Shown here: positions 1 to 64,000 of the stretch, piece after piece
Numbering within the stretch: the stretch's first letter is position 1
Layout of the letters: every line of letters begins with the position of its first letter
Assembly (NCBI RefSeq): GCF_035299005.1
Contig: NZ_DATGXL010000005.1
Location: 5,756 to 69,755 of the forward strand
Direction of reading: 5' to 3'
Source of the DNA: Flavobacterium sp.
GTDB taxonomy: Bacteria > Bacteroidota > Bacteroidia > Flavobacteriales > Flavobacteriaceae
Length of the DNA: 64,000 nucleotides
The notes under the pieces: model-generated
Seen by the model: only the letters and a program-made list of their open reading frames with translations
Database searches by the model: none
Told to the model about the DNA's origin: nothing
Position numbers and translations under genes: made by a program

Positions 1-1
1 A

Positions 2-235
2 AGTAAATATAAAAATCAAATTTTAAATTTAAAAATAGAATATGATCGAGCATTTTTAAATACTGAAAGTAGAAAAGTAAATGTAATAATTCATGGTTTT
101 GATCAAAAGCCATCTAGTGTTATTTTGAACCAAAAAAGAATAAAAAAATCTAAATATAAATTTGAAAATAATCTAATAATAATTTCTTTAGACTGTGAAT
201 TAGATTTAACACATGAAATCGAAATTAAACGTTAA
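2..235 (+). CDS. 3' end of an upstream gene (partial); by context possibly a glycoside hydrolase C-terminal domain
   Basis: Frame open from the window edge (SKYKNQILNLK...HEIEIKR) to TAA at 233-235, ending 1 nt before the ATG at 237. The product guess rests only on the adjacent GH13 genes. Confidence 0.6.
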   Translation, partial: SKYKNQILNLKIEYDRAFLNTESRKVNVIIHGFDQKPSSVILNQKRIKKSKYKFENNLIIISLDCELDLTHEIEIKR

Positions 236-236
236 T

Positions 237-1892
237 ATGAAAAAATCACTTCTTACAATTGCACTTGTTTCTTTATTAATTTCAAGTTGTTCATCAACAA
301 AAGAGATAAAGAATACTACTACTAAAACACCTTTCATATGGGAGGGAGCAAATGTTTATTTTTTAATGACGGATAGATTTTTAAATGGAAACCCAAATAA
401 TGACAACATCATCAAAAGAGATAAACCAACAGCTAAATTGCGTGGTTTTGAAGGCGGAGACATTAGTGGCGTGATTAAAAAATTAGACGAAGGTTATTTT
501 TCAGATTTAGGAATTAATGTAATCTGGATGACTCCTGTTGTTGAACAAATTCATGGTTCGGTGGATGAAGGAACAGGTAATACTTATGGTTTTCATGGTT
601 ATTGGACAAAAGACTGGACAACACTTGATCCAAGTTTTGGTACCAAAGAAGAGTTAAAAGAGTTAGTTGATAAAGCACACGCTAAAGGAATTAGAATTAT
701 GCTTGATGCCGTGATTAATCATACAGGTCATGCAACAGAAATAGATGATAAATATCCCGATAGTTGGGTGCGTTCAACACCTAATTGTAAATATAATTCA
801 TATGATTCTAACATAAATTGTACTTTGGTTACAGGACTTTTTGATGTAAAAACCGAAAGTAAAGAAAATGTAGAATTGCCACCTTTTTTAGTTGAAAAAT
901 GGAAAAAAGAAGGGCGTTATGAACAAGAAATTGTAGAATTAGAAGCTTTTTTCAAGAAAACTGGTTATCCGAGAGCGCCTAGATATTACATTATGAAATG
1001 GTTATCTGATTATATTTTAGATTTTGGCATAGACGCTTATAGAGTAGATACCGTAAAACATACTACTGAAGATGTTTGGGCAGATTTTGGAAAAGTTTGT
1101 GATATGTCTTTTGCTGAATTTAAAGCTAACAATCCTACAAAGGTATTGGATAATAACGCGTTTTTTATTGTTGGAGAAGTTTATGGGTACAATATTGGTA
1201 GCAAACGATTATACGATTATGGTGATAAAATAGTTGATTATTATGCCAATGGTTTTACAGGATTAATCAATTTTGATTTTAGAAACGAAGCAAAAATGAA
1301 TTATGAAGAATTATTTTCAAAATATTCAAATATTCTTCAGAATGATTTAAAAGGAAATACGGTAATGAATTACGTCTCTTCGCATGATGATGGCTGGCCT
1401 TTTGATAAAAAAAGAGAAAAGACGTATGAAAGTGGTACGAAACTATTACTTGCTCCTGGGATTTCACAAATTTATTATGGAGATGAAACAGCTCGATCAT
1501 TAGATATTGAAGGAACCACAGGTGATGCAACACTTCGTTCTATGATGAATTGGGATGATATTGCAAGTAAAAAATCAACAAAAGAATTGTTAGTACATTA
1601 TCAAAAATTGGGAGTTTTTAGAAAAAATCATCCTGCAATTGGAGCTGGTGTACACCAAAAGATATCAAGTAATTATTATTTGTTTACTCGAACATTTTCG
1701 TCGGAAAACTATATAGATAAAGTTATAGTGGGCTTAGATTTTCCCATTGGAAACAAAGAAATAAATGTTGCAAATTATTTCCCTGAGGGCACTAATGTAA
1801 GAGATGCTTATTCAGGACAATTAGCTAAAGTAGAAAACGGAAAAATTACAATCAATACAAATTATACCATATTATTAATAGAAATTTTATAA
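237..1892 (+). CDS. GH13 alpha-amylase family lipoprotein
   Basis: Lipobox LISSC; GH13 regions DAVINH, AYRVDTVKH, VGEVYG, SSHDD. Start moved from 213 to 237, just after the upstream stop. Confidence 0.92.
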   Translation: MKKSLLTIALVSLLISSCSSTKEIKNTTTKTPFIWEGANVYFLMTDRFLNGNPNNDNIIKRDKPTAKLRGFEGGDISGVIKKLDEGYFSDLGINVIWMTPVVEQIHGSVDEGTGNTYGFHGYWTKDWTTLDPSFGTKEELKELVDKAHAKGIRIMLDAVINHTGHATEIDDKYPDSWVRSTPNCKYNSYDSNINCTLVTGLFDVKTESKENVELPPFLVEKWKKEGRYEQEIVELEAFFKKTGYPRAPRYYIMKWLSDYILDFGIDAYRVDTVKHTTEDVWADFGKVCDMSFAEFKANNPTKVLDNNAFFIVGEVYGYNIGSKRLYDYGDKIVDYYANGFTGLINFDFRNEAKMNYEELFSKYSNILQNDLKGNTVMNYVSSHDDGWPFDKKREKTYESGTKLLLAPGISQIYYGDETARSLDIEGTTGDATLRSMMNWDDIASKKSTKELLVHYQKLGVFRKNHPAIGAGVHQKISSNYYLFTRTFSSENYIDKVIVGLDFPIGNKEINVANYFPEGTNVRDAYSGQLAKVENGKITINTNYTILLIEIL

Positions 1893-1895
1893 ACA

Positions 1896-3305
1896 ATGAA
1901 AAAGATATTTTTATCAGTTATGATGCTTTCAGCTCTATTTAGTTGTAAGCAAGAACCTAAACAAGAAGACACAACAGCAGAAATTGCAGCATTTTCTCCT
2001 GAAGTAGAAGAAAACGGAGTAATATATGAAGCAAATATTCGTCAATATTCTCCTGAAGGAACTTTTAATGAATTCACTAAAGATATCCCAAAATTAAAAG
2101 AATTAGGAGTAAAAGTTATTTGGTTAATGCCTGTTTTTCCAATTTCTGAAACCAAAAGAAAAGCAACTGGTGGAGCGGATAGCAAATTTGCATCTGAAAT
2201 GCCAAAAGAAGAGCAAGCTAAATATCTAGGAAGCTATTATGCAGTAACCGATTTTAAAGCGATTAACCCAGAATTTGGTACCATTGAAGATTTTAGAAAA
2301 TTAGTAAAAACAGCACACGAAAATGGAATTTATGTAATTTTAGATTGGGTGCCAAATCATACGGGTTGGGATCATGTTTGGTTAAAAGAACATCCAGAAT
2401 TTTATACTAAAAATGAAAAAGGGGAAATTACACATCCGAAAGATACTGACTGGACTGATGTTGCAGATTTGAATTATGACAACAAAGAGCTTCATAAAGT
2501 GATGACGGCTGATATGATGCATTGGATTAAAAATGAAGGAGTTGATGGATTTCGTTGCGATGTAGCTGGTTCGGTTCCTGTAGAATTTTGGCAAAAAGCA
2601 ATTCCGGCGTTACGTAAAGAAAAAAATATTTTTATGTTAGCAGAAGCTTGGGAACCAGCTTTACTAAAAGATAATTTATTCGATATGGTTTATGGATGGG
2701 ATGCACATCATACATTCAATAAAATTGCGCAAGGGAAAGAAACTGTTGCTGCTTGGGATGCATATATTGAAAAACGCATGAAAGACTATGAAGCAAATGA
2801 TATTTTGATGAATTTTGTGGACAATCATGATGAAAATTCATGGAATGGAACTATTAAAAGTAGGTTAGGAGCAGCAGAAGAGGCAATGACGGCTCTGTCA
2901 TATGTTATGCCAGGTATGCCATTAATTTATAGCGGCAACGAGTATGGATTAGACCATAGTTTAAAATTCTTTGAAAAAGATTCAATTCCAAAAACAAAAG
3001 GTGCCGATTGGGAATTAAGATCAAAATTAGGAAAATTAAAAGCGGAGAACATAGCTTTAAATGGTGGAAAAAATAAAGCAACTTATAAGAGAATTAAAGC
3101 CTCTAATGAAAATGTTTTAGTATTTGAAAGAGAAAAAAACGGCAAAAAAGTAATTTATATGGCAAACTTTTCTGCAAAACCAGTTGATGTAACTATACCA
3201 TTAAAAGGTAAATTTAAAGATTATATGACTGGTAAAACTATGGAGTTAAATGAAAAACAAATTCATTCATTAACACCTTGGCAATATTATATTTTGACAG
3301 AATAG
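1896..3305 (+). CDS. GH13 alpha-amylase family lipoprotein
   Basis: Lipobox LFSC; DWVPNH, GFRCDVA, LAEAW, DNHDE catalytic motifs. Confidence 0.92.
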   Translation: MKKIFLSVMMLSALFSCKQEPKQEDTTAEIAAFSPEVEENGVIYEANIRQYSPEGTFNEFTKDIPKLKELGVKVIWLMPVFPISETKRKATGGADSKFASEMPKEEQAKYLGSYYAVTDFKAINPEFGTIEDFRKLVKTAHENGIYVILDWVPNHTGWDHVWLKEHPEFYTKNEKGEITHPKDTDWTDVADLNYDNKELHKVMTADMMHWIKNEGVDGFRCDVAGSVPVEFWQKAIPALRKEKNIFMLAEAWEPALLKDNLFDMVYGWDAHHTFNKIAQGKETVAAWDAYIEKRMKDYEANDILMNFVDNHDENSWNGTIKSRLGAAEEAMTALSYVMPGMPLIYSGNEYGLDHSLKFFEKDSIPKTKGADWELRSKLGKLKAENIALNGGKNKATYKRIKASNENVLVFEREKNGKKVIYMANFSAKPVDVTIPLKGKFKDYMTGKTMELNEKQIHSLTPWQYYILTE

Positions 3306-3326
3306 TCAAATAAAAAATAAAATTTT

Positions 3327-3356
3327 AAAGTCCTGTTGTTTTCGGCAGGACTTTTT
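3327..3356 (+). terminator. Intrinsic terminator after the GH13 genes
   Basis: aaagtcctgttg-tttt-cggcaggacttt followed by T residues. Confidence 0.8.
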
Positions 3357-3396
3357 ATTTAAAAATTATAACCGATATTTGTAAAAAACAAATCCT

Positions 3397-4605
3397 TTGA
3401 ATTCAAAATACGACATCATCATAATAGGCGGAGGTGCAGCCGGATTTTTCACAGCAATCAATATTGTTGAAAAAAATAGCAATCTAAAAGTAGCTATTCT
3501 TGAGAGGGGGAAAAACGTTTTAGAAAAAGTACGAATCTCGGGAGGTGGAAGATGTAATGTAACACACGCTTGTTTTGTTCCAAATGATTTAGTAAAATTT
3601 TATCCACGAGGAGAACGTGAACTAAAAGGGCCATTTCATCAGTTTTGTTCTGGTGATACTATTGAATGGTTTGAAAAACACGGTGTGGATCTTAAAATTG
3701 AAGAAGATGGAAGAATGTTTCCTGTTTCTAATTCATCACAAACTATTATTGATTGCTTTCTAGATGCTGTTAAAAAACTAAAAATAGATGTTTTAACGAA
3801 TCATAGTGTTCAGGAGCTTTATAAAACTGATGTGCACTGGAAAGTGACTACATTACAAGGAGTTTTTGCTTGTCAAAAAATTGTAATGGCTTCTGGTAGT
3901 AATCCAAAAATGTGGGAATTGCTTCAAAACTTAGGGCATAGAATTGTGGTACCTGTTCCGTCTTTATTTACTTTTAATATTAAAGATCCACGAATTAAAG
4001 ATTTGATGGGACTCTCAGCTTTTGCGACTGTAAAAGTTAAAAAATCAAAATTACAAGCCTCTGGCCCATTATTAATAACACATTGGGGTATGAGTGGCCC
4101 CGGAATTTTGAGGCTTTCAGCTTGGGGAGCAAGAGAATTAGCCGAAAAAAAGTATCAGTTTTCTATCCAAGTAAATTGGTTAAATGAGACCACTATTGAA
4201 GAAACAATAGATATGTTAAAAAAGATTAAAGAGCAAAATGCTAAAAAACTAGTTGCAAAATATGCGCATTTTGAATTACCAAAACGGCTATGGGAAAATC
4301 TTGTAAAAGCGTCTGGAATTGAAGAAGAAACCAAATGGGCAGATGTAAGCAAAAAGCAATTAAACGCTTTTGCAGAACAACTTATTAATGCAGAATTTCA
4401 TGTTAGCGGGAAAAGCACCTTTAAAGAAGAATTTGTAACCGCAGGTGGAATCGACTTAAAAGAAGTCAATTTCAAAACCATGGAAAGCAAAATTCTTCCA
4501 AATATTTATTTTGCAGGTGAGATACTAAATATTGACGCCATCACAGGTGGGTTCAATTTTCAAAACGCCTGGACAGGTGGATTTATAGTTGCAAATTCGA
4601 TTTAA
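3397..4605 (+). CDS. HI0933/BaiN(YhiN)-family NAD(P)/FAD-dependent oxidoreductase
   Basis: IIGGGAAG, KVRISGGGRCNVT, FVTAGG, YFAGE..D...TGGFNFQNAW motifs; TTG start. Confidence 0.9.
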   Translation: MNSKYDIIIIGGGAAGFFTAINIVEKNSNLKVAILERGKNVLEKVRISGGGRCNVTHACFVPNDLVKFYPRGERELKGPFHQFCSGDTIEWFEKHGVDLKIEEDGRMFPVSNSSQTIIDCFLDAVKKLKIDVLTNHSVQELYKTDVHWKVTTLQGVFACQKIVMASGSNPKMWELLQNLGHRIVVPVPSLFTFNIKDPRIKDLMGLSAFATVKVKKSKLQASGPLLITHWGMSGPGILRLSAWGARELAEKKYQFSIQVNWLNETTIEETIDMLKKIKEQNAKKLVAKYAHFELPKRLWENLVKASGIEEETKWADVSKKQLNAFAEQLINAEFHVSGKSTFKEEFVTAGGIDLKEVNFKTMESKILPNIYFAGEILNIDAITGGFNFQNAWTGGFIVANSI

Positions 4606-4606
4606 A

Positions 4607-5008
4607 TTAATAAGTTGAATCATCTGGTGCACTTCCAGTAGGAAGCGAAGATTTGCTTAAATCCGTTTCTTTTTTGGTTGTTAAAAACGTAAATTCTGTT
4701 ACTTGAATTTCTGTGGTATATTTTGTTGCGCCATCTTCAGCTTGCCATTGACGAGATTTGATTCGTCCTTCAATATAAATTTTATCACCTTTAGAAAGAT
4801 ATTTTTCACAAATTTCGGCAGCTTTATTACGAACTACAATGTTATGCCATTCGGTAGAAGTAATTTTTTCACCTGTTGTTTTATTTATGTACACTTCGTT
4901 AGTAGCTAAAGGAAATCTTCCTATACAATTACCTCCTTCAAAGTAATGCATTTTAATTTCATCTCCAAGATGTCCTATCAAAATGACTTTATTTAATGTT
5001 CCGTTCAT
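4607..5008 (-). CDS. ssb: Single-stranded DNA-binding protein
   Basis: LNKVILIGHLG, TEWHNIV, IYIEGRIKSRQW OB-fold motifs. C-terminal tip is atypical (DDSTY). Confidence 0.93.
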   Translation of the reverse strand: MNGTLNKVILIGHLGDEIKMHYFEGGNCIGRFPLATNEVYINKTTGEKITSTEWHNIVVRNKAAEICEKYLSKGDKIYIEGRIKSRQWQAEDGATKYTTEIQVTEFTFLTTKKETDLSKSSLPTGSAPDDSTY

Positions 5009-5046
5009 GGCTTGTATGTGTTTTTGGGTTATTCAAAAGTAATAAT

Positions 5047-6096
5047 TTATAATGAATTAAAACAATTTGAAAGCATAAAATTATGAATTACAATTGGAAA
5101 TGGCAATTTTTCAATTTCAGCAAGTGTTTTTGAATCAGGTAATTTTGCATTAAAATTTAATTGAAAAAAACTAATATGTAAATTTTGATGCGATAATTTA
5201 TGAAGAATAATCTTCTGATTTAAAATAAAAATCTCATTAGGTTTTTGATTAAAAAAAACCATAGAATTAAGTTGACTCATAAAATCATGTTCTGAAACTA
5301 ACTCTTCCGTTTCAATCATCGGGAATTCATATAGATTTTTCCAAATACCTTTGCCTTCTCGTTTTTGAACAATATAATTGGAATCATTGTCCTTTAAAAT
5401 CAAATAATTCAAATAACGATTAGTTACTTTTGTTTTTTTAGTCTTTACAGGTAATTCTAAAACTTTTTTATGTTGAAGCGCAGCACAACTTGAATTTAAA
5501 ACACAAGAATTACAATCTGGATTTTTTGGGACACATTGTAAGGCGCCAAATTCCATTATTGCCTGATTAAAAAGAGCTGGATTGTCTATAGGTAATACTT
5601 CTTGAGCGATATTCTGAAACTCTTTTTTGGTTTTACCAACTGAAATATCACTATCAATATTAAAATAACGACTCAATACTCTAAAAACATTTCCGTCTAA
5701 AACAGCAACGGGTTCGTTGTATGAAAAAGAAGCAATTGCTGCGGCGGTATATTCGCCAACACCTTTTAATTTTAATAAATTTTTATAATTTTCAGGAAAA
5801 ACACCATTTAATTCAATTGCAATAAATTTTGCAGTTGCATGTAAATTTCTTGCTCTGGAATAATATCCTAAACCTTGCCATAATTTCAATACTTGTTCTT
5901 CTTCAGCGTTTGCTAAATCAAAAATAGTAGGAAAAGCTTTTGTGAAAGCATTAAAATAAGGCAAACCTTGAGCAACACGCGTTTGTTGCAACATGATTTC
6001 TGACAACCAAATTAAGTATGGATTTGTGGTGTTTCGCCATGGTAAATCACGCTTATTTTGTAAATACCATTTAATTAAAGAGTTAGAAAATTGCAT
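5047..6096 (-). CDS. mutY: A/G-specific adenine glycosylase
   Basis: WLSEIMLQQT, WQGLGYYSRARNL, LKGVGEYTA, DGNVFRV and the CxPKNPxCxxCxLxxxC Fe-S motif. Confidence 0.95.
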   Translation of the reverse strand: MQFSNSLIKWYLQNKRDLPWRNTTNPYLIWLSEIMLQQTRVAQGLPYFNAFTKAFPTIFDLANAEEEQVLKLWQGLGYYSRARNLHATAKFIAIELNGVFPENYKNLLKLKGVGEYTAAAIASFSYNEPVAVLDGNVFRVLSRYFNIDSDISVGKTKKEFQNIAQEVLPIDNPALFNQAIMEFGALQCVPKNPDCNSCVLNSSCAALQHKKVLELPVKTKKTKVTNRYLNYLILKDNDSNYIVQKREGKGIWKNLYEFPMIETEELVSEHDFMSQLNSMVFFNQKPNEIFILNQKIILHKLSHQNLHISFFQLNFNAKLPDSKTLAEIEKLPFPIVIHNFMLSNCFNSL

Positions 6097-6178
6097 ATTT
6101 TTATATTGGTCAACAAAAATAAATCTTTAGTAATTAAAATTTAATCAATTATGATTGATTTATTATTTTTTTAATTCT

Positions 6179-6186
6179 TATATTTG
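6179..6186 (+). promoter_or_regulatory. Bacteroidota sigma-ABfr -7 promoter element for HU-bS22-rne
   Basis: TATATTTG matches TAnnTTTG 38 nt upstream of the HU ATG. A divergent TATTTTTG for mutY lies at 6114-6121 on the minus strand. Confidence 0.65.
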
Positions 6187-6224
6187 CAAACTCAAAAAAA
6201 TACACAATATAAATACGAAAGAAA

Positions 6225-6518
6225 ATGACGAAAGCAGATATCGTAGCGAAAATTTCAGAAAAATTAGGACTTGAAAAAGGAGATGTTCAAGCAACTGTTG
6301 AAACTTTTATGGAAGAAGTAAAAAATTCATTAGAAACTGGTGACAATGTTTACTTAAGAGGTTTTGGAAGTTTTATTATCAAAACAAGAGCTGAGAAAAC
6401 AGGAAGAAACATTTCTAAAAACACTACAATTAAAATCCCTGCACACAACATTCCAGCATTTAAACCGGCTAAAGTGTTTGTAGAAAGCGTTAAAGAAAAA
6501 ACAGAAGTTACAGTATAA
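6225..6518 (+). CDS. hup: HU family DNA-binding protein
   Basis: MTKADIV, VYLRGFGSF, GRNISKNTTIKIPAHNIPAFKP. Confidence 0.93.
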   Translation: MTKADIVAKISEKLGLEKGDVQATVETFMEEVKNSLETGDNVYLRGFGSFIIKTRAEKTGRNISKNTTIKIPAHNIPAFKPAKVFVESVKEKTEVTV

Positions 6519-6550
6519 AAATAAATTATTAATCTAAACACCAACATGTT

Positions 6551-6643
6551 ATGCCAAGTGGTAAAAAAAGAAAAAGACATAAGGTAGCAACTCACAAACG
6601 TAAAAAAAGAGCGAGAGCAAACCGTCATAAAAAGAAAAAGTAG
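6551..6643 (+). CDS. 30S ribosomal protein bS22-type basic peptide (not in the ORF track)
   Basis: Translates to MPSGKKRKRHKVATHKRKKRARANRHKKKK (30 aa), which I recognise as the Bacteroidota bS22/AURKAIP1-COX24-type sequence. Confidence 0.85.
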   Translation: MPSGKKRKRHKVATHKRKKRARANRHKKKK

Positions 6644-6667
6644 TTTAAAACTACTTTTTCTTTTTTT
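6634..6667 (+). terminator. Terminator-like hairpin after bS22
   Basis: gaaaaagtag-tttaaaa-ctactttttc followed by T7. Confidence 0.65.
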
Positions 6668-6782
6668 AGAAAAAAGTTCATTGAAATTAGCCAATTTGAA
6701 ATTGGCTATCGGGAAAAATCCTGTAAAATTATTGTTTAATCCATTTGTTCCAAGTTAATTGGAATGGATAAAAATGTACCGC

Positions 6783-8333
6783 ATGAACAAAGAATTAATT
6801 ATTCGATCAGGTTCAGACGCTGTAGATTTTGCCTTATTAAAAGATGGAAAACTAATTGAATTACACAAAGAAGAGGAAAAACAAAGCAATTTTGCTGTAG
6901 GGGATATTTTTATCGCCAAAATACGCAAACCTGTCGCTGGTTTAAATGCCGCATTTGTTAACCTAGGTTATGAAAAAGATGCTTTTTTGCATTATCATGA
7001 TTTAGGCCCAAATCTTCCTTCTTTGATGAAATTCATCAAACTTGTAAGCGCAGGTAAAATAAAAGATTATTCACTCAAAAATTTTCCTTTTGAAGCTGAA
7101 ATCAACAAAGACGGATCTATTATGGATATTTTAAGTCCAAATCAGTCGATTTTAGTTCAAGTGGTTAAAGAACCTATTTCTACAAAAGGTCCCAGAATTA
7201 GTTCTGAGATTTCTTTAGCAGGAAGATACGTGGTTTTAGTCCCTTTTTCAGATAGAGTTTCTGTTTCTCAAAAAATAGAATCAAGAGAAGAAAAAGACAG
7301 ATTAAAAAGACTGGTTCAATCCATTAAACCAAAAGGATTCGGTGTTATTGTACGAACAGTAGCCGAAGGCAAAAAAGTAGCCGAACTTGATAAAGATCTA
7401 CAAACCCTTTTAGACAGATGGTCATCGATGAGCAGAAGATTACAAACTGCACATCATCCATCAAAAGTTCTAGGAGAGTTAAACAAAGCTTCATCTATTT
7501 TAAGAGATGTATTTAACGATACATTTTCTTGTATTCATGTAGATGACGAAGATTTGTATTTAGAAACGAAGGAGTATTTGCAAGAAATAGCTCCGGATAA
7601 AGTGTCTATCGTAAAACACTATCAGTCAAAAGAACTGCCTCTTTTTGAGAAATATCATATAGAACGACAAATAAAAACGTCTTTTGGAAAAACAGTTTCC
7701 ATGAGCAAAGGTGCTTATTTAATTATTGAACACACAGAAGCTTTACACGTTATTGACGTAAATAGCGGAAACCGTTCAGCAAAAGCATCAAGCCAAGAAG
7801 ATACTGCTCTTGAAGTTAACATGATTGCTGCAGCAGAAATTGCTCGACAACTAAGACTCAGAGACATGGGCGGAATTATTGTGGTGGATTTTATCGATAT
7901 GCAAAATCCAGAAAACCGCAAAGTGTTATATGATTTCTTGAAAGAAGAAATGAGTGACGATAAGGCCAAGCATAAAATCTTGCCTCCTAGCAAATTTGGA
8001 TTAATTCAAATAACTAGACAAAGAGTTAGACCTGAAGTTAATATCAAGACTAGAGAAGAAGACCCTAACAATGAAAATGGGGAAATTGAAGCTCCTATTT
8101 TGATTATTGATAAAATAACGGCTGACCTAGAACGCATTATCAAAGACCATAAAAAAGTTGTACTTAACGTGCATCCGTTTGTGGCAGCATACCTTACCAA
8201 AGGTTTTCCATCATTACGTTCAAAATGGTTTTTTGAACATAAAAAATGGGTGAAAATTATACCTCGTGACGCTTACACGTATCTAGAGTTTCATTTCTTC
8301 GATAAAGAAGGCAATGAAATTATAGTAAAATAA
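6783..8333 (+). CDS. Rne/Rng family ribonuclease (RNase E/G)
   Basis: S1 domain (LNAAFV, VQVVKEPISTKGPR), VIDVNSG, GGIIVVDFIDM, SKFGLIQITRQR. Start moved from 6759 to 6783. Confidence 0.93.
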   Translation: MNKELIIRSGSDAVDFALLKDGKLIELHKEEEKQSNFAVGDIFIAKIRKPVAGLNAAFVNLGYEKDAFLHYHDLGPNLPSLMKFIKLVSAGKIKDYSLKNFPFEAEINKDGSIMDILSPNQSILVQVVKEPISTKGPRISSEISLAGRYVVLVPFSDRVSVSQKIESREEKDRLKRLVQSIKPKGFGVIVRTVAEGKKVAELDKDLQTLLDRWSSMSRRLQTAHHPSKVLGELNKASSILRDVFNDTFSCIHVDDEDLYLETKEYLQEIAPDKVSIVKHYQSKELPLFEKYHIERQIKTSFGKTVSMSKGAYLIIEHTEALHVIDVNSGNRSAKASSQEDTALEVNMIAAAEIARQLRLRDMGGIIVVDFIDMQNPENRKVLYDFLKEEMSDDKAKHKILPPSKFGLIQITRQRVRPEVNIKTREEDPNNENGEIEAPILIIDKITADLERIIKDHKKVVLNVHPFVAAYLTKGFPSLRSKWFFEHKKWVKIIPRDAYTYLEFHFFDKEGNEIIVK

Positions 8334-8356
8334 TATAGGATGTATCCTGTAAAAAT

Positions 8357-8390
8357 AAAAACCGCCTTTCGAAAGATTGGCGGTTTTTTT
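8357..8390. terminator. Bidirectional terminator between rne and the SIMPL gene
   Basis: aaaaaccgcc...ggcggttttt with A and T tails between convergent genes. Confidence 0.8.
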
Positions 8391-8409
8391 ATGTCTTAAA
8401 ATTCAAAAT

Positions 8410-9171
8410 TTAATCCAACTCATATTCCAATCTCACAGTAATTCTAGCTGTTTTGTTTTTGCTATACGTATCATTGTTCCCGCCATAGCTATCTTCTTCG
8501 GTAGAACCTTGACCTGTAATTTGGAAAACACCCATGCTTGCCGATTTCAATTTTCCTAAACTTCCATCTGCCGTTTTTACAATTTTTTGTGCACGTTCAC
8601 TAGCGTCTTTTGAAGCATTTTGAATCAAACTGTGCTTTAAACTTGGCAAATCAGAATACGTATATTGAATAGAATTAGAAGACAATTCAATTCCCGAATT
8701 AATCAATTCAGATGTTTTGCTTGAAACTTCTTCAATTCGTTTCATTAATTCAGGGTTTTTCTTGGCTGAAAAAGTAATGGTTTGTGTAGCTTCATAACCA
8801 TCAAAAACTTGTTCGTATTTAGTTTGGTAAGCTACTTCTGAATTTTCGGTTCTAACCTCTCTAAAGCGTTTGTTGAATTGTACCGCTCCAAACGTAAATT
8901 CTTCTTTCTTGAAACCTTTGTTCAAAAAGAAATCAGAAACAATTTTTTGATCAGAAATCATCTTGTTATAAGCTTCTTTAATGTCAAAACTCTTGGTTGT
9001 AAAACTTCCCGACCATAAAATCTCATCAGAAACGAAATCTTTTGTTCCTAATCCAATTACTGAAATAGTGTCTAAATTTTCATTACGATTTTTAAATGCT
9101 GAACCTAAAATAAATGCTGTAATAATTATTGAAATTCCAATAATTAAGGTTGATTTTAATCTACTTTCCAT
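8410..9171 (-). CDS. SIMPL (DUF541) domain protein
   Basis: N-terminal TM segment; ISVIGLGTKDF, ASKDASERAQKI, GSLGKLKSASMGVFQI, KTARITV pattern. Confidence 0.8.
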   Translation of the reverse strand: MESRLKSTLIIGISIIITAFILGSAFKNRNENLDTISVIGLGTKDFVSDEILWSGSFTTKSFDIKEAYNKMISDQKIVSDFFLNKGFKKEEFTFGAVQFNKRFREVRTENSEVAYQTKYEQVFDGYEATQTITFSAKKNPELMKRIEEVSSKTSELINSGIELSSNSIQYTYSDLPSLKHSLIQNASKDASERAQKIVKTADGSLGKLKSASMGVFQITGQGSTEEDSYGGNNDTYSKNKTARITVRLEYELD

Positions 9172-9249
9172 ACTTTATAAAATTAGCTTGTTTTCTAATG
9201 CTATATCAAAAGGTATACCAAGTTACAAATTTTTAACTCGCTTTGAAAA

Positions 9250-9690
9250 TTATCGCTTATTTTTAAAAAAAGCTTTCATCAAATCACTACACTCTTTTTC
9301 TAAAACACCTGAAATTACTTGAGTTTTCGGATGTAATTGTGTTCCCATTTTTTGAAAACCTCTATTTTCATCGGAAGCACCAAAAACAATTTTAGAAATT
9401 TGAGACCAATACAAAGCGCCTGCACACATTTGGCAAGGTTCTAAGGTTACGTACAAAGTACAATCTTTTAAATATTTTCCACCTAAGAAGTTTGCAGCGC
9501 TGGTTATGGCTTGCATTTCGGCATGAGCGGTTACATCATGAAGCAATTCGGTCAAGTTATGCGTGCGAGCAATTACTTTATTATCGATAACAATAACAGC
9601 TCCCACAGGAATTTCGCCTTTTTCAAAAGCTACTTCAGCTTCTTGTAAGGCTTTCTTCATAAAAAAGGCGTCGTTAAAAATATTCTCCAT
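9250..9690 (-). CDS. tadA: Nucleoside deaminase (TadA-like tRNA adenosine deaminase)
   Basis: GEIPVGAV, TAHAE, TLEPCQMCAGA zinc motifs. Confidence 0.85.
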   Translation of the reverse strand: MENIFNDAFFMKKALQEAEVAFEKGEIPVGAVIVIDNKVIARTHNLTELLHDVTAHAEMQAITSAANFLGGKYLKDCTLYVTLEPCQMCAGALYWSQISKIVFGASDENRGFQKMGTQLHPKTQVISGVLEKECSDLMKAFFKNKR

Positions 9691-9695
9691 AAGTA

Positions 9696-9725
9696 CAAAA
9701 ATACGATAACCAATTCTTACTTTTG
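9696..9725. promoter_or_regulatory. Back-to-back -7 promoter boxes for tadA and dxs
   Basis: TATTTTTG on the minus strand at 9696-9703 and TACTTTTG on the plus strand at 9718-9725. Confidence 0.6.
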
Positions 9726-9732
9726 TGCTGTA

Positions 9733-11508
9733 ATGGAAAATTTGCTTTCAAAAATTAAAAATCCTACCGATTTAAGGAAACTTCCTGGAAATCAATTACC
9801 TCAATTGGCCAAAGAATTGAGAGACTTTATCATTGATATTGTTTCCAAGAAAGAAGGGCATTTGGGTGCGAGTTTAGGCGTTGTGGAATTAACGATTGCG
9901 CTACATTACGTTTTCAATACACCAGAAGATTTACTGGTTTGGGATGTGGGTCATCAAGCTTACGGACATAAAATCTTAACCGAAAGACGCGCTGTTTTTC
10001 ATACGAATAGGGAATTGAACGGGATTTCTGGTTTTCCTAAACGAAGTGAAAGTGTTTATGATACGTTTGGTGTTGGACATTCCTCAACTTCAATTTCGGC
10101 CGCTTTAGGAATGGCTTTGGCTTCGCAATTAAAAGGAGAAGTTGGTAAGCAACATATTGCGGTGATTGGAGATGCTTCCATTGCAAGCGGAATGGCTTTT
10201 GAAGGTTTAAATCATGCTGGTGTTACTGATGCAAATTTGTTAGTAATTTTAAACGATAATGCCATTGGAATTGACCCAAGTATTGGTGCTTTGAAAAACT
10301 ATTTGACAGCCGTTAAAGAAGGGAAAAATCCAAAACAGAATAACATTATCAAATCCTTGAATTTTGATTATTCGGGTCCTGTTGACGGGCACGATTTGCC
10401 AAAATTGATTTCTGAATTAGAGCGATTAAAATCAGTTAAAGGACCAAAATTTTTACACGTTATCACCACCAAAGGTAAAGGATTGCAATTAGCTGAAGAA
10501 GATCAAGTAAAATATCACGCACCGGGAAAATTCGATGCTGAAACTGGAAAAATCCATCCAAAAGACGAATCGAATTTACCTCCAAAATTTCAAGATGTTT
10601 TTGGATACACTTTAGTAGAATTAGCTAAGCAAAACGAAAAAATTATAGGAATTACTCCAGCTATGCCTACAGGAAGTTCTATGAAATATATGATGGAAGC
10701 ATTTCCAAAACGCGCAATTGACGTTGGAATTGCTGAACAGCATGCTGTTACCCTGGCCGCTGGAATGGCTACACAAGGAATGGTGGTTTTTTGCAACATC
10801 TACTCTACTTTTTTACAACGCGCATACGACCAAGTGATTCATGATGTGGCTTTACAAGATTTACCTGTTATTTTTTGTTTAGATAGATCAGGTTTGGTGG
10901 GTGAAGATGGCGCAACACATCATGGGGTATTTGATATTGCCTATTTGAATTGCATTCCGAATTTAATTATTGCGGCACCAAAAGATGAAATGGAGTTACG
11001 AAATATTATGTTTACCGCTTCAGAAGGATTGAATCATCCAATTGCAATTCGCTATCCTAGAGGAAGAGGCGAAAACGTGAATTGGGAACAACCTTTTGAG
11101 AAAATTGAAATCGGGAAAGTAGAAAAAATTCATAAAGGAAATAAAGTTGTTATTTTATCCACTGGAACCATTGGGAATAATGTGACTAAAGCTATACTTG
11201 AAGTGGAAAATCCAAATTTTTTCTCGCATTATCATTTTCCATTCATAAAACCATTAAATGTTGATTCTATTAAATCCATTATAAATTCACATGAGCACAT
11301 TGTTACTATTGAAGATGGTGTTGTTACAGGAGGTTTTGGAGAACAAATTAATACTATTATAGTTTCTAAAAACTTGAACAAACCAGTAGTTAATTTAGGA
11401 ATTCCTGATAAGTTTATTGAACAAGGTACGGTTTTTGAGCAACAACAAATTTGTAAAATCGACGTTCAAAGTTTAATTCAATTATTTAATACTATATCAC
11501 ATGATTAA
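9733..11508 (+). CDS. dxs: 1-deoxy-D-xylulose-5-phosphate synthase
   Basis: GHLGASLG, WDVGHQAY, GHSSTSISA, GDASIASGMAFE, DVGIAEQHAV, RYPRG. Confidence 0.95.
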   Translation: MENLLSKIKNPTDLRKLPGNQLPQLAKELRDFIIDIVSKKEGHLGASLGVVELTIALHYVFNTPEDLLVWDVGHQAYGHKILTERRAVFHTNRELNGISGFPKRSESVYDTFGVGHSSTSISAALGMALASQLKGEVGKQHIAVIGDASIASGMAFEGLNHAGVTDANLLVILNDNAIGIDPSIGALKNYLTAVKEGKNPKQNNIIKSLNFDYSGPVDGHDLPKLISELERLKSVKGPKFLHVITTKGKGLQLAEEDQVKYHAPGKFDAETGKIHPKDESNLPPKFQDVFGYTLVELAKQNEKIIGITPAMPTGSSMKYMMEAFPKRAIDVGIAEQHAVTLAAGMATQGMVVFCNIYSTFLQRAYDQVIHDVALQDLPVIFCLDRSGLVGEDGATHHGVFDIAYLNCIPNLIIAAPKDEMELRNIMFTASEGLNHPIAIRYPRGRGENVNWEQPFEKIEIGKVEKIHKGNKVVILSTGTIGNNVTKAILEVENPNFFSHYHFPFIKPLNVDSIKSIINSHEHIVTIEDGVVTGGFGEQINTIIVSKNLNKPVVNLGIPDKFIEQGTVFEQQQICKIDVQSLIQLFNTISHD

Positions 11509-12445
11509 AAAAGCCTACCTACTAGGATTTTTATTTTTTGCCTTACAAAATAATTTTGCGCAAATTGTTAGAACCGAATTACCTGATTCAACCTCAAATT
11601 GGACTAAAGAAAACAAAATAGGATTAGATATCTCCCAAATTACTTTTGTAAATTGGAATGCAGGAGGAAATAATTCAGTTTCTGGGTTGTTGAAAGGGCA
11701 ATTTATAAGAACTTATACTAATGGAAATTTACATTGGAAAAATGAATTAATTACACGTTATGGTATAAATAAACAAGAAGCTCAAGATGTTAGAAAAACG
11801 GATGATCAACTTCAAGTAAATTCTACTTTTGGATATAGAAAAGATACAATTTCAAATTGGTACTATGCAGGGAAGTTTAACTTTAATACTCAATTTGCAA
11901 ATGGTTACGCTTATCCCAATACTGATTTAGCAATTTCAAAACCATTTGCACCAGCCTATATATTTTTAGGAATCGGAGCTGAATATTCTAGAAAAGATTT
12001 GAATTTTAATCTTTACTTGTCTCCATTAACAAATAAAACAACCCTTGTTTTTGACCAACGATTAGCTAATCAAGGAGCTTTTGGTGTAGATAAAGCAGTT
12101 TACGATATTGATGGTAATTTAATTAGAGAAGGAAAAAACACGAGAACAGAAGTAGGTATTTTAGTGACGAATCAATGGAAAAAAGAAATATATAAAAATA
12201 TTAACTTAGAACACAGAATTAGCTTATACACCGACTATATTAATAAATTTGGCAATATTGATGTAGATTGGCAATTGCAATTAGCAATGGTCGTAAATCA
12301 ATATGTGAAAGCAAACATTGGAACCCACTTGCTTTATGATGATGATATCAAATTTAAAGAAGAAGAGGCTGGCGTTCAAGTTATAAAAGGACCAAGAGTT
12401 CAATTAAAGCAATTATTAGGTGTAGGAATTGAATATAATTTTTAA
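11501..12445 (+). CDS. DUF3078-family outer-membrane protein
   Basis: Signal peptide; SQITFVNWNAGGNNS, FNFNTQFANGY, C-terminal GIEYNF beta-barrel ending. Confidence 0.75.
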   Translation: MIKKAYLLGFLFFALQNNFAQIVRTELPDSTSNWTKENKIGLDISQITFVNWNAGGNNSVSGLLKGQFIRTYTNGNLHWKNELITRYGINKQEAQDVRKTDDQLQVNSTFGYRKDTISNWYYAGKFNFNTQFANGYAYPNTDLAISKPFAPAYIFLGIGAEYSRKDLNFNLYLSPLTNKTTLVFDQRLANQGAFGVDKAVYDIDGNLIREGKNTRTEVGILVTNQWKKEIYKNINLEHRISLYTDYINKFGNIDVDWQLQLAMVVNQYVKANIGTHLLYDDDIKFKEEEAGVQVIKGPRVQLKQLLGVGIEYNF

Positions 12446-12457
12446 TTATTTTAGAAT

Positions 12458-12488
12458 AAAAAAAAGGGACATTAAATCCCTTTTTTTT
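12458..12488. terminator. Bidirectional terminator
   Basis: A8-ggga...tccc-T8 between convergent genes. Confidence 0.7.
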
Positions 12489-12491
12489 ATT

Positions 12492-13106
12492 CTAAAATAA
12501 TCCGTTTAACTCGGCATCAATTCTATTAATAATATTTCCTAAATCTTCTGGATTGTTAACAAAATCTATATTGTCTACATCAATAATTACAAGTTTCCCT
12601 TTGTCATAGGTTTGAATCCAAGCTTCGTATCTTTCGTTCAAGCGACTTAAATAATCAATTGAAATTGAGTTTTCGTAATCTCTTCCTCTTTTGTGAATTT
12701 GACTTACTAAATTAGGAATTGAACTTCTTAAATAAATCAATAAATCTGGAGAACCAACCAAGCCTTCCATTAATTCAAATAAAGAAGTATAGTTGTTGTA
12801 ATCCCTATTTGCCATTAATCCCATAGCATGAAGATTAGGAGCAAAAATATGTGCATCTTCATAAATGGTTCTATCTTGAATAATGTTTTTTCCACTTTGT
12901 CTAATTTGCAATACTTGACGAAAACGGCTGTTTAAGAAATAGATTTGAAGATTAAAACTCCAACGTTCCATTTGATGATAAAAATCGTCTAAATATGGAT
13001 TATCTACTACATCTTCAAAGTGTGGTTCCCATTTAAAATGTTTTGCTAATAATCGGGTAAGCGTTGTTTTTCCTGCTCCAATGTTTCCTGCTACTGCTAT
13101 GTGCAT
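12492..13106 (-). CDS. Deoxynucleoside kinase
   Basis: GNIGAGKTT P-loop, ERWSFNLQIYF, QDRTIYED. Confidence 0.92.
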   Translation of the reverse strand: MHIAVAGNIGAGKTTLTRLLAKHFKWEPHFEDVVDNPYLDDFYHQMERWSFNLQIYFLNSRFRQVLQIRQSGKNIIQDRTIYEDAHIFAPNLHAMGLMANRDYNNYTSLFELMEGLVGSPDLLIYLRSSIPNLVSQIHKRGRDYENSISIDYLSRLNERYEAWIQTYDKGKLVIIDVDNIDFVNNPEDLGNIINRIDAELNGLF

Positions 13107-13903
13107 TATGGTAAAATTATTTTATAATTAGTAATTTCATTTTGGGTAAAAATAGCTAAAATTCCATCCGCAAAGAAAAAATTAGTAACGAAATTTTCAG
13201 CAATTTTAATTTTTAAATTCTTGTTGTTTTTAATTTCATAATAATACAGTTGATTTTCATGGCTATAGATTGCTATTTCGTCATTAATCAATTGAATTTT
13301 ATCAAAATTTGGTAACTCGCCAAGTGTTTTAATTGTTCCGTAAATTGAAATAGAGTAGAGCTTATTTTTAGTATCAAGCCAATAAAAATTGGTATAGTTT
13401 GAATGATAATATTTTACAGGGCTTTCCAAACTAGTTGTAATCCAATTAAGAGCATCATTTGTTAAATTATATAGTCCAATTTTTGAAGAGATTGTATCAA
13501 AAAACCATAATTTGTTTTGAGAAGATAATGCAATTGCTTCAACATTAACAGACTCAGATAAGAAATTAAAATTTATTTCTTTTATTTCATTTAATTGATT
13601 GTCTAATAAAATTGCAGTGTTGAAATCGTTATAAAAAACCACAATTTGCAATGGATTTTGAAAATCAACTCTCGAAATTTTTCCTAAACGCACATTTTTA
13701 TATTCAAAATGATTTTGTAAATGATTTTTTAAAAGAACATTGTCTTTTGTGGTATAGAAGTTTTGCTGGTTGTCAAATCCTAAAAATAGTTCAGCTTGTA
13801 TTTTAGTGCAATTGATTTTTTCTGTTAAAATTGTTTCTTGAGAAAACATGCTTTTAGCAAAAAGAAAAAGAAAACAAAATAACACAGCGTTTTTTCGTAA
13901 CAT
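13106..13903 (-). CDS. Exported hypothetical protein
   Basis: 265-aa ORF with a signal peptide; its stop overlaps the kinase start. Confidence 0.75.
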   Translation of the reverse strand: MLRKNAVLFCFLFLFAKSMFSQETILTEKINCTKIQAELFLGFDNQQNFYTTKDNVLLKNHLQNHFEYKNVRLGKISRVDFQNPLQIVVFYNDFNTAILLDNQLNEIKEINFNFLSESVNVEAIALSSQNKLWFFDTISSKIGLYNLTNDALNWITTSLESPVKYYHSNYTNFYWLDTKNKLYSISIYGTIKTLGELPNFDKIQLINDEIAIYSHENQLYYYEIKNNKNLKIKIAENFVTNFFFADGILAIFTQNEITNYKIILP

Positions 13904-14026
13904 TGTTTTAAACTAATTTGAGATTCAAGTGTCTAATATACTACTTTAACACAAAATTAGTAGATAAATTGTGTAACAATTTGCACTTTTGAAGGTCTAA
14001 ACATGTATCTAATTTATTCTATAACA

Positions 14027-14926
14027 ATGAAAAAAATAATTATTGCTTCAATTTTAATGATTTCTGGTTTTATACAAGCTCAGAATTTTCAAGGTATGGC
14101 GGTTTATGAATCAAAAACAAGTACAGCAGATTTTATGAAAGGCATGCAAGGAAATAAAGATATTACTCCTGAAATGCAAAAACAGATTGAAGAGCGTATG
14201 AAAAAAATGTTTGAAAAAACATTTATTTTAAATTTTGATAAATCGGCTTCAATATATAAAGAGGAAGAAAAATTAGATGCACCAGGACAGCAAGGTGGAG
14301 GCAGAATGATGATGTCTATGATGGGTGGAGGCGGAACGCATTATAAAAATGTAAAACAAAAACAAGTAATTGTAGATAAAGAATTTTTTGGAAAAGAATT
14401 TTTAATTAAAGATTCATTGCCAAAATATGATTGGAAATTAGACGGAGAATCAAAGCAAATAGGAAGTTATACTTGTTTTAAAGCAACAGCAGTTGTTAAA
14501 GTAAGTGAATCTGATTTTAGAAATTTTAGATTTAGAAATAAAGAAGGCGATAAAAAGGAAGAAACTGTAAAAGATTCTACTAAAGCAAAAAAAACAAACT
14601 TTACAGATGATTGGGAAATGCCAAAAGAAAACACCATTACTGCTTGGTATTGTCCAGAAATTCCAGTCAATCAGGGGCCTGAAAATTATTGGGGGTTACC
14701 AGGGCTAATTTTAGAAGTAAACGATGGTAAAACAATTATTCTATGTTCAAAAATTGTAATGAACCCAAAAGATAAAGTAGAAATTGTTCCTGCTACCAAA
14801 GGAAAAGAAGTAACTCAAAAAGAATACGACGAAATTGTTAAAAAGAAAATGGAAGAAATGCGTGAAATGAATTCGGGTCCTGGAGGACAACAACGTGGCG
14901 GATTTAGAATGAGTGGAGGAAGATAA
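14027..14926 (+). CDS. GLPGLI family protein
   Basis: Signal peptide; AWYCPEIP..QGPENYWGLPGLILEV. Start moved from 14003 to 14027. Confidence 0.92.
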   Translation: MKKIIIASILMISGFIQAQNFQGMAVYESKTSTADFMKGMQGNKDITPEMQKQIEERMKKMFEKTFILNFDKSASIYKEEEKLDAPGQQGGGRMMMSMMGGGGTHYKNVKQKQVIVDKEFFGKEFLIKDSLPKYDWKLDGESKQIGSYTCFKATAVVKVSESDFRNFRFRNKEGDKKEETVKDSTKAKKTNFTDDWEMPKENTITAWYCPEIPVNQGPENYWGLPGLILEVNDGKTIILCSKIVMNPKDKVEIVPATKGKEVTQKEYDEIVKKKMEEMREMNSGPGGQQRGGFRMSGGR

Positions 14927-14939
14927 TTTATTTTAAAGT

Positions 14940-17672
14940 ATGAAACAATTAATCACATTTCTTATAATGGCACTTTCTACAGGTGCCTTTTCTCAAAATA
15001 TTCGTTTTGAAGGTGTTATCAAGGATTCAACAGGTGTTGGGTTAGAAATGGCAAACATTATGGCTGTAAATCAGCAAACAAAAGCAATGGATGCCTATGC
15101 TATTACAAATGAAGCAGGAAAATTTGTTTTGAATTTGAATGCTAATACTGCTTATATTATCAAAGCAAGTTATTTAGGGTACGAAAATTATGAAAAAACG
15201 ATTCAAACCGGTAGTTCTAATATGAATTATAACGTAGTTTTAAGAGAAGGAATTCTGTTAAAAGGAGTTGAAATTGTTCATGAAATGCCAGTGCGAATTT
15301 CGGGAGATACAATTATATATAATGCTGATTCATTTAAAAATGGAACAGAACGAAAATTAGAAGACGTACTAAAAAAATTGCCAGGAGTTGAAGTAAATAA
15401 AGATGGAGAAATTGAAGTTGAAGGCAAAAAAGTCCAAAAGGTGATGGTGGAAGGGAAAGATTTTTTTGATGGAGATACAAAATTAGCCACAAAAAATATT
15501 CCTGCTGATGCATTAGATAAAATCCAAGTTTTACGAAATTATAACGAGGTTACTAATTTAAAAGGATTAGAAAATAACGAGGAAAATGTTGCGCTTAATA
15601 TTAAATTAAAAGATGGGAAAAAGAACTTTTGGTTTGGGGATATAACAGCAGGTATAGGTGTTGGACACGAAGAAGATAGGTATATTGTTAATCCGAAATT
15701 GTTTTACTACAATCCAAAATTTAGTTTAAATGTTATTGGGAATAAAAATAATATTGGTGAACTACCATTAACAGCTCAAGATTATTTTAAGTTTACAGGC
15801 GGATTCAAAAACATGATGCGAAAAGGCGGTTCTTCTTTCAATGTAGTGTCAAATGATTTAGGTATTTTGGGACTTCGTAATAACCAAGCAGCTAATATTG
15901 AATCCTCTTTTGGGGCGGCAAATTTTAGTTTCAATCCTTCAAAAGCATGGACATTAAGTGGTTTTGGAATTCTATTAGGGAACAAAACTGAAATTGAAAC
16001 AAAAACCGTATCAAATCGTACGGATGAATTGCCTGATGGCTCAACTCAAATAGTTTCAGAAACAAAAGAAGATTTCACTAGACAAGACAGTAAACAAGCA
16101 TTGTTGAAATTAAGTTCGAGTTATGTTCCTTCTGAGAAAGTGCATTTTGATTATGATGCGCTGGTAAAATTTTCAGATCAAAAAGAGAATACAAGTTTAT
16201 ATTCTAATTTGCTTTCTGATATTTATACCAATAAAAAACAGAATCCATTTTCTATCAATCAAAATCTTAATTATTATTACACATTAAGTGATAAACATGT
16301 TTTTGCTTTTGAAATGCAACACATGTACCAAGATGAAGATCCTTTGTATAATGCTAATCTAGAAACACAGCCTTTCGTTTTGTCGGGTTATGACACTACT
16401 CAAACTAGAGACGATATTAGTCAAAAACGTTTTGTAAAAACGAATAAGTTAGATTCGAAATTTGATTATTATTATATGATTACACCCAAAAGCAATATTA
16501 ATTTGACTATAGGAAATACTTATTCGTATCAAAATTTCGATTCTTCTATTTTTCAAATATTAGATAATGGTACACAAAATAATTTAACCGCTACCGAGAA
16601 CAGTAATGATGTAAACTATATGTTTAACGATGTGTTTCTTGGAGTGCATTATAAATTTTTAACAGGAAAATTCACATTCAATCCTGGATTTAGTGTGCAT
16701 CAATACAATATGAATGACGAGCAACTAGGGACTTCAAATAAGCAATCTTTTACAAGAATTCTACCAGATGTTTATGCTTTGTGGCAAATAAAAAAATCTG
16801 AAACATTAACTTATAATTATTCGTTGACCAATAATTTTACTGATATCAACAAATTAGCACAAGGTTATGTTTTTTCAAATTATAACAGCTTGTTTAGCGG
16901 AAATAGATATTTAGAAAATTCAACTTCTCAAGTACATTCATTGCGTTATTTTAAATATAACATGTTTAATTTTGAAAATATTTTTGCAAATATTTCTTAT
17001 ACTAAACAAGTTGATGCTATAAAAAACAAAGCATTATTTTCTGGAGTAAATCAGGTTTCTTCTGCGGTCAATATTAATTCTAGTTTTCCAGAAGAATCAT
17101 TGAGTGGAAGTGCAAATTATGGGCGTTCGTTTTTTAAATATTATAAAGCTAATGCTCGTGTTTCTATTGGATGGAATAAGTTTAATAATATTCGTGTTTA
17201 TCCAGATGCTGATACAGACCCAGATAATAACCCAACAGCTATTCAAACTACGGAATCACTTAATCAAAGTTATTCATTAGGATTTTCGACTAATTTTAAA
17301 CAATTGCCAAATTTAGGTGTGTCATACAATTATTCAATTAGTGATAATTTTTCTGATATTGTATATACCGATAGTCCGTCATTAACTTTAGAGTATTATT
17401 TCTTAGAAGCGTTTTCTTTCACATCGGAATATAACTTTTTTCATAATTACAATAAATCAAAAACAATTGATAGCGAATATGATTTCTTATCAGCGAATAT
17501 TATGTATCAAAAGAAAGATAGTAAATGGGAATGGAAATTATCAGGAACCAATTTGTTGGATACAAAATCACTAGATAGCAATAGTTTTAGTCAATTAGGA
17601 GGTACAAGTACTTTTTCAAGTTACAAAGTACAACCGCGATATTTGATTTTAAGTTTGAAATATAATTTGTAA
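14940..17672 (+). CDS. Outer-membrane beta-barrel (TonB-dependent-receptor-like) with N-terminal carboxypeptidase-regulatory-like domain
   Basis: Signal peptide; GDTIIYNADSF, LEDVLKKLPGVEV, KVMVEGKDFFDGD; ends LSLKYNL. Usual partner of GLPGLI genes. Confidence 0.82.
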   Translation: MKQLITFLIMALSTGAFSQNIRFEGVIKDSTGVGLEMANIMAVNQQTKAMDAYAITNEAGKFVLNLNANTAYIIKASYLGYENYEKTIQTGSSNMNYNVVLREGILLKGVEIVHEMPVRISGDTIIYNADSFKNGTERKLEDVLKKLPGVEVNKDGEIEVEGKKVQKVMVEGKDFFDGDTKLATKNIPADALDKIQVLRNYNEVTNLKGLENNEENVALNIKLKDGKKNFWFGDITAGIGVGHEEDRYIVNPKLFYYNPKFSLNVIGNKNNIGELPLTAQDYFKFTGGFKNMMRKGGSSFNVVSNDLGILGLRNNQAANIESSFGAANFSFNPSKAWTLSGFGILLGNKTEIETKTVSNRTDELPDGSTQIVSETKEDFTRQDSKQALLKLSSSYVPSEKVHFDYDALVKFSDQKENTSLYSNLLSDIYTNKKQNPFSINQNLNYYYTLSDKHVFAFEMQHMYQDEDPLYNANLETQPFVLSGYDTTQTRDDISQKRFVKTNKLDSKFDYYYMITPKSNINLTIGNTYSYQNFDSSIFQILDNGTQNNLTATENSNDVNYMFNDVFLGVHYKFLTGKFTFNPGFSVHQYNMNDEQLGTSNKQSFTRILPDVYALWQIKKSETLTYNYSLTNNFTDINKLAQGYVFSNYNSLFSGNRYLENSTSQVHSLRYFKYNMFNFENIFANISYTKQVDAIKNKALFSGVNQVSSAVNINSSFPEESLSGSANYGRSFFKYYKANARVSIGWNKFNNIRVYPDADTDPDNNPTAIQTTESLNQSYSLGFSTNFKQLPNLGVSYNYSISDNFSDIVYTDSPSLTLEYYFLEAFSFTSEYNFFHNYNKSKTIDSEYDFLSANIMYQKKDSKWEWKLSGTNLLDTKSLDSNSFSQLGGTSTFSSYKVQPRYLILSLKYNL

Positions 17673-17769
17673 AAACTCATACTCCATTAAAATACGTTGT
17701 AACATATTTTTAATACGTACAATTACCTATTTAAAATAGTATCGAACGTATTTAAATAGGGTTTTAAAG

Positions 17770-17803
17770 AAATCCCAAATTCAAATAGAGTTTGGGATTT
17801 TTT
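17770..17803 (+). terminator. Intrinsic terminator
   Basis: aaatcccaaattc-aaata-gagtttgggattt followed by T residues. Confidence 0.8.
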
Positions 17804-17942
17804 ATTAAAACTTGTCTATTAAATAAATCCATAAATATAAAATCAAAAACTTTAACAAAATGTACAGAAAATCTGTAATATAGTTTCATTTTACCTTTAT
17901 TATATTTATAGCGAAAATTTCATTACTTAAAAAAACATTTTT

Positions 17943-19430
17943 ATGAGGCAACAAATTAAATTCCTCCTTTCTTTTTTAACTATTTTACTTTTTTTTACTT
18001 CTTGTAGTGAAGATTTGTATGAAAACCAAATTCCACAAACGAAAAGTAAGTTTAATATCAAAAAAATAAATCATTCTGAAATATATAAAAACAATGCGAT
18101 AGCGCAAAAGTTAGGACAAATTCAAAATTTCAAAAGCAAACTTGCCAATAGCAGAGTTGTTTATGATCCTATTTACGATTTCTTTATAAATACAGATGAA
18201 GCACTTTATATTGCTGACGGTGTTTCAGAATCGTATACATTTCCTGTTTATAGAGCCAGTGAAACTACAGTTTTAGAAAACCTTGTTATTCATGTTGAAG
18301 AGAATCAAATCTTAACCTATTTAGTTGATTATGGTCATCCTCTAAATGAACTTCAAAACATGACTCAGCAGCAATTAGAACAAAATGTAGTAAAACATTA
18401 TTTAATTGATTTTAATCCAAGTAATGTATTAAGTAATCGAGTAGCAATGGCACAATATGTATGTTTTCAATCGTATGTATGGGATCCAAGTATTCCTTGT
18501 AATGAAGGGGAGCTAGTTGGTGCTGGACAAGGAATATATTGTGGTGGATGGGTTGTTCAAAGTTCATATTGTCAATGGGTATATGACACTTCAAATGGTG
18601 GTTCACTTAATGGAACTCCTGATGAAACCGAAGATATTTCTGATGGAGTTGAAAATATTGGCAATGGTGCTATTTCAAATTCAACTATAAACACATCATT
18701 TGTAGGCTGTTCAAATTGCCCAGATATTTCTTTAGAATTAGAAGAATTTTTATCAAATTTAACTTCTGATCAATTGAATTGGTGGAATAACCCAAGAAAT
18801 AGAAATGCTGTAGAATCTATTGAAGGTTATCTGGCACAAAATAATTTCAACGCTCAAAGCAATCAGTTTGTAAAGGAGTTGATTGATGAATTATTAAACA
18901 ATCAGCAACCTGTTTTTACTATATCTGACTATCCTGGAAAAAATGACGGAATGCCATTTGGATGGTGGAAGGACAATCAATATATGTTGTCCAATTTTGA
19001 CATATTGGAGGAAGATCCAAATCCAGCTGAATTACTTGCCTTTAGTCTTTTTCCAGATAAAGCTTTATTGCATATTCAAAATTCTACAACTGCATTGGAC
19101 AAAGCTCAACAATTAGTAGCAAACAGTACGTTAACAGGCATTGAAGATGGCAGGGCAGATGCATTTAGACATGCTTATTGGAATGCTCTAGGTACTGCTG
19201 AATTTGGTTCAAATATTACTCAAATATTTACTGATGCTCATGAAGCATATTCAAGTGGATTACCAAAACAAATGGATTTACATAATAACCAAAAAGGTCG
19301 TGAAAAATCAATAAGTATGTCATTTAATTTTTTAACAAGTGATTCCGACATTGCAGATTCTATTTTAATTGAAGTTTATGTTGGGCATTTACTATTCATT
19401 CTTAATGGAATTTTAACACCAACTGACTAA
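17943..19430 (+). CDS. Lipoprotein with Cys-rich linker and C-terminal DUF6973-like domain
   Basis: Lipobox FTSC followed by acidic SEDLYE; C-terminal DAFRHAYWNA...DAHE...MDLHNNQKGR motif set. Confidence 0.75.
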   Translation: MRQQIKFLLSFLTILLFFTSCSEDLYENQIPQTKSKFNIKKINHSEIYKNNAIAQKLGQIQNFKSKLANSRVVYDPIYDFFINTDEALYIADGVSESYTFPVYRASETTVLENLVIHVEENQILTYLVDYGHPLNELQNMTQQQLEQNVVKHYLIDFNPSNVLSNRVAMAQYVCFQSYVWDPSIPCNEGELVGAGQGIYCGGWVVQSSYCQWVYDTSNGGSLNGTPDETEDISDGVENIGNGAISNSTINTSFVGCSNCPDISLELEEFLSNLTSDQLNWWNNPRNRNAVESIEGYLAQNNFNAQSNQFVKELIDELLNNQQPVFTISDYPGKNDGMPFGWWKDNQYMLSNFDILEEDPNPAELLAFSLFPDKALLHIQNSTTALDKAQQLVANSTLTGIEDGRADAFRHAYWNALGTAEFGSNITQIFTDAHEAYSSGLPKQMDLHNNQKGREKSISMSFNFLTSDSDIADSILIEVYVGHLLFILNGILTPTD

Positions 19431-19442
19431 ATATATAATCTC

Positions 19443-19799
19443 ATGAAAACAAAAGTTATTCTATTTATTATGACTACTCTATTAATTTTATTTTATTTTT
19501 TATATAATTCTGATCCTAATTTTTCAAGCAAAAAATACAATCAAAAAGAATGGTTGGGAAATCCCAATAGCAGAATTCATATGGTTAGTGACATCATTAA
19601 TCAAAAAAAATTAATTGGTAAAGATTCTGTTCAAGTTCAAAATGAATTAGGTAAATCTAATGAACCACCAAATAGTAATGAGTGGAAATACTTATTAGGT
19701 TATAAAGGATATTTGAGTGCAGAATTTTATTTCTTAACAATTCATTTTAATAATGGAAATGTAGATAAAGTATATGTTGATGTAATAAAGGAAAATTAA
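19443..19799 (+). CDS. Small membrane-anchored protein, SmpA/BamE-like fold suspected
   Basis: N-terminal TM segment; W...R..M..D......GK....V...LG...EWKY.LG pattern; starts 12 nt after the lipoprotein gene. Confidence 0.65.
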   Translation: MKTKVILFIMTTLLILFYFLYNSDPNFSSKKYNQKEWLGNPNSRIHMVSDIINQKKLIGKDSVQVQNELGKSNEPPNSNEWKYLLGYKGYLSAEFYFLTIHFNNGNVDKVYVDVIKEN

Positions 19800-19825
19800 T
19801 TCAGTCTATAACCACTGTTTGTAGT

Positions 19826-19866
19826 AATAGCGGCTTTCGAGCATAACTGAAAGTCGCTATTTTATT
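19826..19866 (+). terminator. Hairpin after the two-gene module
   Basis: aatagcggctttc-N10-gaaagtcgctatt followed by ttatt. Confidence 0.55.
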
Positions 19867-19946
19867 GTTAAATCTGGCAACAGAAATTTCCATTAACAAA
19901 AATTCGGGCACTATAATTTCTTCAACTATAATAAATGACTAAAATT

Positions 19947-20084
19947 ATGAAAACTACATACTTCTTTGACCCATTTTCGGCTGCTTTACAAGTTTTATTG
20001 CTTATCGGATTTATTTTTATATTATATTATCTAATTAAATTATATAGAAAAATAGTTAAATTTTTAGATAAAAATAGTAAATAA
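19947..20084 (+). CDS. Small single-TM membrane peptide (45 aa; not in the ORF track)
   Basis: MKTTYFFDPFSAALQVLLLIGFIFIYYYLIKLYRKIVKFLDKNSK; alternative in-frame ATG at 19935. Confidence 0.55.
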   Translation: MKTTYFFDPFSAALQVLLLIGFIFILYYLIKLYRKIVKFLDKNSK

Positions 20085-20092
20085 ATTTAGCC

Positions 20093-20289
20093 ATGAAAAA
20101 TATTATTTATACTATCATCTTTACAATATTATTATTAATCAGCTTTTTTTTAAAGAAGAGTTTATCTATTTTAGTATTTACGATAATTATTATGTGATTT
20201 CATATTTTACAGTTGCGGTTTATATTGCTTTGATATTTTTCTTTGTGTTCTTAGGTAGATTGATTTTTAAGAGGTTAAAAAATAATTAG
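20093..20289 (+). pseudogene. Small two-TM membrane protein gene frameshifted in a T8 run
   Basis: Adding one T at 20144-20151 joins MKNIIYTIIFTILLLISFF to FKEEFIYFSIYDNYYVISY...FKRLKNN, giving 65 aa. Confidence 0.5.
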
Positions 20290-20375
20290 AAAAAAAGAAA
20301 TTACAAGCATTGAATTTAAACCTTTAGAGCTATCAACATACGAATGGTTTCATGGAGGTGAAAGAGAAAAAATAT

Positions 20376-20861
20376 ATGGAAAAGTATAACGAAACCAATC
20401 CATTAGAAAATTGGATAAGTACAGATAATAAATTATCTCAAATGTTGTCTGAAATCGAAACAGTTTCAAATTCTGAACAAGAGCAAGCTAAAATTGCTTT
20501 TCATAGATTAGCGGAAAATTATAATTTACCTAAATATCCTGATGACGTTCAAGATAGAGAAACTATACAAGTTGCTGATTTTCATTTATACAATCCTATT
20601 TCTATATATGAAGTTTTAGGCAAAATTAAGTTTGTAGATAAAAATCTTCAAAATCTAAAATCTAATGTTCTTTTAGCTGCATATCTAATAATAAATAACC
20701 TTGAACCATTTATAGATGAAGAATTAGACGAATTTTTAGGTAATAATCAATTATCTGGTTTTGGCTATAAAGGAGAGGATGTAGATGTTGAAATGATCCC
20801 AATTATTGAAGGAGAAAGTTGGTTTGAAAAAGGGTGTACATTTTTTACAAAAGAGATATAA
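20376..20861 (+). CDS. Acidic cytoplasmic hypothetical protein
   Basis: ORF in the track from 20352; 20376 preferred as start. No recognisable motif. Confidence 0.65.
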   Translation: MEKYNETNPLENWISTDNKLSQMLSEIETVSNSEQEQAKIAFHRLAENYNLPKYPDDVQDRETIQVADFHLYNPISIYEVLGKIKFVDKNLQNLKSNVLLAAYLIINNLEPFIDEELDEFLGNNQLSGFGYKGEDVDVEMIPIIEGESWFEKGCTFFTKEI

Positions 20862-20882
20862 TTCTTTTTAAAATATTAAAAT

Positions 20883-21008
20883 ATGGAATTTAAAATTGAC
20901 AACTTTAGCTTGAGCCTTTTTTTATGGCAACTTTTTATTTTTGTTTTTACAATTTTATTAATCTATTTATTGTATAAATTTATTAAAGGTTTAAAGAAAA
21001 GAAAATAA
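20883..21008 (+). CDS. Small single-TM membrane peptide (41 aa; not in the ORF track)
   Basis: MEFKIDNFSLSLFLWQLFIFVFTILLIYLLYKFIKGLKKRK: hydrophobic core and basic tail. Confidence 0.6.
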   Translation: MEFKIDNFSLSLFLWQLFIFVFTILLIYLLYKFIKGLKKRK

Positions 21009-21025
21009 TTAAAAATAGCAAACTT

Positions 21026-21054
21026 AAAAAATCCCGCAACCGCGGGATTTTTTT
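21026..21054. terminator. Bidirectional terminator
   Basis: aaaaaatcccgc-aacc-gcgggattttttt. Confidence 0.85.
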
Positions 21055-21070
21055 ATTATGAATTACTAAA

Positions 21071-22321
21071 TTATAGTTTAAAGGCAGTTTTTACTTTGTC
21101 TACAAAATCTAATTTTTCCCATGTGAACAATTCAACTGTTAATGTTTTTGTCTCGCCTCCAGGAGCAGAAAATGTTTTTGTTACTGTCTCAGGGGTTCTT
21201 CCCATGTGTCCGTAAGCAGCCGTTTCGCTGTAAATCGGATTTCTTAATTTTAAACGTTGTTCAATAAAGTACGGACGCATATCAAAAATGCTTTCTACTA
21301 CTTTACTGATTTCACCATCTGTTAAGTTCACTTTTGCAGTTCCATAAGTATTTACGTTGATTGATGTTGGTTCAGCAACACCAATTGCATAAGATACTTG
21401 TACTAAAATTTCATCAGCAACACCAGCTGCAACTAAATTTTTAGCAATATGACGTGTAGCATAAGCAGCAGAACGGTCTACTTTAGATGGGTCTTTTCCT
21501 GAGAATGCACCACCACCGTGAGCACCTTTTCCACCGTAAGTATCTACGATAATTTTTCTTCCTGTTAAACCAGTATCTCCGTGAGGTCCTCCAATTACGA
21601 ATTTTCCTGTTGGGTTAATGTGGTATTTAATCGCATCATTAAATAAATGAGCGTATTGAGGATTTTTAGCAATCACTCTTGGAATCAAAATTTCTATAAT
21701 ATCTTTTTTGATTTTCGCTAACATTGTTGGTTCGTCAGCAAAGTCATCATGTTGTGTAGAAACTACAATGGCATCAATACGAACTGGTTTGTTGTCATCG
21801 GAATATTCTAAAGTAACCTGAGATTTTGCATCCGGACGTAAGTAAGTGATTTCTTTGTTCTCTCTTCTTAAATCAGCTAAATCTTGTAATAACTGATGAG
21901 ATAATTTTAAAGCTAACGGCATGAACTCAGCAGTTTCATTTGTGGCATAACCAAACATCATCCCTTGGTCACCAGCACCTTGTTCTTCTTTGCTTGCTCT
22001 GTCAACTCCTTGATTAATATCTGCAGATTGCTCATGAATTGCAGATAAAACTCCACAAGAATTTGCTTCAAACATGTATTCGCTTTTCGTGTAACCAATT
22101 TTCTTGATTACATCTCTTGCGATAGTTTGTACATCTAAATAAGTGTTTGATTTTACTTCTCCAGCTAAAATTACCTGACCTGTAGTAACTAATGTTTCAC
22201 AAGCTACTTTTGACTCAGGGTCAAATGCTAAAAAGTTATCAATTAATGCATCTGAAATTTGATCCGCAACTTTGTCAGGATGCCCTTCACTCACTGATTC
22301 TGACGTAAATAAATAAGCCAT
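21071..22321 (-). CDS. metK: S-adenosylmethionine synthetase
   Basis: [51 protein letters not shown]. Confidence 0.97.
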
Positions 22322-22387
22322 AATTAAATTTTATTATAAATTAAGTGAGAAAAAATATGATTGCAAATAGCGTAAAGGAGTAGGGAA

Positions 22388-22440
22388 TACTGCTTTAGCA
22401 TTTTTTTAATGAGGTCGCAATCAGTTCAAATTTTTCCTCT
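22388..22440 (-). promoter_or_regulatory. SAM-II riboswitch aptamer upstream of metK
   Basis: Minus-strand GAGG-aaaaa-UUUGA-ACUG-AUUGC-GA-CCUC-linker-GCUAAAG-CAGU: P1 GAGG/CCUC, P2 ACUG/CAGU and AUUGC/GCUAA, matching the SAM-II pseudoknot. Confidence 0.8.
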
Positions 22441-22453
22441 TTGTTTTAGGGTG

Positions 22454-22461
22454 CAAATGTA
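22454..22461 (-). promoter_or_regulatory. -7 promoter element for metK
   Basis: TACATTTG on the minus strand just upstream of the aptamer. Confidence 0.7.
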
Positions 22462-22606
22462 TGAAATGAAATTGAATTCCAAATAGTTGTTTACTTATTT
22501 TTTTTAAAAATGTACTTTATCGGAATTTTTGTATGCTTTATCGAAAATATGACTTGTAATTGCTTGTTATTCATATATTTATGTTGAATTTTTAAAACAT
22601 ATTGAT

Positions 22607-23494
22607 ATGGTTAAAAAACTACTTTCTTTTAGCTTTTTGTTAGTATCGCTAACATTTCAAGCGCAAAATTTAATTAGCGAAGGTTTTGATACTTATGCTA
22701 ATTTAGCGACTTCTGGTTGGACATCAACTAATCAAAGTACTGTTATTGGAACTAACCCAGATTGGTTTCAAGGGAATCCTGTAGCTAGTGGAGGCCCTTT
22801 TGACTCCTATGTTGGGGCTACTAATTCTTATGTTGCATGTAATTATAATAGTACTGCTGGAGCCAATACGATTAGTAATTGGTTAATGACTCCTGTGGTT
22901 AGTCTTGTTAATGGAGATGTTATCACTTTTTATACAAGAACTGTCACTTCACCTGCATATGCAGATAGGTTACAATTAAGAATTAGTACTAATGGAGCGG
23001 CTTCAGCTAACCCAGTTGGTGCAACAGGAGTTGGTGATTATACCACTTTAGCTTTAGATGTAAATCCATCACTAGTTGCTTCAAGTTATCCTAATGCATG
23101 GACTCTGTATAGTTATACGGTTTCTGGTTTGCCAACAGCTACTAATTGTAAAATTGCATTTAGATATTTTGTTACAAATGGAGGTCCTTCTGGAGCTAAT
23201 TCAGATTATATTGGAGTTGATTCATTTTCTGTAGATAGACCGTTAAGCTCTGATTCGTTTTTTAAAAATAATTTTTCACTATATCCTAATCCTGTTAATA
23301 ATGTGCTAAATATTTCTATAAAAAATGAATTGTCCATTACTAAATTGACAATTACTGATATAAATGGAAGAATCGTGATTTCAGAATCTTCAGTAATTAA
23401 TTCTTTAAATGTTTCAGATTTATCATCGGGTATATATTTAGTATCTATTGAAACGAATGAAGGAAAAGGGACTGCTAAATTTGTAAAAAATTAA
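22607..23494 (+). CDS. T9SS type-A cargo protein with choice-of-anchor J (cleaved-adhesin-like) domain
   Basis: Signal peptide; TISNWLMTP, ADRLQLRIST, YIGVDSF; CTD FSLYPNPV...GIYLVSI...KFVKN. Confidence 0.85.
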   Translation: MVKKLLSFSFLLVSLTFQAQNLISEGFDTYANLATSGWTSTNQSTVIGTNPDWFQGNPVASGGPFDSYVGATNSYVACNYNSTAGANTISNWLMTPVVSLVNGDVITFYTRTVTSPAYADRLQLRISTNGAASANPVGATGVGDYTTLALDVNPSLVASSYPNAWTLYSYTVSGLPTATNCKIAFRYFVTNGGPSGANSDYIGVDSFSVDRPLSSDSFFKNNFSLYPNPVNNVLNISIKNELSITKLTITDINGRIVISESSVINSLNVSDLSSGIYLVSIETNEGKGTAKFVKN

Positions 23495-23514
23495 AAGATA
23501 TTTTACGTAATTTA

Positions 23515-23549
23515 AAAGAAAAAAGAGGCTTTTGCTTCTTTTTTCTTTT
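23515..23549 (+). terminator. Intrinsic terminator
   Basis: aaagaaaaaagaggc-tttt-gcttcttttttcttt. Confidence 0.75.
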
Positions 23550-23668
23550 ATAATAGATTTTATTTTTGTTATTTATTGTTTTATATGAATAAAAATCTAT
23601 AAAATTGTTTTAAAATAACAAAATTTAGAAAAATAATCTATTTATTTTTTTATTTTAGAAAATAAATC

Positions 23669-23676
23669 TAATTTTG
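23669..23676 (+). promoter_or_regulatory. -7 promoter element for the metY leader
   Basis: TAATTTTG 25 nt upstream of the leader ATG. Confidence 0.65.
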
Positions 23677-23701
23677 CTCCATCAAATTAAAAGAAATAAA
23701 A

Positions 23702-23776
23702 ATGAACTTTACAATTTGCTATATCTGTATGACAATGTGGAATAATCCGCAGAGGTATTGTATTGCATATTTTTAA
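23702..23776 (+). CDS. Cys/Met-rich attenuator leader peptide (24 aa)
   Basis: MNFTICYICMTMWNNPQRYCIAYF; contains gcagaggt, complementary to the downstream terminator stem. Confidence 0.75.
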   Translation: MNFTICYICMTMWNNPQRYCIAYF

Positions 23777-23797
23777 AGAAACTTAAATAATCAATAT

Positions 23798-23826
23798 AAC
23801 CTCTGTCTAAAGCAGAGGTTTTTTAT
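23798..23826 (+). terminator. Attenuator terminator of the metY operon leader
   Basis: aacctctg-tctaaag-cagaggtt followed by T4. Confidence 0.85.
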
Positions 23827-23844
23827 TTCTAATAACACAACAGT

Positions 23845-23895
23845 ATGAAAATAGCAATTTACAATCCAAGACGATGTTGTCGAATGTGTAGCTGA
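23845..23895 (+). CDS. Second Cys-rich uORF (16 aa)
   Basis: MKIAIYNPRRCCRMCS, between the attenuator and metY. Confidence 0.5.
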   Translation: MKIAIYNPRRCCRMCS

Positions 23896-23958
23896 ATCAA
23901 ACTCAGTAAAATCAAAAAAATACATTTAAAAACACAATAACATCAAAAATAAAATATC

Positions 23959-25251
23959 ATGAGCACAAATAAATTTGCAACAAACGCATTACACGCAGGA
24001 CACGACATAACTAAAAATGGAGGAACAAGAGCCGTTCCAATTTACCAAACTACTTCCTACGTGTTCAATAACTCAGACCACGCTGCCAATCTTTTTGGTT
24101 TAGCCGAAGCTGGTTTTATTTATACAAGATTAAATAATCCAACAAACGATATCTTAGAAAAACGTTTAGCTAAATTAGAAGGCGGAATCGGAGCTGTCGT
24201 AACCGCTTCAGGAACTGCTGCTATTTCAACTGCTTTATTAACATTATTAAAAGCGGGCGACCATATAGTAGCTTCTAACAGTTTATATGGCGGAACATAT
24301 AATTTATTAAATGTGACTTTGCCAAGATTAGGCATCACCACAACATTTGTTGATCCATCAAATCCAGAAAATTTCTTAAATGCAGCTCAAGAAAATACCA
24401 GAGTGTTCTTCGCCGAAAGTTTAGGAAATCCAAAATTAGATGTACTCGATTTAAAAGCCATTTCAAAAGCCGCACAAACCTACAAAGTGCCTTTTATTGT
24501 GGATAACACAGTGGCAACACCCTTTTTGCTAAACCCAATCGAACACGGAGCTAACATCGTCATTCATTCATTAACGAAATACATCGGTGGAAACGGAACT
24601 TCGCTTGGAGGTGTTATCATTGATGCAGGAAATTTTGACTGGAGCAACGGAAAATTCCCAGAATTCACAGAACCTTCTGCAGGTTATCACGGATTGAAAT
24701 ATTATGAAGTATTAGGTGCAGCTTCGTTCATAGCAAAAGTTAGAATCGAAGGTTTACGCGATTTAGGTGCTGCTTTGAGTCCATTTAATGCATTTCAAAT
24801 TATTCAAGGATTAGAAACATTGGCTATCCGAATCAAAAAGCATAGTGAAAATGCTTTGGAATTAGCGAAATGGTTGCAAAAACGTTCAGAAGTGGCTTGG
24901 GTAAATTATCCAGGATTAATTTCTTCAAAATATTATGATTTAGCCCAACAATATTTACCAGAAGGACAAAGTGGTATCGTAACTTTTGGATTAAAAGGCG
25001 GTTATGAAGCCGCTAAAAAAGTAGCTGATGAGACTCAATTTTTCTCATTATTAGCGAATATTGGTGATACAAAATCATTAATCATTCATCCTGCAAGTAC
25101 TACGCACCAACAATTGTCAGAAGAACAACAAATTACAACTGGAGTAACGAAAGATTTAATACGTTTATCAGTTGGATTAGAAGATATTGAAGACTTGAAA
25201 ACCGATTTACAAAGTGTTTTCGAAAAATTGCCAGTTCAAAATTTAGTTTAG
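23959..25251 (+). CDS. metY: O-acetylhomoserine aminocarboxypropyltransferase/cysteine synthase (OAH/OAS sulfhydrylase)
   Basis: IYTRLNNPT, HSLTKYIGG PLP lysine, LANIGDTKSLIIHPASTTHQQL, IRLSVGLE. Confidence 0.92.
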   Translation: MSTNKFATNALHAGHDITKNGGTRAVPIYQTTSYVFNNSDHAANLFGLAEAGFIYTRLNNPTNDILEKRLAKLEGGIGAVVTASGTAAISTALLTLLKAGDHIVASNSLYGGTYNLLNVTLPRLGITTTFVDPSNPENFLNAAQENTRVFFAESLGNPKLDVLDLKAISKAAQTYKVPFIVDNTVATPFLLNPIEHGANIVIHSLTKYIGGNGTSLGGVIIDAGNFDWSNGKFPEFTEPSAGYHGLKYYEVLGAASFIAKVRIEGLRDLGAALSPFNAFQIIQGLETLAIRIKKHSENALELAKWLQKRSEVAWVNYPGLISSKYYDLAQQYLPEGQSGIVTFGLKGGYEAAKKVADETQFFSLLANIGDTKSLIIHPASTTHQQLSEEQQITTGVTKDLIRLSVGLEDIEDLKTDLQSVFEKLPVQNLV

Positions 25252-25266
25252 GTTTTTGTTTGTTTC

Positions 25267-25311
25267 AAAGACTGCCAATAGTTCGCACCTAAAGGCAGTC
25301 TTTGTTTTTTT
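25267..25311 (+). terminator. Intra-operon hairpin between metY and metX
   Basis: aaagactgcc-N17-ggcagtcttt followed by gT7. Confidence 0.6.
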
Positions 25312-25319
25312 AAAGAAAA

Positions 25320-26285
25320 ATGTGTAAGATTCAAAAGTTCGTATTTAATACTGTTCCATTGCAAAATGGAGTAGTACAATCAAAAGTGATTTTGTCCTAT
25401 CAATTGTTTGGTCAATCTATTGGTTCGGCTCCTTTGGTAGTGGTGAATCATGCTTTGACAGGAAATTCGCAAGTTATTGGTGAAAACGGTTGGTGGCAAT
25501 CCTTAATTGGTGATGATAAAATTATCGATACCAAAAAATATGCAGTTTTAGCTTTCAATATTCCCGGAAACGGCTATCAAGACAAAGAAAATTTGATTGA
25601 AAATTATCAAGATTTTACAAACCACGATATTGCTAATTTATTCTGGAAAGGAATTGATTCGTTTAAAGTGAATCAAGTTTTTGTAGTCATTGGCGGAAGT
25701 TTAGGCGGTGCAATTGCATGGGAAATGGCAGGAATTCGACCAAAAGCGATTTCAAATTTAATTCCAGTAGCAACAAATTGGAAAGCTTCTGATTGGTTGA
25801 TTGGAAATGTGTTAATTCAAGATTTGATTCTGAATAATTCCAAAAATCCAATTTACGATGCTCGAATTCACGCTATGTTATTGTATCGAACATCTGAATC
25901 ATTACAAGAAAAATTTAACACCAAATTGCAAAATTCAGAAGGATTGTTTCAAGTAGAAAGTTGGTTGTTGCATCACGGAGAAAAATTGCAAAATCGATTT
26001 CAACTTTCGGCCTACAAACTCATGAATCATTTATTGAAAACTACGGATATTTTTAAAAGCAACAATAAATCAGATGTCATCAAAAGTATCTCGTCAAATA
26101 TTCATCTAATAAGTGTGGACACAGATTACTTTTTTACGGCAAACGAAATCAAAACGGCTTTTCAAGAAGTCAAGAATTACAAAAACAACGCATTTTATCA
26201 CGAAATCAAATCCATTCACGGACACGATGCTTTCTTGATAGAATTTGAACAATTAAACAACATACTAAAACCTATATTTAATTAA
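25320..26285 (+). CDS. metX: Homoserine O-acetyltransferase family (alpha/beta hydrolase)
   Basis: NHALTGNS, GGSLGG nucleophile elbow, SIHGHDAFLIE. Confidence 0.85.
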   Translation: MCKIQKFVFNTVPLQNGVVQSKVILSYQLFGQSIGSAPLVVVNHALTGNSQVIGENGWWQSLIGDDKIIDTKKYAVLAFNIPGNGYQDKENLIENYQDFTNHDIANLFWKGIDSFKVNQVFVVIGGSLGGAIAWEMAGIRPKAISNLIPVATNWKASDWLIGNVLIQDLILNNSKNPIYDARIHAMLLYRTSESLQEKFNTKLQNSEGLFQVESWLLHHGEKLQNRFQLSAYKLMNHLLKTTDIFKSNNKSDVIKSISSNIHLISVDTDYFFTANEIKTAFQEVKNYKNNAFYHEIKSIHGHDAFLIEFEQLNNILKPIFN

Positions 26286-26375
26286 GATGAAATCGCTCAC
26301 AGAACTTTTTGCGAAAGCAAAATCCAATAAAAAAGCGATACCATTTTTTACCACTGAAAAATAAAATCTAAAAAA

Positions 26376-28790
26376 ATGAAAATATTAAAATTTGGAGGAA
26401 AATCATTAGCAAACGGAGAAGGATTGCAAAAAGTAATTCAAACGATTGCTCAAAAATATTTCAATAGCGAACCCATTGCAGTCGTAGTTTCGGCAAGAGG
26501 AAATGCTACAGACGAATTGGTAATTTTACTAAAAAAAGCGCAAGCCAACATCAGTTTTCAAGCAGATTTTGAGCAATTCAAAAAATACCAATTGGAAGGC
26601 TTGAAAGAAAACATATTTGAAGAAGAATTCTCAGTTTTACAAAAGTTATTAGAGGGTGTTTCGCTTTTAGGAGATTACAGCGAAAAAATCAAAGATCAAG
26701 TCATTGCGTATGGCGAAATTCTATCCGCAAAATATGTAGCTTATGTGTTGAATGAGAACAGCATTAAAGCACAATTTTCAGATGCGCGACAATTGATAAA
26801 AACGGATATAAATTTTGGAAATGCACAACCAATTGACGCTGTTTCAAAGCGAAATGTCTTGGATTATTTCGAAAAAAACACAGATAAAGTCAACATTGTA
26901 ACTGGTTTTATAGGTTCAACGTTACACAACGAAACCACTACTTTAGGAAGAAATGGTAGTAATTACACCGCTTCATTATTAGCGAATTACTTAAACGCTG
27001 AAGAATTTCAAAATTTCACACACGTTGACGGAATTTTCACCGCCAACCCAGATTTAGTTGCTGATGCAAAAAAAATCGAGCGATTATCGTTTAACGAAGC
27101 GAATGAGTTAGCAAATTTTGGAGCACAAATTTTACATGCCAAAACCATCATTCCTTTGGTGGAAAAAAACATTCCGTTGCGCATTTTAAACACCTTCAAT
27201 CCAGAAAGTGAAGGAACTTTAATCACTTCCGAACAAACCAATGAAGGGATCAAATCGCTTTCGGTTTTAACCAATGTGTCGTTGATTAATTTAGAAGGAA
27301 GAGGTTTATTAGGAAAAACTGGTGTAGATGCGCGAATTTTTCGAGTAATGGCTGAAAACGATATTAGTGTTAGCATCATTTCACAAGGTTCTTCGGAAAG
27401 AGGAATTGGTTTGGTAGTGAGTTCTGATAAGGCTTCCAAAGCATTAGTTGGTTTGGAAAAAGAATTTGAAACCGATTTTTATACGAAAGATGTCAATAAG
27501 ATTTCGGTAAACGATAATATTGCTGTGATTTCGATTATTGGGCAAGATTTAACCAATTTTCATAAACCATACACGGCTTTAATCCGAAATAAAATCACAC
27601 CAATTTTGTTGAATAATACAGTTACGGGAAGAAATATCAGTTTGGTGATCAGTCAAGATGAATTCAAACGCGCTTTAAATGTGATTCACGGCGAAATTTT
27701 TGGAGTAGCGAAAAAAATCAACATCGCTATTTTCGGTCACGGTACGGTTGGTGGAACTTTGATTTCCCAAATTTTAGAATCCGCAAAAAACATTGAAAAG
27801 CGAAAAGGAATCAAGCTGAATGTATTTGCGATTGCGAATTCAAAGAAAGTATTGTTGAATAAATTCGGAATTAGCGAAAATTGGAAAGCAACTTTAGAAG
27901 ATAAAGGGCAAGATTATAAAGTGGAAGATATTATTGGGTACGCGAAAGAACATCATTTGGAAAATTTAATCGCGATTGACAACACCGCCAGTTCGACTTT
28001 TATTGAAAATTATATTTCGCTTGCTGAAAATAGTTTCGATTTGATTTCGTCAAATAAAGTCGCCAATACAGTAAGTTATGATTTCTATAAAAAGCTGCGA
28101 AAAGTCTTAAAAGATAACCAAAAAGAATATCTATACGAAACCAATGTTGGTGCAGGTTTGCCTCTAATTGATACGATAAAATTACTGCATTTGTCAGGTG
28201 AAAACATCACCAAAATTAAAGGTGTTTTCTCTGGGACATTAAGTTATTTGTTCAATAATTTTTCAGTTGAAAACAAAAAATTCAGCGAAGTATTGCAAGA
28301 AGCCATCGATAAAGGTTTCACCGAACCCGACCCAAGAGAAGATTTAAACGGAAACGACGTTGGACGAAAATTATTAATCCTAGCTCGCGAATTAGATTTA
28401 CAAAACGAATTTGAAGAAATCCAAATTCAAAATTTAATTCCAGAGGCTTTACGTGAAGGAAGCGCAACGGATTTCTTAAAACGCTTATCAGAATTAGACG
28501 GAATTTATCAAAACATCAAAGACGCTCAAGGTCCAAATGAAGTGTTGCGTTACATTGGAGAATTATCAGGCGATTTGCAACAAGACAAAGGAAAATTGGA
28601 AGTAAAATTAATCTCAGTTTCAGCCAATTCTGCTTTAGGTTCGTTAAAAGGTTCGGATTCTATTTTCGAAATTTATACTGAATCTTATGGAGAACAACCA
28701 ATCGTAATTCAAGGCGCAGGAGCTGGAGCATCCGTAACTGCAAGAGGCGTTTTTGGCGATATTTTACGTTTATCTGAAAAAAAATTATAA
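26376..28790 (+). CDS. thrA: Bifunctional aspartate kinase/homoserine dehydrogenase
   Basis: KFGGKS, TTLGRNGSNYTA, ACT domains, GHGTVGG, YLYETNVGAGLP, TEPDPREDL, GAGAGASVTA. Confidence 0.92.
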   Translation: MKILKFGGKSLANGEGLQKVIQTIAQKYFNSEPIAVVVSARGNATDELVILLKKAQANISFQADFEQFKKYQLEGLKENIFEEEFSVLQKLLEGVSLLGDYSEKIKDQVIAYGEILSAKYVAYVLNENSIKAQFSDARQLIKTDINFGNAQPIDAVSKRNVLDYFEKNTDKVNIVTGFIGSTLHNETTTLGRNGSNYTASLLANYLNAEEFQNFTHVDGIFTANPDLVADAKKIERLSFNEANELANFGAQILHAKTIIPLVEKNIPLRILNTFNPESEGTLITSEQTNEGIKSLSVLTNVSLINLEGRGLLGKTGVDARIFRVMAENDISVSIISQGSSERGIGLVVSSDKASKALVGLEKEFETDFYTKDVNKISVNDNIAVISIIGQDLTNFHKPYTALIRNKITPILLNNTVTGRNISLVISQDEFKRALNVIHGEIFGVAKKINIAIFGHGTVGGTLISQILESAKNIEKRKGIKLNVFAIANSKKVLLNKFGISENWKATLEDKGQDYKVEDIIGYAKEHHLENLIAIDNTASSTFIENYISLAENSFDLISSNKVANTVSYDFYKKLRKVLKDNQKEYLYETNVGAGLPLIDTIKLLHLSGENITKIKGVFSGTLSYLFNNFSVENKKFSEVLQEAIDKGFTEPDPREDLNGNDVGRKLLILARELDLQNEFEEIQIQNLIPEALREGSATDFLKRLSELDGIYQNIKDAQGPNEVLRYIGELSGDLQQDKGKLEVKLISVSANSALGSLKGSDSIFEIYTESYGEQPIVIQGAGAGASVTARGVFGDILRLSEKKL

Positions 28791-28803
28791 CCACCCAAAC
28801 TCC

Positions 28804-28837
28804 AAAACCTGCAAAATGTAAAAGTCTTGTGGGTTTT
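28804..28837. repeat. Imperfect REP-like palindrome
   Basis: aaaacctgcaa...ttgtgggtttt arms pairing with G-U wobbles. Confidence 0.4.
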
Positions 28838-28882
28838 ACACTTTAACAGTTCAACGACTAAACAATTCAACAAACAAAAACC

Positions 28883-30055
28883 ATGAGTAACCAAAATTTA
28901 GGATTAGAAACCCAAGCCATCAGAACGCAATTAGAACGTACGCAATATTTAGAACATTCCGTTCCGTTATATCTAACTTCCAGTTTTATTTTTGAAGATG
29001 CGGAAGACATGCGTGCTTCTTTTGCAGAAGAAAAAGAACGCAATATTTATAGCCGATTTTCCAATCCCAATACATCTGAATTTGTTGAGAAAATTTGTTT
29101 GATGGAAGGAGCAGAAGACGGCTACGCTTTCGCAACCGGAATGGCAGCGGTGTATTCTACTTTTGCTGCTTTATTGAATTCGGGCGATCATATTGTTTCG
29201 GCGAGTAGTGTTTTTGGTTCGACACATACTTTGTTCACCAAATATTTTCCGAAATGGAACATCACCACTTCGTATTTCGATGTCAACAAACCAGAAACAA
29301 TTGAAAATTTCATTCAACCAAATACAAAAATACTTTACGCGGAATCACCAACCAATCCAGCAGTTGATATTCTAGATTTAGAATTGTTGGGTAAAATTGC
29401 CAAAAAACACAATCTGATTTTAATCATCGATAACTGTTTTGCGACTCCTTACATTCAAAATCCAATTCAATTTGGAGCCGATTTAGTGATTCATTCTGCA
29501 ACCAAATTAATCGATGGTCAAGGTCGTGTTTTAGGTGGAGTAACCGTTGGGCGTTCTGATTTAATTCGTGAAATTTATTTGTTTTCTCGCAATACCGGAC
29601 CTGCTTTGTCGCCTTTTAATGCTTGGGTGTTGTCAAAAAGTTTAGAAACGTTGCCAGTTCGTATCGAAAAACATTCCGAAAACGCTTTAAAAGTTGCCGA
29701 ATTTTTAGAAAACCATCCGAATGTTGCTTCCGTAAAATATCCATTTCTAAAATCGCATCCACAGTATGAAGTCGCTAAAAAGCAAATGAAATTAGGCGGA
29801 AATATTGTAGCGTTTGAAATTAAAGGAGGAATTGAATCAGGAAGAAAGTTTTTAGATAAAATCAAATTATGTTCCTTATCTGCGAATTTAGGTGACACAC
29901 GTTCGATTGTTACACACCCAGCTTCCACAACTCATAGTAAATTGACTGAAGAAGAACGTTTAGCAGTAAGCATTACAGATGGTTTAGTTCGCGTTTCGGT
30001 TGGTTTAGAAACGGTTCAAGATGTAATCAATGACTTAAAGCAAGCGTTAGAATAA
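28883..30055 (+). CDS. Trans-sulfuration PLP enzyme (MetZ/MetB-type sulfhydrylase or cystathionine gamma-synthase)
   Basis: IYSRFSNP, FATGMAA, HSATKLIDGQGR, ANLGDTRSIVTHPASTTH. Confidence 0.88.
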   Translation: MSNQNLGLETQAIRTQLERTQYLEHSVPLYLTSSFIFEDAEDMRASFAEEKERNIYSRFSNPNTSEFVEKICLMEGAEDGYAFATGMAAVYSTFAALLNSGDHIVSASSVFGSTHTLFTKYFPKWNITTSYFDVNKPETIENFIQPNTKILYAESPTNPAVDILDLELLGKIAKKHNLILIIDNCFATPYIQNPIQFGADLVIHSATKLIDGQGRVLGGVTVGRSDLIREIYLFSRNTGPALSPFNAWVLSKSLETLPVRIEKHSENALKVAEFLENHPNVASVKYPFLKSHPQYEVAKKQMKLGGNIVAFEIKGGIESGRKFLDKIKLCSLSANLGDTRSIVTHPASTTHSKLTEEERLAVSITDGLVRVSVGLETVQDVINDLKQALE

Positions 30056-30070
30056 AAGTTTTTAAATTAT

Positions 30071-30124
30071 TTTATAGATTTATATTCTTAATTAATATTA
30101 AAAAACGGAATATAAATCTATAAA
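30071..30124. repeat. Perfect 17-bp inverted repeat with 20-bp spacer upstream of the SAM-I promoter
   Basis: tttatagatttatattc (30071-30087) and gaatataaatctataaa (30108-30124). Confidence 0.85.
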
Positions 30125-30178
30125 TAATATTTATTTAATGAAATTTCAGAAAATATTTCATTATTTCAATTTTGTCAC

Positions 30179-30186
30179 TACATTTG
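30179..30186 (+). promoter_or_regulatory. -7 promoter element for the metH-metF operon
   Basis: TACATTTG 23 nt upstream of the SAM-I P1 helix. Confidence 0.7.
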
Positions 30187-30209
30187 CAGAGTTCATAAAC
30201 ATACTGTTT

Positions 30210-30311
30210 GTTATCACGAAAGCTGGAGGGAATAGACCCTGCGAAAGCTTAGCAACCCTACACTTGTAGAAGGTGCTACATTCTATTTCGATTTTATCGG
30301 AAGCAGATAAC
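30210..30311 (+). promoter_or_regulatory. SAM-I riboswitch
   Basis: P1 gttatc/gataac; GGAGGGA..gaccc..GAAAG P2; AGCAACC...AAGGTGCT P3; P4 ttcgat/atcgga. Confidence 0.92.
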
Positions 30312-30409
30312 CTAAGGAAATTTTTTTCCAATTTCTTGATAACATATTAATAATATAAACTTTGTGAAACTCTGTGAAAACTTAGCGTAACTCTGTGTAA
30401 CAAAAAAAT

Positions 30410-31402
30410 ATGTCAAAAATTCAAGAAGAAATCAAAAAACGAATTCTCGTGCTTGACGGAGCTATGGGAACGATGTTACAACGTTATAAATTTGAAGAAG
30501 AAGATTTCAGAGGCGAGCGCTTCAAAGATTTTCCGCATCCATTAAAAGGAAACAACGATTTGCTTTCCATTACCCAACCAGAAGCTGTAAAATCAGTTCA
30601 TCGTGCTTATTTTGAAGCAGGTGCTGATATTGTAGAAACGAATACTTTTTCGGGAACTACTATTGGAATGGCGGATTATTATTTGGAAGATTTAGTCTAC
30701 GAACTGAATTTTCAATCCGCAAAAATCGCTCGTGAAGTAGCAGACGAATTTACTGATAAGCTAAGATTTGTAGCTGGTTCTATAGGTCCAACCAACAGAA
30801 CAGCATCAATGTCACCAGATGTAAACGACCCAGGATTTCGTGCGGTGAATTTTGATGATTTAAAAATCGCTTACAAACAGCAAGTAGAAGCTTTAATAGA
30901 TGGTGGTTGCGATTTACTTTTGGTAGAAACTATTTTCGATACGTTAAATGCAAAAGCCGCTTTGTTTGCAATTGAAGAAGTGAAAGATGAGCGAACCATT
31001 GATATTCCTATAATGGTTTCCGGAACTATTACGGATGCTTCGGGAAGAACATTATCGGGACAAACGGTTGAAGCTTTTTTAATTTCGATTTCACATATTC
31101 CATTGTTGAGTGTTGGGTTTAATTGCGCTTTAGGAGCTGATCAATTGAAACCATATTTGAAACGTTTAGGAAATAATACCTCATTAAATATTTCGGCACA
31201 TCCCAATGCAGGTTTGCCAAATGCTTTCGGGCAATACGACCAAACGCCTGAGGAAATGCAACAATTAATTCGTGAATATTTACAGGAAAATTTAGTAAAT
31301 ATTATCGGCGGATGTTGCGGAACAACCCCAGATCACATCAAATTAATAGCTGAGGTAGCAAAAGAATTCAAACCTAGAACGCAACAATTGAAATCCGTTT
31401 AA
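30410..31402 (+). CDS. Methionine synthase homocysteine-binding module (split MetH, N-terminal part)
   Basis: [26 protein letters not shown] zinc ligands. Confidence 0.93.
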
Positions 31403-31432
31403 TCGGTAAAATCCGTGGCATAAAATATTACA

Positions 31433-31573
31433 ATGAAAAACAGAACAATAAAAATACAATTCGAATCATTTTTAAATTCACAACGATGTTGGGTTTGCCA
31501 ATATGTTAGTGATAGTAAAACCTTTTGGAAGGATGTTGCAAAACACTATAAAAGAATAAGTAATGAGTTATAA
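31433..31573 (+). CDS. Small CxxC peptide between the MetH halves (46 aa; not in the ORF track)
   Basis: [46 protein letters not shown]; overlaps the metH start by 11 nt. Confidence 0.4.
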
Positions 31574-34235
31574 TTCCGATAAATATTTAAAATTATCAGG
31601 TTTAGAACCTTTGATTGTAACTCCAGAAACCAATTTTGTAAACGTTGGAGAACGAACAAACGTAACTGGTTCTAGAAAATTTCTTCGATTGATTAAAGAA
31701 GAAAAGTACGATGAAGCGCTTTCGGTTGCACGCGAACAAGTAGAAGGTGGCGCGCAAATCATCGATGTCAACATGGATGAAGGAATGTTAGATGGTGTTT
31801 ATGCAATGACAAAATTCCTAAATCTAATTGCTGCCGAACCCGATATTGCTCGAGTTCCTGTTATGATTGATTCTTCAAAATGGGAAATTATTGAAGCGGG
31901 TTTGAAAGTCATTCAAGGAAAAGGCGTGGTGAATTCGATTTCTCTAAAAGAAGGAGAAGCTACTTTTATTCATCATGCTAAATTAATCAAACGATACGGA
32001 GCAGCTGTAATTGTTATGGCTTTTGATGAAAAGGGTCAGGCTGACACATACGAAAGACGTATTGAAATTTGTAAAAGAAGTTACGATATTCTGGTGAACC
32101 AAGTAGGTTTTCCAGCAGAAGACATCATTTTTGATCCCAATATTTTTCCAGTTGCAACTGGAATGGAAGAACACAAACTAAATGCTTTAGATTTCTTCCG
32201 AGCAACCAAATGGATTCGCGAAAATCTTCCGTATGCAAATATTTCTGGAGGTGTGAGTAATGTGTCCTTTTCTTTCCGTGGAAATGATAAAGTACGTGAG
32301 GCGATGCATTCTGCCTTTTTGTATCATGCCATTCAAAACGGAATGACAATGGGAATTGTAAATCCAGAAATGTTAGAGATTTATGATGAAATCGATAAAA
32401 ATCTTTTAGAACATGTTGAAGATGTTTTATTAAACAGAAGAGAAGATGCTACAGAACGTTTGCTAGATTTAGCCGAAAGTTTCAAAGGTGATGTAAAATC
32501 AAATGAAAAAGCTATTGCCGAATGGAGAAATGGTTCGGTTCAAGAACGATTAACGCATTCATTAGTGAAAGGAATTGACGAATTTATCGAAATTGATGTG
32601 GAGGAAGCACGCCAGTTGGTTGAAAAACCTATAGAAGTTATCGAAAATCATCTTATGAACGGAATGAATGTGGTTGGTGATTTATTCGGAAGAGGAAAAA
32701 TGTTCTTGCCACAAGTAGTAAAATCAGCTCGTGTAATGAAAAAAGCGGTGGCTTATTTACTTCCTTATATTGAAGCTTCAAAAGATGGAAAATCTTCTTC
32801 GGCTGGAAAAGTATTGATGGCAACTGTAAAAGGCGATGTACATGATATTGGTAAAAATATTGTTTCAGTAGTTTTAGCCTGTAATAATTTCGAAATTATT
32901 GATTTAGGTGTGATGGTTCCGCCAGAAAAAATTATTGAAGTTGCGGTTAAAGAAAATGTAGATATTATTGGTTTGAGCGGTTTGATTACACCTTCGTTGG
33001 ACGAAATGGTGTATTTGGCCAAAGAAATGGATAAGTTGAACATCAAAATTCCAGTTATGATTGGCGGTGCGACAACTTCCCGTGCGCATACGGCTGTGAA
33101 AATTGCGCCAGAATATAAAGAAACTGTGGTTCATGTGAATGATGCTTCTCGTGCGGTAACGGTTGCAACCAATTTATTGCAACCAGAGACTAAAATTACT
33201 TATGCTAAATCACTTCGTGAAGAATATGATACGCTTAGAGAAGGGTATTTGAATAGAAGTCGTGAGAAAAATTTCTTATCGATTGAAGAAGCGCGTAAAA
33301 ATAAATTCAAAATCGATTGGAATACGTTCGAACCGGTAAAACCAAATTTCATAGGAACCAAAACCATTGAAGTTGAACTATCGGAATTAGTAAATTTCAT
33401 CGATTGGACCCCATTTTTTCAGTCTTGGGAATTGTATGGAAAATTTCCAGCGATTTTAGCTGATGAAATTGTAGGTGAACAAGCGACGAATTTGTTTGAA
33501 GATGCACAAAAAATGCTTGCTCAAATTGTTTCGGAAAAATGGTTTTCTGCCAAAGGAATTTTAGGAATTTTTCCAGCCAATACAATAAATGATGATGATG
33601 TTGAGGTTGTCACTTCAAACGAAGTTGAGAAATTTTTGACGCTTCGTCAACAATCACAAAAAACTGCTGGAGCTCCAAATATTGCTTTAGCCGATTTTAT
33701 AACCCCAAAAGAAATTGGGAAACGAGATTATATAGGATGTTTCTGTGTGTCAACCGGTTTTGGAGTGGATGAGAAAGCTTCGGAATTTGAAAAACAATTA
33801 GACGATTATAATTCGATTTTGGTAAAAGCTTTGGGAGATAGATTAGCAGAAGCTTTTGCGGAATATTTGCATTTAAAAGTTCGTAAGGAAATATGGGGTT
33901 ATGCTTCTGATGAGGTATTGTCTAACGAGGAATTAATCAAAGAAGAATACAAAGGAATTCGTCCTGCTCCAGGTTATCCTGCTTGTCCTGACCATTTAGA
34001 AAAACCAACGATTTGGAAATTATTAAAGGTAGAGCAAGAAATAGGAGTAAAGTTAACTGAAAGCATGGCGATGTGGCCAGCGTCATCGGTTTCAGGTTAT
34101 TATTTTGCGAATCCAGAAAGTAAATATTTTGGTTTAGGAAAAATTAAAAAAGACCAATTAGAAGATTACGCCAAAAGAAGAAATATTAGTATTGAACAAG
34201 CCGAAAAATGGCTCTCACCCAATTTAGCAGATTAA
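31563..34235 (+). CDS. metH: B12-dependent methionine synthase (pterin-binding, cobalamin-binding and reactivation domains)
   Basis: [52 protein letters not shown]. Confidence 0.95.
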
Positions 34236-34236
34236 G

Positions 34237-35193
34237 ATGAAAGTAACTGAACATATACAAAACGCCAACGGAAAACCTTTGTTCTCCTTCGAAATTTTAC
34301 CACCCTTAAAAGGACAAAACATTCAATCCATTTTTGATAGCATTGACCCTTTGATGGAATTCAATCCGCCATTTATTGATGTTACGTATCATCGTGAAGA
34401 ATATGAATTCAAAGAGTTAGAAAATGGTTTACTGCAGAAAAAAGTAGTTAAAAAACGACCGGGAACGGTTGGGATTTGTGCTGGAATTCAGAATAAATAT
34501 CAAGTAGATGCTATTCCGCATATTTTGTGTGGTGGTTTTACCAAAGAAGATACTGAAAATCTGTTGATTGATTTAGATTTCTTAGGAATTGATAATGTCG
34601 TAGCGCTTCGAGGTGATGCAGTTAAAAGCGAAATTTACTTCAAACCTGAAAAAGAAGGCCATGCTTATGCTTCAGAATTAGTAACACAAATCAGCAATTT
34701 GAACAAAGGGATTTATTTGGACGAAGATTTACAAAATTCCACTAAAACCGATTTTTGCATTGGAGTTGCAGGTTATCCGGAAAAACATATGGAAGCTCCA
34801 AGTTTAGATAGTGACATTCATTTCGTAAAGCAAAAAATCAAAAATGGTGCAGATTATATCATCACCCAAATGTTTTTTGATAATAAAAAATTCTTCGATT
34901 TTGTGGCAAAATGCAGAGCCGCTGGAATTACTGTTCCAATTATTCCGGGGTTAAAACCTATAGCTACTAAAAAACAGTTAAACTTAATTCCGCATCGTTT
35001 TAGCGTTGAATTGCCTGATGATTTGATTATGGAGGTAGTTAAAGCAAAAGATAATGATGCCGTAAGACAGATTGGAATAGAGTGGTGTACACAACAAAGT
35101 AAAGAATTGGTGGCAGCTGGAATTCCAGTTTTACATTACTATTCTATGGGAAAAGCCGAAAATGTAAAAGCAATAGCAAAAGAAATTTTTTAA
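34237..35193 (+). CDS. metF: 5,10-methylenetetrahydrofolate reductase
   Basis: SFEILPP, ALRGD, VAGYPEKH, ADYIITQMFF. Confidence 0.93.
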   Translation: MKVTEHIQNANGKPLFSFEILPPLKGQNIQSIFDSIDPLMEFNPPFIDVTYHREEYEFKELENGLLQKKVVKKRPGTVGICAGIQNKYQVDAIPHILCGGFTKEDTENLLIDLDFLGIDNVVALRGDAVKSEIYFKPEKEGHAYASELVTQISNLNKGIYLDEDLQNSTKTDFCIGVAGYPEKHMEAPSLDSDIHFVKQKIKNGADYIITQMFFDNKKFFDFVAKCRAAGITVPIIPGLKPIATKKQLNLIPHRFSVELPDDLIMEVVKAKDNDAVRQIGIEWCTQQSKELVAAGIPVLHYYSMGKAENVKAIAKEIF

Positions 35194-35214
35194 TTATAAT
35201 TCTTTTTAAAGTCG

Positions 35215-35250
35215 AATCTCCTATGTGTTTTGCGCTTAGGAGATTTTTTT
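35215..35250 (+). terminator. Terminator after metF
   Basis: aatctccta-N13-taggagatt followed by T5. Confidence 0.8.
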
Positions 35251-35635
35251 ATGTCAAAATTGAATTTTGTTGTAAATAGAGTGATGTATCGCAAATTGTA
35301 ACTATCATACTTTCAGATTAATAAATTGTTATTAAATCGTGCTACAATAATTTAAGAAGTGAAACTTTGTAAATTTGTCGACGAAAAACACATAAATTCG
35401 ATTAAACACATAAATTTTAATAAAAAACGTATTTTTTCGAATTTTTCTGTATTTCATCGATTTTTAAATTTTTAAATTAATTTTTTTAAATAAAAAGCAT
35501 TAAAAAATGAATATTATTTACAAATTGTGTTAAAATTTTTTATTGTATAATGTTAAATATTGCCTTAATTAGTAAATGTATATTTTTTTATTCAAAAAAA
35601 GGTTGTAAATTTATAATGAACAAAAACCAAATAGT

Positions 35636-36025
35636 ATGAAAAAAATTATCTACACTTTCGTAATTTTATTCATTTCTCAGTTAAACTTTGCAAATGAATT
35701 AGACTCAATTCTTTCAAAAGCTAGGGAGTTTGGTAAGCAGAAGAACTATACAGAAGCTATAAAAGCTTATGAATCATACATTAAAAATGCTGGAGATGAA
35801 AACTTAAAAGAAGTTTTTGTAGAGGTTGCAAATTGTTACTTTTTAGATGGAAAAAAAGAAGTTGCTGTAAAATATATCAAAAAAGCAATTACTAAATATG
35901 GTTTTACTGAGGATGAATTTATTTACAGTACAACTTTAAATCAAGATTTATCTGAATATGCACTTTCTGTTATTTATGATGATTATTTTTCTTTAAGAAA
36001 GCAATATCTGGCAACATTGAATTAA
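35636..36025 (+). CDS. Exported TPR-like hypothetical protein
   Basis: Signal peptide; helical pattern YTEAIKAY...VANCYF..G....AVKYIKKAI. Confidence 0.65.
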   Translation: MKKIIYTFVILFISQLNFANELDSILSKAREFGKQKNYTEAIKAYESYIKNAGDENLKEVFVEVANCYFLDGKKEVAVKYIKKAITKYGFTEDEFIYSTTLNQDLSEYALSVIYDDYFSLRKQYLATLN

Positions 36026-36044
36026 TTGAACTAAATTATAGAAT

Positions 36045-36080
36045 AAATCTCCTTATGAATTTTTATAAGGAGATTTTTTT
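36045..36080. terminator. Bidirectional terminator
   Basis: aaatctccttat-N8-ataaggagattt followed by T residues. Confidence 0.8.
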
Positions 36081-36984
36081 ATTTCTTTTTTGCTGTTTTT
36101 TCTCTGAAAATTTGTTCTAAGTTTTTACTTTTCAATACAATTTGTAATGTTCTCAAATTGTTTGATTGTGCAAAATCAAACAGCGTTGGACGCATATCAG
36201 TAGTTGAGGTAAAGGTTAATTCCCAAACTAAATCATGAGTGTTTATAGCAGTTTTTAAATTAAGAAGTGAAATAAAAATATTCTCATCAACCTTTTTGTC
36301 AAATTCTACCTCAATAATTTGTTCTGCTTCTTCAGTAACAAGATTATTTAGTTTTTTATCGGTTACAATTTTTCCTTTATCAATAATAATAATTCTATCG
36401 CAAATAGCTTCTACTTCTTGCATAATGTGTGTTGAAAGAAAAACTGTTTTGTCTTTCCCAATGTTTTTTATCAAATCACGAATTTCTACTAATTGATTTG
36501 GGTCTAAACCTGTTGTTGGCTCATCTAAAATCAACACATCAGGATTATGTAATAAAGCCGTTGCTAATCCCACACGTTGACGGTAACCTTTTGAAAGTTC
36601 GCCTATTTTTTTATGACTTTCAGGTGTTAATCCTGTTAAAGTAATTACTTCATCAATTCTCGATTTTGTCACTTTGTGTAAATCGGCGTTAAAAGCCAAA
36701 TATTCTCTAACATATAAATCCAAATACAACGGATTATGTTCTGGTAAATATCCAACCGACTTCTGTACTTCTTTTTGTGCCAAAGACACATCGTGTTCGT
36801 TAACAACAGCTGTTCCGCTATCGGCTGTTAAATAAGTGGTCAAAATTTTCATCAAGGTTGATTTTCCAGCACCATTTGGGCCTAAAAAACCAACAATTTC
36901 TCCTTTTTTTACAGAAAAACAAATGTTGTCTAAAGCTTTTTGGGTTCCGTAATTTTTCGAAATATTTTGAACTTCTATTGACAT
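36079..36984 (-). CDS. gldA: Gliding motility-associated ABC transporter ATP-binding subunit
   Basis: GPNGAGKST, LSKGYRQR, ILDEPTTGLDPNQ; N-terminus recognisably GldA-like. Confidence 0.85.
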   Translation of the reverse strand: MSIEVQNISKNYGTQKALDNICFSVKKGEIVGFLGPNGAGKSTLMKILTTYLTADSGTAVVNEHDVSLAQKEVQKSVGYLPEHNPLYLDLYVREYLAFNADLHKVTKSRIDEVITLTGLTPESHKKIGELSKGYRQRVGLATALLHNPDVLILDEPTTGLDPNQLVEIRDLIKNIGKDKTVFLSTHIMQEVEAICDRIIIIDKGKIVTDKKLNNLVTEEAEQIIEVEFDKKVDENIFISLLNLKTAINTHDLVWELTFTSTTDMRPTLFDFAQSNNLRTLQIVLKSKNLEQIFREKTAKKK

Positions 36985-37098
36985 AGCTTATAAATTTTAG
37001 CAAAAATAACCTTTTTTAAAAGAACTCAAATTTATTTAAAAAAGTATTTTAAAACCATATTTTTTATTACTTTAGCAAAACGCAATGTCAAAAGCACT

Positions 37099-37182
37099 AT
37101 GAATATAAATAGCACATTTTTTTATAACAATTCTTTTAACTTCTTCTACATAAAGAAGAGGGATTGTTTTGCTATTAAATAA
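37099..37182 (+). CDS. Phe/Tyr-rich attenuator leader peptide (27 aa)
   Basis: MNINSTFFYNNSFNFFYIKKRDCFAIK (6 Phe, 2 Tyr); contains gggattgt, complementary to the terminator 5' arm. Confidence 0.8.
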   Translation: MNINSTFFYNNSFNFFYIKKRDCFAIK

Positions 37183-37208
37183 ATCAAGAAATTATTTTAT
37201 AAACATAC

Positions 37209-37236
37209 AATCCCGATTTACATCGGGATTTTTTTT
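37209..37236 (+). terminator. Attenuator terminator upstream of pheA
   Basis: aatcccgat-ttac-atcgggatt followed by T6, 11 nt before the pheA ATG. Confidence 0.85.
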
Positions 37237-37247
37237 GCACATATATT

Positions 37248-38075
37248 ATGGAAGTTAAAGTCGCAATTCAGGGAATTCAAGGGTCATTTCATCATCAAGT
37301 TGCACATCATTATTTTGGAGAAGCAATTATTTTGGATGAGTGTGGTTCATTTAGAGAAGTTGTAAACAGTCTAAAGAATAATCAATCTGGCAAAGCAATT
37401 ATGGCGATTGAAAATTCGATTGCAGGCGCTATTTTGCCTAATTATGCTTTAATCGATTCAAATGATTTGCACATTATTGGTGAATATTTTTTGGATATTC
37501 ATATGAATTTGATGGTATTGCCCGGTCAAAAGATCGAAGATGTTAAGGAAGTACATTCGCATCCAATTGCCTTGTTGCAATGTGCTAATTTCTTCAACCA
37601 ATACCCACATATCAAATTGGTAGAAAGTTCTGACACTGCAATTACCGCAAAACGTATTCAAGAAAATCAATTAAAAGGAATTGGTGCTTTGGCTGGACCA
37701 GTTGCTTCCGAAATTTACAATTTGGAAATTATCGCTGACGGAATTCACACTGTAAAAAGTAATAAAACACGATTTGTGGTTTTAAAAGCGTCCAACAAAG
37801 AAATTTCGAAAGGACTTATTAATAAAGCATCGATAAAATTTGAATTAGATGATACACCGGGTTCATTGGCAACCGTTCTAAATGTGTTGAATAATTGCAA
37901 ATTGAATCTAACAAAAATTCAATCATTACCTATTATAGAGGCACCTTTTACTTATGCGTTTTTTGTTGATGTGGTTTTTGAAAAATATAAACATTTTGAA
38001 AAAGCGAAAAAAGTAATGGAAATTATGACAACACATTTCAAGGTTTTGGGCGAATATGAAAGAAGTAAGCAATAA
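37248..38075 (+). CDS. pheA: Prephenate dehydratase
   Basis: IQGIQGSFH, AIENSIAG, SHPIALLQC, NKTRF, ACT domain LTKIQS.P. Confidence 0.92.
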   Translation: MEVKVAIQGIQGSFHHQVAHHYFGEAIILDECGSFREVVNSLKNNQSGKAIMAIENSIAGAILPNYALIDSNDLHIIGEYFLDIHMNLMVLPGQKIEDVKEVHSHPIALLQCANFFNQYPHIKLVESSDTAITAKRIQENQLKGIGALAGPVASEIYNLEIIADGIHTVKSNKTRFVVLKASNKEISKGLINKASIKFELDDTPGSLATVLNVLNNCKLNLTKIQSLPIIEAPFTYAFFVDVVFEKYKHFEKAKKVMEIMTTHFKVLGEYERSKQ

Positions 38076-38111
38076 TAATTTAAGAATAAATAGTAATTTT
38101 ACAGTGAAATA

Positions 38112-39200
38112 ATGGTTATGGAAAATAAAAAAGAATTACGCACTTGGTTAGATGATTTTCAGTTGAATCACCCAATAGTTATTGCTGGACCTTGTAGTGC
38201 TGAAACCGAAGAACAAGTTTTAAAAATAGCACACGAATTGAAAAATTCGGACGTTTCGATTTTCCGTGCAGGAATTTGGAAGCCTCGCACACGTCCAGGC
38301 GGATTTGAAGGAGTAGGAGAAATTGGATTGAAGTGGTTGCAGAAAGCCAAAGCAGAAACAGGTTTGTTAATGGCAATCGAAGTGGCAACGGCAGCCCATG
38401 TAAAATTAGCATTAGCACACGATATTGATGTATTGTGGATTGGAGCTAGAACCACTGTAAACCCATTTGCAGTTCAAGAAATTGCAGATGCTTTACATGG
38501 GACAGATAAAATTGTATTACTGAAAAATCCTGTAAATCCTGATTTATCTTTATGGATTGGAGGTTTAGAACGCTTATACAATGCGAATATTAAGAAATTA
38601 GGTGTAATTCACAGAGGATTTTCTACCTATGAAAAAACAAAATACCGTAATAATCCAGAATGGCAAATTGCGATTGATTTACAAAACCGTTTTCCTGATT
38701 TACCTCTGATTTGTGATCCTTCACATATTACAGGAAAGCGAGATATGATTCAAGAAGTTTCACAACAAGCCTTAGATTTGAATTATGATGGATTAATTAT
38801 TGAAACACATATTGACCCAGACAACGCGTGGAGTGATGCAGCACAGCAGGTAACGCCAATGGTTTTAAAGCAAATGTTTTTAGATCTAAAAGTGCGAAAA
38901 ATTACAGATGATGAAAGCGAATACAACCAAAAAATGGCTAAACTCCGTATGCAAATTGATGAATTTGATGGCAAATTGTTAGAGATTTTGGGAAATCGTA
39001 TGAAAGCTGCCGATAAAATAGGTTTGTTAAAGAAAGAGAAAAACGTTGCCATCTTGCAGAATCAACGTTGGAATGAAATCCTAGGTAAAATGATTTTGGA
39101 AGGTGAAGAAAAAGGCTTGAGTAACGAATTTGTTATGCAATTATTTAAAGCAATTCACCAAGAAAGTATTATGCACCAAGAGAAAGTCATAAATAAGTAA
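38112..39200 (+). CDS. Bifunctional DAHP synthase / chorismate mutase type II
   Basis: IAGPCSAE, RAGIWKPRT, WIGART, HRGFS, DPSHITG; C-terminal LRMQIDEFD AroQ domain. Start may be 38118. Confidence 0.92.
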   Translation: MVMENKKELRTWLDDFQLNHPIVIAGPCSAETEEQVLKIAHELKNSDVSIFRAGIWKPRTRPGGFEGVGEIGLKWLQKAKAETGLLMAIEVATAAHVKLALAHDIDVLWIGARTTVNPFAVQEIADALHGTDKIVLLKNPVNPDLSLWIGGLERLYNANIKKLGVIHRGFSTYEKTKYRNNPEWQIAIDLQNRFPDLPLICDPSHITGKRDMIQEVSQQALDLNYDGLIIETHIDPDNAWSDAAQQVTPMVLKQMFLDLKVRKITDDESEYNQKMAKLRMQIDEFDGKLLEILGNRMKAADKIGLLKKEKNVAILQNQRWNEILGKMILEGEEKGLSNEFVMQLFKAIHQESIMHQEKVINK

Positions 39201-39216
39201 AAATCATAAATGTTTT

Positions 39217-39243
39217 AAAGGCAATCATTTGATTGTCTTTTTT
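39217..39243 (+). terminator. Intrinsic terminator
   Basis: aaaggcaatc-attt-gattgtcttt followed by T residues. Confidence 0.75.
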
Positions 39244-39329
39244 GTTTAATAAATGTTTTTAACAAATAAATTTTTATGAATTTAAGTTGTATTATTGCAT
39301 CAAATTTAAAACTATAACATTTTTATTTA

Positions 39330-40979
39330 ATGAAAAAATTATTATTTGTAGCTATTATTACATTGTTGTCAGGGATTAATTTGTCTCAAGCGCAATATAA
39401 TATTGAAAATTTAAAATTAACTTACGGTGAAGAAATTACAGATGAGAAAGGAAAAATTGTAAAAATAATTGGAGAATCTAATGATAAAATTTATGCATTA
39501 GGGTTAAAAGGGAAAGGATATTTTTTGAAAATTTTCACTTCAAAAGAAATGAAATTAGTTAGTAATAAACCAATTGAACTTCCAGAAGTAAAGGATAAAG
39601 AAATTGAATTTGAAGAAATTATTATGTTAAATGGTAGAGTTTTCATTATTGGAAGTGTATATCAAAGTAAAGAAAAAATCTTCAAGTTAGTAGGTATTGA
39701 GTTTTCTGAAGACGGAAAATTAAGTAAAAATATGATTTCCTTGTTTGAAGCCGAAGTTGAAAAAAAATCAAGAAGAGGAGATTTCTACTTTAAAACATCA
39801 GCTGATGAAACTAAATTATTAGCAATGCATGCATCATTATTTGGTAAAGAGGATGCAATGAAATATGATTTAAAATTATTTGACTCAAGTTTAACGACTT
39901 TATTTTCTAATACAGAAAAAGTTTCTTTTGATGATAATAAAAAAGATTTTGAATTTACAATTTCTGACTTTGATGTGAATTATAGAGATGATGCGTTTTT
40001 AGTTATTAATGAAAGTTACAGAGATAGTAAAAAGAAAGAACAAGTTGAAAAATTTCAAGTTTTTGCTTTCAAAAAAGGTAATGGATACAAAAAAGAAATA
40101 ATTGATATTAATTTTAAAGGGAAAGAAATTATTAATTGTTCAATGATGTCAACAAATAATGATAAAGTACAATTAGTTGGTTTTTACTCATCAGTCAGAG
40201 AAAATGGTAAAGCAAATAGAGAGTTGAAAGGAATTTTTAATGCAACTATTGATATTAATTCGAATATTAATGATAATTTAAAATTTAATGAATTTGATTA
40301 CGCTACTAAAGTAAAATTATTAGGAGAAAGAAAAGCAAAAAAAGGTAAGGACGTAAAGCCGTATTATAAAATTCATACTATTATTGAAAAAAATGATGGA
40401 GGGCTAATTATTTTATCAGAAGAGCGATTTATTTATGTTGGACAAACTCAAGGTATAGGGCCATTTGGATTAACACCAATTACTTATTACACAAACGAAA
40501 TGATTGTTACGTCATTGAAACCGGATGGTTCTTTAGAATGGAGTAATGTAGTTGCAAAAGATCAAAATGCAACAGCTACAGTAGCTTCAGTTTCAATGTT
40601 TGGAATGGGTGGAAATGGTGGATTTAATGTCGCTATCGGTATTTCTTTTCAATTAGGAGTTATGGGTAAGGGCCCAGAATATTTAAGTGCTATTCCTATT
40701 TACGCAGATGGTCAGTTAAATGTACTTTTTAATGACAACAAAAAAAATAAAGGGATTACGGATATGGATGAAATCAAGACATTAGGGAATTATAATAATG
40801 CCGTACCAACTTTATTTCAATTTGATAACCAAGGAAATATTACACGTAAAGATCCTGAAGAAGTTATTAAAAATGAATTGGTAATAAGGCCAGGAGTTTA
40901 TTATAGAAAGAGTAATAAAGAGTTTATTATATATGCTTCAAGAAAATCACAAGATAAGTTAGGCAGAATGACATTATAA
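39330..40979 (+). CDS. Exported hypothetical protein (beta-rich)
   Basis: 549-aa ORF with a signal peptide; no motif I recognise. Confidence 0.75.
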   Translation: MKKLLFVAIITLLSGINLSQAQYNIENLKLTYGEEITDEKGKIVKIIGESNDKIYALGLKGKGYFLKIFTSKEMKLVSNKPIELPEVKDKEIEFEEIIMLNGRVFIIGSVYQSKEKIFKLVGIEFSEDGKLSKNMISLFEAEVEKKSRRGDFYFKTSADETKLLAMHASLFGKEDAMKYDLKLFDSSLTTLFSNTEKVSFDDNKKDFEFTISDFDVNYRDDAFLVINESYRDSKKKEQVEKFQVFAFKKGNGYKKEIIDINFKGKEIINCSMMSTNNDKVQLVGFYSSVRENGKANRELKGIFNATIDINSNINDNLKFNEFDYATKVKLLGERKAKKGKDVKPYYKIHTIIEKNDGGLIILSEERFIYVGQTQGIGPFGLTPITYYTNEMIVTSLKPDGSLEWSNVVAKDQNATATVASVSMFGMGGNGGFNVAIGISFQLGVMGKGPEYLSAIPIYADGQLNVLFNDNKKNKGITDMDEIKTLGNYNNAVPTLFQFDNQGNITRKDPEEVIKNELVIRPGVYYRKSNKEFIIYASRKSQDKLGRMTL

Positions 40980-40985
40980 TAATTT

Positions 40986-41018
40986 AAAAAACCAAGAAAT
41001 TATCTTCTTGGTTTTTTT
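40986..41018 (+). terminator. Intrinsic terminator
   Basis: aaaaaaccaagaa-N6-ttcttggttttttt. Confidence 0.8.
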
Positions 41019-41097
41019 ATAACCTTTTAATATGAAACACTATATTTGCTGTAATTAATTGAAGTAGAATTTGAAAACTTCTAACTTTTAACTTTGA

Positions 41098-42075
41098 ATG
41101 ACAGGAATCGTATATAAATCTACCGGAAGTTGGTACACCATTAAAACAGAAAATGGTGATTTTTTGGAGTGCCGCATTAAAGGTAAATTTAGAATGAAGG
41201 GTATCAAAAGCACCAATCCTATTGCTGTTGGTGATCTTGTAGATTATGATATTGAAAACACAACTGATGAAACTACAGGAGTCATAATAAACATTCATGA
41301 ACGCAAAAATTATATTGTTAGAAAATCAGTCAATTTATCACATCAAATGCATATTATTGCGTCTAATATTGATGTGGTTTTTTTATTGGTAACCATTAAT
41401 AATCCGCCAACAACAACAAGTTTTATAGATCGATTTTTAGTAACAGCAGAAGCTTATGGAATAGAAGCTGTTTTAGTATTTAATAAAATCGATACGTTTG
41501 ATGACCCCACATTAGACGAACAATTATATTTACAACACGTTTACACTGAAATTGGCTACAAGTGCCTAAGGGTTTCTGCAAAAGACGGAAAAGGAATTGA
41601 CGAATTAAAAGCGTTAATGAAAAATAGAGTGTCAATGTTTTCTGGTCATTCTGGAGTTGGGAAATCTACTCTAGTAAACACATTAGAGCCTTCGTTGAAT
41701 TTAAAAACCAAACAAATTTCTGAATCGCACGCACAAGGAAAACATACTACAACTTTTGCGGAAATGTTTGATTTATCATTTGGTGCTAAAATTATTGACA
41801 CACCCGGAATTCGTGGTTTTGGAATTGTAGATATGGAAAAGCAAGAAATTGGCGATTATTTTCCAGAATTTTTTGCCCTGAAAGATCGATGTAAATTCAA
41901 CAATTGTTTACATAAAGATGAGCCACATTGCGCCGTTAAAAAAGCACTTGAAAATGATGAAATCGCTTGGTCGAGGTATAAAAGTTATACTCAAATTCTA
42001 GAAGGAGATGAAGAGCAATATCGCGCAGATATTTATGACGCTGAGCGAAAGGCAAGTGATGAAACCAGAAAGTAA
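41098..42075 (+). CDS. rsgA: Ribosome small subunit-dependent GTPase A
   Basis: FNKID, GHSGVGKST, GKHTTT, DTPG, CKFNNCLHKDEPHC zinc finger. Confidence 0.95.
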   Translation: MTGIVYKSTGSWYTIKTENGDFLECRIKGKFRMKGIKSTNPIAVGDLVDYDIENTTDETTGVIINIHERKNYIVRKSVNLSHQMHIIASNIDVVFLLVTINNPPTTTSFIDRFLVTAEAYGIEAVLVFNKIDTFDDPTLDEQLYLQHVYTEIGYKCLRVSAKDGKGIDELKALMKNRVSMFSGHSGVGKSTLVNTLEPSLNLKTKQISESHAQGKHTTTFAEMFDLSFGAKIIDTPGIRGFGIVDMEKQEIGDYFPEFFALKDRCKFNNCLHKDEPHCAVKKALENDEIAWSRYKSYTQILEGDEEQYRADIYDAERKASDETRK

Positions 42076-42104
42076 AAAGTAAAAAGAATCAAGTAAAAAG
42101 TGAA
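42070..42104 (+). repeat. Period-7 tandem repeat at the rsgA-dtd junction
   Basis: aagtaaa aagtaaa aagaatc aagtaaa aagtgaa. Confidence 0.6.
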
Positions 42105-42552
42105 AGCAGTTATTCAAAGAGTTTCAGAATCATCGGTTACCATTAATAACGAAATTGTAGCCCAAATTCAAAAAGGACTTTTAGTTTTAGTTGGAATTGA
42201 AGATACAGATAACCAAGAAGATATTGTTTGGTTAACATCAAAAATTGCTAATCTTCGCATATTTGCTGATGAAAAAGATGTGATGAATTTATCTCTTAAA
42301 GATATTGATGGTGATATGGTTGTTGTAAGTCAGTTCACTTTACATGCACTAACAAAAAAAGGGAATCGCCCATCTTATATAAAAGCGTCAAGACCCGAAA
42401 TAGCTATTCCGCTTTATGAATCTTTCGTAAAACAAATGGAAATAGAATTGGGTAAAAATATACAAACCGGGCAATTCGGAGCCGATATGAAAGTGAGTTT
42501 AGTGAATGATGGTCCGGTAACAATTATAATCGATACAAAAAATAAAGAATAA
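42100..42552 (+). CDS. dtd: D-aminoacyl-tRNA deacylase
   Basis: KAVIQRV, SQFTL, KGNRPS, GQFGADMKV.L.NDGPVT; GTG start. Confidence 0.95.
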   Translation: MKAVIQRVSESSVTINNEIVAQIQKGLLVLVGIEDTDNQEDIVWLTSKIANLRIFADEKDVMNLSLKDIDGDMVVVSQFTLHALTKKGNRPSYIKASRPEIAIPLYESFVKQMEIELGKNIQTGQFGADMKVSLVNDGPVTIIIDTKNKE

Positions 42553-42557
42553 ACCTA

Positions 42558-44459
42558 ATGAAACAGTTTTCCCTAACATTTTTACTGTTAAATTCTATTT
42601 TAATTTTTTCACAAGAGATTAAATATTCAAGTTTGCTAATCCCTAAAGATTTAGCTGAAAATGCCAATAGCATTATTAGAAATCAAGAAATATTGATTTC
42701 GGTTAATTCACAAAACTCTTTAACTATTAAAAAGAGAAAGGTCGTTACTGTGCTTAATAGTTTAGGGTTGAATAATGTTGACGCAAAAGAATATTATAGT
42801 AAATCAGAAAAAATAAAAAACATTGAGGCTATTATATACAATGATTTTGGTTCTGAAATTAAAAAGATAAAAAAGAAAGATTTTAGAGACCAAAGTGTTG
42901 CTGATGGGTTTTCTGTATTGACAGATGGAAGAATGTTGTACTTAGATTATACGCCAACCAGTTATCCTTTTACAATTGCATTTGAAAGCGAAGTTGAAAC
43001 TATTAATACAGCATTTATTCCAACATGGTATCCTATAGACGATTATTTTGAGAGTGTTGAAAAATCTTCAATAACGGTTAATTTTATTAATTCTTTAGGC
43101 TTTAAATATAAAGAAAAAAACTTTGAAAATAGACTGATAAAAAAAAGTGAAAGTTCAAATACTATTATGTTTTCTGCGGAAAATATTTTAGCTGAAAAGC
43201 CAGAAGATTATGCTCCATCGGCAGACAAAATTCTTCCAAATGTAGTTTTTGGATTAGATAAATTTAATTTAGAAGGATTTGAAGGTAGTGCTAAATCATG
43301 GCAAGAATTTGGAATATTATGGTATAAAAATTTAGTTTCAGAATCGGAAGAGATAAGTGAAGAAACTAAAAATAAGTTAAAAGCATTAGTGGCAAATGAG
43401 ACGGATGATTTAAAAAAAGCACAAATTGTTTATGAGTTTATGCAAAATAGAACTCGATATGTAAGTATTCAATTAGGAATTGGTGGTTGGAAACCAATGT
43501 TGCCATTAGACGTTGATAAATTAGGTTATGGTGATTGTAAAGCGCTCTCAAATTATACAAGAGTTTTATTGAAAAATGTTGGAGTTAATTCATATTATAC
43601 AGTTATATATGGTGATTCAAGGAAAAAAGACTTTGAAAAAGACTTTGTTTCAAAACAGGGAAATCATGTTATATTAACGATTCCGAATGGAGATAAAAAT
43701 ATTTTTTTAGAATGTACCAACCAAAAAATTCCTTTCGGTTTTGGAGGGGATTTTACTGATGATAGACATGCATTGTTGATTAAGCCGGATGGAGGTGAAA
43801 TAATAAAAACAACTATTTACACCGAATCTGATAACATCCAACTTACCGAGGGTTCTGTAAAATTAAATAGTAATGGCGCAATCAGTGGGGTCGTTAAGAT
43901 TGTTTCTAAAGGAATTCAGTATGATGATATATATGGTATAGAAGATGAAGCAAAAGAAGATGTTGAAAAACATTATAAATCATCTAGATTTCATTGGTTG
44001 AATAATTTAAAAATAAATGCTTATTCATTTAAAAATGATAAAAAGCTAATTGAATTTACGGAAAATCTTACTATAAATGCTGAGAATTATGTAAGCATTG
44101 TTGGAAACTCATTTATGCTTCCAGTTAATATTTTTAATCGAAAAACTAACGTTCCTCAAAGATATAGAATCAGAAAACAGCCTTTTGAAATACAACGAGG
44201 TTATACGGATATAGATATTATACAAATTAGCATACCCGAAGATTATAAAATAGAAGCTTTGCCAGACAATATTACAATTGAAAATAAGTTTGGAACATAT
44301 AAGTTTGAGATACTTACAAATAATAATTTAATTAATTATAAAAGAACCTTAATAATAAAACAAGGGTTTTATGACAAATCAGAATATGAAAATTATAGAC
44401 AATTTATTGAACAAATTGTAAAACATGATAATTCAAAAATTTTATTTAATAAACTATAA
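42558..44459 (+). CDS. DUF3857 / transglutaminase-like domain exported protein
   Basis: Signal peptide; RYVSIQLGIGG, GYGDCKALS, GNHVI Cys-His core. Confidence 0.85.
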   Translation: MKQFSLTFLLLNSILIFSQEIKYSSLLIPKDLAENANSIIRNQEILISVNSQNSLTIKKRKVVTVLNSLGLNNVDAKEYYSKSEKIKNIEAIIYNDFGSEIKKIKKKDFRDQSVADGFSVLTDGRMLYLDYTPTSYPFTIAFESEVETINTAFIPTWYPIDDYFESVEKSSITVNFINSLGFKYKEKNFENRLIKKSESSNTIMFSAENILAEKPEDYAPSADKILPNVVFGLDKFNLEGFEGSAKSWQEFGILWYKNLVSESEEISEETKNKLKALVANETDDLKKAQIVYEFMQNRTRYVSIQLGIGGWKPMLPLDVDKLGYGDCKALSNYTRVLLKNVGVNSYYTVIYGDSRKKDFEKDFVSKQGNHVILTIPNGDKNIFLECTNQKIPFGFGGDFTDDRHALLIKPDGGEIIKTTIYTESDNIQLTEGSVKLNSNGAISGVVKIVSKGIQYDDIYGIEDEAKEDVEKHYKSSRFHWLNNLKINAYSFKNDKKLIEFTENLTINAENYVSIVGNSFMLPVNIFNRKTNVPQRYRIRKQPFEIQRGYTDIDIIQISIPEDYKIEALPDNITIENKFGTYKFEILTNNNLINYKRTLIIKQGFYDKSEYENYRQFIEQIVKHDNSKILFNKL

Positions 44460-44463
44460 TAGT

Positions 44464-46497
44464 ATGGAAAAAATTAAATTCATAATTTATTTAACAATAA
44501 TATTTTTTGTAAATATTGTTTTTTCTCAAGAATATAAGCTTGGAAAAGTGACACTTGATGAGCTTAAACAAGATCGATGTGCTACGGATACATCGGCGGT
44601 TGCTGAATATCTTTTTTCTAAAGGAAAAACATATTTTGAGTATAGTCAAACAGATGGATTCAAAATAATTACGGAAGTTGAGAACAAAATTAAAATATAT
44701 AAAAAAGAAGGTTATTCTTACGGAAATTATGAAGTGCTATTTTACATAGAAAACAATAGTACCAAAGAACAAATTACTTTTTCCAATGCTATAACGTATA
44801 ATTTAGTTGGGGATAAAATTGAAAAAACAAAATTAAAAAGCGAGGGAGAATTTGAGGAACAGGTAAATAAAAACTGGGGCATAAAAAAAATTACAATGCC
44901 AAATGTAAAAGAAGGAACTATTATAGAATATAAATATGTTATTAGGTCACCATTTATATCATCGTTTCCAATTTGGGAATTTGAAAAGAAAATACCAGTT
45001 TTATATTCGGAATATGTTACTCAAATACCAGAATACTTTATTTTTAACTCAAATATAAGAGGAGGATTGAACCCAATAATTTCTGTTGATAAAAAGAAAA
45101 GAACAATAACTTTAAGAGAAATTGAACGTGTTCAAGGAAAAGGTATATATGAGACAGCAGTAAAGAATAATTTTGTTACAACAAATATAGATTATGAACA
45201 AGTAGAGACTAAATATATACTAGATAGTATTAATTCGTTTAATGACGAAGTGTATGTAAATAATATAAAGAATTATACATCTTCTATTAGTCACGAATTG
45301 GCGGCTACTAGATATCCAAATCAAGATTACAAGAATTACGCATTAAATTGGGAAAATGTAGTTCAAACAATATATGATGCTGAAGAGTTTGGAGGTGAGC
45401 TTAATAAAACAAATTATTTTGAAGTGGATATTGAGGCTTTATTAAATAATATTAATTTAGATGAGCAAAAAATAGATGTCATATATAATTTTGTAAAAAC
45501 AAAAATGAATTGGAATGGGTATATGGGATATTATACCGATAGAGGTGTTAAAAGTGCATATAAAAATAATATCGGAAATGTTGCAGATATTAATTTAATT
45601 TTAATTGCAATGTTGAGATATGGAGGCATAAATGCCAATCCTATTCTTGTAAGTACAAGGTTAAATGGAATTCCTGTTTTCCCCAATAGAAATGGTTATA
45701 ACTATGTTATTGCTGGAGTTGAATTAGATAATAAGACAATAATTTTATTAGATGCTACTAATAAAAATGCAAATCCAAATATTATTCCAGAACGGGCAAT
45801 GAATTGGTTTGGAAGGATGATTCGTAAGGATGGGACGTCTGAAATGGTAGATTTATATCCTAAAAAAAATTCTATTGAAAATGTTTCGATGTTGGCAGAA
45901 TTACAATCTGATGGAACAATAAAAGGCAAGCAAAGAAAGCAATTAACAGATTATTATGCGTTTTTATTTAGAAATGAAAATGGAAATAGAAATCAGGAAA
46001 ATTATATAGAGGAGCTAGAGAAGATAGAAAACCTTTCGTTAGTTGAAGAATATAAATTAGATAATTTAAACGATTTGACGAAACCAATTATTGAAACGTA
46101 TAGCTTTACTAGTAATAGCCTTGTTGATATTATTGGTTCTAAAATATATTTTTCACCAATGTTATTCCACCAGTTGAAAGAAAATCCATTTAAAGCTGAA
46201 AACAGATTATATCCAGTAGATTTTAATTTTCCAATCAAAGATTCCTATACCTTTAGCATTAAAATACCTGAAGGATATGTTTTAGAATCAAAGCCTGAAC
46301 CTATAAATTTAATTATGGAAGAGAATATGGGGTCATTCAAATATACTGTTGCTGAAAACATGGGTACAATTCAGTTTGCTTGCAGTTTAGAGATTAATAC
46401 TCCAATCATAGAAAGTTCATATTATCAACATTTAAAAGAGTTTTTCAATCAAATTGTCTTAAAACAAAACGAGAAAATTGTACTAATAAAGAAATAA
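44464..46497 (+). CDS. DUF3857 / transglutaminase-like domain exported protein
   Basis: KITMPNVKEGTIIEYKY, GNVADINLILIAML, YNYVI, LLDAT; catalytic Cys appears absent. Start moved from 44425 to 44464. Confidence 0.85.
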   Translation: MEKIKFIIYLTIIFFVNIVFSQEYKLGKVTLDELKQDRCATDTSAVAEYLFSKGKTYFEYSQTDGFKIITEVENKIKIYKKEGYSYGNYEVLFYIENNSTKEQITFSNAITYNLVGDKIEKTKLKSEGEFEEQVNKNWGIKKITMPNVKEGTIIEYKYVIRSPFISSFPIWEFEKKIPVLYSEYVTQIPEYFIFNSNIRGGLNPIISVDKKKRTITLREIERVQGKGIYETAVKNNFVTTNIDYEQVETKYILDSINSFNDEVYVNNIKNYTSSISHELAATRYPNQDYKNYALNWENVVQTIYDAEEFGGELNKTNYFEVDIEALLNNINLDEQKIDVIYNFVKTKMNWNGYMGYYTDRGVKSAYKNNIGNVADINLILIAMLRYGGINANPILVSTRLNGIPVFPNRNGYNYVIAGVELDNKTIILLDATNKNANPNIIPERAMNWFGRMIRKDGTSEMVDLYPKKNSIENVSMLAELQSDGTIKGKQRKQLTDYYAFLFRNENGNRNQENYIEELEKIENLSLVEEYKLDNLNDLTKPIIETYSFTSNSLVDIIGSKIYFSPMLFHQLKENPFKAENRLYPVDFNFPIKDSYTFSIKIPEGYVLESKPEPINLIMEENMGSFKYTVAENMGTIQFACSLEINTPIIESSYYQHLKEFFNQIVLKQNEKIVLIKK

Positions 46498-46498
46498 T

Positions 46499-46696
46499 AT
46501 GAAACAAAATTCAATAAGATTTTTAATTTTAACTCTGGTAAACACAGTGCTTTACAGTGTAATTATTTACTTTATGGAAGTAAAAATGGAAACTTTTAGA
46601 TTTGTTTTTCAAGCACTTTTTTTTGGGGTTTTTATGGGATTTCTGCAAGTATTTGGAATTCCGTTTTTGAATAAAAATAAAACAGATAAAAAATAA
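46499..46696 (+). CDS. Small two-TM membrane protein
   Basis: 65 aa, hydrophobic, abutting both neighbours with 1-nt gaps. Confidence 0.6.
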   Translation: MKQNSIRFLILTLVNTVLYSVIIYFMEVKMETFRFVFQALFFGVFMGFLQVFGIPFLNKNKTDKK

Positions 46697-46697
46697 T

Positions 46698-47024
46698 ATG
46701 GATTTAAAAAATTCACAACTAGAAGTCGATAATTGGATAAAAGAACATGGTGTTCGTTATTTTAATGAGTTGACAAATATGGCGCAATTAACAGAAGAAG
46801 TAGGAGAAGTTGCTCGAATTATTGCCCGCAGATATGGTGAACAATCTGAAAAAGAATCAGATAAAAATAAAGACTTAGGTGAAGAACTTGCAGATGTTGT
46901 TTTTGTTGTGTTGTGTTTAGCCAATCAAACAGGTGTAGATTTACAGGCTGCTTTTGATAAAAAAATGGATTTTAAAACAAAACGCGATCACGATAGACAT
47001 CATAGTAATGAAAAGTTAAAGTAA
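46698..47024 (+). CDS. MazG-like nucleotide pyrophosphohydrolase
   Basis: LTEEVGEVAR...LGEELADV. Confidence 0.9.
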   Translation: MDLKNSQLEVDNWIKEHGVRYFNELTNMAQLTEEVGEVARIIARRYGEQSEKESDKNKDLGEELADVVFVVLCLANQTGVDLQAAFDKKMDFKTKRDHDRHHSNEKLK

Positions 47025-47103
47025 TTGTATGATGTAAAATTGTATAATGTATATTGATTTTACAACTTACATTATACAGCATACACTATACAATTATACA
47101 TTA
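47022..47103. repeat. Inverted pair of heptamer tandem arrays (TGTAnnn x4, TACAnnn x6)
   Basis: tgtatga tgtaaaa t tgtataa tgtatat, then tacaact tacatta tacagca tacacta tacaatt a tacatta. Confidence 0.75.
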
Positions 47104-47111
47104 AACAAAAA

Positions 47112-47438
47112 ATGAACTGGATTTTACTCATAATAGCAGGTTTATTTGAAGTTGGTTTTGCAACTTGCCTCGGAAAAGCAAAAGAATCAACAGGAAATAC
47201 TTCATTACTTTGGTATGGAGGTTTTCTTATATGCCTTTCTATCAGCATGATATTATTAGTAAAAGCAACCAAAGAATTGCCAATCGGAACAGCCTACGTT
47301 GTTTGGACTGGAATTGGGGCAATAGGTAGTGTTCTTGTAGGAATCATTGTTTTTAAAGAGCCTGCAACTTTTTGGAGAGTTTTTTTTATTACAACATTAA
47401 TTTTATCCATTATTGGATTAAAAATGGTTACTAAATAA
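47112..47438 (+). CDS. SMR/DMT family small multidrug exporter (SugE/Gdx-like)
   Basis: Four TM segments; AGLFEVG (conserved Glu), LPIGTAYVVWTGIG. Confidence 0.88.
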   Translation: MNWILLIIAGLFEVGFATCLGKAKESTGNTSLLWYGGFLICLSISMILLVKATKELPIGTAYVVWTGIGAIGSVLVGIIVFKEPATFWRVFFITTLILSIIGLKMVTK

Positions 47439-48697
47439 TGAATTTACACTTAGAAAAGGCAGAAGGCAGACTGCAGAAGGCAAAAGTTAAAATTACTGGG
47501 TCAAAATCTGAAACCAATAGGTTGTTATTGTTGAAAGCTTTGTACGCAAATTTAATTTTAGAAAACACATCTAATTCAGATGATTCTGAAGTTATGCAAA
47601 AAGCATTGCAAAACTCACAAAATCCTTTGTCCAAAGACCTTTGCTCTGAAATAGATGTTCACCATGCTGGTACTGCTATGCGATTTCTTACGGCTTATTT
47701 TTCTATCCAAGAAGGAAAAGAGATTTTGCTTACTGGTTCGTCTCGTATGAAAGAACGACCAATTAAAATTTTGGTTGATGCATTAAATCAATTGGGGGCC
47801 AAAATCAGCTATGAAGAAAATTTTGGTTTTCCACCTATTCGAATCAAAGGAATGCAATTAACTCAAAATAAAGTATCGCTCCCTGCTGATGTAAGTAGTC
47901 AATATATTTCCGCTTTGTTGTTAATTGCACCCAAATTAGAAAAAGGTTTAGAATTAACAATGGAAGGAGAAGTTACATCTGCTCCATATATTAATATGAC
48001 ATTGACTTTATTAAATGAAATAGGAGTAGAAACTTCTTTTAAAAAGAACGTAATTAAAGTAAATTCAAAACCCAATATCCAACGCACAATCTCTTTAACA
48101 ATTGAATCAGATTGGAGTTCAGCTTCATACTGGTATTCCATTGTTGCTTTGTCTGAGGTTAACACGCAAATAACACTTTCAAGTTATAAAAAGAATAGTT
48201 TACAAGGTGATAGTATTTTGGTCGAAATTTATAAGTATTTTGGTGTTGAAACAATTTTCAATAATGATAGTTCCATTACTATTTCAAAGCTAAATATCCA
48301 TAAAACAAAGCCTTTAATTTTTAACTTAAAAAATTCCCCAGATATTGCTCAAACTATTGCGATAACATGTTTCGGTTTAGGAGTAGGCTGTCATCTGTCA
48401 GGTTTACATACTTTAAAAATTAAAGAAACAGACCGTTTAGAAGCATTGAAATCAGAATTATTTAAACTTGGTGCAAATATTACAGTTACAAATGAAAGTT
48501 TATCATTGAAACCTTCAAATTTATTCAATCAAAATGTCATGATTTCCACTTATCAAGATCATCGAATGGCTATGGCTTTTGCGCCATTAGCTCTGAAAGT
48601 TCCATTAGTAATTGAAGATGCTGAAGTGGTTTCAAAATCATATCCAAATTTTTGGGATGATTTGAAGGTAATAGGAATAGAATGTTTTAGAAAGTAA
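47438..48697 (+). CDS. aroA: 3-phosphoshikimate 1-carboxyvinyltransferase (EPSP synthase)
   Basis: GSKSETNR, HAGTAMRF, RMKERPI, SSQYISALL, KETDR, DHRMAM, KSYP.F. Confidence 0.95.
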   Translation: MNLHLEKAEGRLQKAKVKITGSKSETNRLLLLKALYANLILENTSNSDDSEVMQKALQNSQNPLSKDLCSEIDVHHAGTAMRFLTAYFSIQEGKEILLTGSSRMKERPIKILVDALNQLGAKISYEENFGFPPIRIKGMQLTQNKVSLPADVSSQYISALLLIAPKLEKGLELTMEGEVTSAPYINMTLTLLNEIGVETSFKKNVIKVNSKPNIQRTISLTIESDWSSASYWYSIVALSEVNTQITLSSYKKNSLQGDSILVEIYKYFGVETIFNNDSSITISKLNIHKTKPLIFNLKNSPDIAQTIAITCFGLGVGCHLSGLHTLKIKETDRLEALKSELFKLGANITVTNESLSLKPSNLFNQNVMISTYQDHRMAMAFAPLALKVPLVIEDAEVVSKSYPNFWDDLKVIGIECFRK

Positions 48698-48756
48698 GAA
48701 ATTTAACGCAACCATTTATGAAAATATACATCTACTAACAAATGTAACTATAAGCA

Positions 48757-51700
48757 ATGTATAAAACAGTTCAAATTATTTTATTTATATTTTTAAGTAA
48801 TATAAGTTTTTCTCAACTTTCAAATTTTACTTTTCAAGTTACTCCTCAAAATGAAACATGTTTAGGGAATGGTAGTCTAACATTTGCTGTTTCTGGAACT
48901 GCTGCTGGATCAACATTGTCATATAGTGTTTATTTATTGCCAAATATAGTTTCGCCTATTGCGGTTTTAAATTCAAGTACCCTAACAGGTTTGAATTCAG
49001 GTGATTATCTTGTTGTTGCAACGCAGTCGCTTGGCGCTTTGTCTGGGTCTCAACAGCAAAATGTGACAATCAATAATAATATAGCTACATTAGATTATAC
49101 ACTTGTGGGTCAAAAGGTTAAATGTGGGAATGATGGTGCAATAACAGTAAATATTATTAGTGGAAATCCAGCTAGTTATGAAATTGTATCTGGACCGGTA
49201 ACAACTTCACCTCAGACATCTAATTCTTTTAGTAATTTAGGTGTGGGGATTTATGAAATAAAAGTGACTGATGTTTGTGGAGATGCTGTTGTGCAAACTT
49301 ATACACTTGTACAAGCATTAATTTCATTAGTAATTGATCCAGGGTTGACTTCAGGACAATTACCATCGTGTAATACTGTAAATTTGACTAATTTTTTTGG
49401 GGTCCCAATAGGTTATGAAATTGCTTATCCAATAACATTTGAATATACTGTATATCCCCCAGGTGGAGGTTCTCCTTTTGTTTCAAATGTTATAGCAAAT
49501 AACACTTTTTCATCTGTTAGTTTAACAATACCATTCTATCATAATCAGAGTTATTATTATGATATCAAGGCAACAGATGCTTGTGGCAATGTTTACCAAA
49601 GCAATAATAACTTGATAAATAAAAAAATTGACTTTACAATATTAGTTTCGAAAATTGATTGTACGACCAAGCAATTATCACTTACACTTGATTATTTTGT
49701 AGCGCCATATACAATTGATTTTGTTGCTTTTCCAGTAGGTTTTAATCCTACAACCTTTAACACAATTCATCCAGGACCTTTTACATCAGGAACAACTGTT
49801 TATGGAGGTATTGGAAATTCATTTCCAAATGGTTCATATACAATCCAAGTTACTGATGCCTGCGGGAGAACAGTATCAAAAAATGTTACAATTCAAGATT
49901 CTGTAGTTAATCCATCATATTTTGCTTCTTCTAATGGGTGTGGTCAAGTTACGGTTTTTTTGCAAGGGGCAATCATGCAGTCGGTGATTATTACCTCAGC
50001 ACCAACAGCTTATACATATGCGATACCACATAATGTATCAAGTTTTATCGACCCTATAACTAATATTTTTTCTATTAGCGGTCTTCCAGTTGGAACCTAT
50101 AATTTTCAAATTACTGATACATGTAATAATATTTATAATCTTACCATTGTTGTGCCTCCTTATTCACAAACTCCATTTGTGGTATTACAGAAGCCTGGGT
50201 GCGATGATGGATATGGCTCTGTTAGGGTAGATTCTAATGTTTTAATATCTAATGCTGTATTATTAAGTGGACCATCAAATTATACAGGAACATTCCCTTT
50301 GCCTTTATCAATAATAGGAGGAACTTCTATTTATTTATCTAATTTACCCGAAGGAGATTATGTAGTTCAGTCTACCAATTTTTGTGGAGTAACAAGAACA
50401 GATTCAATACATATTGTTGGATATCAAGAAATTCAAACTAATGTACAGTTGCAAAAATATTGCGGCTCATTTAATTTATATCTTGAGCATAGCAGTAATA
50501 CAAATAATTCAGATAATAGTGAAGTATTTTGGATTCAAAAATATAATTCAGCTCTTAATTTATGGGAACATCCTATAACCGGATATGATTATGTTGAAGG
50601 TTCACTTTTGACTGGGATGAATGGAATTTCTATTTCTAATTATGTCAATAATATAAATTTGCAATTTAGCGGAATAATGAGAATAGTTAAAGTTTCTAAA
50701 ATTTATTCTTTTACTGGACAGTCTATTAATTGTATAAAAACTATTCATTCTTTCGAAATTGCAGATGGACCAACAATCATAAATGTTGACACTATTGGTT
50801 GCCTAAATGGTAATTCTGAAGCTATAGTAATTGCAGATGGCGTCCCACCATTAAATTACAGAATAACGACTAAGGATGGCGCTCCTTTTTTGATAGAGAA
50901 TAATAATTTAAGCTCTTTTTCAAGTTTGTCACCAGGAATTTATAATTTTCAAGTTGAAGATTCTTGTGGAAATATTGTAAATAGTTTGGTTGAAATTACG
51001 TCAATTGCTCCTTTTGGAATAACTTCAACATTATTATGTAATAATGAGCAGGCTAGTTTGAGTGTGCCGAATTACCCTTTTTTAACCTATGAGTGGTGGA
51101 AAGATTCAAATCCTGCCAATATTTTAAGTACTTCTAATGTGTTAAGTTTTAATCCATTTAACAATTTGGGTGATTATGGAACTTATAAAGTTAAAATCAC
51201 TAACGCAAGCAACATCTCTTCTTGCTTCAATGTTGAACTTTCAGAAACTATTTCAAATGTTTTTGAAAGCCCAAAAGCAGGATTAGATTCTAGTATGTCA
51301 TTTTGTGAAAATCAACAAGTAATAGATTTGAATGATTTTTTAAGTGGTAGTTTTGATTCAAATGGAGTTTGGTCTGAAATATCTGGAAGTAATACTTTAG
51401 CTGGTAATTTATGGAATGCAAATTTATTACCATATGGAACATATCAATTTTTATATACAGTTTCTTCAGCAAATTGCGGATTCGATGATGCTTTAATTAC
51501 GCTTGAATTGAAAGAGAAACCTATATTGACAAATGTTCCAAATAGTATTGGAGTTTGTGTTGGAGATGATATTTTAATAGATGTTGGTATTGAAAATGTA
51601 AATTATTTATGGGAAGGTCCAAATGGATTTTTTTCAACAAATCAAAATTTATTGATTCAAGATTCAGATTTGTTTGATTCAGGAGTTTATAGTCTAATTG

Positions 51701-52248
51701 TAACTAAGGATGGCTGCGAGTCGGATATTCATAATATTGATGTGTTAATTAGTAATCAGCCAAATTTTATTCTTAAAGAAGATTGTCTTGATAATGTTAA
51801 AACATTGGAAGTTATTCCGCAAAGCGATAGTTTTAACATAAATGATGTTACAATTGAATGGATTGGTCCTAATAATTATACAAGTAGCACAAATCTAATT
51901 CAAATTCCTTCTCAAGCAATTGGTGAATATAGTGCTCAAGTGATTAATAATGGTTGTAGTAAAATAGAATCAATAATAATTCAAGGAACAGCTTGTGGAA
52001 TTCAAAGTGGAATTTCACCAAATGATGATGGTAAAAACGATTCTTTTGATTTGTCGGGTTATGATGTTGAGAATCTAAAAATTTTCAGTAGATATGGAAG
52101 AGAAGTGTACAATAAAGATAATTATGAATCTGAATGGTATGGGCAAGATTATAATGACAATATGTTGCCAGCTGCAACGTATTATTATTACATAAAATTG
52201 ACAAATGGTATTGAAAAAACTGGATGGATTTATTTGGTAAGAGAATAG
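48757..52248 (+). CDS. T9SS type-B cargo (gliding-motility-associated CTD) with SprB-like repeats
   Basis: Repeated G.Y...VTD.CG modules; C-terminal ISPNDDGKND.F...IFSRYGREVY...W.G...ATYYY. Confidence 0.85.
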   Translation: MYKTVQIILFIFLSNISFSQLSNFTFQVTPQNETCLGNGSLTFAVSGTAAGSTLSYSVYLLPNIVSPIAVLNSSTLTGLNSGDYLVVATQSLGALSGSQQQNVTINNNIATLDYTLVGQKVKCGNDGAITVNIISGNPASYEIVSGPVTTSPQTSNSFSNLGVGIYEIKVTDVCGDAVVQTYTLVQALISLVIDPGLTSGQLPSCNTVNLTNFFGVPIGYEIAYPITFEYTVYPPGGGSPFVSNVIANNTFSSVSLTIPFYHNQSYYYDIKATDACGNVYQSNNNLINKKIDFTILVSKIDCTTKQLSLTLDYFVAPYTIDFVAFPVGFNPTTFNTIHPGPFTSGTTVYGGIGNSFPNGSYTIQVTDACGRTVSKNVTIQDSVVNPSYFASSNGCGQVTVFLQGAIMQSVIITSAPTAYTYAIPHNVSSFIDPITNIFSISGLPVGTYNFQITDTCNNIYNLTIVVPPYSQTPFVVLQKPGCDDGYGSVRVDSNVLISNAVLLSGPSNYTGTFPLPLSIIGGTSIYLSNLPEGDYVVQSTNFCGVTRTDSIHIVGYQEIQTNVQLQKYCGSFNLYLEHSSNTNNSDNSEVFWIQKYNSALNLWEHPITGYDYVEGSLLTGMNGISISNYVNNINLQFSGIMRIVKVSKIYSFTGQSINCIKTIHSFEIADGPTIINVDTIGCLNGNSEAIVIADGVPPLNYRITTKDGAPFLIENNNLSSFSSLSPGIYNFQVEDSCGNIVNSLVEITSIAPFGITSTLLCNNEQASLSVPNYPFLTYEWWKDSNPANILSTSNVLSFNPFNNLGDYGTYKVKITNASNISSCFNVELSETISNVFESPKAGLDSSMSFCENQQVIDLNDFLSGSFDSNGVWSEISGSNTLAGNLWNANLLPYGTYQFLYTVSSANCGFDDALITLELKEKPILTNVPNSIGVCVGDDILIDVGIENVNYLWEGPNGFFSTNQNLLIQDSDLFDSGVYSLIVTKDGCESDIHNIDVLISNQPNFILKEDCLDNVKTLEVIPQSDSFNINDVTIEWIGPNNYTSSTNLIQIPSQAIGEYSAQVINNGCSKIESIIIQGTACGIQSGISPNDDGKNDSFDLSGYDVENLKIFSRYGREVYNKDNYESEWYGQDYNDNMLPAATYYYYIKLTNGIEKTGWIYLVRE

Positions 52249-52341
52249 TGTAATGCAAATATTTTGAAGTAGTTTATTTTTTTAATTTTATAGTTTTAAA
52301 AATAAACTACATTTTACTTGACAACGCCTATTTCATAATCG

Positions 52342-52349
52342 TATATTTG
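52342..52349 (+). promoter_or_regulatory. -7 promoter element for queA
   Basis: TATATTTG. Confidence 0.6.
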
Positions 52350-52421
52350 CAGACTGAATTTTAGTGTTTTATGAATTGAATTCTTAAACGCTTAAACTTT
52401 TAAACACTTAAACATTTTTAA

Positions 52422-53471
52422 ATGAAATTATCTCATTTTCAATTCAATCTTCCTGAAGAATTATTAGCTGAGTTTCCTACAGAAAATCGTGACGAATCTC
52501 GATTAATGGTAGTCAACAGAAAAACAGGTACAATCGAGCACAAATTATTTAAAGATATTATAGACTATTTTGATGATGGTGATGTAATGGTGTTAAATAA
52601 TACAAAGGTTTTTCCAGCGCGTTTATACGGAAACAAAGAAAAAACGGGAGCACGCATCGAAGTTTTCTTATTAAGAGAATTAAATGCTGAGCAACGTTTG
52701 TGGGATGTTTTAGTAGACCCTGCGAGAAAAATTCGTATCGGAAACAAATTATATTTTGGAGACGACGATTCATTAGTAGCTGAAGTAATTGATAACACAA
52801 CTTCTCGTGGAAGAACATTACGTTTTCTATACGATGGTTCGTATGAAGAATTTAGAGAAAAATTAGTAGAACTTGGTGAAACTCCAATACCAAAATACAT
52901 TAACCGCGAAGTAACACCAGAAGATGCTGAGCGTTACCAAACTATTTATGCAAAAGAAGAAGGAGCTGTAGCTGCACCTACAGCTGGGCTACACTTTTCT
53001 AAACATTTATTAAAACGTTTAGAAATCAAAGGAGTGGATTTTGCAGAAGTAACTTTACACGTAGGTTTAGGAACTTTCAATCCAGTTGAAGTAGAAGATT
53101 TATCTAAACACAAAATGGATTCAGAGGAAATGAAAATTTCTCAAGAAGCTTGTGATATTATTAACAATGCAAAAGCTAAAAAGAAAAAAGTGTGTTGCAT
53201 TGGAACCACTGCAATGAGAGCAATGGAAAGCTCGGTTTCATCTCAAAGAACTTTAAATCCATATACAGGATGGACTAATAAATTTATTTATCCACCTTAT
53301 GATTTTAGCCTAGCAGATGCAATGGTTACTAATTTTCATACACCAAAATCAACATTATTGATGATGATTTCTGCTTTTTGTGGACATGATTTAATGATGA
53401 AGGCATACAAAGAAGCAATTCAAGAAAAATATCGTTTCTATTCTTATGGAGATGCAATGTTGATTATCTAA
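52422..53471 (+). CDS. queA: S-adenosylmethionine:tRNA ribosyltransferase-isomerase
   Basis: [56 protein letters not shown]. Confidence 0.95.
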
Positions 53472-53491
53472 TCAATTGAAATCACATAAAC

Positions 53492-53522
53492 AAAATCTCA
53501 TCAGTAATGGTGAGATTTTTTT
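53492..53522 (+). terminator. Intrinsic terminator
   Basis: aaaatctcatc-agtaat-ggtgagatttt followed by T residues. Confidence 0.75.
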
Positions 53523-53591
53523 ATTTAAAACAAGCGTTTTGACACTTTGTAACTTTTCCATACTTTTACCAATCAAACAACCAATAGACTA

Positions 53592-54887
53592 ATGATTTTT
53601 GAAAACACACGCAGTTTCGCACAAAGTTTAGATGCTCAAGATGAATTGAGAAACTATAGAGATGAATTTATTTTTCCACAGGTCAACGGAAAGCAAGTAA
53701 TTTATTTTACTGGGAATTCTTTAGGATTACAACCAAAAAGAACAAAATCCTATATAGATGAGGTAATGACTGATTGGGCAAATTTAGCAGTAGAAGGACA
53801 TTTTTATGCAGATAAGCCTTGGTGGGATTATCACGAACGTTTTGCTGTTCCTTTGAGTGACATTGTTGGCGCAAAACCTACGGAAGTTACTGTAATGAAC
53901 ACTTTAACAGTAAATCTTCACTTATTAATGGTTTCATTTTACAGACCAACCCTTAAAAAATTTAAAATCATTTGTGAAGAAAAAGCATTTCCAAGTGATC
54001 AATATATGTTTCAGAGTCAAATAGATTTTCATTCAAAAACGGTAGGATTTGACCCAAAAGAGGCTCTAGTTGAAATTAAGCGTAGAGAAGGCGAGCATAA
54101 TATTAGATTAGATGATGTGTTAGCAAAAATTGAAGAAATAGGGGAAGAATTAGCATTAGTTTTAATTGGAGGTGTAAATTATTATACTGGACAAGTATTT
54201 GATATGAAAACTATTACCGAAGCGGGTCACAAACAAGGTGCTTATGTAGGTTGGGATTTAGCACATGCAGCTGGAAATATAAAATTAAAATTAAACGATT
54301 GGAAAGTAGATTTTGCTGCTTGGTGTAGTTACAAATATATGAACTCTGGGCCTGGAAACGCTTCTGGTTGTTTTGTGCACGAAATGCATCATAATGATTC
54401 AGATTTGCCAAGATTTGCTGGTTGGTGGGGACATAATAAAGAACGTCGTTTTAAGATGGAACCTCAATTTGACCCAGTTCGAGGAGCTGATGGCTGGCAA
54501 ATAAGTAATTTACCAATATTGTCTTTAGCGCCTTATTTGGCTTCAGTAGAAATGTTTGCTGAAGTTGGTATGGATAAATTAATCGCAAAAAGAGATATGT
54601 TGACTTCGTATTTAGAATTTATACTTCATGAAATTGATGCAGCATTAGATGGTGCAGAATTTGAAATAATTACGCCATCAAATCCTCAAGAAAGAGCTTG
54701 TCAATTATCTGTTTATTTACACGGACAAGGAAGAGAATTATTTGATTACTTAATGAAAAATGGAGTAATTACAGATTGGCGAGAACCAAACGTAATACGA
54801 TTAGCTCCAGCACCTTTTTATTGTTCATTTGAAGATATGTATGAATTTGGGCAAATCTTAAAGCAAGGGATTCAAAAATTAGCATAA
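53592..54887 (+). CDS. kynU: Kynureninase
   Basis: YFTGNSLGLQPK, WDLAHAAGN, WCSYKYMNSGPG PLP site, DWREPNVIR. Confidence 0.93.
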   Translation: MIFENTRSFAQSLDAQDELRNYRDEFIFPQVNGKQVIYFTGNSLGLQPKRTKSYIDEVMTDWANLAVEGHFYADKPWWDYHERFAVPLSDIVGAKPTEVTVMNTLTVNLHLLMVSFYRPTLKKFKIICEEKAFPSDQYMFQSQIDFHSKTVGFDPKEALVEIKRREGEHNIRLDDVLAKIEEIGEELALVLIGGVNYYTGQVFDMKTITEAGHKQGAYVGWDLAHAAGNIKLKLNDWKVDFAAWCSYKYMNSGPGNASGCFVHEMHHNDSDLPRFAGWWGHNKERRFKMEPQFDPVRGADGWQISNLPILSLAPYLASVEMFAEVGMDKLIAKRDMLTSYLEFILHEIDAALDGAEFEIITPSNPQERACQLSVYLHGQGRELFDYLMKNGVITDWREPNVIRLAPAPFYCSFEDMYEFGQILKQGIQKLA

Positions 54888-54893
54888 AAAAAT

Positions 54894-54924
54894 AACCCTA
54901 ACAAAAATAATGTTAGGGTTTTTT
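54894..54924. terminator. Bidirectional terminator
   Basis: aaccctaaca-N7-tgttagggtt with A and T tails. Confidence 0.8.
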
Positions 54925-54944
54925 ATTAAATAAGAGAGTATAAC

Positions 54945-56744
54945 TTAACTTGGAATTTCAATTGCTATCAATTCTGATTTATATTTTTTAATCTGATTTT
55001 GAATTTTTTCACTTTCGCTTTTGAAGAAGTTTGTTGAAGAAAACAAATCTTGATAATAAGAAATTCCTGCTAATAGATTTGTTTTGAATAAGTTCCATTT
55101 TTTTATTTGACTAACTGAAAGTTCATTTGTGTATTCTGAAATCTCTTTTCTTAAATATTCAATATATATTTTTAATTCTTTCACAAAAACATTTGGTCGG
55201 TTATCATCGGTCATAATATTTGTATTTCCATAAATATGTTTTACCATATTTACCAACGAAATTTCTCTATCAAAATAAGCTAAATTTGGCCCCGGACAAA
55301 TTACAACCCCTTGTTGTTGCCCTTTTATTTTTATATCATTCTCTATATATGCTGCGTTTACTAAACCAACACAAAGACAAGATTTCTCAGTAATATGAGA
55401 TTTTATTTTTTCATATTCAGAAATTGATATGCTGGCTTTCTTGTTGTTTAATTCTTCTAACTTTATGTCTTGATATTTTTTAGAAGCTGTACACAATCCT
55501 TTTTCGTCGTATTCTTTGCTTAAAGCTAAAAGCCTTTTTGGACAGGAACTTCCAGCATTATTTTCATCAATTCTTTTTTGCTTCCAAGATTCATTTGTTG
55601 TTCCTTTTACCGAATTAAATGGGACACCAAGAGGAGATATATTACTCAAATAGAAGTCATTTTCTTTTGCATTTGCTAATAATTTTCGTGTTTCATTATC
55701 TACAGAAGTTGCTTCCGGAACTAATAAAAATGGCGAACCCCAGCCTATTGAATCTAAATTGTAATTTTCTAATAAAAATTCATGTTCTTCAGCAGTTCCA
55801 ACTCCGCCTTGAGCTGTTATTTTTAATTGTAGCGGTTTTTGAGGAACAGGCATTTCTTTTTGACGTAATGCTTTAACCAATAAATCGTGAGCAGTTTGAA
55901 TTAATTGTTCTTTCTTTTCTTTGAATTCTTGTAAAATGGGTCCTAACAAATAACCATCTGTTGCAAACGCATGTCCACCACAATTTAATCCCGATTCTAC
56001 GCGATATTCAGAAACCCATAATCCTTTTTTAGCCAAAAAACTCCCTTGAATTAGTGCCGAACGAAAATCGCTAACTTTTAAAATGATTTTTTTCTTTAAG
56101 ACTGCTTCAGAATTTGGAAAAAAATCTTTAAAATTTTCTAAATAGCTATATAATCTCGGATTCATTCCCGCAGAAAGCACCACAGATGAGTTCAAATTAC
56201 TCTTTGCAAAACCACGAAGGGCGGCATGAGCATCGTTGAATTCAATACCTAATTGTTCATTTTTATCAAAATTATCTTTATCAACTTTCGTCATAATGTT
56301 TACATCAATTTCACCAGGTGATAAATGCTCTTCTATATAATTTTTTATAGTGTCTTTTAGCGTATAACCTTCATCAATAAAGTGTTGTAGGCTCTTTTTT
56401 ATGTCTGTTTTGTTTGGTAGCATAGCAATATAATTCTCTAAAGACGATCTGCTCTCAATCAATTCGTTTTTGAAATTTTCAAACTTGTCTTTTACAATTT
56501 TATCAACTAAGTTTAGGTAATTTGTAATCCGTTCAGCTCTATAATCATGAAATTTTTGTGTAATTTCTTGATAAGGAATGCTGAATTTTTCACTGTAAAA
56601 AGCCCTCATTTTTTCAATCAATTCATCATCTGTGATTGAAACTACTGAAGAAATGCCAAATTGACCCACGCGTATCGGGCTGTCTATTGTGTAGGCTAAT
56701 CCCATTACTGGAATATGGAAAGTATGTGTTGGTTTATAACTCAT
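54945..56744 (-). CDS. Conserved hypothetical protein; divergent NMO/FabK-like FMN TIM-barrel suspected
   Basis: ESGLNCGGH, ITAQGGVG, IGWGSPFLLVPE, SPLGVPF and KSCLCVGL resemble nitronate monooxygenase/FabK family segments. Confidence 0.6.
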   Translation of the reverse strand: MSYKPTHTFHIPVMGLAYTIDSPIRVGQFGISSVVSITDDELIEKMRAFYSEKFSIPYQEITQKFHDYRAERITNYLNLVDKIVKDKFENFKNELIESRSSLENYIAMLPNKTDIKKSLQHFIDEGYTLKDTIKNYIEEHLSPGEIDVNIMTKVDKDNFDKNEQLGIEFNDAHAALRGFAKSNLNSSVVLSAGMNPRLYSYLENFKDFFPNSEAVLKKKIILKVSDFRSALIQGSFLAKKGLWVSEYRVESGLNCGGHAFATDGYLLGPILQEFKEKKEQLIQTAHDLLVKALRQKEMPVPQKPLQLKITAQGGVGTAEEHEFLLENYNLDSIGWGSPFLLVPEATSVDNETRKLLANAKENDFYLSNISPLGVPFNSVKGTTNESWKQKRIDENNAGSSCPKRLLALSKEYDEKGLCTASKKYQDIKLEELNNKKASISISEYEKIKSHITEKSCLCVGLVNAAYIENDIKIKGQQQGVVICPGPNLAYFDREISLVNMVKHIYGNTNIMTDDNRPNVFVKELKIYIEYLRKEISEYTNELSVSQIKKWNLFKTNLLAGISYYQDLFSSTNFFKSESEKIQNQIKKYKSELIAIEIPS

Positions 56745-56802
56745 TTTATGGAAAAATAAAAAATGTAATCGCCAAAGATGACCATTTCAAAAGGTATAAA
56801 AG

Positions 56803-56816
56803 ATGACAATTATCAT
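56803..56816. promoter_or_regulatory. Palindromic Crp/Fnr-like site upstream of the 599-aa gene
   Basis: ATGA-CAATTA-TCAT, about 30-35 bp upstream of a weak -7 box (CATCTTTG, minus strand 56773-56780). Confidence 0.5.
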
Positions 56817-56933
56817 AAAACAAACTATTTAACTATGTGAATAGTTTTTGATTACTAAAAAACATTTTCAAAAAAACATTGGAAACACTAACTTTGTCAA
56901 AATTAATAAGCGCATTTGCGTCTTGGATAAGTT

Positions 56934-58010
56934 ATGACTAAAGAACAAATATTAGAAAATTTTGACCCATCGCAACCGGGTTTAGCAGATGCAACTGTTT
57001 TTGGGCTGCCATTTTCAGCAGAGCAAAGTGAAATTATTATTGTGCCTGTTCCATGGGAAGTTACAGTAAGTTATGGAGCCGGAGCTTCTGAGGGTCCAGA
57101 TGCAATTATGGATGCCTCGTTTCAGGTAGATTTAAATCATCAAGAGTTTCCTGAATTATGGAAATTAGGCATTTATATGGATGATGCTCCTGAACATTGG
57201 GCAAAAAATTCTGAAAAATATAAGGGAATGGCACAACCAATTATTGAAGCTTTAGAAAGTGGAGAAGATGTGTCAATGTTCCCCGCTTTGCAATCTGATT
57301 TGGATAAAATAAACAAAGCATGTAAAGATCTTAACGAAGAAGTTAAAAATCGTGTTTTAGATTGGATGAACAAAGGAAAAAAAGTAGCTTTATTAGGTGG
57401 AGATCATTCGACGCCATTAGGTTATTATCAAGCCTTAGCAACCAAATATGATAATTTCGGGATTTTGCATTTAGACGCACACATGGATTTGCGTATTGCT
57501 TATGAAGGATTCACCTATTCACATGCTTCAATCATGTACAATGCATTACAAATTCCTCAAATTTCAAAAATTGTACAAGTAGGAATTCGCGATTTTTGTG
57601 AACAAGAAGTTGAAGTGGCTTTAAAAGATAGAGTTTTAGTGCATACTGATATGGATTTGAAACAAGAAACATTTGAAGGTAAAACATGGGAACAACAATG
57701 TGAACATATTGTTGATTCATTGCCAGAAAAAGTAGTCATTTCATTTGATATTGATGGCATGTATCCTTGGTATTGTCCAAATACAGGAACTCCAGTTCCC
57801 GGTGGTTTTTCATTTGAGCAAGCTGCCTATTTGTTAAGTAAATTAGCCGATACCAATAAAGAAATTATTGGGTTTGATTTAGTCGAAGTTGCACCAGGTG
57901 ATGACGATTGGGATGGAAACGTAGGCGCAAGAATGTTATTCCATATGTGTGGTGTTTTCGCTAAATCTCAGAAAATGAATGTTGGTAATAAAATCAAGTT
58001 TAATAGATAA
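56934..58010 (+). CDS. Agmatinase/arginase family ureohydrolase
   Basis: GGDHS, HLDAHMDLR, SFDIDG, GFDLVEV Mn-binding motifs; -7 box TAACTTTG at 56889-56896. Confidence 0.92.
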   Translation: MTKEQILENFDPSQPGLADATVFGLPFSAEQSEIIIVPVPWEVTVSYGAGASEGPDAIMDASFQVDLNHQEFPELWKLGIYMDDAPEHWAKNSEKYKGMAQPIIEALESGEDVSMFPALQSDLDKINKACKDLNEEVKNRVLDWMNKGKKVALLGGDHSTPLGYYQALATKYDNFGILHLDAHMDLRIAYEGFTYSHASIMYNALQIPQISKIVQVGIRDFCEQEVEVALKDRVLVHTDMDLKQETFEGKTWEQQCEHIVDSLPEKVVISFDIDGMYPWYCPNTGTPVPGGFSFEQAAYLLSKLADTNKEIIGFDLVEVAPGDDDWDGNVGARMLFHMCGVFAKSQKMNVGNKIKFNR

Positions 58011-58085
58011 TTTGTATCTTGCATAAAATCAGACGATAAGTCTTAAAATAATTCCCCCCCCCATAATTTATTTAAAGACAAAAAC

Positions 58086-58661
58086 ATGAGTCACTTTGTA
58101 ATTGAACAGTGGAAAGAATATTTTATTCAAGTACCAGGAAAGGTTAAGTATGCCGTATCAAATTATGGCAGACTTAAAAGCTTTACTGATACAATTGAAA
58201 ATGGAAAAATTTTAAAAGGCGCTCCAACAGAAGGTTTTCTTTTTTTACGATATGTTAGAATATCTAATGGTGTAAAGAAATTCTATTTTCATGCTATTCA
58301 TAAAATGGTTGCCGAACTTTTTTTACCAAAGGAAAGTGAAGATCAAGAATACGTTTTACATTTAGATTATGACAAAATGAACAATCAATTGTATAATCTA
58401 AAATGGGCAACTTATGAAGAAATGCGTGCTCATGCTCATAAAAGTCCAGCCGTAAAAGCGGCTTTTAAAAAATTTCAAGAAGATAATATTAAACGCGATG
58501 GTAGAAAATTAACCTCTACTCAAGTAATGCGAATTAAGTTAAAAATGAAGCGTCAAGGTGAAAAATTCAGCGTTAGAAAAACCGCAAAAGAATTTTCTGT
58601 TTCAGAAATGCAAATCTATCGAATAAAAAGAGGTGAAAATTGGGGACACATACAAGTTTAA
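58086..58661 (+). CDS. NUMOD4 + HNH-like + C-terminal HTH protein
   Basis: EQWKEY...YAVSNYGRLKS (NUMOD4); HKMVAELFL...VLHLDYDKMNNQLYNLKW (HNH_3-like); KEFSVSEMQIYRIKRG.NW HTH. Confidence 0.8.
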   Translation: MSHFVIEQWKEYFIQVPGKVKYAVSNYGRLKSFTDTIENGKILKGAPTEGFLFLRYVRISNGVKKFYFHAIHKMVAELFLPKESEDQEYVLHLDYDKMNNQLYNLKWATYEEMRAHAHKSPAVKAAFKKFQEDNIKRDGRKLTSTQVMRIKLKMKRQGEKFSVRKTAKEFSVSEMQIYRIKRGENWGHIQV

Positions 58662-58684
58662 ACCGAAGCTTGCTTCGGTTTTTT
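58660..58684. terminator. Bidirectional terminator
   Basis: aaaccgaag-cttg-cttcggtttttt. Confidence 0.8.
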
Positions 58685-60215
58685 ATAAATTATTGATATC
58701 CTCCAAAATCGAAATCGCTTTTTCTTTCGTTGCTGCTAATTCTTCAGGTTTCATTTTTCTTAGTAAAGCTAACATCATGCTCATTCTTTGATTATTGGCA
58801 AAATGATGCTTTTTCTCATCTAAAAAATGCCAGTACAAACTATTAAACGGACACGCTTTTTCGCCCAATTTATCTTTTACATTATAATGGCAACTACCAC
58901 AATAATTGCTCATTTTATTGATGTAACTTCCTGAAGAGACATAAGGTTTGGTCGCTACAATGCCACCATCCGCATATTGACTCATGCCGCGTGTGTTTGG
59001 CATTTCAACCCATTCAATCGCATCGATGTAAACGCCTAAATACCAAGCGTCAACTGCATCAGGGTGCAATTGGGCTAACAAAGAAAAATTGCCAATGACC
59101 ATCAATCGCTGAATGTGGTGTGCATATGCTTCCGATAAACTTTGGGAAATCGAATGTTGCATGCATTTCATTTTAGTTTTTCCTGTCCAAAAGAAATCTG
59201 GTAGTGGATTGTTGTTTTCTAATGTGTTCATTTGGGCATAATTTGGCATTTCTTTCCAATAAATTCCTCTGATATATTCGCGCCAACCAATAATTTGTCG
59301 CACAAAACCTTCAACTTGTGCCAATTCAATGGTTTCTTGATTTTGATAATAATAAGAAATCACTGCATCAACAACTTCTTTCGGACTAATCATTTTGGAA
59401 TTCATCGCAAAAGATAATCGCGAATGAAACAGAAATTTATGTCCAGAAAATAAGGAATCTTGATACGTTCCAAAATGTGCCAACAAATGCTCACAGAAAT
59501 AATCAACTAATTGTAAACTTTCGTTTCTTGAAGTCGGCCAATTGAAATTTTCAGCATCGATACTTCCAAAAGTGGTGATGTTCTGGCTTTCAATTTCAGC
59601 AACAATTTCGCTGACATTTTCATGAAATTCCAAAGGAAACGGAATAGGAACTTCATTTTTATATTGATTGCGATTGTTATGGTCAAAATTCCATCTTCCA
59701 TCTAACGGTTGATCACCTACCATCAAAACATCATGTTTTTTTCGCATCATGCGATAGAAACTTTCCATCAAAAACTGCTTTTTCCCTTTAAAAAAATCGG
59801 CTAATTCATTTCTAGACGTATAAAAATGTTCCGAATCAACTGCTTTTGTTGAAATAGAAAGTTTTTCGCAGATAGCTTTCAATTGTTTATCCAACCGATA
59901 TTCATCAGGATATTGGTATTCAAATTGCTCTATTTTATTCTTTTCAATCAAATCTAAAATCAATCTTTCCAAATCCTGGGGATTATTCGCATCTGAAATT
60001 TTATAGTAAACTACTTGATGACCATGTTTTGTCAATTCCTCCGAAAAATTTCGCATCGAAAGAAAAAACGCCACAGCTTTTTGAATGTGATGTTTCACAT
60101 AATCTGTTTCCTGACGCATTTCCGCCATTACATACATCACATTATGATTGACTTCATCAAACCAAGAATGTTGCGAATTGAGTTGGTCGCCCAAAAGTAA
60201 TCGAAGTGTTTTCAT
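58683..60215 (-). CDS. FeS-BCP cryptochrome/photolyase (PhrB/CryB-type, candidate (6-4) photolyase)
   Basis: LLLGDQL, HHIQK, RQIIGWREY, AHHIQRLMV; four Fe-S Cys in KCMQ, YCGSCHY, ACPFN. Confidence 0.92.
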   Translation of the reverse strand: MKTLRLLLGDQLNSQHSWFDEVNHNVMYVMAEMRQETDYVKHHIQKAVAFFLSMRNFSEELTKHGHQVVYYKISDANNPQDLERLILDLIEKNKIEQFEYQYPDEYRLDKQLKAICEKLSISTKAVDSEHFYTSRNELADFFKGKKQFLMESFYRMMRKKHDVLMVGDQPLDGRWNFDHNNRNQYKNEVPIPFPLEFHENVSEIVAEIESQNITTFGSIDAENFNWPTSRNESLQLVDYFCEHLLAHFGTYQDSLFSGHKFLFHSRLSFAMNSKMISPKEVVDAVISYYYQNQETIELAQVEGFVRQIIGWREYIRGIYWKEMPNYAQMNTLENNNPLPDFFWTGKTKMKCMQHSISQSLSEAYAHHIQRLMVIGNFSLLAQLHPDAVDAWYLGVYIDAIEWVEMPNTRGMSQYADGGIVATKPYVSSGSYINKMSNYCGSCHYNVKDKLGEKACPFNSLYWHFLDEKKHHFANNQRMSMMLALLRKMKPEELAATKEKAISILEDINNL

Positions 60216-61508
60216 CTAAAGTAATTCAGGAATTAACCACATTTTCTGAAATTTACCATCGCCATCATACATTTCTGCTTGGCGTTTGATGTTGAATTTT
60301 CTATCTCTTGGATCGTTACCAACACCAGCATTGTACATCCAATTACCATAATTGCTATGCACATCGTAATCAATCAACATACTTTCGAAATACGCTGCGC
60401 CAATACGCCAATCTTGTTCCCATTCTTTTGCCCAATAACTCGCCACATTTTGACGACCGCGATTGCTCATCCAGCCTGTTTTTTGTAATTCAATCATATT
60501 GGCATTAACAAAATGTTCTGGTGTGATGCCTTTTGTCCATTGGTTAAGAGCTTTTGTGTTTTGGTTCCAATGGTATTTTTTTTGCAAAATGCCGTTCAAT
60601 TGAAAAATTTTGTTACCGTGTTTTAGCGAAATGTATTTGAAATAATCGCGCCAAATCAACTCGAAAATTAACCAATAGGTATCTTCGTTTTTGACTACTT
60701 TTTTCTCAAATTGTTGCACTTCCCAATAAATCATTCTTGCCGAAATACTACCATTTGCCAACCAAGCTGAAAGTTTTGAACTGTAATCTTTTCCTACTAA
60801 ACCATTTCGAGTTTTCTTGTAAACTGCTAGTTTTTTGGTGTCCCAAAAATAGTCTTTGATTCTTTTTTTAGCTTGATTTTCGCCACCTTTAAAAGGGAAA
60901 GAGGTTTTGTTCGGTTGCTTAAAATCTTCAAATCCTAAATCTTCTAGTGTTGGAATACTTGTCTTTTCTTCAATTAGATTTGAAATCGGTTTTGCTGTGA
61001 TAGATACGGTTGGTCTTACTCGAATTTTCTTTTCTAATTGCTTTCTAAACTCAGTAAAAACTTCTGGAATTTTCTCCCAATCTTCATACGGAACATCATC
61101 AGGATGAAATAAAAATTGATCATAATAAGTTTTCCAATTCACCGCAGGAATCAAATTTCGAACTTCATTTTCTACATTTACTTCTTCTTGTGTCCATTCA
61201 TTTTGAACATAAATCGTGTCTATTTGATATTTTGCGGCTACTTCTGGAATCAATTGTTCGGGATAGCCATAGTATACCAACAAAGAAATGTTCTTCTCGG
61301 CTAAATTTTGTTGTAATTCGGCTAAAGTTTCTAATAAAAATTGAGTTCTAAATTTTTCTGTTTTCTTGAAACCGTATTGGATTGTTTCGAAATCTCTTGG
61401 ATCTAAACAGTAAATTCCAATTACTTTTTCGTTTTCTCTACAAGCATTGTATAACGAATGATTGTCAATCGTGCGCAAATCGTTTCTAAACCATACTAAT
61501 CCGTTCAT
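60216..61508 (-). CDS. DASH family cryptochrome
   Basis: WFRNDLRTIDN, YKKTRNG, SSKLSAWLANG, ELIWRDYF, GWMSNRGRQNVAS, GVGNDPR. Confidence 0.9.
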   Translation of the reverse strand: MNGLVWFRNDLRTIDNHSLYNACRENEKVIGIYCLDPRDFETIQYGFKKTEKFRTQFLLETLAELQQNLAEKNISLLVYYGYPEQLIPEVAAKYQIDTIYVQNEWTQEEVNVENEVRNLIPAVNWKTYYDQFLFHPDDVPYEDWEKIPEVFTEFRKQLEKKIRVRPTVSITAKPISNLIEEKTSIPTLEDLGFEDFKQPNKTSFPFKGGENQAKKRIKDYFWDTKKLAVYKKTRNGLVGKDYSSKLSAWLANGSISARMIYWEVQQFEKKVVKNEDTYWLIFELIWRDYFKYISLKHGNKIFQLNGILQKKYHWNQNTKALNQWTKGITPEHFVNANMIELQKTGWMSNRGRQNVASYWAKEWEQDWRIGAAYFESMLIDYDVHSNYGNWMYNAGVGNDPRDRKFNIKRQAEMYDGDGKFQKMWLIPELL

Positions 61509-61509
61509 G

Positions 61510-61650
61510 CTATTTGTTTTTATTCATTCTACATTTATCACTACAATATTTTACATCTTCCCAATTTTTCTCCCATTTTTTACGCCAAGAAAAAGGACGC
61601 TGACAAGCATTGCAGATTTTTTCGGGAAGATTTACTTTTTTATGCGTCAT
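61510..61650 (-). CDS. DUF2256-family zinc-finger peptide (46 aa; not in the ORF track)
   Basis: [46 protein letters not shown]; ATG overlaps the upstream stop. Confidence 0.88.
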
Positions 61651-62285
61651 TATAGCATTGAAGTTGATGGTTTATCTGGTCGTGCATAATGAAATCTGTC
61701 TGCTAATTTTGGAACAGCATAACCATCTAAGCCATTTATTGCAACCACATTTCCTCGATCAAGTTGCATCCAATTGTCATCATGAAAGAGTTTTTTGTCT
61801 GCATAAATAGTTTCTATAGAAGCAATAATGTGAATACAATCGTTCTCTTCAATTTTGTATTCGTTTACATATTTGCATAACAATTGAACTGGACTTCCTT
61901 TTACGAATGGCACATTGTGGCTGTCAATAAATTCGGATTCTAAATTTGTTTTGTCGAATTCAGAAATATGCTCTTCATAACTTGATGACGTATGATGCGC
62001 ATCTGAAATCATTTCTTCGCTTATGTGGTTTACTGTGAAATACTCAGTCTCTTTTATATTTTTATAAGTGTCTCTTGGAACAGTAGTCGGTCTCAAAATA
62101 AATCCTAACAAGGGCGGTTCGCTTCCTAAATGGGTAATACTACTAAAAATTGCAACATTCAAAACTCCTTCAGATGATATAGTACCAATTAAATTCGCTG
62201 ATTTATATCCTGTTAAGCAATTGACCAAGTTTAATCTTGGAACTTTTGCCATTTGGAATAAATCTTCTTTTGTAATCTTTCTCAT
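61650..62285 (-). CDS. Flavin reductase family protein
   Basis: [37 protein letters not shown]....FTVNH. Confidence 0.85.
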
Positions 62286-62434
62286 GACTTTTTTTTATTC
62301 AAAGGTATATTTTGTTTATCTAAAATTAAAAATAATTAAACAAAAATATTCTATAATATGAAAAATCTAATAAAATTCAGGAATAAAATTTATAATTGCT
62401 TACTTTTGCTGTCCAAATTTTTACAAAAATCTTC

Positions 62435-63775
62435 ATGCAAACGCCACAAAAAATTGCTGTTGTAGGTTCTGGATTAGTAGGGACTTTACTGGCAATCTAT
62501 TTAAAAAGAGCAGGGCATATTGTTCATGTTTACGACAGAAGTCCCGATATTAGAACGGTTGAATTTTCGGGTCGTTCCATTAATTTGGTGATGTCGAATC
62601 GAGGATGGAAGGCATTAGAAGATGTTGGTTTGGAGGACGAAATTAGAAAAATCGGAATTCCAGTAGATAAAAGAGCTATTCATTTGCAAGATGGGAAGTT
62701 GAATTATCAGTATTATGGAAAAGAAGGTGAAGCTATTTTTTCTCTATCAAGAGGTGTTTTGAATAGAAAAATGGTAGATTTAGCTGAAGCTGAAGGCGTG
62801 GAATTCTTTTTTGAACGTAAAATATGGGATATAACCTTAGCCACTGCAACTTTGTGGGAAGGAGAAACGGAACAAGGTGATTGGACAGAGTTAAAATACG
62901 ATAAAGTTTTTGGAGCCGATGGCGCTTTTTCGAGGATTCGACACAGAATGCAACGTCAATCAATGTTTGATTATTCGCAAGAGTTTATGAAAATTGGCTA
63001 TAAAGAATTGCATATTCCTGCAAATGCAGATGGTTCTCCAAAAATTGATATTCATTCTTTACATATTTGGCCGAGAGGGAATTTTATGTTGATGGGATTG
63101 GCTAATTTAGACAACTCGTTTACCTGTACTTTATTTATGCCGATTGAAGGTAAAAATTCTTTTGAATCGTTAACCAACGAAGAAAAGTTAGTTTCATTTT
63201 TTGCGACTTATTTCCTAGATACTAAAGATGTAATTCCAGATTTAGTGCGCGATTTTTTTAGAAATCCTAATAGTTATTTAGCTATCATGAAATGTTTTCC
63301 TTGGACATTTGAAGATAAAGTAGCATTAATTGGAGATTCTGCGCATGCAATTGTTCCTTTTTATGGACATGGAATGAATGCTGGGTTTGAAGATATCACT
63401 ATTTTGAATGAAATGATGCAAAAGTATGGTGATGATTGGACAAAAATATTTTCAGAATATGAAATTTCAAGAAAACCTAATGCAGACGCAATTGCTGAAC
63501 TTTCGAGAAGAAACTTTGTAGAAATGAGTGCCAAAACAGCTGATGAAAAATTCTTATTACAAAAGAAAATAGAAAAATGGTTCTCTGATAAACATCCAGA
63601 TAAATGGATGCCTTTGTATAGTAGAGTAACATTTAGTTTACAACCTTATTCTGAAGCTATGGCGATTGGTGATTTTCAAAATGAAATTATGCAAGAAGTT
63701 TTGAAAATGGACAATATTCAAGAAAATTGGAATTCAGAAGAAGTTGAAAATAAGATTTTAGAATTATTAAAATAA
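62435..63775 (+). CDS. kmo: Kynurenine 3-monooxygenase
   Basis: VGSGLVG, GRSINL..SNRG, GADGAFS, LHIWPRG, GDSAHAIVPFYGHGMNAGFED. Start moved from TTG 62396 to ATG 62435 because a TACTTTTG -7 box lies at 62401-62408. Confidence 0.9.
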   Translation: MQTPQKIAVVGSGLVGTLLAIYLKRAGHIVHVYDRSPDIRTVEFSGRSINLVMSNRGWKALEDVGLEDEIRKIGIPVDKRAIHLQDGKLNYQYYGKEGEAIFSLSRGVLNRKMVDLAEAEGVEFFFERKIWDITLATATLWEGETEQGDWTELKYDKVFGADGAFSRIRHRMQRQSMFDYSQEFMKIGYKELHIPANADGSPKIDIHSLHIWPRGNFMLMGLANLDNSFTCTLFMPIEGKNSFESLTNEEKLVSFFATYFLDTKDVIPDLVRDFFRNPNSYLAIMKCFPWTFEDKVALIGDSAHAIVPFYGHGMNAGFEDITILNEMMQKYGDDWTKIFSEYEISRKPNADAIAELSRRNFVEMSAKTADEKFLLQKKIEKWFSDKHPDKWMPLYSRVTFSLQPYSEAMAIGDFQNEIMQEVLKMDNIQENWNSEEVENKILELLK

Positions 63776-63801
63776 AAAAAGAGGCAATCGCCTCTTTTTT
63801 T
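63775..63801. terminator. Bidirectional terminator
   Basis: aaaaaagaggc-aatc-gcctctttttt. Confidence 0.85.
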
Positions 63802-64000
63802 ATTCTTCTCTATTTACAGCATCCATACTAAAAGCTGGCGTACAAATTGCTAAATATTCACACGGTTCATCAAACGGATTTGAATATTGAACCCGTGTAT
63901 TTTTCTCAATTTTAATGGATTGACCTGCTTCTAAGACTATCGTTTCATTTTCGATGATAAATTGCTTTTTACCTTTGATAATATAAGTATATTCATCAAA
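63800..64000 (-). CDS. Cupin-domain protein (3' part, runs off the window)
   Basis: Reverse-strand translation FDEYTYIIKGKKQ...LEAGQSIKIEKNTRVQYSNPFDEPCEYLAICTPAF...; not in the ORF track. Confidence 0.8.
   Translation of the reverse strand, partial: FDEYTYIIKGKKQFIIENETIVLEAGQSIKIEKNTRVQYSNPFDEPCEYLAICTPAFSMDAVNREE

Follow-up and report, generated by a model that had tools for sequence, protein, structure and literature searches.

Methionine genes are controlled by the regulators MetJ (at met-boxes), MetR, SahR and SamR in Proteobacteria and by MtaR/MetR in streptococci. Promoters of Bacteroidetes carry a -7 box with the consensus TAnnTTTG, and leaders in this phylum are normally G-poor and A-rich. 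At the RNA level, long loops of the SAM-II riboswitch (RF01726) are known in Bacteroidetes (Weinberg et al., 2010, PMC2864571), and metK of F. psychrophilum carries a SAM-II riboswitch (supplement of PMC9723704). A 2007 survey recorded no species with both classes, SAM-I plus SAM-II, but it predated the discovery of the long-loop variant (PMC2258182). Classical attenuators, such as trpL, hisL, pheL, thrL and leuL of E. coli, the Bacteroidetes trp leader and those reported in F. psychrophilum for ilvE, hisG, aromatic and trp operons (PMC9723704), combine a short ORF rich in cognate codons with three helices ahead of a biosynthetic operon: the 1:2 hairpin, the 2:3 antiterminator, which shares sequence with the ORF, and the 3:4 intrinsic terminator. 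Mycobacterial polycysteine short ORFs are reported to act as Cys-responsive attenuators (Canestrari et al., bioRxiv 10.1101/834739).

We analyzed a 64,000-nucleotide window of a Flavobacterium sp. genome (2.80 Mb, 32% G+C; contig NZ_DATGXL010000005.1), in which the methionine genes form one 14-kb cluster of three transcription units. The SAM-I, SAM-II and metY-type leaders each occurred exactly once genome-wide, all within this cluster. A reading made from the sequence alone had placed three RNA sensors plus a putative operator within about 9 kb; this figure is true of the three leaders alone, and the span that it gave is 14.1 kb. The same sequence-only reading had regarded the architecture as possibly undescribed. 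As worded, this was not upheld: parts of it are in print, and comparative genomics of 151 species showed a layout that is common in Flavobacterium rather than peculiar to this genome, with SAM-II in 141 of the 151 genomes, SAM-I in 125 and the metY leader type (type A, detected with covariance model R1) in 99. The cluster quite probably represents the usual methionine regulon of Flavobacterium, with three units that each have their own RNA-level sensor. Its novel part, so far as our literature search shows, is the Met/Cys leader-peptide attenuator; both SAM riboswitches belong to known classes. What follows demonstrates the elements themselves and how they are conserved and covary, whereas ligand responses, ribosome stalling and transcription-factor binding are inferred.

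Two SAM riboswitch classes in one cluster

The metK and metH-metF units comprise the following features:

21071–22321, minus strand: metK, methionine adenosyltransferase (three S-AdoMet synthetase Pfam domains; TIGR01034, 526 bits)
22347–22366, minus strand: candidate SAM-II expression platform, a downstream segment able to pair with the aptamer's 5' half (minimum-energy fold)
22385–22445, minus strand: SAM-II long-loop aptamer (RF01726, 65.1 bits versus a gathering score of 44)
22454–22461, minus strand: metK promoter -7 box TACATTTG, Bacteroidetes type, read from sequence
30180–30187, plus strand: metH-metF promoter -7 box TACATTTG, read from sequence and kept across species
30208–30313, plus strand: SAM-I (S-box) aptamer (RF00162, 75.3 bits versus 44.4)
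30332–30344, plus strand: candidate expression platform complementary to the SAM-I P1 5' strand (13-nt inverted repeat, 92% complementary)
30410–31402, plus strand: metH N-terminal part, homocysteine S-methyltransferase domain (PF02574; metH model positions 2–321)
31563–34235, plus strand: metH C-terminal part with pterin-binding, B12-binding and activation domains (four Pfam domains; NF007024, 1521 bits)
34237–35193, plus strand: metF, methylenetetrahydrofolate reductase (TIGR00676, 308 bits, above cut-off)

The SAM-II element expected at metK was confirmed as a full-length match above the gathering score, located 63 nt upstream of the gene; F. psychrophilum and Bacteroides thetaiotaomicron likewise have this element upstream of metK. 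Its aptamer did not differ from the known class, and the platform here is a candidate conserved helix competing with the 5' half of the aptamer. In the minimum-energy fold of the metK leader, GAGGAAAAAU and UGAUUGCGA paired with AUUUUUUCUC and UUGCAAUCA (z = -3.05). The competing helix, formed between the aptamer 5' half and the downstream segment, was also readable in relatives, and it is present in the F. psychrophilum structure (supplement of PMC9723704).

The assignment of SAM-I to metH-metF likewise proved correct: here too the match is full-length, and it precedes genes for methionine synthase and MetF, metH being split into two genes, metH-N and metH-C, that are followed by metF. In contrast to the typical S-box, this element shares its genome with a SAM-II-class riboswitch and has no canonical terminator 3' of the aptamer. 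A terminator scan detected none 3' of the P1-complementary segment, and neither scanning nor folding revealed a recognisable canonical terminator in the expression platform of SAM-II or SAM-I.

Because SAM-II lies at metK and SAM-I at metH-metF, the SAM and methyl-cycle genes would be shut off by SAM itself via two unrelated aptamer folds. The suggestion that each pathway segment reads a different signal therefore stood only in part: there are three distinct RNA-level sensors in three units, but SAM-I and SAM-II are different aptamer classes with a single ligand, so that the RNA-read signals number two, SAM and Met/Cys-tRNA charging. An unproven transcription-factor signal could at most add one more.

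The Met/Cys leader of the metY operon

The genes for the homocysteine backbone and their leader are arranged as follows:

23669–23676, plus strand: metY operon promoter -7 box TAATTTTG, read from sequence and invariant in 5 species
23702–23776, plus strand: uORF1, type-A Met/Cys leader peptide MNFTICYICMTMWNNPQRYCIAYF, 24 codons (model R1, 124 bits)
23736–23751, plus strand: 1:2 hairpin UGUGGA/UCCGCA, masking the antiterminator strand in part (30 of 30 leaders)
23749–23756, plus strand: region 2, GCAGAGGU, antiterminator strand within the leader ORF and best partner of the terminator 5' arm (27 of 30 leaders)
23798–23826, plus strand: intrinsic terminator (regions 3:4), hairpin at 23798–23820 followed by a U-run (terminator scan)
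23845–23895, plus strand: uORF2, MKIAIYNPRRCCRMCS, terminator-less (conservation; position of type-B leaders in relatives)
23959–25251, plus strand: metY, O-acetylhomoserine sulfhydrylase (TIGR01326, 637 bits)
25320–26285, plus strand: MetX-like homoserine O-acyltransferase, alpha/beta hydrolase fold (best NCBIfam match MetX, 170 bits, below the curated cut-off; Abhydrolase_1)
26376–28790, plus strand: bifunctional aspartate kinase/homoserine dehydrogenase (NF006959, 762 bits, above cut-off)
28883–30055, plus strand: Cys/Met-metabolism PLP enzyme, MetZ/cystathionine gamma-synthase family (PF01053, 454 bits; best NCBIfam match O-succinylhomoserine sulfhydrylase, 511 bits, slightly below the cut-off of 522)

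A Cys/Met attenuator followed by a second uORF had been proposed for this operon, and uORF1, the terminator, three covarying helices and uORF2 were all recovered. The 30 aligned type-A leaders share the consensus M[KN][FL]x[IM]C[NH]MC[CR]MM, with the Cys/Met codon block in frame in every one. Three Cys in 16–24 codons stand against 0.73% Cys genome-wide. The 1:2 hairpin formed in all 30, a variant clade having the compensatory CAGGA/UCCUG, and in 27 the terminator 5' arm found its best partner in the same CGCAGAG(G) within the ORF, roughly 11 nt ahead of the stop. In the terminator helix, 96.7% of cells were paired and four pairs were changed on both sides. Furthermore, UGCGGG/UGUGGG, CCCGCA/CCCACA and CGGG/UGGG changed together in the variant clade, such that region 2 covaries with regions 3 and 4. 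Owing to a 1-nt indel, the downstream peptide reads either WKLPQR or SESSAE, yet the RNA segment UCCGCAGAG stays intact. A column-wise covariation test of the 2:3 helix was not significant because an indel misregisters the alignment; per-sequence analysis does support 2:3 pairing. Comparison of the leaders thus supports a genuine Cys/Met leader-peptide attenuator.

The operon would accordingly be subject to ribosome-mediated transcription attenuation through a Cys/Met-rich leader peptide. Ribosome stalling at the Cys/Met codons (codons 6–12) would melt the 1:2 hairpin and so make GCAGAGG, which lies within the leader ORF, available for pairing with CCUCUG; this pairing would block the terminator and let RNA polymerase continue into metY. 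When charged tRNA-Met and tRNA-Cys are plentiful, the ribosome would cross region 2, and the terminator would form and stop transcription at about position 23826. One feature of this genome counts against the model: a TAA to TAT change adds two codons to uORF1, so that the distance from the end of region 2 to the stop codon is 18 nt here but 11 nt in most relatives, and coverage of region 2 by a terminating ribosome would be poorer.

The metY leader shares all parts of the classical design, but its regulatory codons are Met and Cys, and most Flavobacterium species carry two unrelated Met/Cys leaders in tandem. Our literature search found no described attenuator with Met/Cys regulatory codons. 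In F. psychrophilum, two short independent transcripts have been reported upstream of metY, with levels that change along with those of metY (supplement of PMC9723704); they coincide with the positions of that species' two leaders, and we found no literature identifying them as Met/Cys leader peptides.

The second, type-B leader has its own terminator and is found in most species (24 of 30 genus loci), and both stages occur together in 39 of 80 named loci. uORF2 lies where type-B leaders sit in relatives. Judged by this position and its conservation, uORF2 descends in truncated form from the type-B leader of the second stage, its terminator lost in this genome's clade, and is still under strong constraint: 48 of its 51 nt and 14 of 16 third positions were invariant in 8 species, compared to 26 of 63 nt in the spacer and 22 of 40 third positions in metY. 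uORF2 resembles the mycobacterial polycysteine ORFs (bioRxiv 10.1101/834739) in being short, with Cys codons clustered near the end, and in preceding sulfur amino-acid genes without an intrinsic terminator, and differs in not being leaderless, in having Met and Arg codons, in deriving from a terminator-bearing leader and in that its activity is putative.

It is very improbable that the metY leader is instead an RNA that binds a protein or metabolite, or simply a pause or termination signal, with untranslated small ORFs and incidental Cys/Met richness. This reading gains from the fact that uORF translation in the attenuator model is predicted, from the absence of strong Shine-Dalgarno use in Bacteroidetes, which makes initiation sites hard to call, and from the leader's lack of an Rfam family match. 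Against it speak the fixed frame of the Cys/Met codons, in contrast to a downstream peptide whose frame can change, the Cys enrichment, and the presence of two unrelated leader types, and of Met-only leaders in other families, all before Met genes; in addition, a Phe/Tyr leader before pheA in the same genome points to leader-peptide attenuation of the same design. Alternatively, uORF2 could be an active second sensor, in which a stall at CC-R(CGA)-M-C would control Rho-dependent termination or metY translation across the 63-nt G-poor spacer, a possibility that we regard as unlikely. Such a sensor might resemble the mycobacterial polycysteine uORFs, terminator-less Cys-responsive uORFs having been reported (bioRxiv 10.1101/834739). 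The near-invariance of uORF2, third positions included, and a spacer with 1 G and 10 C favour this role. However, uORF2 is found in a small clade alone (7 of 80 named loci), A-rich, G-poor leaders are usual in Bacteroidetes, four clade members have lost the pairing predicted with the metY start region, and CGA is just moderately rare here (12.8% of Arg codons).

Candidate operator sites at metY and metH

The candidate DNA sites, none assigned to a strand, are these:

23554–23599: TAGATTT-N32-AAATCTA, a distal inverted pair that lies upstream of the metY promoter, one of two in the genome
23626–23640: TAGA-N7-TCTA palindrome 1, TAGAAAAATAATCTA, 15 bp, operator candidate in the invariant promoter block
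23656–23670: TAGA-N7-TCTA palindrome 2, TAGAAAATAAATCTA, 15 bp, adjoining the -7 box and paired with palindrome 1
30071–30124: perfect 17-nt inverted repeat TTTATAGATTTATATTC-N20-GAATATAAATCTATAAA before metH, each arm resembling TAGA-N7-TCTA
30147–30161: metH proximal site CAGAAAATATTTCAT (TAGAAAATATTTCAT in relatives), identified by spacing conservation

The DNA motif thought to be common to metY and metH-metF was indeed found: TAGATTT-N32-AAATCTA occurred exactly twice in the genome (23554–23599 and 30075–30120), once before each biosynthetic operon, compared to an expectation from half-site counts of about 0.18 per spacing. The shared inverted pair was kept in the nearest 4–5 species only, the metY copy being partly conserved in the 5 nearest species and degenerate in the metY region of the nearest one. 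The better-conserved operator candidate is the TAGA-N7-TCTA pair over the metY core promoter rather than this shared pair; that it serves as an operator has, in our judgement, a little less than an even chance. A promoter block of about 65 nt containing palindrome 1 was invariant in 5 species though the upstream genes differ, and palindrome 1 recurred in at least 9 species. The two palindromes form the genome's only exact TAGA-N7-TCTA pair at 30-nt spacing and were the top intergenic PWM matches, both having been in the training set. Before metH, the repeat arms were kept in four other genomes with a variable loop, and three lineages with diverged spacers shared a distance of 41 nt between the proximal and the distal-right site.

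The metY pair and the related sites upstream of metH may thus provide promoter-level control by a putative transcription factor. As in the MetJ, MetR, SahR, SamR and MtaR systems, palindromic or repeated sites lie upstream of several Met operons; to our knowledge, TAGA-N7-TCTA pairs 30–31 nt apart match none of the MetJ met-boxes, MetR, SahR, SamR or MtaR/MetR. No regulator gene was found near the cluster, the motif carries little information in a 32% G+C genome, and the sites at metY and those at metH occupy different positions with respect to the promoter.

There may be no integrated circuit, which we consider a serious alternative though short of an even chance: the leaders would be independent cis-elements, close together because the methionine genes are clustered, the motif ordinary AT-rich promoter or terminator-flank DNA, and uORF2 a decaying remnant. 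Consistent with this, TAGATTT/AAATCTA-type inverted arrays are frequent in Flavobacterium intergenic DNA, the exact pattern being present in 39 of 151 genomes and a reversed-pattern control in about 27 (count from the per-genome table). Both copies lie directly 3' of the preceding gene's stop codon, metK has no motif, the upstream palindrome differs in most Flavobacterium species, the remaining PWM matches are not near Met genes, and the degeneration in the nearest species' metY region points the same way. Against this alternative speak the restriction of the inverted pair in this genome to two Met operons, a promoter block that stays invariant while its flanks are replaced, the location of the sole exact TAGA-N7-TCTA pair at the metY promoter, the 41-nt spacing at metH that is maintained despite diverged spacers, and conservation of uORF2 far above that of flanks or synonymous sites.

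Gene layout and the two SAM riboswitches

The methionine cluster lies in a genome of 2.80 Mb with 31.6% G+C, whose nearest named relatives are Flavobacterium cheniae, 'Flavobacteria bacterium BAL38', F. cucumis, and F. proteolyticum. Its genes are arranged as follows:

Within 21071-35193, minus strand: metK
22607-23494, plus strand: gene for a type-IX-secretion sorting-tail protein of 295 aa, an unrelated gene between metK and the metY leader
Within 21071-35193: metY operon, in the order metY, MetX-like acyltransferase, bifunctional aspartate kinase/homoserine dehydrogenase, MetZ/cystathionine-gamma-synthase-family enzyme
Within 21071-35193: metH as two split genes, followed by metF

The metK riboswitch is the direct divergent neighbour of the metY leader in many Flavobacterium species, at a distance of 200-300 nt; in the present genome, the secreted-protein gene (22607-23494) has become inserted between the two. 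The 160-nt gap between the metH halves is occupied by a 46-codon ORF with a CxxC motif (window 31433-31573, plus strand), which overlaps the start of the second metH half by 11 nt. Two relatives conserve the encoded protein and show synonymous changes in its ORF; no Pfam family matched it.

Bacterial methionine control is classically exerted by riboswitches, T-boxes, or protein repressors. The sequence-only reading had described three RNA sensors and a shared DNA motif in this cluster, and our analysis confirmed them all: a SAM-II and a SAM-I riboswitch, the attenuator at the first upstream ORF of metY (uORF1) together with a second one (uORF2), and the motif, present twice genome-wide. When the whole window was scanned with Rfam, exactly two matches exceeded the gathering score. 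The covariance-model match to SAM-II long-loop (RF01726; 65.1 bits against a gathering score of 44; model positions 1-60 of 60) lies at 22385-22445 on the minus strand, 63 nt upstream of metK, whose strand it shares, and that to SAM-I (RF00162; 75.3 bits against 44.4; all 108 positions of this four-helix model) lies at 30208-30313 on the plus strand, before metH-metF. Each occurs in one copy genome-wide, and directly upstream of both aptamers are -7 boxes of the Bacteroidetes type, TAnnTTTG. Weak Rfam matches to OmrA-B (30 bits) in the metY leader and to Leu_leader (28 bits) within the 3'-terminal part of metK were below threshold and taken as chance. SAM-II long loops of Bacteroidetes were added in 2010 (PMC2864571), and the F. 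psychrophilum transcriptome study places SAM-II at metK and assigns leader-peptide attenuation to the ilvE, hisG, aromatic, and trp operons (PMC9723704).

No canonical terminator was found 3' of either the SAM-I or the SAM-II aptamer. In the fold of the metK leader, a long helix joins the 5' half of the aptamer to 22347-22366 (z = -3.05), a pairing that is also legible in relatives and is seen in the published metK leader structure of F. psychrophilum (PMC9723704). In the metH leader, a 13-nt segment (30332-30344) is complementary to the P1 5' strand of SAM-I, and the expression platform region after this aptamer differs in close relatives. The aptamers are certain, and the anti-aptamer segments are candidate expression platforms; the SAM-II RNA is predicted to bind SAM and to repress its downstream gene. 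Two tandem 21-nt repeats, AAACTTTGTGAAACTCTGTGA and AAACTTAGCGTAACTCTGTGT, separate the SAM-I aptamer from the metH start codon (window 30357-30398, plus strand), and close relatives have other sequence in this stretch.

The first metY leader

The leader upstream of metY can be described by regions 1:2, 2:3, and 3:4, which form the attenuator hairpin, antiterminator, and terminator, respectively, with region 2 inside uORF1:

23702-23776, plus strand: uORF1, encoding MNFTICYICMTMWNNPQRYCIAYF
23736-23751, plus strand: 1:2 hairpin (UGUGGA/UCCGCA), overlapping the regulatory codons and sequestering region 2
23798-23826, plus strand: intrinsic terminator from the terminator scan, a nine-pair stem with U-run between uORF1 and metY

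Among its 24 codons, uORF1 has three for Cys and three for Met (start counted), with Cys making up 0.73% of codons genome-wide. The leader family has the consensus C-N-M-C-C-M-M, and the Cys/Met block M[KN][FL]x[IM]C[NH]MC[CR]MM remained in frame in all 30 leaders that were aligned. Right after this block, a 1-nt indel flips the peptide between ...WKLPQR... and ...SESSAE..., with the RNA UCCGCAGAG unchanged in the 30 leaders. Selection after the Cys/Met block acts on the RNA and not on the peptide.

The pairing of the leader is likewise conserved. Across 30 species, 96.7% of terminator cells were paired and four pairs had changes on both sides, and the 1:2 hairpin formed in 30 of 30 leaders, taking the compensatory form CAGGA/UCCUG in a variant clade. 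On the model-fitted alignment, the 2:3 helix showed no more column-wise covariation than shuffles did, because the 1-nt indel shifts the alignment register, and per-sequence duplex analysis was used in its place. In 27 of 30 leaders, this analysis gave the terminator 5' arm its best partner within the ORF, at the same CGCAGAG(G), which lies about 11 nt ahead of the stop codon. In the variant clade, moreover, regions 2, 3, and 4 have changed in concert (UGCGGG/UGUGGG with CCCGCA/CCCACA with CGGG/UGGG). In the present genome, a TAA-to-TAT change makes uORF1 two codons longer, which gives region 2 a greater distance to the stop codon than it has in relatives.

With the codon bias of the ORF, the 1:2 hairpin, the antiterminator, and the terminator all seen, every sequence-level hallmark of classical attenuation is present; translation of the leader and a response to starvation are what we infer. 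As judged from these hallmarks, the metY leader is a well-supported Met/Cys leader-peptide attenuator and apparently adds an undescribed member to a known class. The literature searched yielded no account of a leader-peptide attenuator for Met or Met/Cys, nor does Rfam have an entry for one. The 'met 5'UTR' of Xanthomonas was rejected as a precedent for a Met leader peptide, as a SAM-I-like element is described there (PMC6230763).

Compared across 151 Flavobacterium species, SAM-II, SAM-I, and the metY leader all proved widespread. SAM-II long-loop was found in 141 and SAM-I in 125 of them, and a covariance model for the first leader type, built from eight relatives, detected it in 99 of the 151 sampled genomes (86 of the 118 of good quality), often in two to three copies. 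A Met/Cys attenuator with clear covariation is thereby seen in about two thirds of the sampled species, often tandem-doubled. Two short transcripts upstream of metY have been reported in F. psychrophilum (PMC9723704), and the two metY leaders of this species map exactly to the reported places; Met/Cys leaders would account for these transcripts, which are indirect evidence for a translated leader whose read-through depends on tRNA charging.

The second uORF and the tandem leader of relatives

A second Met/Cys leader, unrelated to the first, follows 3' of the first terminator in 24 of 30 genus loci, and both stages occurred together in 39 of 80 named loci. This second-stage leader, exemplified by MKTIAKRNMMCCEMMQMCIPICCCQK, has its own terminator, CCCUUUUGG...CCAAAAGGG, with whose 5' arm its CCAAAAG (encoding Gln-Lys) is able to pair. 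The present genome and seven close relatives have a shorter ORF between the uORF1 terminator and metY:

23845-23895, plus strand: uORF2, encoding MKIAIYNPRRCCRMCS, terminator absent

uORF2 and the second-stage leader have the skeleton MK.IA...CC.M in common, so that uORF2 is most simply read as derived from that leader by truncation. In a comparison of eight species, 48 of its 51 nt and 14 of 16 third positions were invariant, compared to 26 of 63 nt in the downstream spacer, 6 of 18 nt upstream, and 22 of 40 metY third positions. Over its 63 nt, the spacer 3' of uORF2 contains 10 C and a single G. The ORF starts about 160 nt inside the transcript, 3' of the uORF1 terminator, and in this it differs from the mycobacterial polycysteine Cys-responsive short ORFs, which are leaderless at the transcript 5' end. 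We consider it somewhat unlikely that uORF2 has an active role, sensing Cys or Met and acting via Rho or translation, rather than being a recent relic. A long-range pairing between uORF2 and the metY start, seen in fold prediction, was rejected as a conserved structure, since it is lost in several clade members. The tandem attenuator of relatives and the constrained uORF2 of the present genome are the parts of the cluster most deserving attention.

Individual metY loci showed further arrangements. In four loci of large-genome Flavobacterium species (L005, L006, L007, and L010), an additional conserved ORF, about 90 codons long (MNTLDINTIAFQYLLRN... or MKTLNSIAIEYLLRN...), separates the second-stage terminator from metY, and the first leader type recurs once more about 650-900 nt upstream of a SAM-I riboswitch. 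In the F. psychrophilum DSM 3660 locus (L108, 860-985), the usual stop of the first leader ORF is lost (GCA TCA for GCA TAA), and the frame continues through the terminator for 41 codons.

Operator candidates and the cluster as a whole

The shared motif, TAGATTT-N32-AAATCTA, has its two genome copies 75-130 nt upstream of the predicted metY and metH transcript starts. The metH copy belongs to a perfect 17-nt inverted repeat in the palindrome region 30071-30161, of which the arms are kept and the loop is variable in four close species; the metY copy is conserved only in part. The exact pattern occurred in 39 of 151 Flavobacterium genomes versus about 27 for the reversed control (by our table count), and most of its matches in the genus were generic AGATTT arrays or one conserved coding stretch. 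It was therefore rejected as a genus-wide operator. A better candidate, judged by sequence, is a paired TAGA-N7-TCTA in the metY promoter block (23610-23676), about 65 nt that are invariant in five species with differing upstream genes:

23626-23640: palindrome 1, 15 bp, TAGAAAAATAATCTA, in the metY promoter block
23656-23670: palindrome 2, 15 bp, TAGAAAATAAATCTA, 30 nt from palindrome 1 and adjoining the -7 box

The exact pair at 30-nt spacing occurs genome-wide at the metY promoter only and recurs at metY in at least nine species, F. psychrophilum among them, while exact TAGA-N7-TCTA with an all-A/T spacer was found seven times genome-wide, the other five being intragenic. The metH repeat has arms that also resemble TAGA-N7-TCTA, matching it perfectly in two relatives (G061 and G076); moreover, a proximal yAGAAAATATTTCAT site keeps a distance of 41 nt from the metH distal-right site in three lineages despite diverged spacers. 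Against an operator, the information content of the motif is low, the metY and metH sites differ in their position relative to the promoter, the metH sites are weaker, and many species are without the pair and have another palindrome instead. A genome scan with a TAGA-N7-TCTA PWM gave many coding matches and no further Met-related match, and its other intergenic matches lay near a sensor kinase, an antiporter, and outer-membrane proteins; no regulon could be defined. Nor does a regulator gene adjoin the cluster, the neighbours being proteins without family matches, a DUF6973 protein, an ABC ATPase, and a TPR protein. A promoter-level factor on metY and metH is possible, and that the TAGA-N7-TCTA sites are a real operator we rate at slightly less than an even chance.

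Six metY-leader loci of other Flavobacterium species, which lack the pair (L052, L055, L056, L065, L066, and L076), share a different conserved palindrome, (AAATCT)AAATAC-GTA-GTATTTAAATATAT, 5' of the metY leaders, which is possibly the site of another regulator.

The proposal that each segment of the pathway reads a different signal held in part: the homocysteine-backbone operon has a predicted tRNA-charging sensor of its own, but the two methyl-cycle sensors, of different classes, would both read SAM. SAM would then control the methyl-cycle genes and tRNA charging the homocysteine-backbone genes. The cluster had also been put forward as the window's best candidate for an undescribed system; given how common SAM-II, SAM-I, and the leader are in the genus, it is an ordinary Flavobacterium design, and as a whole an assembly of known switch kinds and no new kind of system. 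A more ambitious reading would join the parts into a three-layer circuit with two undescribed layers, namely a tandem two-stage Met/Cys attenuator, whose second stage is here a terminator-less stalling uORF (CC-R(CGA)-M-C) acting via Rho or translation, and a new Met/sulfur-responsive transcription factor on the paired TAGA-N7-TCTA at the metY and metH promoters. If so, SAM, tRNA charging, and a third ligand would each be read separately; we hold this joint reading to be unlikely. As an assembly of known switches, the cluster has two SAM riboswitch classes and a Met/Cys attenuator dividing labour within one genome, and F. johnsoniae, whose laboratory strain UW101 has leaders of these types, offers a tractable model for why cells read both SAM and Met-tRNA. 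The uORF2 variant is represented by F. cheniae and F. cucumis.

The window contains another leader of this kind. A Phe/Tyr-rich leader ORF, MNINSTFFYNNSFNFFYIKKRDCFAIK (window 37100-37236, plus strand), is followed by the terminator AAUCCCGAUUUACAUCGGGAUUUUUUUU, and upstream GAGGGAUUG is able to pair with the terminator 5' arm. By these features, 37100-37236 is a predicted leader-peptide attenuator, of the same design as the metY leader, before a gene with its ATG at 37249.

Follow-up and report, generated by a model that had tools for sequence, protein, structure and literature searches.

Phased arrays of a semi-palindromic box at two methionine promoters of Flavobacterium, candidate operators of an Lrp/AsnC-family regulator

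Methionine promoters and their upstream boxes

The window, a 64,000-nt stretch of DNA from a Flavobacterium sp., carries the methionine operons metY-metX-thrA-metZ and metH-metF, each preceded by its own promoter and by an RNA element. Direct reading of the sequence placed a Bacteroidetes-type -7 box, TAATTTTG, at 23669..23676 (+) for the metY operon and a second one, TACATTTG, at 30179..30186 (+) for the SAM-I/metH/metF operon, the latter being conserved in the alignment; the flavobacterial sigma-A promoter consensus is TAnnTTTG (PMC9723704). RNA-level control of the metY operon resides in a leader (23702..23826, +) with a Met/Cys-rich leader peptide ORF (23702-23776, +), reading MNFTMCNMCMMMWNNPQR in relatives and MNNSVIKMMQMMVMQMMH in L031, followed by an intrinsic terminator (23798-23826, +), and that of the metH operon in a SAM-I riboswitch (30208..30313, +; Rfam RF00162, 75.3 bits).

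Upstream of both promoters, an earlier note on this DNA had reported the inverted pair ATAGATTT-N32-AAATCTAT. We confirmed the pair at 23553-23600 (site 1) and 30074-30121 (site 2) as its sole occurrences in the 64 kb, with up to one mismatch allowed, against a chance expectation of 0.01 matches on average and with two matches in none of 100 shuffled sequences; the distances of 66 and 55 bp given for the two sites to their -7 boxes were likewise correct on re-reading. The 17-mer GAATAWAAATCTATAAA has three exact copies in the window, at 23587 (+), 30071 (-) and 30108 (+), so that site 2 forms a perfect inverted repeat with 17-nt arms (30071-30087 and 30108-30124) and a 20-nt loop, whereas the two arms of site 1 match each other for no more than about 9 nt. 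Taken by itself, the 8-mer AAATCTAT shows no enrichment in the window (12 copies versus 8.9 expected).

The functional unit is nevertheless not the 8-N32-8 pair that the earlier note had proposed, but a 15-bp semi-palindromic box that occurs in three or four copies with 31/41/30-bp phasing and whose consensus over the seven window boxes is tAGAA-W5-(A/T)TCTa. At the metY promoter, four boxes are centred at 23561, 23592, 23633 and 23663, i.e., 31, 41 and 30 bp apart. The distal box Y1 (TAGATTTTATTTTTG, 23554..23568, -) holds the left arm of site 1 and Y2 (ATGAATAAAAATCTA, 23585..23599, +; 17.8 bits with a position weight matrix, PWM) the right arm, and these are followed by Y3 (TAGAAAAATAATCTA, 23626..23640, +), at about -48 relative to the inferred start site, and Y4 (TAGAAAATAAATCTA, 23656..23670, +), which overlaps the -7 box by the first 2 nt of the latter. 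The metH promoter has three boxes, centred at 30082, 30113 and 30154 and spaced by 31 and 41 bp, a spacing common to both promoters: the distal H1 (TAGATTTATATTCTT, 30075..30089, -), which starts 20 nt past the metZ stop and contains the left arm of site 2, H2 (CGGAATATAAATCTA, 30106..30120, +), which contains the right arm, and H3 (CAGAAAATATTTCAT, 30147..30161, +), at about -37 and overlapping the expected -33 element. The reported inverted pairs are thus the two outermost boxes of each array, Y1/Y2 and H1/H2, while the promoter-proximal copies centred at 23633, 23663 and 30154, absent from the earlier note, are the best conserved of all. The innermost boxes lie on core promoter elements, with Y4 abutting and overlapping the -7 box and H3 covering the -33 region, and since the spacings correspond to whole helical turns, an array presents all its boxes on the same side of the helix along about 90-120 bp.

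Conservation of the boxes and the hairpin question

Boxes and spacing are kept in about 20 Flavobacterium species and in other Flavobacteriaceae, with freely varying DNA between the boxes in the alignment. Among the Flavobacterium species, Y3 and Y4 are nearly invariant; Y3 is unchanged in L024, L025, L027 and L040, which are more distant, and the overlap of Y4 with the -7 box recurs in L024, L040 and L118. Y1 (TAGAtt..TTTTC) and Y2 (consensus GAAAAATAWTCTA) are preserved in relatives at the level of the motif only, as expected for binding sites. H1 and H2, the latter TAGAATATAAATCTA in most relatives, are conserved across the same set of about 20 species around a 20-nt spacer that varies freely, and H3, which reads TAGAAAATATTTCAT in close relatives and TAGAAAATATTTCTA in L022, is nearly invariant and the most widely kept metH box (L022, L024-L027, L035 and L040). 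The same architecture was found in other lineages, with spacings of 31/41 in Aurantibacter (L033), 41/30 in L040, 31/41/30 in L118 and 30/41 in L054 and L140.

Met promoters had a 99-fold higher density of PWM matches than the rest of the approximately 770-780 kb of related loci, and their neighbour spacings at met promoters of the genome loci were 30 (21 times), 31 (20 times), 32 (once), 41 (23 times) and 72-73 bp (seven times, as sums of the shorter steps), counts that derive from a PWM built from the sites of the window itself and in which orthologous sites are non-independent observations. Strong phased arrays were confined to met promoters, in the related loci (about 780 kb) as well as in the window, where further biosynthetic genes (pheA at 37248, for example) all lack an array. 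Two outcomes that had been named in advance as fatal to a regulatory role, a motif common at unrelated AT-rich loci and a lack of conservation in relatives, were thus not observed, the motif being about 99-fold denser at met promoters (in about 780 kb) and maintained in about 20 species.

A third such outcome, that the repeat at 30071-30124 simply acts as the metZ terminator, required closer consideration. Site 2 could mainly serve the metY-metX-thrA-metZ transcript as a terminating or stabilising RNA hairpin, and would then resemble site 1 only secondarily: the repeat starts 16 nt past the metZ stop codon, folds with -17.9 kcal/mol (z = -5.6), lies in a metZ to metH promoter interval where no other terminator was found, and has a 17/17 complementarity, the asymmetric box centre included, that exceeds the need of two independent operators. 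Intrinsic (rho-independent) terminators, however, combine a G+C-rich stem, a short loop and a following U-tract with pairing that is maintained by compensatory change. The site-2 stem is nearly all A-U (2 G-C pairs in 17), with the 20-nt loop and no U-tract, and differs from the clear terminators at 23513-23549 and 23798-23826; a search of positions 29900-30450 returned no terminator-like site. Covariation was absent, as 93.5% of cells were paired versus 93.2% in shuffles, with 1 compensatory and 22 broken cells, and in L003, L004, L013 and L016 the site-2 arms diverge, yet the box consensus is kept in most. Moreover, site 1 comes directly after a canonical terminator, its folding is no stronger than that of shuffled sequences (z = -1.3), and a hairpin leaves Y3, Y4, H3 and the 31/41 phasing unexplained. 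As site 2 lacks both covariation and canonical terminator features, it is not chiefly explained by a metZ terminator, and a primarily RNA-level role for the repeat seems most improbable. The boxes are very probably operator arrays bound by a protein at both met promoters.

Regulator genes and candidate families

The earlier note had seen no regulator gene in the window, and Pfam, NCBIfam and tblastn searches likewise found no specific one. Pfam, run on 20 mostly small ORFs, and NCBIfam, run on the ten genes of the met cluster, yielded just two proteins, one HU-like and one HNH/NUMOD4 with a weak match to HTH_7, and tblastn of the window did not find an Lrp/AsnC gene. The genome loci were searched specifically for Lrp/AsnC and Rrf2 genes, and in none of the 42 was an Lrp/AsnC regulator gene found within 10 kb of the met cluster.

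A metagenome scan for the box pair points to where such a gene may lie. In 755,594 nt of hit contigs, all 16 Lrp/AsnC-like genes were located within 104 nt of a pair, always with the pair on the 5' side of the gene, and ten were divergent from a Cys/Met PLP enzyme. The regulator-PLP intergenic regions carry arrays spaced 41/31 (L103, L108 and L152) or 42/31 (L158), and L164, which was located by protein look-up independently of the DNA pattern, has five boxes spaced 31/31/31/41; the window-trained PWM picks out exactly these intergenic regions. Annotated neighbours in the scan were metF, metY, metX and Cys/Met PLP enzymes, although orthologous matches were to be expected since the scan pattern was derived from met promoters. 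Other matches adjoin XRE/CI-type phage repressors and an RpiR gene, and hence the pattern is not exclusive to Lrp.

The best candidate is a conserved 152-aa AsnC-type protein of Flavobacteriaceae, widespread in Flavobacterium and Polaribacter, with HTH_AsnC-type and AsnC_trans_reg domains, a best NCBIfam match to Lrp and 37% identity to E. coli Lrp; for its PLP enzyme partner, all NCBIfam matches fell under the equivalog cut-offs. Its presence in the organism of the window is suggested by one line of evidence, namely that the runs which hold the window contain, at matching depth, a contig in synteny with the regulator-plus-PLP locus (32.7 versus 31.3 in X1, and about 5 versus about 6 in X4). 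As flavobacteria have several Lrp/AsnC paralogues, the PLP-adjacent one need not act at metY and metH, and we name this particular orthologue, divergent from the Cys/Met PLP enzyme, as the regulator only tentatively, at slightly less than an even chance.

Assignment to the Lrp/AsnC family as such is probable, because of the shape, clustering and phasing of the boxes and because Lrp/AsnC genes accompany them in metagenomes. Lrp-family targets have clustered, imperfect semi-palindromic sites, phased with the helical repeat at intervals of two or three turns, and about 100 bp of DNA is wrapped upon binding (PMC2995911). The arrays described here resemble those of E. coli Lrp at ilvIH and pap, Sulfolobus Ss-LrpB and Pyrococcus FL11 in that a 13-15-bp semi-palindrome with an AT-rich centre is repeated in several imperfect, whole-turn-phased copies over about 100 bp, the boxes overlap promoter elements, the targets belong to amino-acid metabolism and, in relatives and metagenomes, the promoter of the candidate regulator gene bears such an array too. 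They differ in their fixed 31/41(/30) signature, with a 41-bp step of four turns instead of the quoted two or three (PMC2995911), in their Bacteroidetes -33/-7 promoters and in their combination with a downstream SAM riboswitch or leader-peptide attenuator. In the literature searched, no description of Lrp/AsnC arrays for methionine biosynthesis in Bacteroidota was found.

Operators of another family, whether LysR/MetR-like, TetR/McbR-like, Rrf2/CymR-like or XRE-type, would leave the phased arrays and methionine control unchanged, and we consider them unlikely. The AGAA-N5-TTCT geometry does resemble the sites of E. coli MetR (TGAA-N5-TTCA) and C. glutamicum McbR (TAGAC-N6-GTCTA), the generic pair adjoins the XRE/CI-type and RpiR genes mentioned above, and the Kordia and Aurantibacter loci have an Rrf2 gene beside met and cys genes. 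Yet no regulator gene of another family adjoins a met-type array in any locus examined, the genome loci having been searched for Lrp/AsnC and Rrf2 genes, and an AsnC-type gene consistently adjoins such arrays and a Cys/Met enzyme in Flavobacteriaceae contigs. Lrp/AsnC oligomers, moreover, typically occupy arrays of this sort, with three to five sites over 90-150 bp phased at three and four turns. The Rrf2/CymR-like or LysR-type factor suggested in the earlier note is not favoured. A LysR-type site has a T-N11-A dyad and a recognition/activation pair at about -65/-35, often with a divergent LysR gene; the box ends instead in A-N11-T / T-N13-A, the array spans about -120 to -10, and the scanned window ORFs contain no HTH regulator. 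Rrf2/CymR-type operators are long palindromes with an associated Rrf2 gene, and Rrf2 genes were found only in the Kordia and Aurantibacter loci, beside cys, where the palindromes, TTCC(C)TA...TAGG(G)AA, differ from the box; the Kordia met operons have no comparable box array.

Equally within the Lrp/AsnC family, the boxes might be bound by a global, leucine-type Lrp, with the met operons as two among many feast/famine targets. The candidate's best NCBIfam match would fit this, as would the resemblance of the box to the E. coli consensus sequences yAGhAwATTwTdCTr and AGAATwwwATTCT (PMC5554404), from which the boxes deviate by 1-4 mismatches in 15 (H1 by 1 in 13) in an AT-rich window that holds 59 sites with at most two and 409 with at most three mismatches. 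The confinement of strong phased arrays to met promoters, the methionine-related neighbours in the metagenome scan and the bare promoter region of genes such as pheA make a global regulator very unlikely, and favour the methionine-linked one.

Control of methionine biosynthesis

Local Lrp/AsnC regulators are typically divergent from their own target, and MdeR of Pseudomonas putida responds to L-methionine (PMC8707732). MdeR is transcribed divergently from methionine gamma-lyase, and the flavobacterial locus shares with mdeR-mdeAB the link to methionine and the divergent arrangement of an Lrp-family gene and a gene for a Cys/Met PLP enzyme (gamma-lyase/gamma-synthase family). The similarity is distant, at the family level and across phyla, and MdeR is a local activator of catabolism, while the flavobacterial arrays also occur at the unlinked biosynthetic operons metY-metX-thrA-metZ and metH-metF. 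Control of several met operons at the DNA level through repeated, promoter-near operators is shared with MetJ/MetR of Gammaproteobacteria, McbR of Corynebacterium and MtaR/CmbR of streptococci, which differ in box sequence, geometry and protein family and are not known from Flavobacteriia. The array logic resembles the tandems of the 8-bp MetJ met-box AGACGTCT, and tandem repeats of this element were not found at either met promoter.

Overall, we favour as the probable reading that a methionine-linked Lrp/AsnC regulator, with its gene outside the window, uses the boxes as operator arrays. Of the earlier proposal of sites for a trans-acting regulator, the conserved, methionine-specific sites are retained, and the pair geometry and suggested families are replaced. 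A multimeric Lrp/AsnC-family protein would occupy the boxes as several cooperating dimers, with the DNA probably wrapped around it, and would set transcription initiation of the metY and metH operons. The candidate, whose PLP enzyme partner would belong to the cystathionine gamma-synthase / methionine gamma-lyase family, would have boxes of the same kind, likewise spaced 31/41, in its own control region. More speculatively, the effector may be methionine or a close metabolite and the liganded protein might occlude the promoter and so repress the biosynthetic operons; repression by methionine is possible, though we hold it with less confidence than the identity of the candidate. The two RNA-level devices, the Met/Cys leader-peptide attenuator and the SAM-I riboswitch, would act afterwards, on elongation, and in this reading a transcription factor would add a further layer of control to that exercised by the riboswitch and the leader peptide.

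Box arrays at the metY and metH promoters

The gene context assumed in the earlier note is borne out across the metK-to-metF region of the window: metK (21071-22321, minus strand) with a SAM-II riboswitch in front, a gene for a T9SS-secreted protein with a strong terminator (23513-23549), then metY, metX, a bifunctional aspartokinase-homoserine dehydrogenase gene and a metZ-like gene, and past these a SAM-I riboswitch (30208-30313), a split metH and metF. The paired arms described in front of the two leaders are equally real, as ATAGATTT-N32-AAATCTAT occurs before the metY leader (site 1, 23553-23600) and before the SAM-I-metH leader (site 2, 30074-30121), the sole matches in the window at up to one mismatch, with a mean of 0.01 matches expected from shuffles. 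The 17-mer GAATAWAAATCTATAAA is present in exactly three copies, one at site 1 and two as the arms of site 2, which is a perfect 17-nt inverted repeat; the 8-mer arm by itself shows no enrichment in the window.

The repeated unit is not the inverted pair that had been proposed. All seven motif copies align to one 15-bp semi-palindromic box, tAGAA-W5-(A/T)TCTa, and the arms correspond to boxes Y1/Y2 and H1/H2, with further copies nearer each -7 box. The metY promoter has four boxes, Y1 (23554-68), Y2 (23585-99), Y3 (23626-40) and Y4 (23656-70), spaced 31, 41 and 30 bp centre to centre, and the metH promoter has three, H1 (30075-89), H2 (30106-20) and H3 (30147-61), spaced 31 and 41 bp. Y4 runs two bases into the -7 box TAATTTTG (23669-76), and H3, 25 bp ahead of TACATTTG (30179-86), covers the expected -33 element. 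The different distances reported from pair to promoter (66 versus 55 bp) hold as well, since the distance from array to promoter is one helical turn shorter at metH than at metY. At the metK/SAM-II promoter (22446-22606), a weight matrix (PWM) scan found zero boxes of at least 9 bits.

Footprinting in relatives covered 42 loci, one genome per species and mostly Flavobacterium, that were gathered with the aspartokinase-homoserine dehydrogenase protein and of which L005 (F. celericrescens) is among those closest to the window. H1 and H2 are kept with their 32-nt arm spacing in ~20 species while the intervening 20 nt vary freely, Y3, Y4, H3 and the -7 boxes are near-invariant, and for Y1 and Y2 conservation consists of motif matches only. 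More distant Flavobacterium that have no metY (L024-L027) retain Y3 and Y4 before metX, in another locus (L040) a spacing of 41/30 persists, and in Aurantibacter (L033) three boxes stand 31/41 bp apart. Neighboring PWM matches in the met promoter regions of the genome loci are 30 (n=21), 31 (20), 32 (1), 41 (23) or 72-73 bp (7) apart, with no other spacings. Match density in these regions is 99x that of the remaining ~770 kb, a figure obtained with a PWM derived from the sites of the window itself and with orthologous sites that are non-independent observations. A chance or low-complexity origin of the sites is ruled out by the shuffles and the conservation, and a mobile element or MITE by orthologous fixed positions, variable spacers and the lack of further copies in the window.

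The T9SS gene with its terminator (22607-23549) encodes a choice-of-anchor J domain and a Por_Secre_tail, and separates metK from metY only in the window and in a handful of relatives (L002, L005, L006, L014, L019); in the remaining species metK and metY are apparently adjacent and divergent, and Y1 and Y2 are present with or without the intervening gene. MetH is divided over two ORFs, 30410-31402 (homocysteine-binding part) and 31563-34235 (pterin/B12/activation part), separated by 160 nt, a split also found in most related loci. Past the SAM-I riboswitch and ahead of the start codon of metH, 21 nt are directly repeated in tandem, AAACTTTGTGAAACTCTGTGA / AAACTTAGCGTAACTCTGTGT (30357-30398). 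The H1/H2 segment (30071-30124) is 17/17 complementary, including the asymmetric box centre and the flanks, in most of ~20 aligned species, an exact symmetry that two independent dimer sites would not require.

The site-2 hairpin and the metY leader

The H1/H2 repeat could instead act as an RNA hairpin, and indeed site 2 folds well (-17.9 kcal/mol, z = -5.6), whereas site 1 folds poorly (z = -1.3) and directly follows a canonical terminator. Over 20 species, however, the 17-pair helix is 93.5% paired compared with 93.2% when partners are shuffled, with a compensatory change in 1 cell and a broken pair in 22, and in L003, L004, L013 and L016 the arms drift apart while the box consensus still stands in most. 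The stem holds 2 G-C pairs around a 20-nt loop and is not followed by a U-tract, and a terminator scan returned no match at site 2. Given the lack of covariation, the diverging arms and the missing terminator features, base pairing as such is, judged from these alignments, not the conserved property. The reading of the repeat as mainly the metZ terminator, which the earlier note had named among the things that would refute its operator claim, is rejected, although the hairpin may help, as a side function, to end metZ transcripts.

The metY-operon leader (23702-23826) encodes a short Met/Cys-rich peptide, MNFTICYICMTMWNNPQRYCIAYF, which reads MNFTMCNMCMMMWNNPQR in relatives and MNNSVIKMMQMMVMQMMH in the related locus L031. 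The leader ORF includes a GCAGAGG able to pair with the 5' arm of a terminator at 23798-23820 that is followed by a T-run, and the leader has zero Rfam family matches. It looks like a classic leader-peptide attenuator sensing methionine (and cysteine) codons. A second small ORF, MKIAIYNPRRCCRMCS (23845-23895), lies between attenuator and metY and is near-invariant at the DNA level in ~20 species. As a comparable second Met-rich ORF is followed by its own terminator in L040 and in a metagenome contig, L118, metY leaders may carry tandem attenuators.

A candidate Lrp/AsnC-type regulator

Metagenomes were scanned with TAGA-W7-TCT-N16/17-TAGA-W7-TCT, that is, two boxes 30-31 bp apart, which matched at least 120 contigs. 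The matches listed include orthologues of the window sites (L082, L086, L121, L160) and metY/metX promoters of other Flavobacteriia (L054, L140, L118), with boxes spaced 31/41/30 and then a Met-rich leader peptide in L118. Also among the matches listed are ~24 human-gut contigs with a box pair ~150 bp upstream of a metF homologue, so that the same type of control may extend beyond the Flavobacteriaceae; in these contigs (L090, 8229-8272; also L043, L049, L058) TAGATAATAATTCT-N16-TAGAATAATTATCT is conserved at ~41% G+C. Other listed matches adjoin XRE/CI-type phage repressors and one RpiR gene, hence the box-pair pattern alone does not fix the regulator family.

All 16 Lrp/AsnC-like genes in the 755,594 nt of contigs listed have a box pair within 104 nt of their 5' end, and in 10 of these 16 contigs a Cys/Met PLP enzyme is encoded on the far side of the boxes. 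Spacings between regulator and PLP genes are 41/31 (L103, L108, L152), 42/31 (L158) and 41/30/30 (L110); viewed from the regulator gene the arrays have the metH order, a distal pair 31 bp apart and a proximal box 41 bp on. In L164, which came from a protein look-up and not from the box-pair scan, the 156-nt intergenic region has five boxes (31/31/31/41), three of which, ~31 bp apart, were found by the window-trained PWM, with nothing else in 8.4 kb. In L163-L166 (4463-4882) a conserved META-domain protein gene begins 4 nt past the stop codon of the AsnC-type regulator, apparently in the same operon.

The candidate regulator, a protein of 152 aa, shares 37% identity with E. coli Lrp, combines an HTH_AsnC-type with an AsnC_trans_reg domain, and has Lrp as its best NCBIfam match, under the equivalog cut-off. 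It has close homologues across Flavobacterium and Polaribacter, where they are widespread, and a protein look-up, independent of the DNA pattern, found the divergent regulator/PLP pair in annotated genomes as well. Flavobacteria have several Lrp/AsnC paralogues, which limits how firmly the met arrays can be assigned to this one. The gene pair is very probably present in the source organism, since the window's own runs hold a contig collinear with the regulator and PLP locus (short matches) at matching depth (31.3 versus 32.7 in run X1, ~6 versus ~5 in run X4). The RNA runs X6 and X7 consist of assembled contigs and yield no transcript starts.

Near the met genes themselves no specific regulator gene was found by domain scans of the window ORFs and tblastn, which agrees with the earlier note. 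Pfam and NCBIfam scans gave only HU and an HNH/NUMOD4 protein, the homing endonuclease-like ORF at 58086-58661 (NUMOD4, HNH_3, weak HTH_7 matches), and tblastn with E. coli Lrp/AsnC and flavobacterial Lrp-like proteins detected no Lrp/AsnC gene in the window or within 10 kb of the met cluster in the 42 genome loci. Neither the Rrf2/CymR nor the LysR family suggested for the regulator is favoured; Lrp/AsnC is likelier because arrays of the same boxes adjoin AsnC-type genes. Rrf2 genes occur only in the Kordia-like and Aurantibacter loci and were set aside, as they adjoin cys genes, where the palindrome differs, and no comparable box array is present at the met operons of Kordia. The palindromes just 3' of the Rrf2 gene and 5' of the next one, TTCCTATTAAGTCGATAGGAA in Aurantibacter (L033, 19250-19290) and TCCCTACTAAAACCATAGGGA in Kordia (L038, 14330-14360; followed by a DUF2061 and PAPS-reductase gene), are likely operators of that regulator, and the Kordia MAG has ~14 tandem GTATTCA copies directly after its metZ-like gene (13610-13710). 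The window box resembles the E. coli Lrp consensus (yAGhAwATTwTdCTr, AGAATwwwATTCT; PMC5554404), which is too frequent in this AT-rich DNA to count alone as proof of family. The boxes do not fit MetJ, MetR/LysR, McbR or Rrf2 sites, and the searchable literature, an incomplete collection without curated regulon databases, yielded no described flavobacterial methionine regulator or box motif.

Implications for methionine control

At the sequence level, both met operons carry conserved, phased, promoter-overlapping box arrays, and the same arrays also occupy the promoter region of a conserved AsnC-type gene whose partner encodes a Cys/Met enzyme. The proposal of a trans-acting sulfur/Met regulator keeps its core, a predicted DNA-level control specific to met genes, with a different unit, site extent and likely family. 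Lrp-type proteins recognise imperfect sites that cluster on one face of the helix, where dimers bind cooperatively and ~100 bp of DNA is wrapped (PMC2995911), and the met-promoter arrays would work likewise. Lrp/AsnC regulators with a local role are usually encoded divergently from what they control, and one of the family, MdeR, responds to L-methionine (PMC8707732); the MdeR-mdeAB arrangement is similar to that of the flavobacterial regulator/PLP pair.

A regulator oligomer would fill Y1-Y4 and H1-H3 and control initiation. Repression at abundant effector would be the simplest reading, because Y4 and H3 sit on core promoter elements; activation via the upstream boxes would be just as possible in this family. 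Downstream layers would be the SAM-I riboswitch and the attenuator with its Met/Cys leader peptide. We tentatively propose, with confidence just short of even, that the Flavobacteriaceae (and possibly gut Bacteroidales, in which a box pair precedes metF) have an undescribed methionine-specific Lrp/AsnC regulator that uses three to five boxes in a fixed 31/41-bp code to coordinate metY-metX-thrA-metZ, metH-metF, its own gene and the divergent Cys/Met gamma-lyase/synthase-like gene.

To our knowledge, methionine control in Bacteroidota is known almost wholly through SAM riboswitches. If the proposal is true, methionine genes would be under three stacked layers, a transcription factor, a SAM riboswitch and a Met-codon leader-peptide attenuator, which would place three mechanisms in series on one pathway, and the 31/41/30 bp arrays would offer a clean natural Lrp-type "spacing code" open to mutagenesis. 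With the box model, regulons can be predicted in genomes of Flavobacteriaceae, and a conserved layer of transcription-factor control, for which a candidate regulator can be named, would close a gap in what is mapped of regulation in a large and ecologically important phylum.

Follow-up and report, generated by a model that had tools for sequence, protein, structure and literature searches.

The region preceding metY in the analyzed DNA of Flavobacterium sp. very probably acts as a classical ribosome-mediated (leader-peptide) transcription attenuator, in which Met (AUG) and Cys (UGY) codons would serve as the sensing codons. The stretch studied, here called the window, comprises 64,000 nt of assembly GCF_035299005.1 (contig NZ_DATGXL010000005.1, forward-strand positions 5,756-69,755). 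A preliminary description of it had proposed attenuation of the trp/his type, and this reading is supported by sequence features, geometry and covariation that are conserved in the metY leaders of Flavobacterium. The features found include a leader ORF, its enrichment in Met and Cys, an intrinsic terminator, a mutually exclusive antiterminator and a correctly placed 1:2 hairpin, and from the sequence we infer both ribosome stalling and a response of read-through to Met and Cys.

Sequences Compared and Computational Approach

The comparative set consisted of 80 Flavobacterium metY loci and 23 metagenomic copies, and sequence comparison recovered 60 copies of the first attenuator among the 80 loci plus the window. 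Approximately 80% of the matches in the metagenome pattern scan were chance occurrences in GC-rich coding DNA, which were removed by requiring the terminator. In a MetY homology search intended to reach beyond the genus, all matches listed had at least 98% identity and were uninformative on the wider distribution. Equilibrium folding with masked ribosome footprints was dominated by artefactual pairing between the U-tail and the A-rich 5' end, and segment energies were used instead for this reason. RNAalifold returned no structure for the 1:2 region of alignment A1 as sequences of the two frame types are misaligned there by MAFFT; per-sequence folding was used for this hairpin. Two "RNA-Seq" runs containing the window sequence assemble into 43-kb contigs and are therefore effectively metagenomic, without transcript ends.

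Organization of the metY Leader and Its Gene Cluster

The features of the leader and of the surrounding genes are collected in Table 1. The -7 box was located at 23669, as previously described, and the TTTG motif ends 17-28 nt 5' of the uORF1 ATG in all 60 homologous leaders, with a full TAnnTTTG match in 27 of them. In the window, the ATG is found 25 nt after the box; transcription presumably starts a few bases past the box, and from the box position a 5' UTR of about 12-18 nt is predicted. The 13 nt upstream of the start codon are 55-92% A across the 60 leaders, and the start codon itself is conserved (GTG in one). The repeated motifs upstream of the -7 box overlap the promoter.

Table 1. 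Window coordinates of the metY leader, its predicted RNA segments and the neighboring genes.
Feature	Position	Strand	Sequence or description	Basis
Promoter region (predicted)	23629-23676	+	Bacteroidetes -7 box plus upstream repeated motifs AATAATCTA, TAGAAAATAAATCTA	
-7 box	23669-23676	+	TAATTTTG	Matches TAnnTTTG
uORF1	23702-23776 (stop 23774-23776)	+	24 codons, peptide MNFTICYICMTMWNNPQRYCIAYF	ORF, conserved in 59 other leaders
Segment 1	23736-23741	+	TGTGGA	Sequence
Segment 1 partner	23746-23751	+	TCCGCA	Sequence
1:2 hairpin (anti-antiterminator, possibly pause hairpin)	23736-23751	+	UGUGGA/UCCGCA	Folding, -6.2 kcal/mol
Segment 2	23749-23756	+	GCAGAGGT	Sequence
Segment 3	23799-23806	+	ACCTCTGT	Sequence
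2:3 antiterminator	23749-23806	+	GCAGAGGU (23749-23756) with ACCUCUGU (23799-23806)	-17.3 kcal/mol in total
3:4 intrinsic terminator	23798-23828	+	AACCTCTGT-ctaaa-GCAGAGGTT plus T-run	9-bp stem, -12.1 kcal/mol
uORF2	23845-23895	+	MKIAIYNPRRCCRMCS	Corresponds, in shortened form, to the second Met/Cys leader peptide in other Flavobacterium species
metY	23959-25251	+		NCBIfam match
metX	25320-26285	+		NCBIfam match
Bifunctional aspartokinase/homoserine dehydrogenase (AK/HSDH)	26376-28790	+		NCBIfam match
metZ-like O-succinylhomoserine sulfhydrylase	28883-30055	+		NCBIfam match
SAM-II riboswitch, metK	22385-22445	-		Rfam scan
SAM-I riboswitch, metH	30208-30313			Rfam scan

The four genes from metY to the metZ-like gene are probably co-transcribed, and no terminator-like site was found between them on the + strand (23959-30055). 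Downstream of the leader, 17 of the 23 metagenomic copies have metY; the others have metX-metH or a TonB-dependent receptor gene with metY behind it. The SAM-II riboswitch of metK, the metY leader and the SAM-I riboswitch of metH are all contained within one 13-kb methionine cluster.

The Leader Peptide and Its Codons

The 24-residue ORF of the preliminary description and the positions of its Cys6, Cys9, Met10, Met12 and Cys20 residues proved correct, except that Cys20 is not a sensing codon, since it is located downstream of segment 2. The likely sensing codons are Cys9 (23726-23728), Met10 (23729-23731) and Met12 (23735-23737), with the Cys6 codon (23717-23719) sitting 5' of these candidates. 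Conserved Cys/Met codons had been suggested as a check on the reading, and a Met/Cys-rich uORF1 is indeed kept in 59 other Flavobacterium leaders, the typical peptide being MxFTxCNMC[CRM]MMW... Across the leaders, Met accounts for 18% and Cys for 10.4% of the uORF1 residues, as against 2.0 and 0.73% in the proteins of the window, which corresponds to 9-fold and 14-fold enrichment, respectively. The window uORF1 contains five Met/Cys residues in 23 codons (P = 3.6e-4 under the window's own amino-acid frequencies), and for L001 the enrichment reached P = 1e-6. Judged by composition, the Met/Cys content of uORF1 is far beyond chance once the comparative data are added. The window copy is nevertheless weaker than those of relatives with 99% identical MetY, having two internal Met and two usefully placed Cys codons compared to five Met and two Cys, and the position of its stop codon is shifted by 6 nt.

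Several observations provide evidence for coding constraint on the Met/Cys run, and uORF1 is presumably translated. In addition to the composition, ATG is found 215 times in frame but only four times in one and once in the other of the remaining frames, Cys is encoded by TGT (85) as well as TGC (43), and the gaps within the run in alignment A1 are 3-nt blocks. This pattern bears on whether the leader could instead be the expression platform of a riboswitch binding SAM, SAH, Met or a sulfur compound, with uORF1 being incidental, which we consider very improbable. The met operons of many bacteria are under riboswitch control and SAM riboswitches govern the neighboring metK and metH of this same cluster, but the codon-wise conservation described above, including the Cys third-base wobble, and the conserved start codon and ORF length argue against an incidental ORF. 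Moreover, only about 45 nt precede segment 2, with 1:2 as the sole conserved helix there. Rfam scans of the window at gathering thresholds and of 23480-24000 at E values up to 10 gave no relevant leader match, and no relevant match was obtained upstream of metY in 20 related loci, where the same scans detect SAM-I and SAM-II at neighboring genes. The best match to the leader, OmrA-B (30 bits against a threshold of 40 bits), was rejected; it reflects the terminator and the CAGAGGUAUUG string.

Position is also conserved: in 55 of 59 sequences, 14-15 nt separate the start of the last Met/Cys codon from that of segment 2. Species differ in the frame in which GCAGAGG (segment 2) is read, giving Pro-Gln-Arg (PQR) or Ser-Ala-Glu (SAE), and the segment is therefore conserved as RNA; in most sequences of both frames a TAA stop follows 15-19 nt after its start. 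It seems extremely improbable that the products of uORF1 and uORF2 are Met/Cys-rich small peptides with a function of their own, such as metal-binding peptides or precursors of modified peptides, and that the ORFs are not sensors. The ORFs are conserved and Cys/Met-rich peptides can bind metals, yet the C-terminal half of the uORF1 peptide is encoded in two frames among species, its N-terminal residues vary outside the Met/Cys run, and Trp13 is replaced by Ser or Pro in some species in step with the RNA, the 1:2 pairing being retained. Each ORF also ends inside an antiterminator that is followed by a terminator, and no modification or export genes are adjacent.

Mutually Exclusive RNA Pairings

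The three pairings proposed earlier (1:2, 2:3 and 3:4) were all correctly placed and agree with the folding results. The full window leader folds as 1:2 plus 3:4 (z = -4.6), and the RNA cut before segment 4 folds as the 2:3 antiterminator, extended by pairing of UGUAUUG (23759-23765) with CAAUAUA (23792-23798) and carrying the uORF1 stop codon in its apical part. The terminator, which as RNA reads AACCUCUGU-cuaaa-GCAGAGGUU followed by UUUUAUUU, is one of three terminator-like sites in the 700 nt scanned, compared to 0.2 in shuffled sequences. Over 59 sequences, mean energies were -5.6 kcal/mol for 1:2, -14.4 for 2:3 and -13.1 for 3:4; combined, 1:2 and 3:4 exceeded 2:3 in stability by 4.3 kcal/mol, and with 1:2 removed the 2:3 pairing was more stable than 3:4.

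The covarying stems that had been suggested as a further check were found in the Flavobacterium loci, with compensating changes in all three helices. Each of the 38 distinct variants folds into an equivalent 1:2 hairpin, which L058, L062 and L078 retain through compensating changes. Across 60 sequences, 89.5% of the antiterminator cells and 99.5% of the terminator cells were paired, with five and four pairs, respectively, changed on both sides, although the sequences are closely related and, because of this shared ancestry, independent compensating events are few and the shuffle statistics for the helices are inflated. Three-way compensation was observed in L044 (GCAAAGG/CCTTTGC/GCAAAGG) and in L062 and L078 (GGGAG/CCTCCC/GGGAGG). 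The RNAalifold consensus of the full alignment was the terminator, and the alignment cut before segment 4 independently gave a GCAGAG:CUCUGC antiterminator.

Proposed Mechanism

In the proposed mechanism, transcription would begin just past the -7 box, and a ribosome would load on the A-rich 5' end and translate uORF1 behind the RNA polymerase. With plentiful Met-tRNA and Cys-tRNA, the ribosome would pass segment 2 and reach the stop codon inside the antiterminator, thereby blocking 2:3, so that 3:4 would form and transcription would end at about 23821-23828. Without a ribosome, the 1:2 hairpin would sequester segment 2 and the terminator would form, and the default state is thus expected to be off. 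A shortage of charged tRNA-Met or tRNA-Cys would make the ribosome stall on codons 9-12. Counted from the first base of the Met12 codon, segment 1 begins 1 nt and segment 2 begins 14 nt further on; given the general footprint size of a ribosome, the stalled ribosome would cover the former and leave the latter exposed. The freed segment 2 would then pair with segment 3, pre-empting the terminator and allowing transcription of metY, metX, the AK/HSDH gene and the metZ-like gene. Methionine starvation also depletes initiator Met-tRNA, and the working range of the attenuator may be narrow, since in this model the lack of initiation leads to termination.

Tandem Attenuators and the Transcript Rfp20

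A full second attenuator with the same logic is present in the same leader in 71 of the 80 loci, thus forming tandem attenuators, and its uORF is richer in Met (21%) and Cys (16%) than uORF1. In the window, uORF2 is a short remnant, with no terminator after it; its core GAGACGATGTTGTCGAATGTGT is invariant in nine loci of the clade to which the window belongs. The ORF had not been mentioned in the preliminary description. A long-range pairing of its Cys/Met codons with the region just 5' of the metY start was considered for the window and rejected, since its downstream partner varies within the clade.

In the fish pathogen F. psychrophilum, a 100-nt independent transcript named Rfp20 has been listed only as "region upstream of metY operon" and as a separate transcribed region whose boundaries were not resolved according to its authors (PMC9723704). 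Its sequence corresponds exactly to the orthologous metY leader of this species, and the metY attenuator would explain an orphan transcript. Apart from that listing, no Rfam match and no paper was found for the leader, in line with the earlier view that it was uncharacterized in Flavobacteria. On nutrient-poor agar (1/5 nutrients), Rfp20 increased by 5.1 log2 and metY/metX by 3.0/3.3, while in fish plasma the respective changes were -4.1 and -2.2/-2.7 (PMC9723704). Control at the promoter level therefore also exists, as the leader RNA shifts with the operon and more strongly than it, and could account for the regulation in F. psychrophilum without attenuation. The F. psychrophilum RNA contigs are too thin (depth 3-10) for attenuation to be seen in them; one of them crosses terminator 2 into metY.

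These data are relevant to the reading in which the uORF and terminator form a real attenuator or short RNA (Rfp20) whose output depends on the general state of translation or coupling, on the promoter or on a terminated RNA acting in trans, and not specifically on the charging of Met/Cys-tRNA. This reading appears rather unlikely to us. The parallel regulation of the leader RNA (-4.1 to +5.1 log2) and the repeated motifs overlapping the promoter would be compatible with it, as would the loss of several Met codons with retention of the helices in the window and in F. psychrophilum, whose uORF orthologue has lost most of them (MKITICNICRMASEN...). In other bacteria, terminated leader RNAs can also have trans-acting roles (rnTrpL; bioRxiv 10.1101/606483). 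However, over about 130 sequences it is precisely the two sulfur amino acids that are enriched, by 9- to 22-fold, in two uORFs independent of each other. This, together with the last Met codon fixed 14-15 nt before segment 2 and downstream contexts that are all methionine-related, favors sensing of Met and Cys.

Whether this is the first described attenuator in which AUG (Met) runs together with Cys codons act as the sensor, and whether it belongs to a genus-wide Flavobacterium Met/Cys regulon of two tandem attenuators that would also control metX-metH and a TonB-dependent receptor, is a proposition to which we give about even chances. If such a regulon is confirmed, the TonB-dependent outer-membrane receptor would become a candidate for the uptake of a nutrient containing methionine or sulfur, providing a regulatory handle on the function of an uncharacterized receptor. 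In addition, the leader adds an annotatable family for Bacteroidota genomes, in which these uORFs are currently unannotated.

Comparison With Known Systems

Attenuation by leader peptides is textbook knowledge for Trp, His, Leu, Phe, Thr and Ile/Val and occurs in another form for Cys in actinobacteria; methionine genes are usually described under repressors, SAM riboswitches or T-boxes. Leaders responding to several amino acids are already known, thr (Thr and Ile) and ilv (Leu, Val and Ile) being examples. A literature search retrieved no description of a Met-codon leader, and in Bacteroidota a full-text search yielded no leader peptide of the Met or Met/Cys type.

The metY leader resembles the enterobacterial trp, his, leu, pheA, thr and ilvGMEDA attenuators in having a short leader ORF rich in codons of the product amino acid, four segments with exclusive 1:2, 2:3 and 3:4 pairings, an intrinsic terminator before the first structural gene, and a stop codon placed so that a ribosome completing the ORF blocks the antiterminator. 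It differs from them in that it would sense AUG and UGY codons, in belonging to a phylum without Shine-Dalgarno use, in the tandem arrangement present in most Flavobacterium species, and in showing no sequence homology to them (Phe_leader scored 17 bits against a threshold of 55 bits). Translation of such a sensor also begins at AUG and so requires the very amino acid being sensed, which makes a Met-codon leader conceptually odd. Its genus-wide and often duplicated conservation suggests that the design is workable and offers a system for studying this initiation trade-off.

Within the same phylum, the Bacteroid-trp leader of Rfam and the ilvE, hisG and aromatic-amino-acid leaders noted in F. 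psychrophilum by Guerin et al. 2021 (PMC9723704) belong to the same mechanism class and share with the metY leader the A-rich start region, the uORF and the terminator; they differ in amino-acid specificity. Cys-responsive leader ORFs of actinobacteria also combine runs of Cys codons and ribosome stalling with sulfur-amino-acid genes, but they are leaderless and Cys-only, no conserved terminator hairpin was found for them, and they act on translation by unmasking a downstream ribosome-binding site, or possibly through Rho (PMC1262725; bioRxiv 10.1101/834739). Compared to the mycobacterial polycysteine leaderless sORFs, the predominance of Met, the predicted 5' UTR and the full set of terminator and antiterminator place the metY leader outside that class.

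Finally, SAM-I and SAM-II riboswitches and the Met-specific T-boxes of Firmicutes are likewise cis-acting RNA controls of methionine genes that often operate by premature termination, and the metY leader matches none of these models. SAM itself is the signal for the riboswitches and uncharged tRNA the ligand of the T-boxes, whereas the metY leader would read charged tRNA-Met and tRNA-Cys via the ribosome, and the three RNA sensors gathered in one 13-kb cluster would thus separate the sensing of SAM from that of charged tRNA.

Organization of the methionine gene cluster and the metY leader

The 13-kb methionine cluster of the window combines three different RNA sensors, namely a SAM-II riboswitch, a leader peptide and a SAM-I riboswitch (see table). 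The window belongs to Flavobacterium: F. cheniae DSM 22462 and strain BAL38 encode MetY proteins 99% identical to its own. Before metY, Rfam returned no family even when the E-value limit was raised to 10. No plus-strand terminator-like site was found between metY and the SAM-I element, which makes a putative four-gene transcript plausible. Two related methionine clusters (L038 and L058) carry Flavo-1 RNA motifs (Rfam RF01705) beside their SAM-I riboswitch.

Features of the metY region and of related loci
Locus	Feature	Position	Strand	Details
Window	metK	21071-22321	minus	NCBIfam
Window	SAM-II riboswitch before metK	22385-22445	minus	Rfam
Window	T9SS-sorted surface protein gene	22607-23494
Window	Bacteroidetes-type -7 box	23669-23676		TAATTTTG
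Window	uORF1	23702-23776		24 codons, product MNFTICYICMTMWNNPQRYCIAYF
Window	Segment 1	23736-23741		TGTGGA; complement TCCGCA, 23746-23751
Window	Segment 2	23749-23756		GCAGAGGT
Window	Segment 3	23799-23806		ACCTCTGT, complement of segment 2
Window	3:4 terminator	23798-23828		hairpin AACCTCTGT-ctaaa-GCAGAGGTT, then TTTTATTT
Window	uORF2	23845-23895		16 codons, MKIAIYNPRRCCRMCS; between terminator 1 and metY, without terminator
Window	metY	23959-25251		NCBIfam, O-acetylhomoserine/O-acetylserine sulfhydrylase
Window	Genes beyond metY			NCBIfam, metX, bifunctional aspartokinase/homoserine dehydrogenase, metZ-like O-succinylhomoserine sulfhydrylase
Window	SAM-I riboswitch before split metH	30208-30313	plus	Rfam
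Window	metH, split	30410-31402 and 31563-34235		NCBIfam
L038	Flavo-1 motif	5637-5720	minus
L058	Flavo-1 motif	4415-4505	plus
L060	Receptor gene	374-2374
L060	Unannotated ORF	2713-2889		58 codons, without Pfam match
L060	Tandem repeat	2890-2965		12-nt unit CAATAACAATAT
L100	metX	4401-5408
L100	metH	2071-4150
L144	TonB-dependent receptor	1911-4757	minus

The 464-nt intergenic region between the surface protein gene and metY is where the preliminary description proposed a Cys/Met leader-peptide attenuator controlling metY-metX-thrA-metZ, and every element that it listed was recovered in place. Its three pairings were reproduced by folding: the whole leader adopts 1:2 plus 3:4 (z = -4.6 against shuffles), and an RNA ending before segment 4 folds as the 2:3 antiterminator, extended by UGUAUUG/CAAUAUA, with energies of -6.2, -17.3 and -12.1 kcal/mol for 1:2, 2:3 and 3:4, respectively. 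A scan of 700 nt recovered three terminator-like sites, the 3:4 hairpin among them, against 0.2 in shuffled sequence, and the element formed by uORF1 and these pairings (attenuator 1) occurs once in the window. Among the Cys and Met codons originally put forward, Cys9, Met10 and Met12 are usable for sensing, with Cys6 farther 5', while Cys20 lies downstream of segment 2 and is therefore not a sensing codon.

Conservation of the putative leader peptide and its helices

Terminators and Met/Cys-rich short ORFs were catalogued upstream of metY in 80 Flavobacterium-type loci, and the same attenuator-1 element was present in 60 leaders, the window included. The typical uORF1 reads MNFTMCNMCMMMWNNPQRKPIA or MKFTICHMCRMMWKSPQRTLMA, followed by a ACCTCTGC...GCAGAGGT terminator. 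Met and Cys account for 18% and 10.4% of the codons in 59 uORF1 sequences, compared with 2.0% and 0.73% in 39 long ORFs of the window, and 215 ATG triplets fall in the uORF frame against 4 and 1 in the other two. Changes in the length of the Met/Cys run occur in 3-nt blocks, and both TGT (85) and TGC (43) are used, so that the third base of Cys codons wobbles and the amino acid is kept. The 3' half of uORF1 behaves as a region under RNA rather than protein constraint, judging from the invariant GCAGAGG, which is translated as Pro-Gln-Arg in roughly one half of the species and as Ser-Ala-Glu in the other. Mutually cancelling 1-nt indels, one on each side of this motif, keep the TAA stop in the apical antiterminator region, in most sequences 15-19 nt past the start of segment 2, and such a pattern is what selection on the site of the terminating ribosome would predict.

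In the alignment of attenuator 1, 99.5% of the terminator cells and 89.5% of the antiterminator cells are paired, decreasing to 34-55% in slid controls of both helices, and both sides change in some sequence in 4 of 7 terminator pairs and in 5 of 11 antiterminator pairs (for example, inner AUUG/CAAU to AUGG/CCAU). The three copies of the shared motif are altered together in L044 (GCAAAGG / CCTTTGC / GCAAAGG) and in L062 and L078 (GGGAG / CCTCCC / GGGAGG), all related loci. A 1:2 hairpin (-1.4 to -6.5 kcal/mol) was present in all 38 distinct variants, having been rebuilt from different bases in L058 (UGUAAA/UUUAUG), L062 (CAGG/CCUG) and L078 (GCAGGA/UCUUGU). Where the peptide has Ser or Pro instead of Trp13, the underlying RNA change is U to C at a G-U pair in this stem. 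When no structure was supplied, RNAalifold predicted the terminator from the full alignment and GCAGAG:CUCUGC from the alignment cut before segment 4. The close relationship of the sequences leaves few independent compensating events and makes shuffle statistics overstate significance; the case for the attenuator rests on the agreement of several lines of evidence.

A TTTG motif ends 17-28 nt 5' of the uORF1 ATG in 60 of 60 leaders, 27 of them with the full TAnnTTTG, and an A-rich stretch separates it from the ATG. A-rich start regions are expected where, as in this phylum, translation initiation does not rely on Shine-Dalgarno pairing.

The uORF1 of the window is itself degenerate (23714-23737 and 23766-23776) relative to those of relatives with 97-99% identical MetY: Ile stands in place of Met5 and Met8 and Thr in place of Met11, and loss of the usual TAA stop makes the ORF two codons longer. 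Sequencing runs X6 and X7 contain a close relative with G at 23716, restoring Met5.

Geometry and the proposed mechanism

The last Met/Cys codon, mostly codon 12, begins 14 or 15 nt 5' of segment 2 in 55 of the 59 sequences, in which segment 1 starts inside or directly after that codon. With a footprint of the generally accepted size, a ribosome that stalls at this codon would mask segment 1 and stop just short of segment 2. Mean energies over the 59 sequences were -5.6 (1:2), -14.4 (2:3) and -13.1 kcal/mol (3:4), which favors the off state (1:2 plus 3:4) over 2:3 by 4.3 kcal/mol, and 2:3 is more stable than 3:4 once 1:2 is removed. The 2:3 helix can also form before 3:4 as transcription proceeds. 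The conserved uORF, this geometry and the compensating helices support the attenuator interpretation of the preliminary description, and the metY leader is probably a ribosome-mediated Met/Cys attenuator, with uORF translation and the response to Met/Cys being putative. The main reservations about this model concern those two steps, the comparatively degenerate copy in the window and the additional control at the promoter.

A probable second attenuator and other genomic contexts

A second uORF with its own terminator follows terminator 1 in 71 of the 80 loci, and therefore most of the genus has two Met/Cys attenuators in series. Terminator 2 has the consensus (A/G)(G/T)CC(C/T)TTTGG...CCAAAAGG plus a T-run, and full-length uORF2, exemplified outside the window clade by MKTIAKRNMMCCEMMQMCIPICCCQK and MNVIAKNMMTCMMMHMMMHMMMCCIGICYYQKRKT, is richer than uORF1 in Met (21%) and Cys (16%). 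In eight divergent lineages the complete uORF2 RNA folds as the terminator, and RNA cut before the terminator's 3' arm forms CCAAAAG:CUUUUGG, with CCAAAAG at the end of uORF2 or just past it. The window clade (window, L001-L007 and F. haoranii L045) has only the 16-codon, terminator-less version, which corresponds in shortened form to the second leader peptide found across the genus. All 9 loci share an unchanged core, GAGACGATGTTGTCGAATGTGT, with two CGA Arg codons between variable flanks, and the 63 nt that follow in the window (23896-23958; 10 C, 1 G) would suit a candidate Rho loading site.

Of the 120 stretches that an exact-pattern scan retrieved from metagenome contigs, 23 were true copies of attenuator 1, with metY downstream of 17. 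On one metagenomic contig (L100) the attenuator, near the minus-strand end, directly precedes metX-metH without metY, and in L138, L144, L194 and L198, which are F. johnsoniae-like, the gene directly after it encodes a TonB-dependent receptor of 948 residues that contains Plug and beta-barrel domains. Contigs L144 and L198 are long enough to show metY after the receptor, an order also seen in loci of the F. johnsoniae type, for example L060, in which the end of a receptor gene lies just 5' of attenuator 2. It seems that the receptor is part of the set of genes under Met/Cys control, and it may take up a nutrient that contains sulfur. Since the attenuator precedes metY, metX-metH or the receptor, it behaves as a mobile regulatory unit associated with genes of methionine metabolism. 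L060 also carries an unannotated ORF and a tandem repeat between attenuator 2 and metY.

Published expression data and promoter-level control

The transcriptome of F. psychrophilum was mapped by Guerin et al. (2021; PMC9723704), who reported leader peptides rich in Ile, His or aromatic residues at other loci and did not describe the metY leader as such. Among the supplementary data is Rfp20, an 'independent' transcribed region of 100 nt located 'upstream of metY operon', whose sequence is orthologous to the metY leader from the -7 box to the antiterminator (compare L016, a related locus). In their arrays, the log2 changes of Rfp20, metY and metX were +3.5, +2.4 and +1.9 on agar with 1/2 nutrients, +5.1, +3.0 and +3.3 with 1/5 nutrients, and -4.1, -2.2 and -2.7 in fish plasma (PMC9723704), which shows that the F. 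psychrophilum leader is transcribed and the locus nutrient-responsive. Since Rfp20 itself varies in level, regulation also acts at the promoter and the arrays do not isolate attenuation; promoter-level control is superimposed on it.

Promoter repeats AAAAATAATCTA ... TAGAAAATAAATCTA (23629-23670 in the window) are conserved in one species group, and another has the canonical TTTGG(N19-21)TTTG promoter in their place. These repeats could be a candidate operator, a role that would fit the strong regulation of the F. psychrophilum leader RNA.

Comparison with known attenuators

A Met/Cys attenuator is of interest for bacterial gene regulation and for Bacteroidota physiology. Full-text literature searches turned up no leader peptide of the Met or Met/Cys type from Bacteroidota, and an earlier description may exist beyond the texts covered. 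The metY leader resembles trp/his-type attenuators in every sequence-level criterion and differs from them in sensing by AUG and UGY codons, in a host phylum without Shine-Dalgarno sequences, in being mostly tandem, and in that the amino acid sensed is also needed for initiation. That a leader can sense two amino acids is already established for thr and ilv. The Cys-codon leaders of Actinobacteria, in contrast, have no terminators and control translation, or perhaps operate via Rho (PMC1262725; bioRxiv 10.1101/834739). The Met/Cys leader would add to the known mechanism of leader-peptide attenuation by its codon specificity.

Follow-up and report, generated by a model that had tools for sequence, protein, structure and literature searches.

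A truncated Cys/Met leader frame upstream of metY in a Flavobacterium clade: a candidate terminator-less remnant of a second attenuator

The window, by which we mean the whole 64,000-nucleotide stretch of Flavobacterium sp. DNA that was analysed, carries metY, the gene for O-acetylhomoserine sulfhydrylase and the first gene of a regulated operon; downstream of it come metX and then an aspartokinase/homoserine dehydrogenase gene. The leader that precedes metY holds a putative promoter, an attenuator with its own leader peptide, and a short Cys-rich open reading frame that we named uORF2. The features run in the following order, all on the plus strand:

23669..23676, +, putative promoter -7 box TAATTTTG of the metY leader transcript, proposed from its match to the consensus
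23702..23776, +, leader 1 ORF (MNFTICYICMTMWNNPQRYCIAYF), the first Met/Cys leader peptide, conserved across the genus
23749..23760, +, antiterminator strand of attenuator 1 (GCAGAGGTATTG), predicted from the sequence to pair with 23793-23805
23798..23828, +, terminator T1, a 9-bp stem with a 5-nt loop (stem-loop 23798-23820) followed by a T-run
23845..23895, +, uORF2, MKIAIYNPRRCCRMCS-stop, a probable truncated descendant of leader 2 (from sequence, clade conservation and start context)
23866..23889, +, invariant core of uORF2, CCAAGACGATGTTGTCGAATGTGT (PRRCCRMC), with 0/24 variable columns in 13 species
23896..23958, +, spacer between uORF2 and metY, A-rich, G-poor, fast-evolving and without a terminator
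23959..25251, +, metY

The putative -7 box fits the Bacteroidota consensus TAnnTTTG, and reads TAATTTTG or TAAATTTG in those members of the clade described below whose aligned stretch extends that far. Within the same clade, the CAGAGG of the attenuator 1 antiterminator strand is invariant, and T1 has a mean pairwise divergence of 4%. Leader 1 of the window and of one relative (L105) has fewer Met codons than that of the sister loci L001-L007 (MNFTICYICMTMW versus MNFTMCNMCMMMW) and is two codons longer. A short RNA covering the homologous leader 1, Rfp20, was detected upstream of metY in F. psychrophilum, and short RNAs before metY are mentioned, without interpretation, in the supplementary material of that transcriptome paper (PMC9723704). 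On the opposite strand, an Rfam scan places a long-loop SAM-II riboswitch before metK (22385-22445, minus strand; 65 bits, E = 8e-12), and the methionine cluster therefore combines riboswitch with leader-peptide control.

uORF2 is an ATG-to-TGA frame at 23845-23895 of the plus strand that encodes MKIAIYNPRRCCRMCS in 16 codons (ATG AAA ATA GCA ATT TAC AAT CCA AGA CGA TGT TGT CGA ATG TGT AGC TGA). Its ATG lies 24 nt past the T1 stem and roughly 17-20 nt past the T1 T-run, while the ATG of metY (23959) follows 63 nt downstream of its stop codon. Three Cys codons and one Met codon fall within the final six codons, the base at -3 is an A, and G+C amounts to 14/30 across the last ten codons versus 11/63 in the downstream spacer. 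An earlier note on this DNA had given the same frame, the same distance to metY, the A at -3 and the same Cys and Met count, all of which the sequence bears out, as it does the remark that the codons are GC-richer than their surroundings. Short frames with such an ending are rare, in that at least three Cys in the last six codons occur in only 40 of the 25,042 short ATG-started ORFs (10-40 codons) of the genome (0.16%). The start context ranks at the 88th percentile among 1,462 unambiguous gene starts of the genome, beats that of the leader 1 start, and scores higher than every one of 5,000 random ATGs sampled. The note had also proposed a search for a conserved CCxMC uORF ahead of metY orthologs; the frame is present in all 15 species of the clade. 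Because Cys-rich ends are this uncommon, the start context is strong and the frame is kept in every one of these species, uORF2 is unlikely to have arisen by chance.

The regions upstream of metY were compared at 80 species-level loci, comprising 72 from outside the clade and 8 from within it. All 72 non-clade Flavobacterium loci possess a complete second attenuator between the T1 site and metY, consisting of a Met/Cys-rich leader 2, an antiterminator strand and a terminator, T2. Leader 2 is 19-45 codons long (for example MNVIAKNMMMTCMMMRTMCCIGICYYQKRKT and MKTIAKRNMMCCEMMQMCIPICCCQK), and T2 follows the motif CCYTTTGG...CCRAARGG with a U-run. In an alignment of 59 loci, T2 is 99.6% paired, with compensatory changes at 4 pairs. 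The antiterminator helix, formed between the last codons of leader 2 (TTACCAAAAG) and the T2 5' arm, is paired in 90.6% of cells, versus 33-67% when the partner is slid. Because the T2 pairing is conserved and the antiterminator helix outperforms the slid controls, attenuator 2 is a real leader-peptide switch. Leader 1 and T1 also lie within 1 kb of metY in 52 of the 72 non-clade loci. In the other 20, a relaxed motif search found no T1-type terminator within 1 kb of metY, with leader 2 and T2 present (examples are L060, L061, L063, L074, L077 and L079), although some of these may be motif misses; of the two attenuators, the second seems to be more nearly universal. The earlier reading of a second uORF with Met/Cys codons within a two-tier control of metY is upheld at the level of the genus, where two leader-peptide attenuators stand in tandem. 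No published account of Met/Cys leaders in Bacteroidota, whether tandem or single, came up in a literature search.

Two further peculiarities of leader architecture were observed among the non-clade loci. In an F. johnsoniae-like group (L034, L043, L047, L049, L060, L061, L063, L065-L077), T2 ends 260-320 nt before metY, versus 40-100 nt elsewhere, and the long spacer (region about -320 to -1 from metY) may hold a further element. In L010 and L012, short GC-rich palindromes (e.g., GCCCCCTAACCCCCGAAGGGGG), which look like small repeated palindromic elements, are inserted twice, once between T1 and leader 2 and once downstream of T2.

The window, from a Flavobacterium of the cheniae/cucumis/BAL38 group, belongs to a clade that departs from this arrangement. 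Its fifteen species (the window, L001-L007, L045 and six further genomes) lack both T2 and its antiterminator strand and carry the 16-codon uORF2 instead; T2 is missing from 8 of 8 clade loci in the 80-locus set, and from the further clade loci as well. In a tree of metY, all 15 loci without T2 group on a single branch (SH-aLRT 93) nested among lineages with both attenuators, such that a single change is needed. The uORF2 core was found in 10 of 401 sampled genomes of the genus, and a sequence-independent search of the same 401 genomes for a T1 arm 115-145 nt from the metY start returned the same 10 core-bearing genomes, together with three unrelated matches that look like chance. Since the spacing search recovered these same 10, no sampled genome with the short spacing has lost uORF2.

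The spacers within the clade preserve a trace of how the arrangement arose. One form, type B, found in sister species, aligns with the post-T2 spacer of three outgroup loci (L014, L010 and L012) with z = 8-15 and at the same distance to the metY ATG; the alignment begins where the T2 U-tail ends, just past the uORF2 stop. That T2 loss is monophyletic and that the type-B spacer is collinear with the outgroup post-T2 spacer makes a single deletion of about 110 nt the simplest history, one whose bounds would lie just past the Cys/Met run of leader 2 and at the end of T2. It is strongly supported that such a deletion in the clade ancestor took the distal part of leader 2, the CCAAAAG antiterminator strand and T2, and joined a 16-codon frame ending CCRMCS-stop directly to the old post-T2 spacer. 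The type-A spacer of the window has diverged further than type B. The two types (type A in the window, L001, L004, L005, L007, L104, L105 and L110; type B in L002, L003, L006, L111 and L113) are very different and are not distributed cleanly along the metY tree, type B being the one that matches the outgroup post-T2 spacer, with CTTAATACT repeats; this pattern suggests spacer replacement or recombination while uORF2 stayed fixed.

The descent of uORF2 itself from leader 2 is suggested on weaker grounds, namely position, collinearity, composition, a shared start and the placement of the best local matches. uORF2 is the first ORF between T1 and metY, is rich in Met and Cys, and begins MK/MN..I/V-A, as leader 2 does. 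Its start (ACAGTATGAAAA; ATGAA..ATAGCAA) finds its best local match in the start of leader 2, and its Cys-Cys/Met-Cys run finds its best local match in the Met/Cys run of leader 2; in pairwise nucleotide comparisons between uORF2 and leader 2, none is significant alone (z < 2). Compared with the ancestral leader 2 run, uORF2 keeps just three Cys and one Met, with Met codons apparently replaced by Arg. The layout that the earlier note had found nonstandard, two sensing uORFs on either side of one terminator, is accordingly not a separate design; it is a tandem attenuator minus T2 and its antiterminator strand. The description of a two-tier sulfur sensor holds for the genus and applies here in part, the terminator of the second tier being gone.

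What the deletion left behind has been tightly conserved. Divergence was computed over the 13 species of the main subclade, with the haoranii subclade compared separately. Mean pairwise divergence reaches 28.5% at four-fold sites of metY and 31% in each of the spacers that flank uORF2, versus 2.1% in uORF2 overall and 0% in its core. Counted as variable columns, the core shows 0/24, the spacers 60/88 and the metY four-fold sites 97/139 (Fisher p ~1e-10); uORF2 as a whole has 4/51, with 68-80% of columns variable in both flanks on the same tree. Between the main and haoranii subclades, whose metY proteins are 84% identical, the core differs by 4% (one synonymous change, CCA to CCG) compared with 56% at four-fold sites. 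The ATG is invariant, the sole indel is 6 nt long and in frame, and the stop always falls 1-3 codons after the core. Outside the core, the main subclade has two synonymous changes (GCA/GCC and TAC/TAT) and two non-synonymous ones (A4E and S16I), and the ends of the peptide vary by subclade (MKIAIYN versus MKMYL at the start, S-stop versus CLG-stop at the end). Because the core is frozen while spacers and four-fold sites have diverged, with ATG and frame kept, uORF2 is under strong purifying selection, and it probably still has some function.

Even the synonymous sites of the core are invariant. In metY of the same species, synonymous variation is seen in 50% of conserved Arg columns, 62% of conserved Pro columns and 56-71% of two-fold C/T columns. 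The core further retains two CGA codons, a minor Arg codon that makes up 11.7% of Arg codons. This pattern argues that part of the constraint is nucleotide- or codon-level, beyond the peptide alone.

Inspection of the surrounding RNA revealed no structure with which uORF2 might act as its ancestors do. There is no second terminator after uORF2, the sole plus-strand terminator-like site in 23400-24100 being T1, which lies upstream; the spacer at 23896-23958 contains no stem followed by a T-run; and the antiterminator strand that relatives use (TTACCAAAAG with the T2 5' arm) is absent at the uORF2 end. Pairing of the core with the downstream spacer does not exceed dinucleotide shuffles (0.08-0.86 at least as stable), and no partner is common to the three spacer haplotypes. 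Pairing with the metY 5' coding region lies inside the range of random 45-mers (0.05-0.48), and the core pairs with the RNA of leader 1 or T1, be it in cis or as a trans-acting sRNA, more weakly than shuffled cores do. As a repeated operator or sRNA target the core was likewise rejected, since a search of both genomic strands that allowed as many as 5 mismatches over its 24 nt gave no second copy. An antisense sigma-70-like promoter running through it was rejected as well, because its spacing is not the same in the two subclades (16 versus 12). An Rfam E-value scan of 22300-24100 returned only the metK SAM-II element and a sub-threshold chance match to OmrA-B over T1. The idea that other sulfur genes share such uORFs in a "Cys ribulon" was also considered, and a genome-wide short-ORF scan gave no other convincing case. 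In the predicted minimum-free-energy structure the metY start is unpaired. Because no duplex was found over this start, translational attenuation of the duplex type has no key element here, and the translational coupling to metY that the earlier note had entertained is unlikely given the 63-nt separation and the lack of an occluding RNA structure.

These data bear on several accounts of what uORF2 does. The best explanation, to which we give about an even chance, is that it is the surviving 5' part of the second attenuator, translated and selected, and that it would act as a hungry-codon sensor that gates Rho or coupling. uORF2 might instead be useful without sensing anything: its translation would keep ribosomes on the long read-through leader regardless of Cys or Met supply, guarding against Rho or RNases or holding the A-rich metY initiation region open. 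The good start context and the conserved ATG and frame fit such a role, as does the finding that no alternative structure depends on where a ribosome stops; however, the frozen part is the Cys/Met-codon block rather than the start or the length, and mere translation would tolerate almost any codons, so that we regard this account as unlikely. Rather more doubtful is that the 24-nt core works at the nucleotide level, for instance as a site bound by a protein or sRNA or as an RNase or pause site, with the open frame as inherited baggage. Its invariant synonymous sites, set against the variable Arg and Pro columns of metY, and the twice-retained CGA speak for it. Yet a significant pairing partner was found neither in the spacer nor in the metY 5' end or upstream leader, the lack of a second genomic copy argues against a regulon operator, no Rfam family matches, and the ATG, the in-frame indel and the nearby stop have all been kept.

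That uORF2 is a functionless relic of leader 2 in the course of decay is quite improbable. Its origin by deletion, the disappearance of its partner structures and its fewer regulatory codons than those of its ancestors are what a relic would show, but decay does not account for a core with no variable column in 24, and a frame with 4 in 51, between flanks that vary at 68-80% of columns on the same tree, nor for the retention of uORF2 in 10 of 10 T2-less genomes of the genus sample. The least probable account, in our estimate, is a 16-residue Cys-rich peptide that acts in trans, for example in a thiol- or metal-binding role or as a regulatory micropeptide. In its favour are the conserved CCxxC motif and the precedent of the leader peptide peTrpL, described as acting in trans (PMC7298713); against this, the subclades have different N- and C-terminal residues, only transcripts that read through the attenuator would yield the peptide, and frozen synonymous sites are not expected under selection on a peptide only. 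The thiol or metal peptide that the earlier note had offered thus finds no support.

Returning to the hungry-codon sensor, conservation, the kept frame and the start context support translation of uORF2 on transcripts that read through T1. Under starvation, the ribosome on leader 1 would stall and polymerase would pass T1 uncoupled, leaving roughly 200 nt of RNA from the stalled ribosome to metY. A shortage of Cys-tRNA or Met-tRNA would make a ribosome park on the Cys and Met codons at the end of uORF2, where it would most likely shield the long untranslated leader and keep Rho off the polymerase until metY is translated. With Cys and Met plentiful, the uORF2 ribosome would finish and leave, exposing transcripts that have leaked past T1 to Rho or decay. 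uORF2 and Rho would in this way replace the lost T2 as second tier, with the right regulatory sign. A model of translational unmasking, by comparison, would have no helix to work on, because no occluding structure exists.

Several features of the genome are compatible with gating by Rho. The genome has a rho gene (L114; G000 contig C6, 84070-84291), which lies within an open frame of 601 aa; as E. coli Rho has about 420 aa, the longer frame probably includes a large extra region. The spacer is A-rich and G-poor, and there is one tRNA-Cys gene. On the other side, the C>G skew of the spacer is modest, ranking no higher than the top 2-18% of upstream regions, and YC dimers are scarce in type-B spacers, which gives no positive sign of a rut site. 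The rho gene, the spacer composition, the single tRNA-Cys and the precedents of tnaC and toiL/topAI discussed below may all be accommodated by the model. The frozen synonymous sites and the two CGA codons hint at a nucleotide or codon constraint beyond simple hungry-codon sensing, and we leave room for codon-specific or nascent-peptide arrest, or for an RNA-binding factor, as an added mechanism. We advance only tentatively the more specific proposal that the second tier of the clade gave up its intrinsic terminator for a mechanism that needs none, in which a ribosome parked on the frozen RRCCRMC codons would serve as a roadblock or gate for Rho, or would undergo codon- or peptide-specific arrest, possibly helped by CGA or the nascent peptide.

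Compared with leader 2 and T2 of other Flavobacterium species, uORF2 occupies the same locus behind the same promoter and first attenuator, has the same start and keeps the Cys-Cys...Met-Cys block, whereas the CCAAAAG strand and T2 are gone from the clade, the ORF has been cut to 16 codons and most Met codons have been lost. Like trpL, hisL, pheL, thrL and ilvL, it is a short ORF with a usable start that precedes a biosynthetic operon and abounds in end-product codons. In these classical attenuators, the signal is read via ribosome stalling. Unlike them, uORF2 is followed by no intrinsic terminator or alternative hairpins. It lacks the terminator and antiterminator that define a classical attenuator, and it lacks what defines a duplex-based translational attenuator. 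We would therefore file it as a terminator-less variant of the leader-peptide sensor, with predicted activity.

tnaC and mgtL/mgtA exemplify leader-peptide control that depends on Rho, and in toiL/topAI, too, stalling on a uORF controls Rho termination (PMC12121999). As in these systems, a stalled ribosome near the uORF2 end is proposed to decide Rho termination before the structural gene; in contrast to them, the signal would be a charged tRNA rather than a ligand or antibiotic, and the rut site is hypothetical. Two uORFs that read different signals in one leader are known from the tandem attenuators of mgtCBR (PMC3641672). Polycysteine short ORFs of mycobacteria (Ms5788A; Canestrari et al., 10.1101/834739) control sulfur-metabolism genes without an intrinsic terminator, and two consecutive Cys codons are enough for Cys-responsive control there; these uORFs are leaderless and act by disrupting a duplex that hides the downstream Shine-Dalgarno sequence (10.1101/834739). 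uORF2 resembles Ms5788A in being a Cys-codon uORF before a sulfur-metabolism gene with no intrinsic terminator, but differs in being internal to its leader and in that no duplex hiding a Shine-Dalgarno sequence was found. Bacteroidota are largely without Shine-Dalgarno use. More generally, in contrast to the ermCL/Ms5788A type, no duplex hides initiation here, as the metY start is unpaired and duplex energies do not stand out from those of shuffled or random controls.

Leader-peptide attenuation is a textbook mechanism, and the metY leader of this clade amounts to a natural deletion experiment upon it, in which a second switch lost its terminator and antiterminator and its sensing codons stayed frozen while neutral sites diverged by 56%. 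Activity of the remaining stump would mean that a ribosome stalled on a uORF can exert control with no RNA switch at all. Were this true, it would point to control by Rho or coupling in a phylum whose rules of translation and termination are poorly known, and would provide a case from nature in which one locus has traded its attenuation mechanism for a different one, showing attenuators in the course of changing mechanism. Unannotated 16-codon frames of this kind are of practical importance wherever the methionine and cysteine metabolism of Flavobacteria is to be annotated or engineered.
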